Source of the DNA: Utricularia gibba | Lineage: Eukaryota > Plantae > Magnoliophyta | Reading direction: 5' to 3' | NCBI GenBank assembly: GCA_002189035.1 | Contig: NEEC01000012.1 | Coordinates: forward strand, 558,001-622,000 | DNA: 64,000 nt | Shown: piece by piece, positions 1 to 64,000 of the stretch | Layout of the letters: each line of letters begins with the position of its first letter | Position numbering within the stretch: the stretch's first letter is position 1 | Notes under the pieces: model-generated | Told to the model about the DNA's origin: nothing | Database searches by the model: none | The model's input: only the letters and a program-made list of their open reading frames with translations | Translations under genes and position numbers: made by a program

Positions 1-5
1 ACTAC

Positions 6-787
6 CTGTGTTCCCAATCTCCCACATGGTTCCGCCGCAGAACTTCTACTTTAGAAAACTCCAACATGCGAGCAAAAGTATCTCCTATTATTGTTGATCT
101 CAAGTGACCAACATGCATCTCTTTGGCAATATTTGGTGAGGAAAAGTCAACCACAACTCTTTTTACTTGAAGCTTTGGAGCCCATGTTTCAATGCCATCA
201 ATCAGCATTTTTTGAATGCTCTGCACAAGCATTTTCAAAGAATCTCACTGACAAACATTAACAAGGCTAATGAAAGATAAAAGTATTAAATTCACTCACC
301 TTGGCCATCCACTTGGACGATAGCACAACATTTACAAATCCAGGCCCAGCCACTGTGCAAGAATCTATCATTTCTGATGCAGGCAGATTCTTCATAATTG
401 CCTAAAGGAAAAAAAAAGACACAGAAACTCCATGCCATGTTTCTTGCACAAAATATCCACTAGAAAAAAAAGGAATTATAAAGGCCGCGAATACCATCAT
501 ACCTGTCCAATTTGTTTAGAACCCTCGAACTGAGTTTTTTTCCCTTTAACTTTTGACCACAAAACCATTGCGTTGTTGCTGTCGCAAAACAGAGCCATCA
601 GGGCAAAAGAAGGCTTATTCCTAAACCTGACAAAAGAAAAATCATACCATTGATAGTCGCCATGGCCTCTGTCCTTTTGGACGGGTCCAACAATTGGCCC
701 AACTGACTCTTCTGGAAATGTCACCCTCAAGGCCTCCTCGAACAAGCTTGCTACCTGTTGCTTCAGACTTCCAACTGCTTCCCGCTC
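6..787 (-). CDS. ArgRS: Arginyl-tRNA synthetase (class I), 5' portion; gene continues past the window start; first exon (possible transit peptide, ~1300-1420) unresolved
   Basis: GT-AG exons 648-787, 503-578, 300-401 and 6-220 splice to ...GDYQCNNAM...[11 protein letters not shown]...[26 protein letters not shown] (HIGH-type motif)...NHVGDW. Exon 6-220 is 215 nt where 216 is needed (1-bp loss in the CCC run at 13-15). Confidence 0.95.
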
Positions 788-1428
788 CTGCTTGATTGAA
801 AAATTAATCAAAATGGGTACATTACGCTTTTTAAAAACCTTCAGCGTGCCTATTAAAATAAATGCTTACGTTCGCCATATTCGACACGGCTGAGGCGTAA
901 GTTCGCAGTACGAGCCTCTGAAATCCGCCTAGTTTAGTGAAACGCAAGACACTTAGCGTGCAAGAAAACTATATGCATGCCTACTGTTCAAAATTGATGC
1001 AGCCGAACTTCTACCCAAAAGATCATAAATTTGCGGTGGATTTAAATATCTGTTGTAAGAAAATCGGAGAACGTTTAAGGGCATAATAGAAAAGAAGATT
1101 TTCAACTCAAGTAAAGTCTGGAAAGAGAAGAGAACCCAAAATCATGCATGGCAACAATTCCACATATCAACCCTAATCCGACTAATTCAACTCCGATGGC
1201 CTGTAAAAAGCAGAAACCCCCGATCACACTTCGTATAAACGGCTGCAGTTTAAAGCAAGCCCACGACAGGAATTTCGAGAGTGTGGAAGATGGAAAGAGT
1301 ATTACGCTTGGTGGAGTAGGAAGGACGACAAAGACACAGGCAACGCTGCTGCAGCGGCGGGAAAACTGAAGGAAACAGATGAGAAAATGTGCCGCCGCAG
1401 CTCATCGCAGTTCCGCCTAATTGGCGTT

Positions 1429-1524
1429 TGGGCTGTGAACCTACCTTTGATTAAATGGGCCTTCAGGTTCATCAGTCTACACTCATGGCCCAATTAAGGA
1501 GGCCCACATATGGAGCGAAGCCCA
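1429..1524. promoter_or_regulatory. Cluster of five site II (TGGGCY/RGCCCA) motifs upstream of ArgRS
   Basis: Motifs at 1429, 1456, 1487, 1501 and 1519. Site II clusters are typical of plant translation-machinery promoters. Confidence 0.65.
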
Positions 1525-1544
1525 TTAAGATGCTATCTGGTCAC

Positions 1545-1943
1545 CAATGGTTTAAAAAACGGGGTCCACGAAAAACGGTAACCAGTCCATTTCAATAAAC
1601 TTGACAAATTAGGGTTTTTGGGAGTATGTAACAAAAAAACGGAATTCTTTATTTTTATTCTTCTTTTCTAGAATTTGCGAGATCTTTGATCTAATCTTTA
1701 TTCTTGGTTTTCAAATAAACAATCATAATTGAAGATTTTATTTTGAAACTTGGATATGAAGCCGATGGTGAAGAGATACAAACCTAGAGTTTGATTTAAT
1801 GATTTCATTTGATTTTGAAGATATTACTTTGATGTTATTTTGATGTTTATGTGATTCTGAATCATTAGTTTTATTTGAATTTTAAACATTTTTTCATTTT
1901 CACCACAAACGTTTCAACCCTCGTATAGTTTTTTAAATCATTG
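1545..1943. mobile_element. hAT-type MITE (~399 bp) between the divergent ArgRS and TLP genes
   Basis: TIRs CAATGGTTTAAAAAAC / GTTTTTTAAATCATTG (1 mismatch). Perfect 8-bp TSD CTGGTCAC at 1537-1544 and 1944-1951. Confidence 0.85.
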
Positions 1944-2126
1944 CTGGTCACCACTACTAACAGTCTATTTCATTTTCCCTCCCTTTAAAAATACACGTAT
2001 TTGTATTTTGGCACATGGTTTTAATCTTATGATAAAATAATTAAAAAGAAATATTTCCCTTTGTAAAATATTCCACCACCCTACCGATTCTCTCTCCCTC
2101 CCCAAGCCTTTGCCTTTACCACTGCA

Positions 2127-3192
2127 ATGGAGGAGAAGCTCTTCCTTCGTCCGATCGTGCTTCTCCTTCACTTTTCACTTCTATCAGGTAACGAAATCTT
2201 CTTCTCCGGTGGTGAATTCTGCAAAGTAACTTGGGTTCTGATTTTTTGACCCTGCCCTTGTTACAGGGGTTCGTTCCGCGGCGACGTTCACATTCGTCAA
2301 TAGGTGCGGATTTACCGTCTGGCCAGGGGTTTTATCCAACGCCGGAGTCGCCGCGCTGTCCACAACCGGATTCACCCTGCACGGCGGGGAAACGGAAACT
2401 ATAGACGCGCCGACAGGGTGGGGAGGCCGGTTTTGGGGCAGGACATATTGCGGCGGCCAAGGCACAAACGGCCAATTCCTCTGCGCCACCGGGGACTGCC
2501 GCTCTGGTCGATTGGCATGCGATGGAGCGGGGCGGAGCCACCTGTTACTCTCGCTGAATTCACCCTCGACGGCGCCGACGGCAAGGATTTCTACGACATT
2601 AGTCTCGTTGACGGTTTCAATTTGCCGATGCTGGTGGTGCCGCAGGGCGGTTCCGGTGTCAATTGCACGAGCGCGGGGTGCTTGGAGGATTTGAACATCG
2701 GATGCCCCACGCAGCTGCGCGTTACCGCCGATGACAACGGCGGCGGCGCAGTGGCATGTAAAAGCGCTTGTGATGCTTTCGGGTCGGATCAGCACTGCTG
2801 CAGCGGGGCGTACGCCACACCCGCTTCCTGCAAACCATCACAGTTTTCGCAGACGTTCAAGCGCGCGTGTCCGCAAGCATATAGCTACGCGTATGACGAT
2901 GAAACGAGCACGTTCACATGCACCGGCGGCGACTACACCATAATCTTTTGCCCGTCTCCGAACACCAGGTGTGTTTCCTGAATCACCCTCTTTGTTTTTT
3001 CTTCTGTGGAAGCATCAACTCCGCTTAATCTGCAGTCTAAAGTCCTCTTCCGGCGGCCAAACTGGAGTAACGGCGGAGGATAGCCATATGATATACGAGG
3101 GGGCATCGGAGATGAGCGCCGCCTCAGACACCAGGTGCTGGCGCGCGCTGCGCGCCGCCGGCGCCGTGTGGTGGCTGCTGAGTCTCCTCTGA
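2127..3192 (+). CDS. TLP: Thaumatin-like protein (PR-5 family) with signal peptide and hydrophobic C-terminal extension
   Basis: Exons 2127-2187, 2267-2968 and 3036-3192. Motifs FTFVNRCGFTVWPG, GRFWGRTYC, TLAEFTL, DFYDISLVDGFNLP, FKRACPQAYSYAYDD, YTIIFCP. Apparent 1-bp loss in the G run at 2529-2532. C-terminal AAGAVWWLLSLL resembles a membrane/GPI signal (inference). Confidence 0.93.
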
Positions 3193-5444
3193 GTGACTAC
3201 CAGATGCATCAGTGTGAGGCAACACGAAGATAGATGTAACTTAGTCCCATTCTGGTGGTATTGCTACCAAATTATTATGCGGAAGACGCAATCAATGCTT
3301 CTCGCACGGCATTCTAGTTCAAATTCAACAACTTTTAAAAAAAAACCTAAATGTTATTTTTTTAATTTTCTTAATATATTTACAATGAATTCAATTCATA
3401 TGACTCAAATTCATGGAGTTTCGGATCATCAAATATTTAAAAATGAGGACAAAATGCTTTTTTTTTATATGTAAAGATAAAAATGAAGTGAGTGTATGCT
3501 TTTTGGACTTAATCTGGTAATTTTAATTTGTGTTTTCAAATGAGTAGGATGCGGCGGACACCCATATTACTTATATATTTGTGAATTCTAGGTATGGAAT
3601 GGAGTGGAGCTGTCTGTCTAATCGTGAAATGCAATGGTGGGCGGTGTCTGCCACCCAGCCCCCTTTTATCCTCCTCGTATCGTCATCGTGTAGTGTAGCC
3701 TTCATTATCCTAAGCCCCAGAGATAGGGCTGGACTGGACTGGAACACAGTAATGTCAAAGATATCACTGCATGAGGACCCAACGCTAATGTTCTTTCTTA
3801 GTCACTCTACTTTCATCCGTGCAACGCAATAAAGGGCAGCCCGCCCGCCAGCCAGCGCCTTTTCTTTCTTCTTTTGCGCTTTTCCTGATGTTGCGCCACT
3901 CACGACGCTTCCTTCTTTTCCTTTTTACTCTTTTCGGTCTCGCCCCTCAAAAGCTAACAACACACGGGACATCAACACACAAATTTGTAAAAACAAAATA
4001 TTTGTATATATCAATTTTATATTAATTTTTGAAGAAATATAATCAGTTTGTGTAGTAAGTTTTATATTCATTTTGTTTTGAATCATTTTAAAATTAAAAT
4101 AAATAAATAATGTAATTGTAAAATATAATAAAAATAGGATTTTTAAAAACTAAACAAATGACGTGTATTTATTCAAAAAACACATACTCAAAAATTTCTT
4201 AGGTTATGTTTCGTTGATGGTTTATTGAGGGTTTTGAGGAATGCACTATTTAATTCGTACATGTCATAATAAATTTTAAAATAAATCCACACTTTAATTT
4301 AAATTTAATTTAAGATAAACCAAAATCTCATATACATGTTTATTGAAGACAGTGAAAGTAAAATGCAAAATCAATCATTTAAAACCATAATTCAAATATT
4401 TTTTATCATTAAATATAATATATCTAAATCCATATACCAAAATTAAAAAAAACTCATACTCAAGAATAACGTATATATTCGATCGACAACAATAATTAAA
4501 ATTAAAAGAAAGAATAATGCACGCAACGTATTTGTTACAGGAAAAACTGAAATATAAGCTACTTTTACAATTAATTGGAGAAATTAAGTTCATTCTAGAT
4601 GAATCATCGTGATTGTCATAAAGCATCATTGACAAAGCATGGGCATGGGAAGAGATCACATAAAATAAAATTATCATCTTTAAAAAATAAATATTTGATC
4701 TTGAAAAACGTAAAAATTAAAAAAGAATTAGATGGGATGTACTTCTATAAATACCCATCAATCATTCTCAAATACCATTTGAAAAACCGGAATAAATCTA
4801 GTTTTAATGAAGGAAAAGCAAGTTTAGTAATTTTTTATTTTTAAAATATTCTATTTGAATTTTTAATTATATTAATTTGAATGTTGTTAATGTATATTTG
4901 AGATTTTTTTGAATATATTTTTCAAAAATTGGTTAAATAATTCATTATATATATTTAAATTTGATTTTTTGAAATATATTTTTGTGTTTATTTTTTATGA
5001 TATGTTTATTTAAAAACATCATTTTTTTAATTTGATTTAGTTTAGATAATTCATTAAATATATTTATGTTTGATATTTTTTAAAATATTTTTAAATTTAT
5101 TCATATGTATATTTTGAGTGTCAAACTTGTTTAATTATATTGGTTTTTAATATAATTGTATGTTTTTTCAGATTTTTTATTAAATTTGAATACTAAAAAA
5201 TTTGGAATGAAACTTATTAACGAGGATAAATAATCACATTTTTAATTTGAATACTATGTTATTTATTTAATTAATTTTAATATAATAGTTTATTTTGACA
5301 TTCACATTATTAATTTATATTTGGGGTTCTTTTTTTATGAAAATATTATGCTCCTTATTTAGCACAATTTTCAAATATTATATTTATATAACATTTGTTT
5401 TTTTTTTAATTTCACATATGTATGTGTCTTTTCATTATATATCT

Positions 5445-5778
5445 TAAATATTTATCTAATTTACTTTCTTGTGATTTTAGGTTTATGGATCCTCAAAATA
5501 TATCATTGGATTCTAGCTTATTGTATTTACAAGATCATCATATTTCCATTCGCATTTTAAATCGTAAAAATTTGAACAATGTTTTTACATTTAAATATTG
5601 GAATAGTATTTTACGTGATTTAGAGATCTCTACTCTAGTGGCCAAAATTTTTTATTCTTGAGGATTCTATGGAGTTTTAAAAACATATTGAATTTTATAT
5701 GACTATCACTTACTTTTAGCATTGAAAGAAAGATGGCGGCCTGAACCAGAACATTTCACCTTTTTTGTGGAGAGTTAT
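5445..5778 (+). pseudogene. PMD (aminotransferase-like Plant Mobile Domain) gene, N-terminal fragment
   Basis: Translates with stops and frameshifts as DPQNISLDSSLLYLQDHHIS...LLLALKERWRPE(T)RTFHLFCGEL, matching the ERWRPETHTFHLPxGE motif. Confidence 0.75.
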
Positions 5779-5779
5779 T

Positions 5780-7320
5780 AATTCAAATTTATATTTTAAA
5801 TTTATTTACTTGGGTAAAGCAATAGTTGAAATACAAGTCAGGTATAATTATATCATTGATTATAATAAAGCATGATTTGGTGTGCGACGTGCATTTGAAC
5901 TTGTACATGAATCTTGAGAATCTTCAATGAATAAATTACCACATTATATATTGGTCGTTCAAGTGACGAATCCTGGTACAATTGTAGAGTGGTCTTTTTA
6001 TGATACATAATTAGGACCTAATCATAAAATATTCTGCTGTGTGTTTTAGGCTTTTAAGCCTTGCCTTGATGCATATCAATTATGTACTCCAGTGATTTCT
6101 ATTGATGCAACACATCTTTATGCAAGGTAATGTTTTAATTTTAGAATTTCGATTTATATATTTTATTATCTGTAATTTACAATTTTATGCACATGTATGA
6201 TCATAAATTACTAATTATTGTTTGTTGCGATTTTGGTGGACATATAATACCATTAGCATATGCTATTGTACATGATGAAAACATAGAATCATATTCATGG
6301 TTCATTGAGAATCTAGATGCTTTCATTATTCGACAACAAGCATGTACAATCATCTCGGATCGTCATACTGGTATATTAGCCGCTGTTAGTTCTATGCAAA
6401 CATTTACAAATGGCAGGCTTATTCATTGTTGGTGCCTTCGATATTTTGTTTCCAATTTTTACAAGTCTGTAAAAAATAAAGGCTTAAAGGAACATTTATA
6501 TGCGGCTGGTGCTACACCAAATAAGGTGAAATTCCTAGGATATATGGAGGAAATCTTTACTCATCACACGGCAGCACAATGGCTGAATCGTCCTAAGATT
6601 TTGAATAATACTGACAAATGGATGCTTGCATTTGACAATGGCAAGCGTCACGGATATTTGACTACAAATTAGGTAGAATGCATGAATGGAGTTTTTAAGA
6701 AAATACGAAGATATCCAATTTGCAGCACTATGGATTTTACTTTCTATTGGATGCAAATAATGTTTATTACAAAGCGTTAAGAGATCGCTCATTTCAATGA
6801 TAATAGAGAGATATGTTATTTCAAATTATTTTGTATTGAAATTTATAAATGATTCATACTTAATGTATTTGATAATGAAACAGATTTTCAAGGACAAGAC
6901 AAACGCATGGTTTCAAAAACAACAACAAAAAGTAGGGCGATTTCAATTATACTATTAGGATCCTAATCGTCTTGTTGGTTCTGTTTATGTTGTTTCGCGA
7001 AAACATGCAAAATGGAACCGACAAATAGTTGATTTGCAATCACAAACATGCACATGTGGAAAATTTTTGATTCACCGACTTCCTTGCTCTCATGCTCTAA
7101 AATGTGGGAAAATGTGTCGAATGCTATCAAACCAAATGGTTATTTGTGTATCGACTTTGAATTTGTTGCAGATGCAGTATGATGATAAAGTATTACAAGA
7201 TTTAGGTTAAGAAGTCAAATGGCCTCAAGCAATTTTGTAATTGTATCATGATAAACGTCGTGAGAAACATGGAAGAGGTCGTCGTCGTGGCAACAGAATT
7301 TCAAATGAAATGGATGGATG
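5780..7320 (+). pseudogene. MULE transposase, central DDE and SWIM zinc-finger region
   Basis: YNKA*FGVRRAFE...KLPHY...TNPGTIVEW; VISIDATHLY; IPLAYAIVHDENIESYSWF; IISDRHTGILAAV; HCWCLRYFVSNF; CTCGKFLIHRLPCSHA (~7050-7095). Multiple stops. Confidence 0.88.
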
Positions 7321-7829
7321 ATGTATTGTTTTTATATTAGTGCTTTTGAATTTTGACTCTTAAGTAATTATTGAATAAATAAAATATTATCCTTTAATAA
7401 TTATTCTTATTCCTTAATATATTAAGTATTATTTATGTCATGACTCAAACTAGACTTTCAGAAACCTCGCAAACAACAACGCTCCTTCTCCATATGGAGT
7501 TCGGAACCCAAAGGCAATCGTTGAGTGAACATTATCTTCTTTGTGTTAGTTGACCTAACCAAAAGCTATGGAACTTGGGTGTGTGTCTTTTGAATGGCTT
7601 TTTTTTTTCTGAGCTGTCCCGAACCCGGTGAATCAAGTACTTAAGGATGTGGTCTCCGGGTTCCTGCCTTGAAGACCCAAACTTCTCGCTCCCACCGGCC
7701 GGCTGATGGAAATCTGCACATCAAACATGTCTATTCTAGGTTTAGGCTTGCCTCTTCATGCCCAACACCGAGTCCTCCATCTTTGTTGCATAGATCCTCA
7801 CCCTGGTGTGCCAGAAGACCATTATAGGT

Positions 7830-7890
7830 ACTCAATCTTTTTTTACCCTTGTTGATGATTGGTCTAGGTGCACCTGAACTTACCTAGATA
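7830..7890 (+). mobile_element. Short Ty1/Copia integrase-like fragment inside the MULE
   Basis: Translates as TQSFFTLVDDWSRCT*TYL, resembling the Copia integrase FLTIVDDFSRxTWxYL motif. Confidence 0.45.
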
Positions 7891-8254
7891 TTTTTTGGAA
7901 GCCTTATACTTAGCTAAAAATCATGAAACTTGATCCATTGGAAAGATAAGGAGAGATCTACTTAAAGAATCAAGAATCATATAAATCAAATCATCCAAGA
8001 TTAAGTTACAAATTTTTAAAGTTGGACTCCGAAAACTGTTTCTCGGTAACAAAGGCAATTTGAGCGATTTTAGGAAAAAGTGCATAACTTTCTATTCCTA
8101 GCTTCAAATCCAAATATTCTTTTTAAGAATGAAAGGTAACACACTAAGCTACAAAAGTCATGTTTACCTCTTCAGATTCGTAGCCACTTATAACATACAA
8201 ATGCATGAACAAGCAACAAATGTTCAAAACACAACAACACATAAATAAACAAAA

Positions 8255-10200
8255 GTCAAGTTCTAGTTGTTTTCATCCTCCTTTTCATCGTATCTATTTT
8301 TCCTAATACCAATGTTAGATGAAGGCACCATTAGATTAGGCCTCGGAGGTACAGGTGGAATAGTAAAATTCCCATATTACCATGAAGAAGACCTTCCCAC
8401 CATTGAAGAGAACCCCATATTCACACCACCAACATAAGGTGGTGTCTGAAATTCATAAGGTGTATTCTATTGTGTTGGGAGTGGATGCATGTAATGCGGG
8501 ATAAATTGTGGATCAAAACTCTCATGAGTTAGATATGTCGGCATCGAATTACTAGAAAACTGCAAAGCTTGTAAATAATCTTGTGATGGAATTCTGAAAC
8601 AAAAGGGTTGCCTGAACAACTAATTGGGTAGGATTCTCTAGGATAAGGCTCTACATACATCAAAGGCCAATATGATCTATCAAATAAATAGTCTTGAATT
8701 CTGTGGGAGGCAGTCTCGACTAACTCCCTCATCATAGTTGGATTAGTAAAGGACATATTGGCCATGTTATCAAATTAAGATGTCTGCATAATGAAATGTA
8801 TGAAAAAAATATTGTTAACCAAACCAGTTATATAAGACTCTTAAAAATTTAAAAAGTAAATATAAAATTATACTATTACTGCATACGCAAGAGGCTATGC
8901 AACTCCTCCTAACCAACCTTTATTGAACTTTGTTGGAATTGTACCAAGAAATCTTATTGAGACTCTTTCATAACACTCATAATATTCTTTCTCACTTGCT
9001 ACAAAATCTTAGGACTAATATTGGTTCACCATCCTTGCATTCAAAGTCTCAAGATAGTGACAATTTCTTGATTCCCATTGTTGATCTTTAAAAGTCCAAC
9101 ATTTTGGTGGAGAGTCGGTTGGATTTTGTGGAATGCACAATGGTAATCCATACTGAGGTGTCACTCTGTACACATTGTGATGTTCAAATATTCCAAAAAA
9201 GAGCAATGGCCCACAATATGTTCAAATTTTACGACAATCTTCTTCATCACCTGAAAATCTTTATTCGAATACAGTTGCCAAATAAATTGGAAACAAAAAA
9301 GTCAGAAATATACATAAAAAAATTCTAGACTATCTCTGAAACAAAGTTATTTAGTTCGATTTTCACCTTGTCGTGTTCAATAAGTTCTAGACTATCTCTG
9401 AAAAAAATAGTTGATTGTGAGCCGTAGTCATCCATTCCATATATATAACGTACCTTTATTAAAAAACAACAATTATTACGAAAAAGATATTTATGTTTAT
9501 AATATTCATAAATTTTTTACCTTCAATCATAAATCATGCGGCATTCTGGATCATATGATATACCAGGAATAGGCATATGCAGACTAGGTGATAAAGTCTA
9601 GATTCGAGTCAAATCTCCTATCTAAAAATAGTCTTTTATATTTTGAAGAATTAAAAAAATTGTGTATGAAAATTTTATTAACAAACCTGTAAAAGTCGCA
9701 TAGGTCCACTTAAAGTCCAATGTCCATTAATGGATCTCTCACTTAACGTACGATAAAGATAAGCCAAAACAGCTGAACTCCAACTAAGTTGTTTAGTTTC
9801 TTCATCATCAGTGAATAAATCCATATAGTCGAGGCAACCTTCACTCCCTTTCGTATTAGGGAAAAAAATATCACATACGATCAAAGCAGTAATACAACAA
9901 GCATACCTACAATCAGTAGAATTATTGATAAATTAAAAACCAAACAAAGAATTGGAGAATTATCATGTTGTATCAAGCTGCTCTGAATTGGGACCAATTG
10001 TCTTCCCAAACTCCTAAACATAATCTTTAAATTTTGAAAGTGAGAATTTTGTTGTGTTTTGGAGTTGTGCCATTGTTCACCCAAACCTACTTTCAACAAA
10101 TTCAAGCTATGCATTCTGATTTTTCGATGTCCTCTTGTAATAAATGGAAAGACCATTCACTCGAAAACCTCAAATAACAGATACATCATGTAGAGTTACT
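8255..10200 (-). pseudogene. PMD gene, central and C-terminal fragment
   Basis: Begins VTLHDVSVI*GFRVNG (TITLQDV motif) at ~10200, then ILLIVG...FFPNTKG...LSWSSAVLAYLYRTL...LSGPMRLLQV. Degraded. Confidence 0.82.
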
Positions 10201-10205
10201 ATAAC

Positions 10206-11444
10206 CTATAAATTTTTTTTGGATATAATTAACTATTTAAAAATAACATCTAAAAAGTATTATGAACTACTATGAAAATATTACCTTACATATTCTAGAC
10301 ATAATGTACCAAATCTCGCCTAATAAAACTCTCCGAAATGTTTCTATGTTTGTTGCCATCTATTCCACTTCTACAAGAAGGTGGCTGAAAAATTTGGAAT
10401 TGTCAAATGCCATCTCTCTTTTATTAGTAGAGACGAATGTGAAAGTTACACTGTGTTGTTTGAGCAGAGTAGCATTTCAGTACCAAATGCTTTGATTTAC
10501 TTTCACTCATTTGATACTAAAAATGATTCTTAATATGCCAATGGCGAACACAAAAATAAGTTTTTCTTTAGATTTAAATCCCAATACAACTTCTAAGATG
10601 GGATTATCAAGATAGTAGCTCATATAAATACATATGATTGCAAATGAATTTGCAATCATTGGTTCTCCACTCTTAAATAATATAGCCAACTTTTCAAATG
10701 TATCTCAGATAAATTGATATCCCAAATTTGGTGCATACAAAACAGGAACTCGTGGCAGTTGAGTAGTGGTATCCATATTTTCTTGAGACTCATTTTCATT
10801 TGTGTTTTTAGTTGACATAAGCTCGGATTCTAATTCAAAAGTTGAAGAATCAGACTCATATAGTGGCAATAGGGATGAAAGTTAAAGCCCAACCGGCCCG
10901 TCCTAGCCCTAAAAAACATCGGGTTAGGGCCTATACATTAATGACCCGAAAGATTGTCAAGTTTTTTTCTGGCCGAAGCCCCAAGCCCTTAGGGTCGATT
11001 GGGCTTTGGGCCTTAAAGCTCGACGGGTCTAGGGCCAATTTAAAAATAGAATTTTTATATATAATTATTATAATTATTTTTAATTTTGAATAATTTAAAT
11101 TCATTTTATATATACTATTTTATTTTAAATATAAATAATATGAATAAATAATGTATATAATAATTTTAATTTTTTTCTATAAATTATTTAAATAATATTA
11201 AAATGTATATTAATGTTTAATAATTTTTTAAAATTTTTTATTTATTATATGGTAAGCCCATGGTCCGATTAGGACCAGCCCAGCCCTATGAATAATCGAG
11301 CTAGGGCCACATTAATCTTATTTTTATGTGATTGGGCTTTAGCCCGACCCTAGCCCGAAACTTGGCGAGGCCCTTTGAAATAGGGTCGGGCCAGCTCGGC
11401 GCGGCCCAACTTTCATCTCTGAGTGGCACAGTACTAGATGCCAT
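10206..11444 (-). pseudogene. MuDR-type transposase N-terminal region, interrupted by a MITE
   Basis: Removing the MITE plus one TSD copy restores MASSTVPLYESDSSTFELES...QLPRVPVLY...LEVVLGFKSKEKLIF (MuDR-like N-terminal domain). Confidence 0.72.
10870..11421. mobile_element. hAT-type MITE (~552 bp)
   Basis: TIRs TAGGGATGAAAGT / ACTTTCATCTCTG. 8-bp TSD AGTGGCAA (10862-10869) / AGTGGCAC (11422-11429). GGCCC/GGGCC-rich subterminal repeats flank an AT-rich core. Confidence 0.85.
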
Positions 11445-11849
11445 TGTAATATCAAATGAAAGGAATGGATAAGTTAGTATTTGAATACACTTCTCTATTT
11501 ATAATTCTTTTATAGAATTATTTATTTACTTTCACATTCATGAGATATATTTAAAATTAATGACAACCCCTACTTTTGTGTTCATAAGACATGATTTTCT
11601 AGAAGGTGCATCTCTCTTCTTGAAAATCTTCTCTTAAAATCTTGATGATTGGTCAAGACTGGCTGACATTCTTAACCAGTCATCAAGATTGTGAATCAGT
11701 CTCGATGACTCATCGAGACTATCTAACATTTGGTCAATATTGTCAAACAGTCTCGATGAGTCATCGAGATTGTCAATTGATGAACCCAATTTCACCCATT
11801 ACTTGTAAAAGTAGCCTATATTTCGCTTTTCTCTTATTTGTCGTGACCA

Positions 11850-13720
11850 TGCAGTGCACACTTTCGGATGGTATAGGTGTTACAGAACAATATTCAGGTC
11901 AGATTGAGCATTTAAAATGAACTAGTTTTTATTTTGTTTGGTTTCATCAAGAGCAAAAGTACACATACACATACACATACACATTCAAAGAAAGTTAGCA
12001 CATGAAAAATAATGCTCATGTAAAGAAATTTGTTCAATGTCTTAAATGGAATTTGTATATTCCGATCAAGTATTCATGCTTCCAAAAATCTTGCCTTCTA
12101 AGATCGACTCCGAGTATATTTAGGTTTTAGGTTTATATAAATCTGCGATTTAGTCCCAATCTTCTAATAGTTTCCTTCGAGCAATGCAGCATAGGTTGCA
12201 ACACAAATTCAAGGAGTCGAATATGAACAGTGTAGTGGCAGGGAAAGTGGCAAAAGTATTAAAAGGAGTACACACAAAATCCAAGGAAATGAAAAGTAAG
12301 ATTTTGGACAAAAAGGGGGAGAGGATAGAGAGAGAAAGCAGATCTCCCCATTGGAGACTCACGAACAACTTTCTAGAGGAGGTTTTTGGAGGAGGAAGAG
12401 GGGAACGACGAACCAAAAGAACACATCTTCTTTTTGAAGATTTATTTGCGTTCTTGATGCATATTGTTCCTAGGAGTCTCAAGGCATCACTCATTTCATT
12501 CCAGAAACACCAATTTAGTTTTGTACTGTATTCCAAAATTTATTACTTTTCTTTACTGTATTCCGTTATAGTTCTGCCTTAGTCCTAGTTAAGACCAATT
12601 TACCAACGTGACACTGACTCCTTGCATTGACTTTCACATAGCAAGCACCTAGCTCCTTGTGTTCGACCCTAGTCCAATATGCTCATATTTTTCGTATGAC
12701 TTGACGTGAATTAGGTTTATAAATTTATTTGATAGGAAAATTTGCAATTTAACAACTTGCACAAATTTTTTGTTTATCATATACACATTGTCATAAAGGA
12801 TTTCTCGATCCCCCAATATTCAAGAGGTTCTTTGAGAATACTATCTCGTTCTACAGAAATTCGTCCATCACGATTGAATATATATGTCTAACCCTAATGA
12901 CTCAAGACAAGATGAGGCAAAACGTGGGCTTGGCCTGCACACACACGAGAGGCTTTCAGGGTTAGTTATGCATTCCTCTTGCACACATAGCTTTTTGGGT
13001 TTCGAGATCCTCTCAAAATGCAACCCGATCTAATAAATCCATCAAGGTTAATGAATTGGTATCTCATACAAGTGAGTTGAAGAGGACTTCAACTAGAAAT
13101 GAGGGATCCCTACTTTTTCTCCACATATTGGAGAAGTACTAAGTCATGCAGACTCTAATGGCTGAAAAATGGTATCTTTTGATTATGAATCAATCTTTTG
13201 AGTAGACAGTGAAATTGTATTTCTATTAAACGAATAGTTTTTTTTGATATAGAGATTTAGTCAATCACATCAAGCTCACTCTCACAATTCTCGACTGTTT
13301 AACGCTCAAGTGCATTCATAAGCCTATTGCAGCTCTTACTTATTCATAAGTGCTCTAGAGATCGCATATATCTCATAGGAGCGGCTACCCTCGACACTTA
13401 TGTAGTTGTCTCTGCCTAATGCGTTTTGCTTATATATGTTACTAATTTTTATCAACTACAGAGACATTAAGCGTGAATACTCATCCATCACTTTGCAAGT
13501 AGAACATATATTTCATAGGAATGACTACTTGCCCAGAGTTGTGTTCTCAAAACTAGTAGTTCATTGTTATTACCCATATGAATTTGATCAAGGTGTTTCT
13601 CCTTTTGCAGGCTGAGTTACCATCACTACTGTTTGCTTATCGTAATTAATCTCTTTCCCCTAGAAAGCTCATGGATATTCTCTCTATTGAGAGGTTTGAT
13701 CAATGGATCGGCCAAATTCA
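11850..13720. mobile_element. Stacked non-coding LTR-retrotransposon remnants
   Basis: LTR-like 3' end ...TTTATAAATTTATTTGATAG...TTTATCA at ~12720-12779 recurs at ~15300-15366, ~51235-51303 and ~63300-63336. No coding domains. Boundaries approximate. Confidence 0.5.
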
Positions 13721-13728
13721 CTGATGTT

Positions 13729-14420
13729 TGATAACCCCATTATTATTGTATTTTTGTATACTTTTTCAAGATTGCTTTAAAATGTTGTTTCATATGCGTA
13801 ATAGTTTTCTTTTCGGTATTGATATGAATCTTTTTGTTGCGAATAGACTCAATTGACAATAATTAAGTCGAAAACTCTAATATTTCTTTCTAGTTTGTAT
13901 ATAAGTGTTAATATAAGAGTTAGTACTAACAACGTACTTTCCACATTGACAAGTTAAAAGAAGCAGAAAAGCTAAGGAAAAGTTGCTTAACAAAGATTTT
14001 CCTTTTAGTACTAACAACGTACTTTCCACATTGACAAGTTAACCTGATTACTATTCATGCTACCCTTTCCTTTATTTCTGGGGATGATAAAATTGGATTG
14101 AAGTCTAAGGACTATCTTGAGTGACACAAAAGCCAGATCTTTATCTAGAACTCAGTCATATCACCTCTCTTTTACGTTTGTATGCATTTCCATTATTTTC
14201 CACGCTTATTCACCCTTGAAACTTGTTCATTTTAATTGCTGTTATTTTATGTCCTATGCATATAAGCACTGAACTGCTAGAAACCCCTATGTTTTTAATA
14301 AATGTAAAGGATTTCGAAAAATTATACATATTCTCCATGGATTCAACCTTTACTTGCCACGATACATTAATTTAGGGAAAATTCCATGATTAACTATGTT
14401 TTGTGTAACTCATTCTTACT
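13729..14420 (+). mobile_element. Athila-like Gypsy LTR, internally shortened
   Basis: Starts TGATAACCCC. Segments 13900-13960 and 14050-14380 align by eye with 42210-42290 and 42770-43090. Confidence 0.55.
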
Positions 14421-14698
14421 TCTAACTACTTTTGTCTTTTAGTGTAAATAATATTTTTATTAATTCCTTTTCTATCCCAAATCTATTAATATCTGCCTTT
14501 CGTCGGCCTAGTATTTCCGGCAATTGCGATGGCTTCTTTATTTCTTTATGTTCAAAAAAACAAAATTATTTAGAACCCGTATTTTTACATTTTACCAAAA
14601 TTTACCATACTCATTATTTTATTTTCTCTCACATTTTTTTTTTTATTCTTTCTTACCTTACCCAATCCCTCTCAGCCAGGCCTACTTCTTAGAATTAT

Positions 14699-15366
14699 GA
14701 TAGTGTTTTTCTAGTTGAGTCCTATTATTCCGCATGCTAATTTAATTTTTTTTGCTGAAAATTGATCTTCAAGTTTGTATTATATTGAAGGGTTTATTTT
14801 GTGGATTCTATTAATGACTATTAGAAGTTCTAATGATTTGTTTACCCGACTATTGGTTGCATTCAAAATTATTTGGTTTTTATAACATGATGTTTTCTAT
14901 ATTCAAATTGTAAAATTTGAAACTCCATTTAATATCTTATTTTCTAAAAAAAATAATTAATAAATTAATCTTCACATAGGCGCTATTACAACATTATTAT
15001 TTGTAATAATTAATAATTAGTAGTTGCATGTATTGATTATAGTTTATAATATAATATTAACAATTTTAAAAAGAAAGAGGGAAAATCCAAAAAAACCATC
15101 AAGGATTGGATAGAATAAGAAAGATAATAAAATAATAAAATAATAAGATTGGTAAATTTTAATAACAATATAAAAATATGGGTTATTGTGAAAGATATTA
15201 ATAAATTTGGGGTAGAAGAAGAAGTGAGAATGAGTTATACAAAACACAATTAATGATGGAATTTTCCTCATTAATTTATGTGATTTTTTTAGAGGAATAG
15301 GTAAGTTTATAAATTTATTTTGATAAATTGATCATGCTAAGTCACGACATTTAGCAATATTTATCA
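14699..15366 (+). mobile_element. Probable solo-LTR remnant
   Basis: TGATAG...TTTATCA termini and a 3' end similar to other LTR ends in the window. No TSD found. Confidence 0.4.
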
Positions 15367-15399
15367 ACGTTTATCAACATTCTTACATATTCAATGGAT

Positions 15400-18300
15400 T
15401 CACCCTAGTTTTTAACAATTGTTTCAATGTTCAATGTCTCAATGAAATGTGTATATTTCTTCTATTATAGGATCGATTCTTGGTAATAGTAATTGCTGCT
15501 TGACAGTCACAATACAGTATCAATGAGAAAAATCCATGTTGCCTAAGTAGGATTCTTGTTCCATTTTTTACCTTGCTATCATAATCTACTTCGTAGATTT
15601 TCAAGACACGGCTCCTCTTTCAATATGAAAATCATTCCACTTGTGGTCTTTGGCTCTTCTGTTACAAATACTTGACTACCATCAATATATCCCTTCAATA
15701 CAACGGGTTCTCTATGATATTGAATGTCATAGTTAGCAATCCTTTTCAGGTATCTCAATAACCACTTCACATGTGCCTAATGTCTTTCATTTGGGTTGTG
15801 TGTGTATCTACTCAATCTACCAATTACATACACTATGTTTGGTCAAGTATGATTCATAAGATACATCACTCTTTCCATTATTGGAGTGTATTCACTCTAG
15901 GATACAAGGTCATTTCTATTTTTCTTTAAGCTAATATTGAGATCATATGGAGTTCTAAAACCAAAATTTTCTAAAAGTTTCTTAGTATAGTATAGTGACT
16001 TTGATTCAAGAGAACCCTTCTTTATTTCTCACGATTTTCATTCCAGTATGTAACTAGCCTCATCCATATCCTTCTCTCAAATTTAGAGGTTACGAATTTC
16101 TCGGCCACTAGTACAGTGCCCAGATTTGGCCAAAAGATTAGCATATCATCCACATAAAAAGTTATGATTACACATTGATCATTAATAGTCTTAGAGTAAA
16201 CACATCTCTCAACTGAATTGATTCGATGCTTGATAATGTTATGACTCCATCAAATTTTTCATGTCCGTATTTAGGAGCTTGTTTCCAGCCATACAACAAT
16301 TTCTTCAGTTGACATGCTTTGTTTTCGTCTCTAGCTTTTATACAACCCTCAGGTTGAAACATATAGATTTTTTCTTCCAATTTACCATTCGAGAATGTTA
16401 TTTTGGCATCTATTTGATGAACTGTTCAATTGGCACATATGCCCTTACAAAGAGCACTCGTATGGTAGAGAAGTGAACTAGTACATAAAATGTCTCAAAG
16501 TAGTAAACACCCGATTTTTATATGAAACCCTTGGCTACTAGTCAAGCCTTGTATTTATCCACTATACCATTTGTAAGCAGCTTTTTTTTTATAAAGATTC
16601 ATTTACTTCAAATTGTCTTTGCTAGAGGGAGTAGGTCCACTACTTCACATACCTTGTTCTTATCAATCGAATTCATTTAACTATCAATGACCTCTATCAA
16701 CAATGGAGCATCTGAGGAAGTAATTGTATTATGGAAAGTCAGAGGATCTCCACTAGTGAGATATACATAGAATTCATTGTCGAAGGTAGACTTTGTCCTC
16801 TATCTTTTGCTTCATCTTGGAAGCACCTTCTTCAAGGGGGAACTAGTTTTAACAGTTTTTTTTTATGCCGAAACAAACAAATGCACCACAATTTTTAGTC
16901 AAGAAAACCCATAAAGGGAAAAACATGGGTTCGGGCCACACCCCCGAACTATGAGAATCCACTAAAGAAGGTTTTGTACACACAATACAAATATGATCAG
17001 CAAGAAGAAAACATTCTATCTAGTTGCTCTTCAATGTGCAATTTAGAAAGAAAAACCAGAGCTCTCTTCTTCTTCTTCACTTGCTTCACCTACATAATGG
17101 TGATGAAAAAACAAGAACTATTATATCTGATCTCCCTCTCTTTGTGCTCATGGGTCTGTTGCATTTTTCTGCTCCCTCTATTTCTTTTTAGTTGGGAACA
17201 TGCAATTAGACTTGGACCTTGTGGCCTTGGATCAGCTAGGTAATTGTTGCCCAATATGAATTTCTTAGCTGAGCCCAATAGTCTTATCACCATTATCTAG
17301 TTGACTTTTCACTAGAGGAAAGATGTGCTCAAGAATTCTACATTTTATGTTTCTAGTATTGTATGTTAATCAAGGACATCACTCTTGAATACAAAAAATT
17401 GATATGTAGCATTCCCTTGTGCATACCCTATAAATAGACAATCAAATATTTTTGATCCAATCTTCCTTTTATTAAAATTAAGTAACATCAATTTTCCTAA
17501 ACACCCTCACAATCTTAAATATTTAAGGTTTGGTGTGTAGCATTTCCATATCTTATATATAGTTTTGCTTATTTTCTTATGTAAGATTCTATTTAGAACA
17601 TGACAAGTTGTGAGAATTGCTTCTCCCTCCTCCCTCCCCACTCCCCACTCCCACATACTTCATCTATAGTGCCAGAAGTAATAAGTATTGAATTCATCAT
17701 TTACTTCAGTATCCTATTCTTCTTATCAACTACTACATTCGATTCAGTGGAATAGGGGAGTATTTTAATATATTATTCCACACTTCTCACATAAGTTTTT
17801 GAAAAATACATACTTATCCCCTCTATTAGATCTGACTCTCTTTATTTTCTTATCAAGTTGGTTTTCTATCTCATCTTTATTTTCTTATCAAATGCTTCGT
17901 ATTTATCTTTTAACAAATACACATGAGCATATCTAGAGCAATGATTCTGAAAAGTAACTATGAACTTATTCCTATATCTAGATACGCACATCTTATAACC
18001 ATATATATCCGAATGAATCAACGTAAGTAATTTATATTCTCTTTTCATAGAAGGCCATAATTTCTTAGTCATTTTTGCGTCTACGCAAGTCTCACACTTA
18101 ATAGGGAAATCGTGCAATTTTAGAATTAAATCTAATTGCTGCCTCCTTTTCATATAAGCAAGGTTAACATGATATGATCTAGCATGCCAGATATAGAAAG
18201 AATTCATCATGCAAGCAGAATCAACTGTATTCTCAGAAATAATAGAAACATTCATCACATACAATGCTTGGCTATCGATGTATCCTTTTTCAACAAAGAC

Positions 18301-18410
18301 ATTATTTTTTATCACAACAGCATCCCCATTACCGAAGTTGACATTTGGGATACATTTATTGATATGGATAGTTCATATGACATTGGTCTTTATGGCATGA
18401 ATATGCAACA
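15400..18410 (-). mobile_element. Degenerate Ty1/Copia pol (integrase, RT, RNase H) with a non-coding insertion at ~16850-17500
   Basis: WHAR..HVN, CETCVDAKMTK, LIHSDI (17866-18315); EEKIYMFQPEG...LKKLLYGWKQAPK (16168-16380); KWLLRYLK...KTTSG (15579-15770). Confidence 0.88.
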
Positions 18411-21400
18411 CATCCCTCTAAAGGAGAGTCTTCCCTGAGGTAAACTTTAGAGTGACTTCTCCCTTTCCAAGTGGATTATACCGAACCGTGAGATGTGAAG
18501 ATGGCCATGCGGAAAGCCAGAATTTTTGTGAAGAACAAGACTCTTATGCAGCCCATTAGAGAATGCTACGGTGGCAGGGGCAAGGAAGAATGCTACAATG
18601 ATCGGGGCAAGGATCTTCGGGGAACACCTTCCTCAAGGCACTCTCCAAAACCGAATCCCTTGAAATGCTTACCAAGAGCGGAATTTGAAGAACGCAAGGC
18701 AAAAGGATTATGTTTTAATTGCGATGAGCAGTTTAAACCAGGTCATAAATGCAGAAAGTTATTTGTGCTCGAATTAGCCTCAGATGAAGGTGAGTCATTA
18801 TCCTTAGATGGGGAACAAGACCCGGAATTATCATTGTTGGCGGCCACTGGGAGCTCCTCGACACGGACACTCAAAATACCAGGAGAAATTAAGGGGAAGA
18901 AATTGATCTTCTTGGTGGACTCAGGTAGTTCTCACACATTTGTACGGGCCTCTGTAGCTTATAAATTGCACTTATCGGTGGAACCCGTCAAGGGAGTTCA
19001 GGTAACAATGGCTAATGGGGAAGCTATTCCTTGTGTGGGATCGTGCGCAGCTGTTCACTTCGAATTGAAGACCAGCAATTCCTTGTAGACATCTACCTAC
19101 TCAATGAATTGGGATATGATGGGGTTCTTGGAATTAATTGGTTAAATTCGTTGGGCACAGTGAAATGTAATTTCGAAGAATTATGGGTCAGCTTTGAAGT
19201 AGGAGGGAAGAATTTTATGGTACATGGCAGTGATAATGCTAGGGAGATTTGGTCATTGCACCATCTCGAATTAGGTCTTCCCGATGACATGGGTCGAATT
19301 GTTCAGCACATCTCTGAGACATGCTATTATCTTCCAGGAACCGCAAGGATTACCTCCAGTGTGGCATTGTGATCATGGTATACACCTGCTGCCGGGCTCA
19401 AGGGCAGTAGCAAGGCGACTATATCGATATCCTCAAACCCAAAAGACAGAGATTGAAAATCAATGTGTTGAATTACTCTCCAAAGGGAGGATCCGAGAGA
19501 GTTCCTCTCAGTTTGCAGCCTCGGTTTTATTGATCTCCAAGCATGATAGGGGATGGCGCTTATGCATTGACTACCGAGGCTTAAACTCTATTACGGAGAA
19601 GGTAAAATTTCTCATACCTACCGTGGAAGAATTGTTATCTGAGTTGAATGGGGCTAGAGTATTCACCAAACTTGATCTTCGCTCGGGATATCATCAAATA
19701 CGGATGAAGGAGCAGGACATCCACAAGACAGCCTTCCAGACGCACAATGCTCATTATGAATTCCTCGTGATGCCGTTTGGACTTACAAATGCTCCAGCTA
19801 CCTTCTAGTCTCTGATGCATCATATTTTCAGACCATATTTGCGAAAGTTTGTTATTGTGTTCTTTCATGACATCCTAGTTTTCAGCAAGACCGAGTTGGA
19901 TCACTTGGATCACTCGCACGTTGTCTTTGACCTCCTACAAGCAAATCACCTCTTTGTAAAGAAGTCTAAATGCTTGTTCGTGGAGACCAAAGTGTCATAC
20001 TTGGGACACGTGGTAGGCAGGAATGGTCAAGGTGGATCCAGCGAAAATACAGGTCATTAAGGAGTGGCTGAGACCTCGGACGACCAAAGGCTTGCGAGGC
20101 TTCCTAGGCCTCACGGGGTATTACCGCCGGTTTATACAGCATTTTAGCAGAAAGACAGCAACACTCACAAGTTTTCTGAAAAGGAACAGCTTTAAGTGGT
20201 CACCTTAGGTTGAGGAGGAATTTATTGCCCTCAAATTGGAATTGACGCAGGCCCCTGTTTTAATTGCTCCAGACTTTTCACAAGAGTTTACATTGGAATG
20301 CGATGCCTCAGACACGGGAATTGGGGCGGTTCTCCATCAGGGACACCCCATCGCCTACTATAGCAAATGGTTGACACCAACCCAACATCTCCTTGCGGTG
20401 TATGAGAAAGAAATGATTGGCTTGGTTTATTCGATCAAGCATTGGACGCATTACCTATGGGGAAGGCACTTTAAGGTTTGAATGGATCATCAGAGTTTAA
20501 AATTTTTACAACAGCAGAAATTAGTGACACCATTCCAACAAAAGTGGTTGGGGAAGCTGTTAGGGTTTGACTTCGAAATAATATACATACCTGGCTCCAC
20601 TAACCAGGCAGCAGACACCTTGTCCAGGAGGGATCAAGAGGAAGTGGAGCTGGCTCATATATCGATACCCCAACCTGACTTTCGAACTCAAATAAAAAGG
20701 GCACAGGAGATGTCGACCGCCGCTCAAGAACGCAAAAGTAGCATACGTCAGGGACAAATGGAGGTAACAGGGAATTTATCCAAGGAATTATTTATTTTAA
20801 GAATCAGCTTTATGTGCCAGTGGACTCCGAATTACCGGAACAGATCATTACCATGATTCATGATGCTCATCATGAGGGGTACGCCAAGACACTCCATCGT
20901 GTATCTTGTGATTTTTATTGCAGGGCATGAAGGCACAAATTCAAGATTTTTGAAAAAGGTGCGACGTGTGTAGAAGGAACAAATCCGAGATGTCTCAATG
21001 GACTTCGTAGAGGGATTATCGACGTCGAGGAAGAAACAGGGATTACCGAATCGGTTCTCAAAGTATGCTCATTTACTCGCTATATCGCATCCATTTACTG
21101 CTACCTCAATTGCTAAGATATTTTTTGAGGAAATTTTTAAACTTCATGGATTGCCGGAATCTATTATGAGTGATAGAGATAAGATATTCACTGGTATATT
21201 CTAGAAGGAATTGTTGGGAATGCTAGGTACAAAGCTGTGCTATTCGACAGCCTACCATCCTCAATCAGATGGTCAAACCAAGGCTGTCAATAAAATCATG
21301 GAAACGTACCTAAGATGTTTCACAAGTGACAAGCCTACTCAATGGGCAAACTGGTTGTCTTGGGCAAAATACTCATACAACACCAGTCTTCAGAGCAGTA

Positions 21401-22386
21401 TCGGTATGACACCATTTGAAGTGGTGTATGGATGGCCTGTACCTAAGATTATCCCATATGAAAGAGGAATTCCAGGGTATCGGCAATGGACTTAGAACTC
21501 CGAGCCCATGATGAGATTCTACGACTTTGCAGAGAGAGATTGAATCATAGCCAACAGTTAATGAAAAGTTATTATGATCACAAGCATCGACATTTGGAGT
21601 TTGCAGAAGGAGAGTTGGTTTTATTGAAGGTTCCAATTAGTTTTAAAAGGAGAATATATGTGGGGACGAAGCTGACCCCAAAATATTGTGGACCTTACAA
21701 GGTGATCAAAAAATAGGACAATTGGCTTATAAACTGGAGCCGCCGCCTGGAATCAAAATCCATCCAGTGTTCCATATCAGCTGCCTAAAGAAATTTTATG
21801 GGGACCCCAAGGCTGTTTTAGTACCTGTTCCTGATCAAGAAGAAGAAGAGGATTCCATATAGCCGCAGGCGATTCTGGACACGCGCGTGCAGAATGGTAA
21901 CAAGGAGATTCTAGTGCACTGGAGAGGACTGTGGCCTGTAGACGCCACCTGGGAGGATCTAGGGACTTTGTTGAATCAATTTCCTGAGTTATCTTCTACG
22001 TGGACCAACCTAGCGGAAGCGAGGTGGGATGTGAGGACCCCAACTCCCGGGAAGGACCCTCTGGTATACAACCAGAGACACAGAGCAACAGAAAGCCATG
22101 AAGAAAGGGAGGCTTAATTAGAAGCCATTGTGCCGTAGTATTTTGAGCAGGGTCTTGCCTTAGACATTATATATGGCTTGACCGCTTTTGGAATGACAGC
22201 TTTAGTTTCTAGTTGACCCACTCAGTTCTTGAAGCATTCTTTGAGAATTGTTCGATTCCTCTTTCTTGTCTTCACGATAGGGAACATGAAGAAGCACTCC
22301 TACCAGCAGTTGGATCCGGCTGAGTTCCTCGCTGAACGGCCGCGTACTCGTTCCCAAACGGCCCCCCTGAGAAGAGGCACCTGACA
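18410..22386 (+). mobile_element. Ty3/Gypsy chromovirus (Reina-like), 5'-truncated, with a 3' LTR at 22030-22386
   Basis: gag KGLCFNCDEQFKPGHKC; protease LVDSGSSH; RT LCIDYRGLN, LDLRSGYHQIRM, MPFGLTNAPATF; RNase H ECDASDTGIGAVL; integrase MDFVEGL, YHPQSDGQT; chromodomain EILVHWRGL..DATWED. Purine tract GGAAGCGAGGTGGGA precedes LTR TGTGAGG...CCTGACA. Many stops and frameshifts. Confidence 0.93.
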
Positions 22387-22922
22387 GCTCTCTCCCTCCA
22401 TTCATTGTTGGCAAGAGCACTCAAATCTACCATATTAAGTCTCCAATTTGCATCTCTTGAAGCTTGAACCTATCGTATAACTTGCTAGATAACATGTTGC
22501 CAATGAAAACATTGTCGGTTAAAATAGTGCAAATTCTATTGATCTACATCCATTACTGAAGCTAAACTTAGTGACATTATCGTTTTAAAATTCGAAATTT
22601 GATATTTGATATTTGTGTAGGTGGTGTAGGGTGGACCGTGGCCTGATGATAAACAAGGTGGGTTGTTGGCTAAGTGGGCAGATGTAACTACAATGGAATA
22701 TTGAGACTGGAATGGGCAAATCCCGAGACTTGGTGTATTTTAATCAGTAACATGGGCCATTGCAGATGCTAAAACCTTACGGCCGAGCTCTGTTTGTCAT
22801 TGGTGACAGAGGCCCAGCCCACAATTGTTCTTGTTTTTTTTCTTTCATCCGCCGCTGGTTGCATTGGACTGCACAGGGGTTCTTGATGTTTCGATCGTAG
22901 GGACGGCTGGTATGTTTTTCTC

Positions 22923-24732
22923 ATGTGCATGAGAAACCAGCTGAAGCAGGCGTACGCCAGCACCGTGAGAAACGGCGCTGGCGTCACTAAATATTTGATA
23001 AGCAAGCTAGTCGAACTTCCAGACCTGCAGTACGCCCACAAACTGCTCGATTATTTGCCTAACCCACCAATCTTCCTCTTCAACAAGCTAATTCAAACCT
23101 ATTCTTCTCGTGGTCCGCATTTTCAATGTTTGTTACTCTACTCTCAGATCCTTCATCGCTGCTTGACCCCCAATGCCAACTCCTTCACCTTTCTGTTTGC
23201 TGCTTGCGGTAACCTTGCTAATACTTCATTAGCTTGGATGTTGCATACGCACTTTATCAAGTTCGGACTAGATCATGACGTCTATGCATCTACTGCTTTG
23301 ATCGGCATGTATGGTGAACTTGGTTTATTGCATATGTCTCGAAAAGCGTTTGATTTGTTGAGTGGGAAAGAATTGCCGACTTGGAATTGTTTGATAGCAG
23401 GATATGCGAAAAATGGTGACTTGGAGGAGGCGTTTCATTTGTTTTCCCATATGCCTCAAAGAAATTTGATTTCGTGGACTGCTTTAATATCAGGGTATTG
23501 TCAGAATGGGATGTACAGAGAGGCTTTAGAATTGTACTTGGAAATGGAGAAACAAGGAAACTTGAAGCCTAATGAAGTGACCATTGCAAGTGTTCTTCCT
23601 GCTTGTGCAAATCTTGGTGCATTGGAAATTGGAGAGAGACTGGAAGCCTATGCCCGTGAAAATGGCTTTTTCAAGAACGCGTTTGTGGGAAATTCTTTAC
23701 TTGAATTGTACACTAGATGTGGTGCTATTGACAAGGCAAAGCAATTGTTTCAGGAGTTTGGTGGGAATAGAAATTTGTGTTCTTGGAACTCTATGATCAT
23801 GGGTTTAGCAGTTCATGGGAGGTGTGAAGAAGCTCTTGACCTCTTTGATGTTATGCTGGTAAGGTTTCTTATGAACACACACTTTACTTCCACATTTTTT
23901 CATGCCTTTGCGACTATAAACTGTTTGAGAATATCGTAGATATGGCTTATGCTACTAGAGTAAATGAATTTTGTTTGTCAAAATGCTAATTTTGATTTTC
24001 TTTTACCTTTTGTTGTCCAATATCTAGTTCTAGAATGTCATTACACCTTGATTGAGATGAATGTGTAATCTCGGTCTCATCACTTCTCATAATAAAAATA
24101 TAAAAATTCAAAAGCATTCTCAACGGTCGTGTGACTCTCACATGCAGAGGAATCGGGTGTTACCTGATGATATAACCTTTGTGGGTGCACTTCTGGCATG
24201 TACTCACAAATGCATGGTTGAAAGAGGCAAGGAGCTCTTCAATTCCATGGAGCAGAAATTTCACATTACACCAAAGAAGGAACATTATGGCTGCATGGTT
24301 GATCTTCTCGGAAGAGCAGGATTACTAAGGCAAGCCTATGATGTGATTAACGGCATGCCCATGAAACCAGATTCTGTTGTGTGGGGAACACTGCTCGGGG
24401 CTTGCAGTTTTCATGCCAATGTTGAATTTGCAGAGAAAGCAGCAGAGTCCCTGTTTTTGTTGGAACCTTGGAACCCTGGTAACTATGTCATTTTATCAAA
24501 TATATATGCTAAAGCAGGCCTGTGGACCGAAGTATCGAAGCTAAGGAGGTTTATGAAAGGGTTCATTGTTATAAAAGGCGCAGGACATAGCCTGATCGAG
24601 GTAGGAGGCAGGATTCATAAGTTCATTGTAGAGGATAAGTCGCATCCCTTGTCTGAGTTGATTTTGGCTGTGTTACATCATGTAACATTTCAAATGAAGC
24701 TTCAGGAATGTGTGGATCATTTAGAAATGTAA
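22923..24732 (+). CDS. PLS-class PPR protein with E/E+ domain (resembles Arabidopsis At5g08510 as I recall it)
   Basis: Exons 22923-23858 and 24148-24732, phase 0, open frame (~506 aa). PPR motifs (ISWTALISGYCQNG, KPNEVTIASVLPACA, EHYGCMVDLLGRAG, VVWGTLLGAC) and E domain (LEPWNPGNYVILSNIY...GHSLIE). Confidence 0.93.
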
Positions 24733-24773
24733 CATTTCAAATGCAGCTTCAGGAATGTGTGGAGCATTTAGAA
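24680..24773 (+). repeat. 47-bp tandem duplication overlapping the PPR stop codon
   Basis: Copies at 24680-24726 and 24727-24773 differ at 2 positions. Confidence 0.9.
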
Positions 24774-26018
24774 ATCTCATATCTATCTTCATCAGAGTAT
24801 GTAAACAAAGGCCAAGTGGAATCTCTCAGTGGTCAGAATTTTAGAGTCAGGTTGGTTACTCTTGTTTCTGACGCCCATCCGCTGCATCTAGTGTACAGGA
24901 AGGATGACGCAGCACACACCCACATGAATAGGTGACTCATTTTCTAGTAACCGTCTGCCCGGCTCCATAAATATCACCATAACTCGAATAAACACTGGTG
25001 CCAGCTTCACACGTTATCTCATCTGAAGAAAAACAGCTTATGGTTGTGATTTTCTCCTCTCTTTCATGTTGTTTGTTAGGAACCATTTACTCCACGCTGG
25101 TATTCCAAGGAAGTTTTCCGACCCCATTATTGATCACGATTTTGTTAGCACGTTTAAGTGCCATGTATCTAACTAGCATGTTCCTCTCCTACCCCACTAT
25201 TGTCTGTAAACCAGGTACAAGTCTTGAATGCTAGTAGTCCTAAAGTCTTGTGATTTTGTTTGTTGGTATCATAAATGCGATGCAGGAATGGTTTGCCTTG
25301 TGGGCTAGTGAAGATGGGCAACATTGAAAAGCTGATATTTCTTTGGAAATGAGTTGGTTGAGATCCAGACCCCCGTTTCTCCTATAGGACGTGTGGGGGG
25401 ACTGGACTGGATAGGTGGTATCACTAAATCTGCATGCCTGTGATCCTTCTGTTTATTGCTGCGCTCATGTACGATCTCCAAAAGGCTTTATTGGGGTTTT
25501 TGACAAGATCAGGATCCCGAAAAGCTCTTTTTCTTGCAATTATATCTCTCTTTTTGCTATTTATCGTGCACTTAACCATATCACGGAGAGTGCCCACCTA
25601 CTCAGCGTTGGACGTTGTGTTTATTCTGGAAAATAAGCAAACCAGAGGTCGATGATGTTGGGACAAAGTGGTGCCCAATTCGAAATTTTGAATCATCCAC
25701 GTTTTCCACTTGTGTTAGTGATCGCTGTCGCTCTTATTCACCATGACCCTTTATCTTGAGTTTATCAGAGTTATGGCTTATTGCTTCTGTATTACAGATA
25801 TCCAGGCACAGCCAACCACCCCTTGTCAACAATTCCGTCGAAGTACTAGCGAGTTCACCACCATGTCATGCTTTTGAACTGGTGCAGGCGAGAAATAGTC
25901 TTTCAACCTACCCCCATCCTGACCCCGTACGTGTGCTCCATTTTTAGGCCCTGTGCGTATGCATATTCCTCCGGCGAAAGGGTGGTCTTTCCTCTGAAGC
26001 TGGTTCCTGTTTTCTTTT

Positions 26019-26918
26019 ATGGCGGTTGATGCTGAGAATACGTGCTTTGAGAATATGGGTTATGGTTCCTTCACAATGCAAACCTCTCAGCAGGATTGCT
26101 TAATGGGATCTGGATTTGGTTTTCAGGATGGCCTTGGTTGCTTCCCCACGATGGAAATTCTTCATTTTGCTCCTCATGATAATCTTGTTTCTTCTTCCTC
26201 ATCATCCATGTACCCTGGTTTTCTGCCCCTGGATATCCTTCAGTCGCTGTCTTGTGAGCTTGAAAGGCAGAGAGTGGAAATGGATTGGTATCTTCAGATG
26301 GAGGTACGTACGGTGCAAAATCTCGCATTTATGCAGGCATTTCAGGACTACATTTTGATGCTGTGCACACTATTTAAGGAGGTTTATACAGTTTCTGAGT
26401 TTCATGTCTCCTACTGCGAACAGAATTCGAGAATGAGGAGCCGCCTTTTTGTTGAAGAAACCCGGCAGAGAGAAATCATAATGGAGAAATACGAATCAAA
26501 GCTGAAGAGTCTGATTCTGTGCAAAGACCAACAGCTCGCTGCTGCTAAAAACAGAGCGAAGGAGCTCAGGAACTCGTTGCAAGCTGCAGAAATGGAATCC
26601 AAGGCGTGGCAGAAGGTAGCTGCTGAGAAGGAAACAACCCTCTCGTTCCTCAGAAACAGTCTCAAGGCAGCGCAAGCTCAACAACGCGAAATGGCGTCCT
26701 CCTGCGCTTCTTCTTCTTCTTCCTCAGGATCAAAAGCAGCACAGCAGAAGAAGCAGGAAGAGCCCCTGGGTTGCCAACTGTGCAAAACGAGAAGCTCGTG
26801 CTGTGTTTTCTTCCCTTGCAGGCATCTTTGCTGCTGCAATCAATGTGAAGCTCTTTTAGATCACTGCCCTGTCTGTGGAACAGTTAAGGAAGCAAGTTTA
26901 GAGGTGCTGCTGGCGTGA
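26019..26918 (+). CDS. BOI-related / S-ribonuclease-binding-protein family RING E3 ligase
   Basis: Exons 26019-26303 and 26424-26918. ELERQRVEMDWYLQME-NSRMR coiled-coil region, ESKAWQKVAAEKE, C-terminal C3HC4 ring CQLC..CVFFPCRHLCCCNQC..CPVC. Confidence 0.9.
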   Translation: MAVDAENTCFENMGYGSFTMQTSQQDCLMGSGFGFQDGLGCFPTMEILHFAPHDNLVSSSSSSMYPGFLPLDILQSLSCELERQRVEMDWYLQMEVRTVQNLAFMQAFQDYILMLCTLFKEVYTVSEFHVSYCEQNSRMRSRLFVEETRQREIIMEKYESKLKSLILCKDQQLAAAKNRAKELRNSLQAAEMESKAWQKVAAEKETTLSFLRNSLKAAQAQQREMASSCASSSSSSGSKAAQQKKQEEPLGCQLCKTRSSCCVFFPCRHLCCCNQCEALLDHCPVCGTVKEASLEVLLA

Positions 26919-27989
26919 GAAGAGAATCAGATGAATGCAGAAAAGCCCCGTAAGGGGAAACAAAAAAAGAGAGAAAGCAAAAGCTGCTAGCAACAGTAGT
27001 TTTCCGCCGGTGATTTGGGTTCCCCTTTTCCGTCATTTTCTTTTTGGTGTTCGGGGCTGCTGATACCTGGACCAAATCCTAGGAGGCCTCTTTTCCTCGG
27101 AGATAAATGCCATTTAAGCGGACTCTGATTTGATTTGCACTCTCCAGGATTTTGCTTCCACAAGTCTAGAGAGAGAAAACGGCTCACTGCCAGTGAATCC
27201 CTGTAGTAAATTTGCGTGATTCATGAGGTGAAGGTAATTTGGGTGAACGTCATCTCCAGCGGTGGCCGGCGGCAGCGGCGGCTTCAGGTAATTAGCGCTA
27301 CTGTACTTCGACTCAAGTCCGTAGGGATGAAGGAAACCGAAGGTAGCGGAATTATACGAAGTTTTTGTTTTGGTTTGATAAATAGATTACATTATTAAAA
27401 TATTAAATTACAAATAATAAAATTAACTTTTTAATATAAATATAATAAGATTATAAATCATTAAAAAACAAATAATGATTTTTTAAATTTAAACAGATAT
27501 TTTATATATAATAACTTTATTATTTTTATATTTTATAAATTAAATATATCATTTTATATAATTATGTTTAAAAAAATTTATAGCAATATTAATTTATTTG
27601 TATTAAATAGTTTTTTTAAAATATATATTAAATAGCTTAAATTATTTTAAAACATTAAGAAAATAATATACAGTTAATTAATAATTTTACTAATAATTAA
27701 ATAATTAAACATATTTTTTATTATAAAATTCATTTATTTTACAAATCAAATAAAAATATAATTTATTTCACAAATAATTTTTAAATATCATCTATTTTGA
27801 AAACAAAAAATAAAAAATACATCTAAATAAGTTATTTTCACAATAAAATAATATCATTTAAAAATATTCACTCAACGTATGTATTATAATATAAAATGAT
27901 TATTATGTAATAAATTATGAAGTGCAATTGATAATATCTAATATTATTAGACAATTCTTTTTATTATTAATTTGTGTAAATAATATTAT

Positions 27990-30600
27990 TCTTATATTAA
28001 ACTCACACATATATCATTTGCATTTTCGATTTGCAGAATAATCTTTTTGAACTAAGTTGATGAAATATATCATTTTGTATTTTTCTTTGCAAAATACATT
28101 TTAAACATACCATTTTTATTTACGAAATGTAATTAATGGTCATAAATCCATATACATTAAAACAAAATCAAGCACACGTACTATTTTGTGGGTGGTTGAA
28201 TATTAAATCCTATTTCTATTTTCCTCACAACTTATTTTTACCTCAAGTTTAGATTTCCTGAAATAAGTTTTTACACATAATCACCATGTCCAAGATTTCC
28301 ATCCACGAATTTTCTAATTAAAATATCCTAAGAAATCAATACCTCAATTTTGTGATATATGTTTGTGAGGCAGTAAATTTTCTTCCGGTGAAATCTATAA
28401 TTTCATTGTAACAGATTATCGAGATTTCATAACATTAAGTAAATATAGTTGTAGATTTTCATGTTATTCGTATGAAAACCAAGTTTTACTTTATATTAAG
28501 TAGAAGCAAAATAAAAATACATAAAAATATAATTTCTTAACATTTTTCAAAATGATGTATTTTGCAAACCGAAAACATAAAATGATGTATTTAACCAACT
28601 CAACTCATACACATCATGTTTTGTAACACTTGTATCACAAATAATATTTTATGATACAAAATTACATATAAACACCCAATTGAATTATTTTGATCTAATG
28701 TTTGATTTGAACAAAAAAGGTAATTATAAAAAATGGATTTACTACTTTGAAAATAACATTTTTAGTTTATGTAAAACACAAAACTATTATTGTCACCATA
28801 TTATTTCAATGTCATTCCAAATGGATGATGTAATTTGATTTAAATCACGTTCATGCACGTTATCATTGAAATATTCAACATCTTCACTTAAATAATTCAG
28901 TTTTAATTTTATATCATCTTCATCATTATAACACCTAATATAAATTATATATATCCATTGTAACAAGAACTAAAATCTTTTGTGTCCTACACGAGTAGTC
29001 TCCTGATATATTGATAATCATTTGTAATTCATAAGGAAAATTGAACTCAATTTTAGATCTTCTTTGGATCTCTAAAATGGTCCACAATACTAAACTTTAC
29101 AAGATGATATTGTTCTTCCTTGTAAATAGTGCCAATAAACTATATGCGTTGTCATACCCTACATCACATAACTAATATTTCCCTAAAATACAACATCTAT
29201 TTTAATATTTAACGTATAATCTTTCTTCTTGTTTTTCAAACTAAATCTTTCTTCTTGTTTTTCAAACTAAATCTTTCTTTTGTTTTCGGTCTTTTTTGAG
29301 TCTTTGTTTGAAAAAAAAAAATCCAATAACAATTCCATGTGGATACGATCTTATTTTATTACTTCAACGGTTTCTATGCACTTGCAAAATCTTCATCAAG
29401 TTTTTGGCGCCGTTGCCGGTGAATGGTATTCCTTCGGATTTTCTTTTCTGATTTCGTTTTAGGTTATTTCTTATTTTTCTGTTATTTTTGTTGTTTTTCT
29501 GTGATTGCGCACTTGCGCAAGCAACTTTTGTTTTCGATTTTCGTTCATCATTTTCTTGTATAAATATGAGGAGGCTTGATCAAAATGTAACATTTAATCT
29601 CGAATTCGAGAAAATTGATAGGCGAATTAGATCAAGAAACCGGTCTACACACCAATATTATCCTTTGGTGGTAGATTCTAGGATGCGTCTCGGAAGATGG
29701 ACGACTTGTTTTATTCTGAAGAATCACGTGTTGAGAGATGCATTCTTGAGCACAAATCACATGACCATCAGGTAAATTATTTGATTTCATATTCAAAATT
29801 GACGCCTTCACGCAGGTACAATAGGGATGAATTGATGCTTGCGCAAGCATGGACGAAAAAACAAAATATTACTACACCAGAGAAAGGACTGTGAATGAAT
29901 CTCATGCTTATTGTAATGATGTTGGGTACGAAAAAAATTGGGGGACCAGAAATCAGCAATACACCATGTATCAATCTTATTCATTGTTAAATTCAGAGGA
30001 TAACAATTCATTGTATCAATCTTCTGAAGATGAAGAGTTAGACGTTTCTAGTGAAAGACAAATTTTACTTTATATCGATTACAAAAAAAATTTAAAAAAA
30101 CGAAAATATGTGAATATGTATTTTTCCAAACTTTTTCAAAAAGTTTTATTTTGCAAATCGAAAACGTAAAATGATTTATTTCATCAAATTAATCAATATA
30201 CATCATGTTTTGTAGTACTTATATCACAAATAACATTTTGTGATACAAAACTAAGTAAAATATCTAGTTAAATCCTAATTTATCAAATGTTTGACTTAAA
30301 GTCTCAAACAAAAAGTTTGTTATAAAAAATAGATTTATTTCTTTGAAAATAACATTTTTAGTATATGCAAAACATCAAACTATTGCCATCACCATAATAT
30401 TTCAGCACTTTTCCAAATGAATGATGCAATTTGATTCTAGACAATGTTCATATACATATTATCATTAAAATATTGAGTATCTTCTCTTAAACAAATTCAG
30501 TTCATAATCACTAATGAATTGCATCTCAATATCAATTTTATGTCATTTTCATCATTATTGCACTTAATATTAATGATGTATACCTACTATTACAAGAACT
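27990..30600. repeat. AT-rich repeat family: diverged direct copies (~28530-28980 and ~30100-30600) plus an inverted partial copy (~27990-28110)
   Basis: Shared TTTTGCAAA(C/T)CGAAAAC(A/G)TAAAATGAT..TATTT..CATCATGTTTTGTA blocks read by eye. Probably DNA-transposon derived. Confidence 0.55.
29218..30070 (+). mobile_element. Athila-type Gypsy remnant: LTR 3' end, tRNA-Asp PBS and degraded gag start
   Basis: ...CTTCATCA AGTTTT TGGCGCCGTTGCCGG (PBS 29405-29419), followed by MRRLDQNVTFNLEFEKIDRRIR (Athila gag-like start). A 26-bp tandem repeat lies at 29218-29287. Confidence 0.72.
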
Positions 30601-32956
30601 AACGTAAGCAATATTCTGTAAAACTTTTATAACTTATTTTTACTTTTGTAGATATAATTTTGAAAAGTAAAAGTAAACTTAACAAAATAAAAAATAAATT
30701 CAAGTGTTATAAACAAATTTTTACTTTTGAACTAAATTTATTTTTATTTATAATTTTCATTATCTTTAATTCATCACATTCTAAATATTGATTCATTAGA
30801 TTCTAGTGTTCAATATCATGATATGAAAGGCATGTTGATAGAAAAGATTACAATCAAACAACTAGTTGAGAAATTGAAGAACTCCAATTAGTAACGTATG
30901 TAATCCATTCACCTAAATAAAAAGAAAACAAGTAAAATAGAAAAAATTTACAAAATACCATAAGCAACAACCCTAATAAAAAGTACTCTTGAATTCTATA
31001 CTACAAATGCTGGTTGATGAATTTTGGGAGAAGTTTTCACAAACCTCTGAAAATCATACATGATGTAATTTTTGTAAAAGTTTTTTTTATCATATGATTT
31101 TAAAAGTACTTTTGAAAAGAATGAGGTTCTCAAAAAAATAACTTTTATTTTCATGCAAGTAAAACTTAATCATAAAAGTTTTGCAAAACATTCTTATATT
31201 CTCTTGATATGCTGATAATCAATTTGAATCCGTAGGAAATAGCAAATTCAATAATAAATCTTCTTTGAATATTTACACAATATGTAAAAAGTATATATCT
31301 TAACATTTTGTGATATATGATGTATTAAGAATCAATATCTTAAAATAGAGTATGTACATAGTGTTAATAGCTATGAATGGATAAAGAAATAGTAACGTTA
31401 TAGCATTACGTGTTATAATGTTATTGGCAACCATTATAGTATTGTTACTCATTTATTAAGATTATAAAATAAATCATATCACTAGAACCATTTTGGTTCT
31501 TACTGTAATTAGCATTTTTCCTACATGTGATTTTAATTCCTACAACTCATATTCTCATGTATAGATATGTTCGAATATGTTTTGACAATGATGTTCAATT
31601 AAATATTTTTTACTAGGTACTTTAGATCAATTTGGAATTGTCTAACATTTCCTAAGTGTTTTATGATTATTAAAACTACGTTGATAAAGAAAATATTGTA
31701 AAAAATAAAATCAAACTCAAATTCAATGTTATATAACATAATAAAACAATTATACATATAAGAATTCGTGTAACTAAAACTTAATTGTAAATCTTTAATT
31801 GCAAGTGTCTACATATGTATACTTTTATAACATATAAAAAAACATAAAAAATAAAAGATAAAAATAGTCAAAATATTTATTTAAAAGTTGAGATAGTGAG
31901 ATGTTTATAAGAGATAATATTTAAATCTTATATTTGGTTTACATAATAAATTTAGATAACATTTTATATCTATTTTCATTTTAAATCTTTTATTTAAATT
32001 TTTCTAATTTATTTTTAAATATTTATCTGAATTTTCAATCATGTAATTACCAAATAGATTAAGTTTTAAAAAATTATATGTAAACTATTTATTTAAATTT
32101 ATAAATATAAAAAATACTTTATTTGTTTTTTATGCTCTATAATCTTATTGTATTTATATTCACAAATTATATTGATTTCGATTATGGTTAAATTAAAATA
32201 TTTTATCTGGTAAAACATGAAAAATTAAACATGTTAAATATATTATTTTCTAAAATTCAAAATATATAAAATTAAATATCATATATTCAACCAAATTTTT
32301 AACAACCTCATCAATTCTGGAAATCAAAGTAAATAAGTATATCTATTTTACCATTCGGTTGAATAAATTGAGTACAAACAACTTTAAAAATAAATAAAAA
32401 AATATAATTTAGAGTGAGACAAAATCCATTATCATATATTGGTCAATGGTAATTAAATTAATTTTATTTTTAAGTAAAATTTTATTTTTAATAAAAACAT
32501 GATGTTTCATATTTATGTAAAACTCATGTTTTGATTTTTAAATCCACACATGTCAATTACTTAATCTAGTATTTAGAATACAAATTATTAAGTTCTTTTT
32601 CAGAATATGCTTTAATATGTGTTTCAACTTTAAAAGCATTTTTTTTGTTAATAAATGTGACAATTCAACGGAATTATTGAACTCTCTTTGTGCAATGTTT
32701 TATTTCTTTAATAAATAAATTATTATTGTATTAATTAAAGCAATAATAAAAAGGTTTTATTATTGTGAATATGACTACTATTAGTTATTAGAAAACATTA
32801 TTATGAGAAAAAAAATTAGTAGTAATAAGAAAATATAAAAATGATGAGGGAGCGCGAGAAAGAAGATCGTGGTGCGCAGAGACGCGCCTTCTCCGCCTAA
32901 GGGAACACAAACCCTCGCTAACGTTGTAGCGAATTTTGGAAGGCTTCGTTGGAACG

Positions 32957-34612
32957 ATGGGGGAGCTTGGGTCTATGGTGGTCGACAAGCTCAACCAGGT
33001 TAAAAAATTAGCTCGGGAATTCGCCGACAATTTCTTCCGAGACTCCTCCGCGCGCAATCCGGTACCTACGCCCTTCAATATTCTATTTCCTTTTCCGCTG
33101 ATCTCCGACGAGTGTGGCATTTGGTTGTTGCTGTTTGCTGATTTCAATGGTGTTATGTTTCAAGACCTTGAGTCACAAGGCATGGTTAGATTTAGCATGA
33201 ATTCGTGGTGTGCCGGGATTCACTGGTCTGATTGCTGGTATTCGCCTGTTTGTTGGCCTAGGTAGAACCAAGGTGTGACGGGACCTTACTAGTGTTTAAA
33301 CCATGTGATGTACAGATTCAAATTCTCAAAAGTTTGCAACGGGAGGCGTTTTCAGATATTATGAAACTCAGGGACCGCCAAGAGAAGGTAGAAAAACTGA
33401 TGAACTTGTATAAATCGTCAAGGGGAAGTCCATTCCAAGAAGTTGGAACTCTTGTAAGAGGAAGGGTGGATGTTGCTGCAGCGTTGTTTCTAATTGATGA
33501 TGTGGATGAGCACAAGTACGAAGCGATTCAGAGAACGGGTATTCCAACGGGGATCGATGCAAGATTGACATTCAAGGCCCATCCTGGGGATAAAGACGCA
33601 CTTGTTGCTGAGTTTATCGCCAATGAAAAATCTCGAAATGATGCATTGGGAGGTCCACTTTCCCTCTCGAAAGTTGTCTACTCGGCGCATATTTGTGACT
33701 GGCTATCTGCATTCGCCATTCCCCTCGGCGCACAGTATCGAGATGCCCTGTCTGCAAAAGATTCCTATCAGGTATGTTAGAGATGAATTTTTTTAGAACT
33801 TGTGCACGGTGATCAGATTTTTATTCCTCCTGCTTTAGTTTGTTTAGACTGTATCCCTTGGCTTCAGCAGTCACCATATTATGTCATGTTTTCAGGAAAG
33901 GGGCTTCACTGATTATTCTGGGTTTGGCCCTCCAATTCTGCATCAATACAATGGTAGCGCCGTGGGCATAACGGTAACAAAGTCGAGGGTTGCCGCGTCA
34001 TTGGCTCAATTTGTTTCTGGCCTGGGAATGCAGATCAATTCTGCAGGCATGTGCACCGGTTTAGCTCACACCCACAGCACTTTTGGAGAAATTGCATTGC
34101 TGGCCTCCAGAAACACGAAGCTGTCACTGTTGGGTGTTCACCGCCAGTCCAGACCTTCCGGCCAAGGTCTCAATCTTGGAACGTTTACCCTCCCCGTAAG
34201 CATTTTCAAACGCAACCACTTACCAGAGGCGTCACTGCCGGCCCTAGGTGATGACGAAGACAGCCCGACGAGCTGGGAAAGAAGCATATCGGACAGTTCA
34301 GTTGCTCTTCTGCTCAACTCAGAAGTTGATGAGAGCAGAAGAATCGGTGGATGGGCAGAAATGAGAAACTCGGACCTAAACAACTTGGAGTGTGCAGTTA
34401 CGCTTCGTGATACGCCTGAAGATGATCTCGGCTGGGGTGTAACAGTCGGAGGGTCTCTACGGAAACTTCAGAAGTTCGACCGGTTTCAGGTGGAGGGGTT
34501 CCTGAACCTGAATTCCGGCAGCAGATTCAAGATCCAGCCTGCGTTTCTCTACGTAAAAGATGGCTCTACGCAGTTTCCAGCGCTGATGCTCCGTTGTAAT
34601 TGGAACCTCTGA
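32957..34612 (+). CDS. Conserved-looking uncharacterised protein (~425 aa), putative beta-barrel/porin-like
   Basis: Exons 32957-33061, 33316-33771 and 33896-34612 are all phase 0 with canonical GT-AG and join into one open frame. The porin resemblance is inference (see findings). Confidence 0.85.
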
Positions 34613-34911
34613 TTACTTGCTCTAGTCCGTCCAGCAACACCCTTGAATGAATAAAGGTGCATTTTGTTTGTTTTTTTACTGAAACTTTGCTCCACGAAAT
34701 GGTTGTGGGACAGCGAGAGATACTTGCGAAACATGTCAGAAACCAAAACTACAAAAACTTGGAAGGTTCGCCAGCGGGGTGGAGGTTAGGAATCTAAAAA
34801 GACTGACTGCATATGGCATCTTACAAAACAATGAACAAGATGAAACGAAACAAAAAGAGATATATAACTGGAGTACCGTCATAACACTGAGTTTCAACAC
34901 GTAGATATGAC

Positions 34912-36501
34912 TCAGGCAACAGCTTCGACCGGCCCATTGTTGGATCTGAAACCACCGCCCCTACGGGGGCCTCTCCCACGTCCACGTCCACGCCCTGCAG
35001 CACAGAGCTCATAGCCATCAGGTAACGAAAAATCAGACATGCAAAACTGCACTGAAAAAAGGCTGCAGTTGCCAAGTACCTCTGGGAGCTTCTTGGTGGT
35101 AACCTTCGGCATCATACTCAGTTTCCACAGGAGGACCGTTGTAGCCACCCCTTCCACGGCCATAGTAATTACGAGCCCTACCACGTCCTCTGCCCCTATT
35201 ATATCCTCGATCTCTATCATACCCGCCATCCTCGTAATCCCCGGAAGGAAAACCATTCCCTAGAAGCAGAAGAGAACATTAAATCTTCAAGAATAACGTA
35301 GCAAAGAGAAATGAATTTCCATAACTGAATGCTCAAAACAGAAAAATGTACCAGATGGGCCTCCTCTCGGTCTCCCCTCCCCCTACCCATGCGGCCTATT
35401 TGAGCAGGAGGTGATCCCTCTACAGAAGGCTATTGAGTTAGCGGTGGTCCATAAGATTCTTAAAAATATTGATACAAAAATATATACACAAGGCCGAACC
35501 TCCTTCATAGTCCAGCTCTGCTGAAACCTTGACTTGATCCGCTGGTATGGGTGGTTGGTACCTACAAGACACAGCAAATAAAGGTAAGTGCAACCGCGGC
35601 TGCAAACGAAAGACAGCAGAGAAATAAACCACAGTAAACTAGATAAGGTCAATGAGTGAAATGGTTTCGTTGGACTCCATGGCGTGTGGTGAAAGACCAA
35701 ACAGGAGCCACAAAAACTGATCAACAGAAAGAGGATTGCTCACCCAACATTTGTCTTGTCCAGCTCCTTTTTCGAGAGTGTTATAATGACCATAGAGACT
35801 TTCCTTGTAGTTTCAAGACTAATAACAAAAATAAAACATTGCACCATAAACTCATCAGATAACTCAAATCCTACGGAACGAACCATTTATCATAGTAAAC
35901 ACGAGCAAAACCCTATCCTTACGTTTGGAGCCCTTCCTCCAGTGGTTCCCATGTGTCAGTTATATCAGTGGACTGGATTGTAGTGATTTGATGAAGGCCA
36001 ACAATTCTCCTCTGAATGGGGCAACAAATAATTGACAAAAAAAAAAAAAAAGAAACGCTGAATCAAAAATTAAAAACGGAAGTAAGATTCTGCGGGAAAA
36101 AGTGGCCTGGAAAGTCCAACCTTGATTAACTCAACAATCGTGACAGTTTTATTGATGGCGCTTCCCATCGCCTTTAAAACTATCTCATCAGAACCCCTTT
36201 CCTACAGTACGGGCCGGTGACATGTCAGAGAAATATATGAGCAAAAACCCGAAAAACTCTTCTCCCTAAACATCCGAACGCCTAACCAGCGATTCTCCAG
36301 ACAATCAACCAAAAGCACGCGACAGTCACAAATAAACCCGTACAAAACAAAAAAACATAACAAGTACTGAAAAATAACCTGAAGAAGAGTCATGGCGTAT
36401 GTGATATAGCTCCGCATCTTCCCCTTGCTTGTAATCCGAATCTCGTTCTCGTCAATGGGTGTCTCCACCTTAGGCTTCTCCACCTTCTGGTATCGATCCA
36501 T
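34912..36501 (-). CDS. ALBA: Alba/RPP25-like nucleic-acid-binding protein with RGG tail
   Basis: Eight exons: 36379-36501, 36121-36201, 35923-36011, 35744-35818, 35500-35561, 35352-35419, 35080-35259, 34912-34994. MDRYQKVEKPK..ENEIRIT, KAMGSAINKTV, RRIVGLHQIT, DTWEPLEEGL, GYQPP, RGG repeats. Exon 35352-35419 is 68 nt where 69 is needed (C run at 35374-35377). Confidence 0.94.
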
Positions 36502-36855
36502 GCTCGGGGAGATCTGAAAAAAATAAAACGTCAAACCATGTAGGATTTCCTGAGCAGCGCAGAAAGAGGAAAGGAGATCTGTAATTCAAGAGAGAGCGGA
36601 TAAACGCAATTCAGACCTTCGTGGTCGCGGTGGTGGTGCTGCTGCTGCGGATAAACGCTACGCGAGATATGGCCTGGGTTTGTTGGTTAGAGCTGTGACC
36701 GGCCGGCCGATGCGCCCTTCATGGGTATTTATTGTCCGACATTCAATCCGTGCCCTAGCGATCCACAAATCCTAATTACCAGGTTTTCAGTGAATTCGCA
36801 AAATGGAGTTCAGTTGGTTTCGTGTGATGACCGCAGCCTTCCAAAGGAAGTCTCG

Positions 36856-36898
36856 TGGGCCTGCCAATCGGAAGGCCCAATCCATCTCCAAAAGCCCA
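36856..36898. promoter_or_regulatory. Site II motif triplet in the divergent Alba/MFS intergenic region
   Basis: TGGGCC at 36856, GGCCCA at 36874 and AGCCCA at 36893. Confidence 0.55.
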
Positions 36899-37452
36899 TT
36901 TAACCAGCCACCCGAAGCCCGCCCACACAAGCGCGGCGTTGAACCAATTCCTTATTTTTGGGATTTTTTTTCTTAAAAATACAATAAACTGAATTATTGA
37001 TTTTCATTATTTCGATTTTATCTTTTTCCAGCTTTTGATTTCTCACACTTATTCATAATAAATATATTTTTAGTTTTAAAAAATTATCCCCGATAAATTA
37101 TTTTTTGGAAAATTTCTATTTCACTTTCACACTCATTTTTTCTTACATGAAAATTTTGTGCAGAGGAGACGTCTGTGGATTCGTGTTCAAGTGTTGTTGT
37201 CGTGGAAAAAGAAGAAGCAAATGCGTAGCTCGTGGAGCACATCTTTAAATTCTAGCCATCTATCCGGCGACGGGCGTCTCCGTCTACCGTCCAAAAGAAA
37301 AAGAAAAGAAAGCAAAAGAAAGAGTGAGGAGAAGGAAGTGGGCTCGTGCTTCCCTCATTCGCAAGCCTCGCTGCTTTGCGTCTACTCCTCCGCTTTCTTG
37401 AGTCTCTCTATTTGAATTTCCCAAGGGAGGAGTCTGCTTCCTCGGAAGAGCA

Positions 37453-40049
37453 ATGGGGAAGGCGAGCGAGCTTGGGCACCTCTTCGGGGCGGTGTTCCTC
37501 TACTGCTTTTCCAACTTCATGGTGGCTCCCGCGATCACGGACGCCTCCATGGCCGCCATCTGTCCCGGAGAGAACGAATGCTCCCTCGCCATTTATCTCA
37601 CTGGAGCCCAGCAAGTGGTATTCTTTTTTGTCATCATCTTTTTTATACGCGTTAGTGCGGCAGGGACACTGAATCCGATAATGGATACTGCATCCTCATG
37701 ACACACTCTGCTTTTACGCATTTTACTGGGTTGGAATAAGTGATAAAGCCGTCCTCCAAGGTGCAGAGCCGGGGTCGGCCCCTGCTCTGCGCATTGATTC
37801 TTCTCTTCGTTTCCTCTCTAATCATCATAGATTAGTAGATGCACGTCACCCGTTTTGCAGCATGTATGGAGCACTTTCACGTATGTCTGTTCGTATAAAC
37901 AACCAAAACTGCCACTTTCATAATCAAGAGACTTTTTTTAAAGAAAAACTCCGATCAATTGTCAAAAAAACTATTTGTCGTAGAGTGGGTAGGCACACCT
38001 CACCAAACTCTATTTGTCAATTTATCTGATTGATGATAGTGAGTGACGGGCGCAGATCATCGGGGTGGGATCGCTTGTTGTGATGCCGTACATCGGCACC
38101 CTGTCCGATACCTATGGAAGGAAAGCGATGCTCACCATCCCCTTCGCGCTCTCCATCTTCCCATTGGGTGCCCAACGCAGAGCCCTTACACTTTTCCTGA
38201 ATCACTTGCTTTCCTTCTGAAATACAAGATTGTTGTTGCAGCGATCCTGGCTTACCGCAGGACCAAGCGCTTCTTTTACGGTTACTACATCTTCAGAACC
38301 GTCATCGCAATGGGTACGGAGGGAAGCGTCCAGTTTCTTTCTTTGGCGTATGCAGCAGACAATGTCCCTGAGAACAAGAGGGCGGCGGTTTTTGGTGTGA
38401 TGTCGGGGATTGCTTCCTCGTCCTTCGTGTTGGGAAACCTCACGACGCGCTTTCTCTCCGTCCCAGCTACTTTCCAAGTAACCTTCGTTGTCCTAGTCAG
38501 TATTCTTGTTATGAGATGACCAAATTACATTTCCCTGAAGCCGATGGGGGTGTCTCTCGATCGCTAGGTTGCTGCGGTGATGTCTGTAATTGCGTTTCTG
38601 TACATGAGATTCTTTCTTGCGGATTCTAATCCGAAGCAGGGTGAGCATGTCACAGAGGCGCATTCCCTTTTGTTGAAGAAACCGAAGCTTCCCAAGGTTC
38701 TCACGTCCTTGGACGACGCCATGTGCTTGCTGAGAACAAGGTTTCCGCCTCGGAACACCCTAAGAGGGAAACCCTTTTCTGTTTTTTTTTTAACATTTCT
38801 TTGTTTGCAGCCCCACGTTCTTCAGAGTTGCAGTAGTTGGGTTCTTAATCAATGTTGCGGATGTGGGACTCTTCGCTTCGTTGAACGTATGAAAAGTCTT
38901 TAAAATAGTAATGCAGATGAATGAACCTCTCTGAACAATTCATTCATTTGAATGTGTTGCAGTTTTTCCTCAAGGCCCAGTTTCATTTCGGAAAGGACCA
39001 GTTTGCTGATATCATGGTCATCGTTGGTGTCTGCGGCTCGGTCTCACAGGTGAAGACCTCGTCCTTCTTCTTCTCCTGTTTTTCCAATGCATCAAGAACA
39101 AGCCCTGAAACCTCGGAAACTTGGTCGCAGTTGCTGGTGATGCCGATGCTGAGCTCCGTTGTGTGCGAGGAGAAACTGCTGTCTCTCGGCCTGTTCTTCA
39201 CTTCTGCTCATGTAACAAGACCGTCTATTTTCTTAACTCCGAGAAACAGCAACTGTTTTCTCATCTAACATTGTGATCCTTGTGTTTTTCCATGAAGATG
39301 ATACTCTACAGCGTGGCCTGGGCGCCTTGGGTACGTATGTGTTATGCATGCATTTTCTTTCCGCCATTCCAAGGGTGCTGATTCCTCCCCTCCAGGTTGC
39401 CTACGTTGCAGCCATCCTCCCCATTCTCTCCACTCTCGCCTTCCCCTGTGTAAGTCCAAGTCCTTCCTCTCTTAACGCGATGAGTTGCAGCATTTTTACA
39501 TGTCCGCTGCTGCTTCTGCAGCTACGGAGCATTGCGTCTAAGCAAACCGGACCCCATGAGCAAGTACGCCCTACCTTCTTGAAACCATGGTGCAGACATC
39601 CCTTTTTTTTTGTAATAATTTGTAATTGTGGAATCAGGGTAAGACACAGGGGTGCATCACAGGTATCAGTTCCTTCGCCAGCGTTGTCTCCCCACTGGCC
39701 TTCAGCCCCTTGGCAGGTAGCCTCACTCATAATACCATTATTCCCGATTAGATGTATGTTTGTGCCAGAATAACTTCAAATTTGTAATATTTCCTCTTCT
39801 GCCATAGCTGTGTTTCTGGCGGAGAATCCTCCCTTCCATTTCCCGGGATTCACCCTTCTCTGCGCCGGCCTTGCGGCGGTAACCGACTCTCATTCCAACC
39901 CAGTTTTTCATTCATATAAGTGAACGCTTTACTTTTTCCCTTTTTTTGTTCACTTGCAGATGATAGCCTTCTTGCAAAGTTTGACGATAGAGGCACCGCC
40001 TGAGTCCAGGGCTGTGGAGCCGCCTGGAGGTTTTGCTTTTGCCTGTTAG
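37453..40049 (+). CDS. Major facilitator superfamily transporter (HIAT1/tetracycline-transporter-like)
   Basis: Thirteen GT-AG exons with consistent phases: 37453-37617, 38056-38167, 38242-38477, 38568-38740, 38811-38886, 38963-39049, 39131-39211, 39298-39330, 39396-39449, 39522-39563, 39638-39716, 39808-39878, 39960-40049. MFS motif GTLSDTYGRK, SLAYAADNV, LRSIASKQTGPHEQGKTQG. Confidence 0.93.
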
Positions 40050-41169
40050 GAGATAATCCGGTGGAGTGGAAATGCGGGCATGAGGCATATAGGAAAATTG
40101 GATTTCTTTGCCTTTAGTTGTGGATAATGTGAATATTATCTTCACGTAAAAAATACTCTTGCCTACTAATAAAGAATGTTTTCTACTAAACAAGATACTT
40201 GTCTAAAGTAACTCTCACCATGTAGGTGAGAGTTTATCAATTGCTCTAATGAACAAATGAAAGTTATTCCTTATGACACTCTCCACCAATCATGTATCGA
40301 ATTCAGTGCATATGATCTAATAATTGAAAAGCATGGATTTTTTTAATTTTCAAATTGATTGGTGATCGTAGAAAAATTAGATTAATTCTACTATAAATAC
40401 ATATTTCAATCAAATAAAATTTATTCAATTTTACAATTTCGTTTCTTTTTCATTTGAAAAGTTTGATAACACAATAATATCTACTTCTCTCCTTATATAT
40501 GATTTTGATTCTTCACCGTTTTAATCAAAATATAAGCTAATGATAATTGGAAATACATGTACCAATAATACATGCAGCAATAATCAACAGCCACGAGTTC
40601 CTGTTTTACATGCAGCAAGTCGAAGGTATCAATTTTTAAGCAATGCTTCTAAAAAATTGGGTGTTTTATTTGAGAGGGGTGAGTCGATGTGGGCCAATGA
40701 ATTTGTAATCAAACGAATATATATCAGCAACAATCTTGATAATCTTGTTTTGAAAGTAGGATTGCGATTTAAATCCAAAGAAAAAGTTTATTTTTGTGGT
40801 TTGAAAGTAAATCAAAACATTTTGTGTTGAAATGCTAATCTACTTCAACAACACAATGTGAGTTTCATATTTATCTCTATGAATTGAATAGAGATGGTAT
40901 CTGACAATTCAGAGTTTTTTATCTTCATATTTGTAGAAATAGAATTGAGTAAAACAAACATAGAAACATCTCTATGAGTTTCACTAAATGAGATTTGATA
41001 GATTGTATTTGGAAAATGCAAGGTAATATGATTTTTTATTATTTATTTTTTGTTCAATTAATATTAATTTTTAAAATTTATTTATTTATTTTAGAGTTAA
41101 TAATTTGTAAGACAATTGGTAAAATATAAATTAGATACAATTGTATCATTGATTATGAAAAAATTGAGG

Positions 41170-44100
41170 TAGGCAAACTCTATATAAGGCCCAGCTCACT
41201 CACTCAACTCTCCAAGATCAAGCAATGTCAACCTACTCACAAGCATAGGTGTAGATAACGGTCATTAAATCCTTCTCTATAAACGAACCAATCATATGTA
41301 ACATTTGTAATGGGTAATAGCCCAAAACACATGCATTGTTTCACAAATCAGTTTTTCCACAACCACCTTCTCTTGAGCATTAGGATCCAAGGAAATCACA
41401 TTCTTTATGGTGAACTCGACATAAAACAAAGAAGTACATGTCTCCTTCTTCCTTCGATACAACTCTTCCAAAACATCATACCCACATAGACCTACATCTC
41501 TTGTCTATAACAATGAATGCCAATCTTGCTCCTCCCACCTTCGATGGAAAGGATGCTAAAGAGTTTCCTACCTAGCAAAAGAAAATGCGAAACTAATTCA
41601 TAAACAATGAGATAGAGGATTACTTCATTGAAAATGCACCATCAAGCATGGATACTGAAAATTACAAGGTCTACAAATAAATAGAAAAAATGGTGTGTGC
41701 CATTGGACACAACATTAATCAAAGAGGCTTATGAAGTCATCCTAGAGTGCACTACTCCCAAGGAAGCATGGGAATAACTAGAGAAGACTTATCTCAAGAA
41801 TGTTGAAACAAATGCTACGCAAATAGCATATCAATGGAAAGCAATAGGATCTTTAAGATTTAATCCAGGTGAATTATTTGATTGTCTAGCGAACACTATC
41901 AAATCTGTAAATAGGAATCTCAAATTACTAGCCGTCATAACTAATGAAGAATGAATGAAGGATATCATACTAAATGCCTTACCAGTCTCTTTCAACTTTA
42001 CTATAGCCTCTCTAGTAGCCACAAGCTGCATCTGAAAATTCAATTAATAACATTGTTTTTAGCATGTTTTTTTAGATGTGTTTTATAGGCTAAAATGGTA
42101 TGTCGCATGCTTAATTGTTTCCTTTTGTATATTTAGTTTGTCAAAGTGTGTTTGTTGTGAAAATAGGTTCATTGGGAATAATTGAGGCGAAAACTCTAAT
42201 GTTTCCCTTGAGTCTGCGTCTAATCTTTAATAGGGTAGAAGCTAGTAATGGCGGTGTATTTTCCATGTTGACAAGTCAAAAGTGATAAAAAAAAAAGTTA
42301 TGGAAGAGTGATTTTTAACCGAAAGTAGCCATCCTCTAAAAAGAAAAGATCTAGAGCATAAATCTTCCTTTTAGAAACCTAGAAAAAAGATGGAGATGCC
42401 CTTCCATTGAGCGGAAAAAGAAAAGAGGAAAGAGGAGAGAGAAGAAAATGAATTCTTAGGAGCATGGGCAAAAGGAGAACAATGGTTCTCTGGCAAATAG
42501 CTCCAGCAACTTCCACATCTACATTTCCAGACTAGATTTCCGTCTTAAGCTTTAAGATTTAGCAAATCTTAATCTTATAGCATCGCTTGACATTATATTT
42601 CTATTTTATGCACTTCTATTTCTAACATTGAATGTGTTCTCACATTTTCTATATTTCCATGCTTTCCTTCACATTCCTAGTGCTTGGTTGTGAACAAGAA
42701 ACTTCTTGTAGACGTTATTTGAGCTTACGAACCAGCTTCTAGTTAAGCTGTTCATCTTTAGTTTTAAGTTTAATATGTCATTTATTGTTCCTGATGGGAT
42801 GAAGTTGGGTTTAAGCTTAAGAACTCTCTTGAATGACACAATAGCTAGATCCTGGTGTAAAACCCAACTTGATCACCTTCACTTTACGTTTACTACGCAT
42901 TCTCGTTATCTTCTGTGCTCATTCATTGCTGCAACTTGTTCATTTCAATTGTTGTTATTTTATGTCCTACGCATAAAAGAGCTAAACTTTCAGAAACCCT
43001 CTAGTTTTCAGTAAATATAAAAGACTTAGATAAATTGCAACAATTCTTTATGGATATGATCCTTACTTGCCACACTATATTAATTTCTATGATTTATGTG
43101 ATAGAATAGCTAGGATTAAAAATTTCTTTTTATATGTTGAACACATTAGACTGTGACATTTAACAATCTCAAAGGCGCTAGATAATGTATCTTTTAAAGC
43201 TATTGTAGAAAAGGAAACTAATGCTCTCTACTCTCAGGCCGATATACTAACACTAATACTTATAGTCTTAGCAGACAATAAGAGACATTGGACATGGCTA
43301 TTAGATAGTGATTCTACAAATCATATAACTAATGACTTTTCTACATTTATTGAATGCACTCCCTTGATCTCTAGAAATATTCAAATCATAGACAAAATAG
43401 TCATATAAACCCTAGGGCAGGGCACAATAAACCTAGAGTCATAAAAAAAGATAATCTACATCAAAGATGGGTTTTTTGAACCAGTGGCATCCCACAATCT
43501 AATCAATCTAGGACATCGAGTGAGCAAAAATTTCTCTGTTATGTTTACTAACAGCTCATGTATCATTTTTGATCATATATGAAACGAAATTATGAGGATA
43601 CCTATGTCGAACATGGTATTTCCTATCAATTTCCTAAGAGACAACTCCGAAACACATCATATACATCTCAATGCAAGTTCTAGGCAAAACATGTTGTTGT
43701 AACATAGAAGATATGGACATCACAACCAAATGTCACTTATAAAAACGTTCAAGTCTATGTTGGTGGATGGAATTGAAAACTTGGCATCAATGATGGAATG
43801 GTGAGAAATCTGAAAGTTGGGAAAATTGAGTAGCTTACCTTTCGAAAGAAGCCATTGAATTTCTACCACCCCTCTAGAAATCATTCATTCGAATGTTTGT
43901 GGCCCCATATACCCTACTGCAAAAGGCAGAAGAAGATACTTCATATTATTTATTGATAACTATTGTAAGCTAGTCTAGGTATATTTCTCGAAAAGTCGAC
44001 ACGAGATAATCTTTAAGTTCAAAATAGTCAAGGTTGCTATATAAAATGAAAGTGGATGCAAAATTAAATATATTCACTCAAACAATGGCAAAGAGTATAC

Positions 44101-47100
44101 ACTTCATGAATTAAAGTTGTAGTGTGAAGAAAATGAGATTACACATCAGTTTACAACATCATACACTCCATAGCAAAATGAAATTAGTGAAAAATGCATC
44201 AAAATGATGCTGGACATGGCTAGATGTCTGTTACTAGAGAAGGGAGAACATAAAGAATTCTAGAGAGAGGCCATGAACTCGGCTATATATCTGCTATACC
44301 GACTTCTCACAAGAGGCATTGTTGAGTTTACAACACCTTACGAACTTTGGACTAGAAGAGTTCTTGCAGTGGATCACTGGTGGATATTTGGCTGAATATG
44401 TTTTTGGCTTGAGCAAGAAGCTGGATCAAAAAAGTCGCATATGGTATTTATGGGTTATAGCACAACTGCAAAAGCATAAATGATATGGGATGCTTTTGAA
44501 AAAAAAAATGATAATAAGCATACATGTGGTTTTTTATGAACAATGTGTCTAGAATTGAAAGACTGAAAATTCATGCTCAAAGAATTCAAATATACCAAGC
44601 TGCGTTGTTTATAACTCCAACATACCTTGAACGCAACCTACACAATTACTTGAATACATTGAAGTAACATATCAATTTTTGAAGCTGGGGGAAATGATAA
44701 TAACAATAATCATATTTTTAACATTTTATTTCAAAATACAAATCAAGAATAGGTGGAAAACAAGATTGGAAGACAACGGGATTCTCACGGTCAAGACAAC
44801 TTCACTGCTCCTCAACAAATTATTCATCCACCAAATATGGAAATGACAAACTTGAGAACTTTGAGAATTCCATAAATAAAGACATAGCTCAGCATTTAGA
44901 GAGTGCCTTTGTTCAAGAGTATCTAAACTAATTGGGGACAGAAAAATCCAAACCTGTTGTGGAAACTACAGACATAAACACAACTAAACCAAGAACATCC
45001 GAACAAGCCCAAACTCATAATCAATCACTCAATAGAAATGGTAAGAATTCAGAGCTGACACAAAAGATACCAATAGTGAGACCAACTCCACGTTAACTCC
45101 AGATCTATGAAAATTAGAAACATATTCAAAATCATCATATCCACTTGAAGGATTTCAACTAGAAGGCACAGAGGGCGATATGGAAAACTCTTCTATAATT
45201 TTTTCAGAGACATATGACAGCACTTAAGCCCGTGAATTCAAGTCAATCACCTTCTTTTATCATGATAAATGTCTATTTACTCACTCTGAACCCACTAGCT
45301 TGAGCAATGCCCTCATAAACCCAAAATAAAGGAAAGCCATGGAACATGAAGTAAAAACTATTGAAGATTAAAAGACTTGGACGCATATAGACAAGGTGGA
45401 AAATAAGAAACCCATTGGGGTCAAATGAGTGCTAAGGACAAAATAGAATTTAGAAGAAAATATAAATAAACACAAGACCAGATTGGTCGCTAAAGATTTT
45501 GTTCAACTGGAAGGTATAGACTATCATGACACATTTGCTCCAATGACACGACTCGATACGATTAAGCTAATAATAGCTCTAGCAGCTTATATGAGATGGC
45601 ATATCTTTCATTTAGATATTAAGCTTACCTTCCTAAATGAGACACTCACACAAGAAATCTTCATCAAGCAACCACCCGATTTTGTTATTATGGGAATAGA
45701 AGACGAAGTTTATAAGTTACGCAAGGCCTTGTATGGTTTAAAGTAGACACCCCAACCATTTTCTGATATAGAGATACCAACAAAGTGAAAATGATGTCAC
45801 ATTATATATAATGAAGGGCAAACATACAGCAAGACAAATAATTGTGTCTCAATATGTTGATGATATCCTAATTACCTTATCAACGATGACGTAGTCAATC
45901 ATGAAAATGAGCAACAAAAACAAGTTTTCGACCTCACATATTTGGGTCCCATGACATATTTCCTAGAACTAGAAGTTAATTAAACAGATTTAGAAATTGT
46001 AATCTCTCAACATAAATATACTTTGGATCTCATCACCAAATATGACATGTCAACCTCCAAAAAATCCTCAGTGCCCATTACACCTGAAATCAAGAATCAA
46101 CTCTATGAATCTAGACAAAAAATTGATGGAAATTAATACCGAAAGCTCATAGGATCACTCTTCATAATGACCACAAGATCCAATATCACCTTTGCCATCA
46201 ATCTTATCAATTCACGATGAATCCTATGACCACACATCCGAATGTAGGAAAAAAAATTCTAAAATATTTAAACAACACAAAGGAATTCGGACTTATCTAC
46301 AAAAGAGGTATGCATCCATGTTTACAAGTTTATTGTGATACAATTATGCAGGTGATAACAAAGACATGAAGTCTACAAGCGGATTTCTCTTTATGATAAG
46401 TGGAAGTGCATTTGCATGGAATAGAAAAAAGCAATTTGTAGTAACACAGTCATCATCTGAAGCTAAATAAATGGCTCCTACCACCACCTCTAATCACACT
46501 ATATGGATTCACAAATTGCTAGAAGATTTGGATGTCCATATTGACAAGCCTATTACAATATTTCTAGACAACAAGTCTGCTATTGCTATGGGAAACAATC
46601 CAACTTTCTTTGGAAGAACCAACAAAATTCTAATAAAATTCCATGTGGTGAGAAACTACATCAAGGAGAAATTTATCAAGTTCAAGCATACTTCATCCGA
46701 AAGATAGGTGGCTGATATTTTGACAAAACTACCGTATTCCAAACAATTCCTTCAACTATGAGATAAGTTAGGGTTGATACCTCTACTATCGACTCCTGAT
46801 GAAACCGATGAAGCAAAGACAAATTCAAGCATGAAAGATCTAAAGAATTCAAAGGTTGATAGAAGTGCTTCTTCACCTGAAAATCCGAATGATCAAACCT
46901 TAATTCGAGAGCGAAGTGAAGGAAATTTAGTCAAGGAAAGCTGTGAATTACAAACCCAAATCCCTCCAAATCTAGACGACCTGACTCACCACGAGGGGCT
47001 GCTGAATTTCCATGAGACCCTAGATGAAGTAGGTCGCCACTAGAACATGCAGCAACAAATGGTAAAAAGTCTCCAACCACGGGAGTAAGAGAAAGAGGAA

Positions 47101-47400
47101 GGAAGCAGGTTGAAGCTTGAAAGTGGAAGTGGAAGAGGAAGCAAGCTGTGCTCAAAAAGTCCCATAAGGTGGACAAACTCTATACAAGGTCCAGCTCACT
47201 CATTCATCTTTCCAGCATCTTGTCACGACAGCCTACTCATAAGCATAGGTGTACGCAACAATCATTAAATCCTTTTCTATAAAAAAACAATCCTATATAA
47301 AATTTGTAACGAGTAATAGCATAAATGCATATATTGTTTCACAAGTAGTTCCTCCACAATCATCTTCACTTGAGCATCAAGATCCAAGAAATTATACTTT
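41170..47400 (+). mobile_element. Degenerate Ty1/Copia LTR retrotransposon nested in MULE copy 2
   Basis: Paired LTR segments 41170-41400 and 47170-47400; 3' LTR probably starts ~46775. gag ..KEAWE*LEKTY; protease WLLDSDSTNH; integrase LEIIHSNVCGP; RT LVAKDFVQLEGIDYHDTFAP; RNase H ..VADILTK. Confidence 0.88.
42033..43165 (+). mobile_element. Athila-like solo LTR inserted in the Copia gag-pol junction
   Basis: Non-coding ~1.1-kb block between gag and protease remnants, homologous to 13729-14420. TG...CA-like ends; no clean TSD. Confidence 0.6.
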
Positions 47401-50099
47401 TTGAAAACTTGATTCGATGTTGAATTTACATTTGAACTTATTCATTTATCCTGGGAATCGTCAATGAATAAACAGTTGCATATGCTTTTGCAAATAATGA
47501 AAATCTTGAATATTATTTGTAGTTGGACTCTTTCGTTATTCAATGACAAGTTGGTACAATTATTTATAATAGACATACTATTGGGTGGTGTGACTTCTAA
47601 ATAGACATTTAATACTAACAGGCTTCATCATTAAGTTGGTAAAAAATTAAAAACTAAAAGATCATTTATATATGGGTGGGCTACCTTGGTGAAATTCCAA
47701 GCCTACATAAAGCAAATAATGACTTATCAATCATCATAGTGGCCAAATCATCCATAGATTTTGAACGTGGATAAATGGGCAAATGCATAGGATAATGGTA
47801 AGTGTCATAGATAGTTGAAGACAAATCAAGTGAAATCCATGAATGGTGTATTAAAAAAATATGAAGATATCCCATGCAACATTGTAGATTCCACATTCTA
47901 TTTGACTCAAACAATATTTGTTAAAAGACAACAGGAGATCGCCCAATTCAATGATAAAGATGTGGTAAATTATGCTATTTTTACGAATTTAAATGTTTTA
48001 TATAGATGTTTACAAATAAGAAGAATTCAGGTTTTCAAAAACAACAACAAAAGATATGTCATTATCGATTATACTATTGGGATCCTGCCTAACTTGTAGG
48101 TTTTGTTTACGTTGTACATAGAAAACATGCTAAGCGGAACCGACAAACTGTTGACTTACATGCCCAAATATGCACATGTGGGAAGTGGCTGATCTATCGT
48201 CTTCCTTGCGCTCATACTTTGAAAGACGGGAAAATGTGTCGAATATCATTTAATCAAATGATTGTTCGACAATCAACCTTAAATTTGCTACAAATACAGT
48301 ATGCTAATAAAGTTCTATAAGATTTAGGTCAAGAAGATTAATGGCCAAATGTTCAATAATACTTGTATCGCGATAGATGCCGTGTGAAACACAAACAAGA
48401 TCGACTTCATAATATCTAAATATCATTTTAATAAATTGATAAATATGCTGGCACTTGAAATAAAAGAAAATTCGTTTAAAATAGGCATGAGCTCAATATA
48501 TATATATATATATATATTAACTAATGTTGCAAATAATGTTATAACATATCTCTAATAGATTTCTTAAAAAACCATGAAGACAAAAAAGACTCATTTAGCG
48601 GATATGCCGAGCTAGAAGGGTTCTAAGAGTGTGTATCTAGACGTTATTCTCAAGTAGGCTCGGTATGCATCATCGGCCAATATGAACTATCAAATAGATA
48701 GTTGTGCATTTGGTGAGAAGCTATCTCAACTAATTATCTCATCATGCTCGGATCAGCAGATGTCATATTTATCACATGGTGAAATTGTGATATCTACATA
48801 TTTGATTCTCAAATCAAATTTATTATTATAACAAATAGTAGTATAAACATGTAGTCTAGCCACATATAATAAAGGTTGTGCCACTTCACCAAACTGTCCA
48901 ATATTGAATTCAGTAGGGGTGATGCTAAGAAATCTTATTGTCACCCTCATAGAGATGGCCGCTCCGAGCATTTCAAGTCTCAAAAAATTGAATATTTCTT
49001 GATTCCAAACCTGATATTTTGCAATCCAACGACTTTATGGTATACATAATGGTAACTCTATGAATATTGTAATGCTCTACAATACCAAAAAACACTAAAA
49101 GCCTACAACATGTAAAAACCCTTTAACAATTCTCTTCGACATATCAAAAGTCTCAAATGAAGCAAGATCTCTACTTAAACTATAAAAAATATTATTTGAA
49201 CAGTGATAAATAAAAAAAATGTTTTTATATAAAATCACCTTATCGTGTCCAATAAGATCTAGACTATCTTTGGAAATAAGCAATATATTGTGAGTTATAA
49301 TCGTCTTATCCATAATTGTTGTTACCTTTAATATTTAAGAAGAATAAGTAGTAAATAAAGTGAACTATACTTCAATCGTGAAAAGATTAGTATTTTGAAT
49401 CATAAATCATACGACATGCCTAATTATATAATACATCCGAAAAATGTATACGATATATAAGTGATAGTGTTTGAATTGAACTCCAAGTCCATAATGAAAA
49501 ATGTAATCATAAATCATTTGAAAAACTTAAAAATAATTTCTATTAATAAACCTGTAGAAGTCAAATAGGTTGCCTATAATCTCTTGTCCAATTATGCATC
49601 CTTCACCTAAACTACAATACAAGTTAAAATTACTAAACTCCAATTAAGTACCCCTACTTCTTCATCATTTGCAATTGATGACACATTTTTTCATTGTCTT
49701 TGGATTTCAAAATGGATAATATTATGTTATTAAACTAGTGTTTTATTATTTATTTCCATATTTTAGTCCAAATTGAAACTAAATCTTAGATTTAGCCTTA
49801 ATCTTTGTTGTAATTACTTTCTTTTAGCAATGCAGTATGTTTTGAATGATGCAAATCCCAATGAGCTGAAGTATACAATTGATAAATGAAAAATTTTGCA
49901 ACGTCATTGAATTACGAATTATTCCATCAAAGAAAATTTATAAATTTAATGCAAATTGAAATATAATACAATTATAATTATAGTGATTAAGATTGAAGAT
50001 GAAGAGCAGATGCTTGTTATGTGATTATCAATACATTCAATAGATGTCACGATTAAGATATTTTGTTTGAGCTAGGATTAAAAAATTCGTAATGACATG

Positions 50100-51303
50100 C
50101 AGAAAGGCAATAAATGAGTAAAAATAGAACTCTATCTAGAATGAGATTAGGTGATGTATTGAGACTCTCAGAAGATGCATGCTTATCTTTAAAACAGTGT
50201 CACTTAAACCACAAATCAAACATTTAATAAACAAATTCTAGGTTTTTACGAACTCTTGTTTTTCCCCTACTCTTTAGTTTACCTCTAATTAGGATTGTTA
50301 AGATGAGTTTCACTACTTCCCCCTCTTGAATCTATTTTGATTTGTTAAGGAAGTGGTGTAATTTATAATTCACAAGGTCAAAGGATCAATTAGCACATTA
50401 CTCCCCTTTTACCCTAAGGTACCCCTAAGTGCTTAACCACTCATGTTTAAGGTAGAGTCATTTTCCTATAATTAAACATTTGAAAATATGTGTTATCTAC
50501 AATGTAGATAGCATAGAAAAGGGGACAAAAGCTGAAAATGTAAGATACCAAATCCAAAAATGACACAAAATGGATTTGGACACGATGAGGGGAGAGAAAA
50601 AATCTCCACCACTTCTAACGACACACCACTTTTTTGGGGAGAAGATTGGGAAGAAAAAATTGCAAGAACCAAGAAGACCAAGAGCAATGGCCTAGGAACA
50701 AAGCTTATTTTTGAAAGCTTTCTTTACCTATGAAGAGTATTACTCCTAGCAGGAGTAGTTTTACCCATTTTGTGCAAATTGTTTACAATTCAATTATTGT
50801 TACTTTTATGCCTCTTTCCTTGTAGTTAAATTGTAAAAAAAGATGTTCATGTTATGTTATGAAAAATTGTATTTTTCTTTAGTATAAGTAGCTAAATACC
50901 TAGCGATGCCTTGCAACTAAAGGAGAATAATATGCTAATCGATTTTTTGACCTTATTAATCATAAATCACACCATTTTCTTAACAATGCACTATAGATCC
51001 CAGAGGAAAAGTGGTAATACTCATCTTTAACAACTCTAATTAAAAATAGATTAAAACTTAGAGGAAAAAAAAGTTTGAATAGACCTAAACTTTTGTTTGT
51101 TAGATAAATTATTCGTAATTTAATTAAGATTATTTTTTTGATAGGTATACAATCTCTGGAAGTCCCAGCACCAGTTTTTTTGAGTTCGACTTTAATCACT
51201 ATACATGTAATTGTTTCATTATTAAGGATGCATTAGGTTTATAAATTTTATTTGATATAGGAATTTACAATTTTATAACGATGTATAAATTTTTCGTTTA
51301 TCA
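50100..51303 (+). mobile_element. LTR-like remnant
   Basis: Ends ...TTAGGTTTATAAATTTTATTTGATA...TTTATCA like the other LTR ends in the window. 5' boundary uncertain. Confidence 0.45.
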
Positions 51304-52280
51304 ACAATTAAATCCTTATAAGAAAGATAGGATTCATTAACTTTTGTATTAGGGGAAAAAATCACATAAATACTCAATGCAACAATAGAAAAATCATAAC
51401 TTATATAAATAAAATTAATGATGATACTTCAGTGCGAGTAAACATATAAATAAAAATTAATATTAATTATCTTAGTATATCTTGCTGATCTTAATCAAGA
51501 CCAACTTCATCTCCAAACTCATTAACATAATCTCTTCTTCGCATATTAACATTCTTAATGAGTGGATGGGGAGAAGTCTAATTTTCCCATCTCCCACATA
51601 AAGTAGACTACAAAACCATTTTTACTTAAAAGTGCATGTCTAGTGTTGTATATGACTGTCATCTTGGTAGAGTAGTCTTCTACAAATAATTGAAAAATAG
51701 TCCTATTTTTTAAAAAAATAATTATTTTATATTCAATTTGTATTTAAAATTAAAATTTAATGTTATTTTTATATTATTAATATCAATTACATGTAAATTT
51801 AAAATTATAGTTTAATATATTATAGATAAAATGTTATTCATATAATATAAATATAAGAATACATATAGGTATTATACATATTGTTTTCGTAAAATTATAA
51901 ATATATTACGTTTTTGGGAACATATTAATTATTTTTATTATATATATTGAGAAAAGTTGGATTATTTAGTTATAATTTGTATGACTACTTGACTAATCAA
52001 TTTTTTGCAGAAGGGTAATTTGCTAAAAATCTATGTACATGACATTGGCTAGCGGTAATTATGGTGTGACAGATCCTTCCTTGCAAATTGGAAATTGGAA
52101 TAATAATAGAGCGTGTAGTGGCTTTATGAGTTGGTCGTCTGCGGCTGTTATATTAAATGACCGTTGCTGCTGTCTTGTTTACTTCTTCTCTTCATCTCGG
52201 ATTTATTTAAGAGGGTTTCCACCTTCTACTCTCCTCTTCTCTTCTCCTGAGCTGCTTCTGCTGCCTCCAGCAATGCTTCC

Positions 52281-52428
52281 TGAAATGGTCATGAAGATGT
52301 TGGCCCGACTCACTCAAACCTGTACAGTGTACTGTAGAGTATCGCGTAGTGTACAAGAGTGTATGTATGTACGCCTGCTGCTGCCGTGATTTTGATTGAG
52401 CCGTGCCAATATCTTGCTGATCTTTTCA
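52281..52428 (+). ncRNA. MIR171: MIR171 precursor hairpin; mature miR171-3p at 52393-52413
   Basis: TGATTGAGCCGTGCCAATATC matches the canonical miR171. The 5' arm GATGTTGGCCCGACTCACTCA (52296-52316) pairs with 3 mismatches plus 1 G:U. The lower stem GAAATGGTCATGAA / TTGCTGATCTTTTC extends the hairpin. Confidence 0.95.
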
Positions 52429-53872
52429 CCACATTATCGATGCCCAGAAAACTAATGGGCGACTTTTCGTTTTGGCTTTCGGGTCGAACATGGGTTCCCT
52501 TCTCCTTCACCCCAGACTCCTCCCTCATGCACAGTGTCTGCAGAGAGGGAGAGGGAGGAAGAAGACGACGAGCTCCCTTGCTTCTTCTCCTGTTCGTCGC
52601 TAGCACAACCTGCAAACACGATGAACACATTATCTATCTAATAAACCGTTTTTCTGATTTGGGATATGCATCCATCCTGGTTTCGTGTAGTATGTTGAGG
52701 GAGAAGAAAGACTCAACCAAACCCCAAGTGAAACGAAACAGGCGGGGAGACAGGAGCAGCAAAGATTTAGCCTTTTTGGCAAGGTGGTGGGCAGAAACCA
52801 GAAAGGCCTGCCTCTCTTTCCCCACCCCACGGAGTGTGCATCCAACAACTACAAAAAGGGAGGTGGGGGATATCCGTTTTTGAGAGACATGATGGAGACA
52901 GAGTCTTACAGCGACAGTGATAGTGGTGGTGCAAAAGGGGAAGAAGGTCCCCAGCCCCAGGCCTAATGAGACGTGCGACAAGGGAAGAAATAAGTCTGTC
53001 AAGGGTTAGCTGTGGAAGTAAATGGCTGACTGCCGTCCATAAATGAAAATATGAACTCACTCCCCTTCCCCTCGGCTCTACGCTCTTCTCTTCTCTTCTC
53101 TTCTCTCTCGATTCCACACATGCTAACTAGAAAACAACCTATTTTGGCGTGCAGTCAGCAATATCACAACCCTCTAATTACATTGAAAACTAGCAATAAA
53201 TGTGCACCCCAAGTACAATATCGCAGCACACCAAAACTTTTTTCAATGGAGAAAGAAAAGATGAACTTCTCTCTTGTCAAGAGTAAATCCTATGTGGTAC
53301 CGGTTGCTACAGAGTAATGTGACAATACTGGACTAACAACCCAACCCATCATGCTCTACTATACTGGTATGATAGTATTTCGGAAATGAGTTTACGTATC
53401 ATAACTTTCAAAGGATAAGATAGAATAGGTAACAAAATGAGAGAACGAAAAAAAGGGAATTTGCTTCTCATTGAAGTTCTCTAAGCATACGAGGCAAATA
53501 GGGTTCTTCAGAGCTTCTTGTAATTTTTTAAGTTTATAGTGGATTGTGTTCTAATGTATGAGCCCCAATGATTTTTCTAGTTTTTTCCGAATTACTACTC
53601 TTGTCCGAATTACTACTCTTGTCCTTGCAATCCATAAACCCTACTGGATTTGTTTCCAGGACACCAGAACTTACGCTTCACGGAATTTGACGGCCGCATC
53701 TATTGAAAAGAGTTTTGGTCCTTTGGGATTTTTGACGACTTTTGCTGTGAGCATTGAAATTGTTGGAAGTCTTTGTAGAATGTTGTTAAACTCAAAAACA
53801 GATTGTGTTTATATTCAAACAGAAATTTATAGAGTTGAGGATTCATTAACAATAAATGAAGTTACTTATTTG

Positions 53873-54137
53873 ATAACCCTAAAACCCTAATCTCGAGTTG
53901 GGCTATATGCCCTTTGGCTTTTAGGCGCTAAGTCCAATCTGCCCTAGCGGTTTTGGGCCAGAAAACCGGATAAAATTTTGGATAAGATTCAAGCCCGAAA
54001 TCTTTTAGGAATAGGTCGAGCCGGCCCAAACGCTTGGGCTTCGACTTTCATCTCTACTTGTAGGGCTACCTTTGCAGGTTTTTGTGGATTAAGCTTCTGG
54101 GATTCTATACTGGGCCAAGAGACCTGATGCTTGGGCC
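53873..54137. promoter_or_regulatory. Telo-box plus site II module upstream of RLP24
   Basis: AAACCCTAA at 53882-53890 (and TAACCCTAA at 53873). Site II motifs at 53899, 53954, 54023, 54035, 54111 and 54132. This pairing is classic for plant ribosome-biogenesis genes. Confidence 0.7.
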
Positions 54138-54421
54138 TAAGGATAATAAGGCCTCTTTCATAATCTGAAATTGAATGAGGGTTACTTCTCCTGGAATGAG
54201 CAGAGGCAGCGCGGCAGTCTTCTTCGTCGGTCATATCTTTTTGGTTCTTCGATGCTTCATCATCCGCTAGCATCTGTTTCTGGCGTCTTTCTCTAAGTCT
54301 GTGCTTCCTTCTGTTTTCCTCTCGTTTCAAATCCTCAAGCTTTAGTGTGTGACCGCAAAACTAGATTCGATTCATTTTTTTGTGTTCAAGGATTTAGTTT
54401 GCTTGTTTCAAACAAACAAAA

Positions 54422-55489
54422 ATGAGATTGGAGAAGTGCTGGTTCTGTTCCTCGACAATATATCCTGGGCATGGCATTCAATACGTTCGCAATGATGCAA
54501 AGGTTCGAGTTTTTAACCTTGAACGTTTGTTTGTTCGTTTGTTTCCCTGCAGCAATTCGTTTGGTGTGGTGTGAAATTTTAAATTTTTATCATGCATCTT
54601 GTTAGTGCCATTGAAGCTTTTCATTTTCTTTGCGAAATCTTATTCAGCCTTTTCTCTTTGAAAAGACTATGCTAGGTATGTTGGTGATATTTTTATCCTG
54701 TTAAGAATGTGTTTCTCATTGAAATTGCCGAAGATGGATAATTTTTCCGAAAGAATATTCTTGTAGCTCGTTTCTATGTCAAACCCTCGAGATGGTTTCG
54801 TTCTCTGTTTTTTCTAATGTTTTTATGTTCACTAGAGAGTTACATTTCCTGAATTACGCAGCCTAGTTTTGGTTTCACAGATCTTTAGATTTTGTCGCTC
54901 AAAATGTCACAAGAACTTCAAGATGAAGAGGAATCCTCGAAAAGTGCAATGGACTAAAGCTTACAGAAGGTTGCATGGGAAGGACATGACCCAGGTAAGT
55001 CTGCTTATCACCTTTTTAATTTTTCCTGCTCTCGGTTAGCTACTGCAGCAGCACCTAACAAGTATCTTGCTCCTACTTGGAATTATAAGGATGCTACATT
55101 TGAGTTTGAGAGGAAGAGGAATCGACCCGAAAGATATGATAGGAATGTGGTGGAGAACACTCTCAGTGCCATTAAAAAGATCGACAAAGTTAGAGTGGAT
55201 AGAGAGGCCAGACACCATGCCAATAGGTTTGTTTATCTTAGCTCCTTGCCAATTCATCTTGATAATCTTCTCTGGATGGCAACCATATCAGCATCTGTTT
55301 GCTTCTTTTTTTTGTGACAGAATGAAAGGAAAGAAAGCACAGCTACGGGATGAGGCAGTCAAAGAGCTACAGGAGAGCATACACATCGTAAAAGCTCCTG
55401 CGGCAATCCAGAAGGATCCATTAACCTCAGAAAAGATCAAAGCCTTGGCTCCAGCTCCGCAATCCGATGTTGAAAGGATGGAGGAGTAA
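54422..55489 (+). CDS. RLP24: Ribosome biogenesis protein RLP24 (L24e family)
   Basis: Exons 54422-54502, 54881-54994, 55090-55226 and 55321-55489 give 166 aa: [65 protein letters not shown]. Confidence 0.96.
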
Positions 55490-55918
55490 TCATTTTCATT
55501 TTTGCAGGCGGTGCATGTCATGCGACTATTGTTTGTGTTGAACAAATGTTTTCTTTCTCTCATCTCTGGTGTTTGCTTACTTTAGCTCTGGTTTGAGTAC
55601 GGTTCGCCAAGTCCACCAAATTATGTCGTATGCTTTTATAGAGATCTCATCCCAAAGTTGTGTTTTTGCTTGGTATCAAAGTAAAGCCACAGGCTGTGAT
55701 ATCGTTAAGCCGCCTATCCACAGGGTGTGATTTGGAAGTGCAGGAACAGTGCAATCGATCAAGGGAAAGAAAGATAAAAGTCTTGGATGTATGAATAAAC
55801 TGTCGACTGGTTTCAACTCATCTTCTACTCTTGGGTATCCAGAACTTGGTTGGACATCTAGAGGTGAAGAATTTCTAATCCTGCTTCTTCTGATGTTATT
55901 ACACAAGAATTGTAGTGA

Positions 55919-57501
55919 TTACAGCTTCCCCACCATCAACTTCTCCCTATACTCCTTCATTTCCTTCTGGTACCTTTCTTTGTCCTTCAAGCCATAGTTC
56001 TGGTATACCTGCAAGACGGAAGGGCGGATGGGATCAATCTGGTTTCCATTAGAATCCAAAAGGCCCCCGGGGGTGGACTGACTCACCACTCTCTCTTCAG
56101 GGGTGAGGCTGTTCCAAGACTCGCCGATCATTTTGGTGAACTCCCTCTCCCTGTTGGGATACAGGGACTTGAGCATGGAATGCTTCTCAGCAAAGAAGAA
56201 GTTGTAGCCGCTCCGGTTAGGCTTGGGGCGGCCGGGATCACTCGCCCGCCTCTTCCTGGAGCGGCGGCCCGCCTTCTGATGCTGCGCCTGGTACGGCACG
56301 ATGGCGGTGCAGCCCGGAGGGGCGGAGGAAGGGGTGGAAGAAGCCTTGTGGTCTGGATGGTACAGGACTCCCTTCAAGGTCTCGTTCCCCAGCCTCACCG
56401 ACACCAGGTATCCGCAGTCGAACTTGCCGTCGATGGTCCCTAGTGCATCCAAACAAGGTGACCCTGTGGAACCAGGAACCAACCCAATGTGCACCATGTA
56501 TGTATGTATGTATGTATGATGGCAATGCACATTTACTCATTCATCATTTAAAAATGGCAAGCCACCATTGCTTATTAGCAAGTATTATTGGGAAGGAAGG
56601 AAGGTATTTGTGGCAGGGAAATTAAATGACGTGTTCCATAAGGCCTAATTACCATTCTACCCCCCCGTAGCGCTCCTCCTATTCAATGTTTAGTAACTAA
56701 CCAAAGACGACGGCGGATGCCAAACCAGCAAACAACACAAGATTACACCAACCCACGACGCGAGCCCAGCGCAGACATGCCACAGCCACAGCCACAGCCA
56801 CAGCCACAGCACGCGGCCGCCTTTCTCCTCCTCCTAATTCTAAGGTGCTCCCGACCGAGGGAAAAACTCATAAAAAAGGAACACATTTCCTTGACACCCA
56901 GTTGCTAGTAATAGTTCCTATCTGTAAACAACCCCTTTCTTGAAAATACGGCATTAAGTGCTGCAGTGTGGAGGATTGCAAAATGGGGAAGCGAACAAGT
57001 TGAGAGTGTACCTGAGATTTGATTGCTCAGCACTGGGGTTGGGGTTGGAGGACGGGACTGCGACCGGAGAAAGTAGAGGAGCTCGTAGCGGTACAGAAGA
57101 GTGTGATAGTGCTTCCGCAGAGCATAGGAGGCACTCGTAGTCGTCGGTGAGAAGTCGAACACGGAGCTGATTTCTCTCCATTTCTTCTCACTCACCACCT
57201 TATCGTATCCCCTCTTTTGGTAACCTCCATGTACAGAAGATGCAGGTTCAGCTCCTTGCCTCCAATCACCGGAATCCTGATGCGGAGCCATTAGCTAAAA
57301 TCAGTCAAATGTATCGACCAGGGAGGGATTGGACGGGGGGAGTAGGGCTTACAGAAACTTGGAGCCCAGAGAAAAATGGAAGCTTCTGAGAGTGTTCATA
57401 AAGAGAGTAGAGTCGGCGACGACTTCTTCATGGGCGGCGAGGGGGACGCCATTGACGGCGGCGGCGGCGGCGGCGGTGGTGATTTCCTTCTCCGGCGACA
57501 T
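55919..57501 (-). CDS. HMGB9: ARID-HMG box protein (HMGB9/10/15 group)
   Basis: Exons 57353-57501, 57012-57276, 56087-56463 and 55919-56008. ARID IPVIGGKELNLH..KKWREI..TTSASYALRKHY; GTIDGKFDCGYLV; HMG box PKPNRSGYNFFFAEKH..KDKERY. Apparent 1-bp loss in the C run at 57209-57212 (RGGYDK). Confidence 0.93.
56779..56810. repeat. (GCCACA)5 microsatellite in the ARID-HMG intron
   Basis: Read directly from the sequence. Confidence 0.9.
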
Positions 57502-60500
57502 GAGATGGGATGGATTATTATGTGCGTGTTGGGAAAATGCAAAGATAAGCCTGGTAATTAAGGAAGCAAAAATGTGTGTATATATGTGGACTTAGAGAGG
57601 GGGAAAGGGAAAAGAAATGAAGGCCGTTAGGGAGGGAGTGTAAAAAGCTTGGCTTTTTCTTACCAACCAGAATTAATCATACCCAAATCTCAATGCTCTT
57701 TTTTTGTGTAAGGAAATCAATGGCTGAAATCATTCAAATTTCCCATTGGCCAAGTCTTAATCAACGCTTCAGATTCTCGCTTTTCCATGGACGTCGGGGG
57801 CAACACCCCCCCCACCCCAACTCTGTACCAGTCTCCTACGTACCCTCCACACCCTGACAGGAAAAATGAAGAGCAACGGGCGGGTTGGATCCTTGAGAAC
57901 CAGTTTTGCAAGTTAAGATTCAAGCTTTCCAACCTTATCTGTGAGAGAGAGACAGAGGTGTGTCGATGAGGGCCAACCATACGAAAAAGAAAGCATTATT
58001 ATTCTCTTGTGATGGGGTTGGGTTCTCCATGAGCTTGCTGGGTGTACGCACACACACTACATGTGAAAAGGCTGCAACCCTCTCACCCATCTTTCTATCA
58101 ATCAACTCTTTGAGACGAAAATCACTTGTACATGGAGGAGGGCGTGTCGCATGCTGATTAGAAGTCCTCTTGGAATGACACGGTACATGTCCCCTCCTCC
58201 TCCTCCTCCTCCCTGTTCTGGTTTCTTCCCTATGAATGAGTTGCTTTGCTCGTTGCATAGGGAAGAGGAATTGGAATGGGAATGGCAAGGCATATACCGA
58301 ACGTCCATATGAGCAATTAATGCTGCAATACTTTCTTTGGCTGTATTGACATCACAGCAAGATTCTTGAGTACCAAAATCCCTGTGTGGGTTCACCCACA
58401 CTTCACACAAAAAAGCAGCTTTATGCAGTGGGGGAGCTTGTTCCTATTGGTGGAGTATTAAATCCTCTGTACAATCTACACCATTTGCGCGGTTTGATCA
58501 CAACCCATCGCAATCTCGCCATCCCTGTACCTTGAGAGCGGGTATTCCTTACCCGCTCACGCTGGCTGGAATACCCCAAGAGTGGGGATCTGTTGTTGGG
58601 ATTAACTAAAAAGAAAGCATTCATTTCATTCCTAAATGAAGAGAGATGGAGGGGCGAGGAGGAGACTAGGAAGTTGCAAAATGGAAAGCTGACCAGAAAC
58701 CATGAATAAGACAGTGACAGATCAGTTTTGGTTATCTTCAATGTCTCCGTTCCAGTTGGAAAGGAGAAATGGGCTCCCCTCAGTGATTCTTTGGGACCTA
58801 CTTAAGGGAACCACACCAACCCAAACCGAACAAAGCATTTAAGGCACCTCAACCCGCTCCCCATTCATTTATCGACAGGGCCTCTTCATACAACGCAAAT
58901 TTTGTCAAGTGAAGCACTCAACAACCGAGGAATGTAGCTAATTTGGCCATTCAAATGATGAACAGGAGCTCAAGCTAAACCTAAATGACTGAACTGGGTA
59001 CGATCGATGCAAAATGGTGGACCTGCGAACAGGGAAACTCCTAATCCACGTACCCTGTTGCAAATAAGATCCTTGATTCAAGAAGCAGGCATACGCATGT
59101 TATAGGGGGTTCAACGGATTCCGAAATTCCCCTCATTCAGAAACCCTCATTCGCTCATAGCTCAACAACCAAAGCTCGAATCAAACCATGATCCATTTGA
59201 TATCATCATGAAAAGCAGGCGAACCACCGCGTCCGTAGGCGCGATCGCCGCCTCATCATTATGCGATTCAGATTTCCTTCTCTTCTCTGGTGCTTGTCTC
59301 CGATGCCCGGCGGAGGTTACACGGTGTTTAAAGAAGACCACTAAAACAAAGATTAGTTGTAGATTAGCAGGGGGAAGGGGGTGCAGAAGTTCAGTATGAT
59401 TCAGGCCCAATTCCCCAATTTTCGCAGGCGGTGGGCCGCTCCATATCCAAATCCTGAATCTGTTCCCTGATGGTGCCATCTCGCAGCCACCTCATCAAAT
59501 ATCTATTGGTGTATGTTTCTTTATGTTATTTTTTATTTGTGTATTTGAAGTCAGGTTGTTGGTGAATTTTTGTGTAAAAGTTCCAAAGTACCCCCATTCA
59601 GTTAATTAAAAAAAGGAGAAGTTTAATACAATGCCGTTACGTGGTGATGTTCAAAGATACGATTCTCCAAAAGTCTAGTCCAATCTTGGATAGAGGAGTA
59701 TGCATTGTTAAGTGAACCTACAATCACATGAATGTCAAATTTAAATATTCAACATAAAAACCAAGATAACAAATCCAAAAAAAACATTATATAAGACGTA
59801 AATGCCAATTTCAATATTCAACATTAACATTTCTAGAATAAAAAGATATTTCTAGAATTACCTCATAAGAATAATATAAGAGTACAATAAGAGTAATTTC
59901 CAAAATCTAGAAATAAATTAAAAAGGGAAAAATCTAAATATTTACACACTATTGATTACTTAGATAAAAAGGGATTATAGGTATACATGCTTGATGAACA
60001 ATTTATTTTACTCGAGTAGACTTTTATGGTATATTTTACAAGGTCTAACTTTTAAGAAAAACCCAACAAGTGATATCTTCATATATTAAGTAACTATTGA
60101 GAGTTTCTTTACCCTCCATAGTCGTGTGCTAGATATGCTTCATGACAACTTCTAACTCTATCATTAACTTTCTTTCCCTCCTAGCATAAGCTTCTTCCAA
60201 GTGCTTTTAAAGACAGAGCATGAGAATGTGTGTGTGTTCTTAGGAGTAAATCTTCAAACTTATCTCTTAGAGCGCATTTCATATTTGAGTATAGGTGAGA
60301 ATGCAGGTTGGGTTTGTCAATAAATGGGTGTCAAACGTAGGTTGCAAGTGGGTAAATACAAAAGAGTATTAGGGCATTTTTATTTATATTCGAAAATGTT
60401 GACATGGATGTATATTTTTACTAATTAAGTTTTCGAACATCAATAAAGGGAGGGTTTCTTATTTTCAAAAATTGTCCATACAAAAACCCAATTTTCTCTA

Positions 60501-60616
60501 GGAAACCTAATGAAATAAAAGACGGCTACTCCCTCTTTCATTTTTTGTTCACACTAGGTTTTTCTAGGTCATGCATACATGTAAATGTCTTTTTATTTCT
60601 TCATATTTGTTCAATG

Positions 60617-61090
60617 TTTTCTTGCTGAGCAAAATTCTATGAGTGTAAGTATGAGAGATGTAGATTGCTAGAGTTGTGATGTGAACTAATTTTGAAAAAA
60701 TTGTTGTAGAGTGTGTATTATATCACATAGTGACTTTTTGTACTTAGTGTTTCGCTTTTACTAGGAGGTTTTCCTTGTTTTGCCTAATTTATCTTGCTAT
60801 GTTGTCTATAACATTAATAGGGTTTTGACGATAATGTAACATTAATAGGGTTCTAATATTGTCTATGACATTATCTTGCTAAGATTTTCCCTATTTTGTT
60901 CAATATTTTCTTTGCTGAGCTAAATTATATCTGTGTGGGTATGAGAGATGAAGATTGCTAGAGTTGCGATGTGAACTAATTTTGAGAAATTGCTGTAGAG
61001 TATGAATTGTATCACTTAGTTGTTTTTTGTACTCAGTGTTTCGGTGCTATCAAGAAGTTTTCACTATTTTCTCTATTTGCTTGAGTTATT
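60617..61090 (+). repeat. Diverged direct duplication with ~290-bp period, likely transposon-internal
   Basis: GTATGAGAGATG.AGATTGCTAGAGTTG.GATGTGAACTAATTTTGA occurs at ~60650 and ~60940 with similar flanks. Confidence 0.75.
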
Positions 61091-61199
61091 TTGCTAGGTT
61101 TATCAGTTTCTAATTTACCCTAATTAAACTATGTTTATGAAGTCTATTATTCTTCCACAAGGTCAAAAAAATTGACTTTTTTTCTAAATTTAAGGAGAG

Positions 61200-61545
61200 T
61201 ACTTGCAAAAAAACATAAAGCGCATTTTTGGTATTTTGCAATGCCAATTTAACAATATTCACAACACTTAAAATAGTTTGGAATCGAAAAACATTTGGAG
61301 ATATTATGTATGCATATATCATTTTGCATAATATGATTATGGAAGACGAAGACCGTGTTATTCCTGAAAACAATATTTTTGATGAATATGATAAATTTTC
61401 AATAGTTCAATAGCTAAAAATTTACATAGATATTGAATTGAATATGCAAAGTTATTTGAATACAGTGATAAATTCACATGATGTCAATATTCATCGTCGT
61501 TTAAAAAGGATTTGATCAAACATATTTGGAAAAAATTCAATTGAT
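61200..61545 (+). mobile_element. PIF/Harbinger transposase C-terminal remnant
   Basis: TFGDIMYAYIILHNMIMEDED (CIILHNMIVEDE-type motif) followed by HRRL..DLIKHIW-like sequence. Confidence 0.75.
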
Positions 61546-61979
61546 ATGTTTTATGTTGGTTATTTCTAGTTTTTTCAATTTATATTATATACCATGCTTC
61601 AAGTTTTTAGTATGTTGAATTATAAATAAAATTTATGTTTTTTAATTTTATTAATATTCATAATTAAACTTATTTCTGGAAATAGATGTGAAAAAAAGTG
61701 AAAAATCATTTATTTCATTTTCGAATAATTAGTAATCTGAGATGGACTTGTGTATTTTTGGAGATGAACACAGATGTTTTTACAATTGGGAAAATAAAGA
61801 AACCAAATTATTTATATTGTAATGTAGAAGCGTATATTTTTCATTTTATAGAAAAATTCATCAAATATGAAATTTTTAACTCTCTTATCCAACGTGTGGT
61901 GACCTATATAACCCAAATAAATTATATCTATCAATCAAACAAAAATTAAAGTCTATACCAACAAAATATGTTTATGTAA

Positions 61980-63336
61980 ACTCATAAATTAAATCTAGGT
62001 TAAACCCCTACCCGCATACTAATAACACATAAATTTTTCTATTCTTAGGATAAGAAAATTATAATTCTTTAATTATGTTTTATATATTTATTTTATGGTT
62101 TTCAGTATTTTGGTAAAATTATGACTAAATCCTATGATTTATCCTATTTCATATTCTAACCTATTTGTGAGTCAATAGCAAAGTCTTGAGATTAGGACAA
62201 AATAAAGATTTCATGTAAGTAGACAGTTCATAGAAGGAGCAGCATAAAAGAGTGAATAATGTGTATACTTTTGCCGTAATATAATGCAAGTCAAAGGTAG
62301 GAGTAGTATGGTTATTAGAAAGCTCTTACTTTGAGGAATAAAAGAAGAAAATATTTTTGAAGGAGAGAGAATTACAAAGGGAGGGGAGCTTCGGCGAAGA
62401 ATACATGGAGGCTAAAACAACACAAATAACAAAAGAGAAGAAGACGATTTTTCCAAAAAAAAAAGACTAAAAAATTGAAGAGCAACACCAAAAACTCAAT
62501 TTAACGCTATTATTTGGGGTTGTAAATAGTAACAGACTGGAATCAGAACTATTTTTACTTTGTTTTTTTATATTTAGTTCTTGTGACAATTTATCTTACA
62601 TTGTTTATGATGTTTTCGTTAATTTATAATTATAAAATATTACTTTACTTACCAAATATGATTCGCTAGATTTTCGAGTTGCTAGGTATAAAATGGTGAT
62701 GTAGGGCTAGGATTCATGAAATAATCGATCATTGTGTTATTAGCTTTCATTTTTATCATTTTTCTGGTAGACCTAAGGGGGAATAAACAGTATTGCAACT
62801 CAAATGCTTGATTTAAAGATATAGCAACGAATTAAGGTAGGGATAGTAGATATTAGTAATGAGTAGAACTAATAGAGTCAAGTAAACGTAATTCTACATA
62901 TTTCCATATAGGTAGACCTAAGTGTAGAATGAGTAATGAGATTAGAGACTATCTTAATCAAAAATATTAAAAATGACAGGATACGCTTAGGTGTTTTGAA
63001 TTATGCATATGAAAATACTATAAATTAAATTTAGCACTCTAGTATTATATCAATTAGATCATCTTGGGATATTATAGTATTACATTGTGTACAAAACCTT
63101 TACTTGTTGCATTTTACATTGTGATTCAATTTTATTTATTGAATTGTGTACTGTTATTAGTTTGAGCTTAGATTAAAAGTGACATATGTTCTACAATCTT
63201 GCATATGAGAAAATATACAGTAAGCATTTGCTCCTTAATCGATCCTAAAATTCTAATATATATCTTGTATTTAATTTGTATTTTGTGAAGATTATGACGT
63301 ACAAATTTATTTGATATAGAATTTTGATTTTTAACA
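61980..63336 (+). mobile_element. Gypsy-type LTR remnant
   Basis: Non-coding block with a purine-rich/CT-rich LTR-like body and a 3' end similar to other LTR ends in the window (...AAATTTATTTGATATAG...TTAACA). 5' end uncertain. Confidence 0.45.
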
Positions 63337-64000
63337 ATGACATTCGAAATTTCCATTTGTGACTTACCAAACACGTCGTTAGTGTTTTGGGCTGTAGTAA
63401 GGATCCCCTCAGATATGGGTCTTGCTTTTATGTGGAATCTCCTTCCATAAAAGAAAGAATACTATCCAAATATCCTTATTACCCGTTGCTTGAAGGGCCC
63501 ATATTTCATAATGATACAAACTTATAAATAAATGGATTGCAACTTTCTTCTGACTTAAAAGAACTAAGTGGGGGATAAGTCAGGTATCACAAATGATGTC
63601 ATATGGGATTTAAAGATTTTTTTTCTTGTTGTGAGACAATATCTATATCATTAAATGTTCCAGAAGGTTGGAAATTAGGAAAAAAAGAGACATGATATGG
63701 TAAAATGGAAAACAATAAAAATCAAGGTACTATCATATCAAGTAAAAAAAGGTTTTTTATTAAGAAAAAGATGCAATCACCGCAATTGATCAAGTGTGGC
63801 GTTCTTGAATATCATATTTCACCAATGTTTTAAATTAAGCACAAGCACCCCAATTTGGATAGTACAATACTCATGGATATCAAATTACAGCTTTTTGAGT
63901 GTAGTACTTGTAGATTCCACACTACAATAACTTTATAAATTAAGATATAAGTATCACAATTGAGTAAGTACAATACTTGTGAATAATATACTAAAACTTA

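Follow-up and report, generated by a model that had tools for sequence, protein, structure and literature searches.

The 64,000-nucleotide stretch of Utricularia gibba DNA analysed here (the window, from whose first letter all nucleotide positions are counted) contains a gene at positions 32957–34612 that raises the question of whether a major porin of the cyanobacterial outer membrane has survived in the plastids of flowering plants. The initial annotation, which was made from the sequence of the window, described an intact gene of three exons with no long hydrophobic helices in its product, and proposed that it encodes a plastid outer-envelope porin inherited from the cyanobacterial ancestor, with the SLH domain of the ancestral porins missing.

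The gene model on which this proposal was built is sound. Three exons on the + strand, on which all of the features described below lie, are joined across two GT...AG introns of 254 and 124 nt to give a spliced product of 425 amino acids with zero internal stops. Exon 1 (32957–33061; 35 codons, aa 1–35) encodes an N-terminal amphipathic helix (aa ~4–27), which has no counterpart in the cyanobacterial porins and occupies the place of their signal peptide and SLH domain. Intron 1 (33062–33315; 254 nt, GTACCT...GTACAG), whose removal leaves a product that is collinear with the homologues, is followed by exon 2 (33316–33771; 152 codons, aa 36–187), which encodes the stalk, strands beta1–beta5 and the start of the beta5–beta6 loop. 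Beyond intron 2 (33772–33895; 124 nt, GTATGT...TTTCAG), exon 3 (33896–34612; 238 codons and a TGA stop, aa 188–425) encodes the rest of this loop and strands beta6–beta16. Because full-length plant proteins align with the product from end to end, no exon is missing and the model is complete. The highest mean over 19 residues on the Kyte-Doolittle scale is 1.23, and the protein therefore has no hydrophobic transmembrane helix, as the initial annotation had stated. The neighbouring genes encode a PPR protein with an E motif, a thaumatin, a RING finger protein, an MFS transporter and an ARID/HMG-box protein. Remnants of transposons (MULE, gag-protease and reverse transcriptase) are also found in the window, which is nuclear DNA of a plant; nothing in it points to a human contig, and it raises no concern about toxins or viruses.

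The identity of the gene among plant genes is clear from its homologues. The protein encoded by Arabidopsis At1g11320, of 424 amino acids, is 40.7% identical to that of U. gibba (E 3e-105; residues 7–424 against 8–425) and has the C-terminal signature in common with it. Genlisea aurea M569_08367 is 62% identical (residues 2–416 against 3–425), and other homologues from the Lamiales are ~55–60% identical. In a profile search of 1.84 billion representative sequences, the cluster containing At1g11320 (Q9SXB7/NP_172599) was matched at E 7e-164, and the Arabidopsis Q9SXB7 sequence contains SDGRTIGL, the string cited for At1g11320 by Imai et al. (2011). One of the homologues carries the title 'like AT1G11320'. 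In an unrooted maximum-likelihood gene tree, the U. gibba protein is sister to that of Genlisea (support 100/100) inside the Lamiales; both have long branches, and elsewhere the tree matches the asterid relationships of the species tree. The U. gibba copy, unlike At1g11320, belongs to a fast-evolving lineage and has a few altered invariant positions: of 33 alignment columns without variation among 36 angiosperm homologues it keeps 29, and among the four that are changed, one is the start methionine (an alignment offset), while the substitutions at otherwise invariant sites include R to S at aa 41 and W to C at aa 353. As judged from these alignments and the tree, the U. gibba gene is a vertically inherited orthologue of At1g11320, and, because the orthologue is full-length and collinear, the literature on At1g11320 applies to the U. 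gibba protein.

This literature already contains the idea of a link to porins, because Imai et al. (2011), asking 'Is At1g11320 a novel Arabidopsis BOMP?', published a match of At1g11320 to cyanobacterial SomB with an HHomp probability of 100% and favoured a location in the chloroplast (PMC3045335). The protein, under the name UP1, was subsequently found to be enriched in chloroplast envelope preparations with an enrichment factor of 8.0, and the signal of UP1::GFP is restricted to the envelope in Arabidopsis (Bouchnak et al., 2019; PMC6601204); UP1 now serves as an envelope marker (PMC13263057). The plastid-envelope location expected by the initial annotation has thus been shown for the Arabidopsis orthologue by both proteomics and GFP (PMC6601204), in a literature that does not distinguish outer from inner envelope. 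When the literature was searched for functional studies of UP1 as a beta-barrel and for plastid homologues of cyanobacterial porins, Imai et al. (2011) was the only result, and no conductance, oligomer or mutant data on the UP1 family were found in the literature searched. What is added here is a controlled full-length alignment, the distribution of the family in Viridiplantae, a consistent 16-strand model, a C-terminal series and the rejection of database names.

The relationship to cyanobacterial porins was examined with a set of porins assembled from a motif, FSTTTKLxGE, which we take to be a signature of cyanobacterial SLH-OprB porins. The back-translated motif, scanned against a prokaryotic genome collection, found at least 120 stretches with titles nearly all naming cyanobacteria, and 96 complete open reading frames were extracted as the comparison set; all six of those that were spot-checked consist of SLH and OprB according to Pfam, with OprB scores of 71–208 bits. 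When one cyanobacterial porin was compared with plasmids by tblastn, the matches were mostly genes annotated 'iron uptake porin' or 'carbohydrate-selective porin OprB', and the non-cyanobacterial matches were to the SLH region only, no non-cyanobacterial OprB barrel being found in this search.

A hidden Markov model of the cyanobacterial porins gives matches at E<1e-3 to 118 of 143 plant proteins. These alignments are collinear and nearly full-length, the top plant score in this set is 42 bits, and proteins of ferns and gymnosperms reach 57–65 bits over their full length. The best E-values of the controls are 0.43 for reversed and 1.7 for shuffled plant sequences. The U. gibba protein alone gives a weak score with this model (9 bits, E 0.004 in the set of 143 sequences), and the significance of the porin link therefore rests on the profile of the family. 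At this level the relationship proposed by the initial annotation is upheld. By hhalign, an alignment of 36 angiosperm sequences matches the 96 porins with a probability of 98.0% (E 1.6e-13), and a broad green-lineage alignment with the U. gibba protein as master does so with a probability of 99.6% (E 1.5e-24); the barrel part alone gives 97.1% (E 4.8e-11) and the coiled coil alone 21.9% (E 1e-3), against 0.1% (E 0.62) for the reversed control.

The match of the broad alignment extends over 363 columns, from residues 31–425 of the U. gibba protein to residues 135–539 of the porin, so that the last residue of both is reached, at an identity of ~16%. The SLH domain of the porin L001 is at residues 73–115 (Pfam); because the alignment begins at residue 135, the plant protein starts right after the position of this domain. 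The four strings that the initial annotation had quoted from the U. gibba sequence are all present, at residues 39, 75, 384 and 417, and the resemblances that it had noted at the two ends of the protein turn out to be true homologous alignments. In the coiled-coil stalk (aa ~35–70, nt 33059–33420 across intron 1), LKSLQREAFSDIMKLRDRQ is paired with cyanobacterial LqRLqeEFaAELAtLrgRVD, and the first strand of the barrel, TLVRGRVDVAAALF (33448–33489), corresponds to the TTTKLxGEV signature of cyanobacteria, T-LVRGRV being paired with TTTKLxGE. Toward the C-terminus, FQVEGFLNLN...IQPAF is paired with HlEAFYky...ITPGv, and the last strand with its C-terminal signature ...PALMLRCNWNL (34568–34609) is homologous to cyanobacterial ...GTLRTTFxF, LMLRCNWNL standing opposite GtlRTTFtF. 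The U. gibba protein retains 10 of the 11 positions that are near-invariant across plants and cyanobacteria. T80 and G84, which are conserved across the kingdoms, are present in a first-strand motif that is otherwise degenerate in U. gibba (TLVRGRV), and L42, E45 and R56 of the stalk are near-invariant across the kingdoms. The C-terminal endings form a graded series, from RTTFxF in cyanobacteria through RSxWxF in green algae and Welwitschia to RSSWSL in land plants and RCNWNL in U. gibba. The terminal residue of land plants, including U. gibba, is thus leucine in place of the final phenylalanine of the cyanobacterial SLH-OprB porins, while the strand itself is homologous; in the U. gibba protein it is a candidate beta-signal.

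An identity of just ~16%, together with the E-value of 1e-3 for the coiled coil alone, might be expected if the similarity had arisen by convergence of amphipathic barrels and coiled coils, and a later transfer of the gene into the green lineage is a second alternative to inheritance from the plastid ancestor. Both ideas appear improbable. Convergence is difficult to reconcile with a collinear match that continues to the final residue of both families, with negative reversed and shuffled controls, with signatures in common outside the membrane strands and with the graded C-terminal series, and, among many bacterial barrel families, only that of the cyanobacterial iron uptake porins recurs in the searches described below. 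As regards transfer, 210 proteins among the 1.84 billion representatives match the family profile at E up to 0.001, and the identified members among the best 150 of these 210 matches are all from Viridiplantae. They include angiosperms, Ginkgo, Welwitschia, ferns, Selaginella and the liverwort Riccia, as well as the streptophyte algae Closterium, Mesostigma and Chlorokybus and the chlorophyte Myrmecia bisecta; red algae and glaucophytes are not found among the best 150 of the 210 matches, and the gene tree is unrooted, as a transfer into green plants would allow. However, because the family is present both in Chlorophyta (Myrmecia) and in early streptophyte algae (Mesostigma and Chlorokybus), it must have been acquired before these lineages split, which argues against a late transfer. 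According to these sequence matches, the family spans green algae to angiosperms, and an origin by primary endosymbiosis is likely.

Curated family models place the plant proteins at a considerable distance from the known porins. In a scan of 18,950 NCBIfam models, the sole recurrent match is NF033921 por_somb ('iron uptake porin'), which is found in 25 of the 36 angiosperm members at E up to 10, the best E-value among the 36 being 6e-8. Outside the angiosperms this model matches the proteins of Welwitschia (E 1.7e-12, 46.8 bits), Chlorokybus (2.8e-10, 39.4 bits) and Adiantum (1e-8). Its cutoff is 100 bits, which is reached by none of the plant members scanned, whose scores are far below it, and the U. 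gibba exons have no NCBIfam or Pfam match. The match to Pfam OprB (PF04966) that the initial annotation had suggested looking for did not materialize at E up to 10 in the U. gibba exons and eight homologues. Nothing relevant was found by Pfam in the three exons and 18 homologues, among which OprB, SLH, Bac_surface_Ag and Lipase_GDSL were all unmatched, and the SLH domain (PF00395) is absent by Pfam from the U. gibba exons, from the angiosperm homologues and from the long fern and algal forms. Searches of PDB sequences, with a single protein or with a profile, gave nothing meaningful. Because PF04966 is unmatched and the por_somb scores are far below 100 bits, the plant family is best described as a remote relative of these porins, outside curated membership.

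The predicted fold agrees with such a relationship. Structures were predicted by AlphaFold for two homologues, which are 62% (Genlisea) and ~30% (Welwitschia) identical to the U. gibba protein. The Genlisea model, calculated from angiosperm sequences only (pLDDT 74.7, pTM 0.64), has helices at residues 3–26 and 34–69, followed by 16 long strands and two very short ones, and the Welwitschia model, calculated from an alignment in which green and cyanobacterial sequences were mixed (pLDDT 79.7, pTM 0.72), has helices at residues 8–28 and 34–68, followed by exactly 16 strands. The two models agree, even though the alignment for the Genlisea model contained no cyanobacterial sequences, and the N-terminal helical stalk and barrel anticipated by the initial annotation are thus predicted for both homologues, with 16 strands in the barrel. 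Both also have a long conserved loop after strand 5, at the site of the constriction loop of classical porins, and a disordered acidic loop between strands 10 and 11 with pLDDT below 50. Mapped from these models to the U. gibba gene, the beta5–beta6 loop is at 33727–33955 (aa 173–207) and spans intron 2, and the variable, acidic, low-confidence beta10–beta11 loop is at 34160–34288 (aa 276–318). By analogy with the architecture of 16-strand porins, the beta5–beta6 loop would lie at the position of the constriction loop L3 and may have the role of L3.

In Foldseek searches of the PDB with the two models, the top 50 matches of both searches are all porin-type barrels, nearly all of them with 16 strands, and include OmpC/OmpF, Pseudomonas putida OprB (4gey, rank 3–5) and Veillonella parvula OmpM1, at E-values of 1e-8 to 1e-10. 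These results bear directly on the names under which members of the family are found in databases. In UniRef, 'Bacterial surface antigen (D15) domain-containing protein' is the name given to members from Castilleja, Cuscuta and Eucalyptus, which would make the protein an Omp85/D15-type barrel and a relative of Toc75, OEP80 or Sam50. We consider this very improbable, and the name was rejected: the U. gibba exons and the 18 homologues scanned have no Pfam match of any kind, PF01103 included, there are no POTRA domains, the only recurrent NCBIfam match is por_somb, and no Omp85 protein is among the top 50 fold matches of either search.

Another name, 'GDSL esterase/lipase', is given to Arabidopsis Q9SXB7 and to proteins of Quillaja, Parasponia and Tasmannia in UniRef and in some genome annotations, and it would imply an enzyme that acts on lipids of the envelope. 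The same name is used in a cold-acclimation preprint. This identity is scarcely credible, and it too was rejected, since the U. gibba exons and the homologues scanned have no match to the Lipase_GDSL family of Pfam (PF00657), the GDS tripeptide is absent from both the U. gibba and the Arabidopsis protein, and the predicted fold is a beta-barrel and not an alpha/beta hydrolase.

Taken with the envelope location of UP1, these results make it probable that the U. gibba gene is the orthologue of At1g11320 (UP1) and that UP1 is a nuclear-encoded, chloroplast-envelope descendant of cyanobacterial SLH-OprB porins of the SomA/SomB and Slr1841 type. With respect to these porins (SomA/SomB, Slr1841/Slr1908/Slr0042; NF033921; TCDB 1.B.23), the stalk, the first strand, the 16-strand barrel and the terminal strand all align, whereas the plant protein has no signal peptide and no SLH domain, is only ~16% identical in sequence and falls below the Pfam and NCBIfam thresholds. 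It also differs in being a product of the nuclear genome whose destination, the plastid, is without the pyruvylated wall polymer to which SLH binds.

Two bacterial porins of known structure are instructive for comparison. OmpM1 of V. parvula (8bys, 8byt and 8bym), in which a stalk precedes a trimeric porin of 16 strands, is among the best matches in fold, with E-values of ~1e-8 to 1e-9 and a TM score of up to 0.66 on the target, but it retains the SLH domain, and a sequence relationship to the plant protein was undetected. OprB of P. putida, a carbohydrate-selective porin, likewise has a barrel of 16 strands and is a member of the Pfam family matched by the cyanobacterial relatives, whereas the plant proteins have no match to PF04966; OprB also lacks a coiled-coil stalk, and its selectivity for sugars cannot be assumed for the plant protein. 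Within the plant cell, OEP21, OEP24, OEP37 and OEP40 are beta-barrel solute channels of the chloroplast outer envelope, and thus have the same compartment and general role as those proposed for UP1. None of the searches revealed similarity between these four and the plant protein, and we know of no evidence that any of them derives from the major cyanobacterial porins. Some of the known outer-envelope channels are listed in PMC3045335.

On the reading that UP1 descends from SLH-OprB porins, its lineage would have lost two parts of the cyanobacterial ancestor, the signal peptide and the SLH domain that binds peptidoglycan, the latter probably having become dispensable once its ligand in the wall was lost, and would have retained the stalk with its coiled coil and the porin barrel of 16 strands. 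The protein would be inserted into the outer envelope by means of the signal in its C-terminal strand, with the helical stalk pointing into the intermembrane space. The barrel may act as a porin-type channel, probably in a trimer, through which small hydrophilic solutes or inorganic ions would pass, with the pore narrowed by the long conserved beta5–beta6 loop. In its action the protein most likely resembles the barrel part of cyanobacterial SLH-OprB porins. Proteins of the Slr1841 type are described as channels for inorganic ions that also anchor the outer membrane through SLH, and repression of Slr1841 causes the cyanobacterial outer membrane to detach (10.1101/2020.03.24.006684).

The second of these ancestral activities suggests the main rival explanation, namely that the barrel is mainly structural and that the stalk connects the outer envelope with partners located in the intermembrane space or the inner envelope, which would echo the anchoring of the outer membrane by the cyanobacterial ancestors. 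The detachment of the membrane on repression of Slr1841 favours such a tether, and so does the fact that the stalk, with its near-invariant L42, E45 and R56, has been kept from algae to angiosperms despite the loss of SLH; the resemblance in fold to OmpM1, an attachment porin, is consistent with it. The proteins of seed plants, however, retain no ligand domain, and the beta5–beta6 loop and residues of the barrel are conserved as much as the stalk, as would be expected if the pore matters. A mainly structural role appears unlikely, being less probable than the channel but more probable than the other alternatives considered above, and tethering would in any case be compatible with a role in transport.

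The U. gibba gene itself is one more orthologue only, and the significance of the finding lies in the family to which it belongs. Misleading database names have already led one study to treat a protein of the UP1 family as a lipase. Because Arabidopsis lines and GFP constructs exist, the question of what UP1 does is directly testable. It has been stated that homologues of Slr1841 are not conserved in plants (10.1101/2020.03.24.006684). The UP1 family is a counter-example to this claimed absence of plant counterparts, since its conservation extends from green algae to flowering plants, its Arabidopsis member is located in the envelope and its homology to these porins is clear once profiles are used. 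It bears on where the solute channels of the outer chloroplast envelope came from and on what became of the outer membrane of the cyanobacterium in endosymbiosis. A possible answer, which we offer tentatively and with somewhat less confidence than the descent of UP1 from porins, is that a major porin and tether of cyanobacteria survives in all green plants as a nuclear-encoded, trimeric ion or solute channel of the outer envelope that lacks SLH and whose stalk may still organize the intermembrane space.

The public database names of proteins of the At1g11320/UP1 family, to which the product of the porin gene (32957-34612, + strand) belongs, conflict with one another (family members P0298, P0094, P0127, P0143, P0022, P0088, P0124, P0105 and P0086). 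Among the names in use are 'GDSL esterase/lipase', which Arabidopsis Q9SXB7 also bears, and 'Bacterial surface antigen (D15) domain-containing'; others are 'Clusterin alpha chain like' and 'acyl carrier protein 2'. No Pfam match supports any of the names. Because of the lipase name, At1g11320 has been discussed as a lipase in a preprint on cold acclimation.

Family members from ferns, lycophytes and streptophyte algae carry approximately 150-500 additional amino acids N-terminal to the stalk (P0171, P0185-P0187, P0191, P0212, P0253, P0264, P0248, P0259 and P0278). No Pfam domain, including SLH, was found in these extensions, which may be real domains or gene-model fusions.

In the scan of genome contigs with the back-translated first-strand signature FSTTTKLxGE, at least 120 stretches (L001-L120) were retrieved, nearly all of which have titles naming cyanobacteria; the signature is close to diagnostic. 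The SLH-OprB porin genes of cyanobacteria are frequently arranged in tandem: three lie consecutively in Scytonema hofmanni UTEX 2349 (L076, 507-6306), and pairs are present at three other loci (L056, L072 and L080).

The intergenic blocks of the window at 4001-6000 and 30001-32000 are very AT-rich, with a GC fraction of about 0.21, and genic stretches range from 0.43 to 0.51. Transposon remnants are represented by a MULE transposase fragment (6187-6672) and a retroelement stretch encoding gag-aspartyl protease and reverse transcriptase (18495-19808). A PPR gene with E/E+ motifs (22923-24732, + strand) reads as a pair of ORFs of 338 and 223 amino acids separated by about 120 nt, a break that may be an interruption of the gene or an intron. 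Convergent to the porin gene, and ending about 300 nt 3′ of its stop codon, is an ORF (34912-35256, - strand) with an Arg/Gly-rich tail (RGRGRGRGPRRGGG) and no Pfam match. The thaumatin-family gene (2304-2981), the C3HC4 RING finger (26019-26918), the MFS transporter fragment (38043-39773) and the ARID and HMG-box protein (55919-58288, - strand) have no evident tie to the porin gene.

At two positions where 36 angiosperm homologues show no variation, the window porin protein carries a different residue: Ser in place of Arg in LKRLQ (amino acid 41, 33436-33438) and Cys in place of Trp in QWAV (amino acid 353, 34391-34393). The protein also has a long branch, as does that of Genlisea, which suggests that evolution has been accelerated in its lineage.
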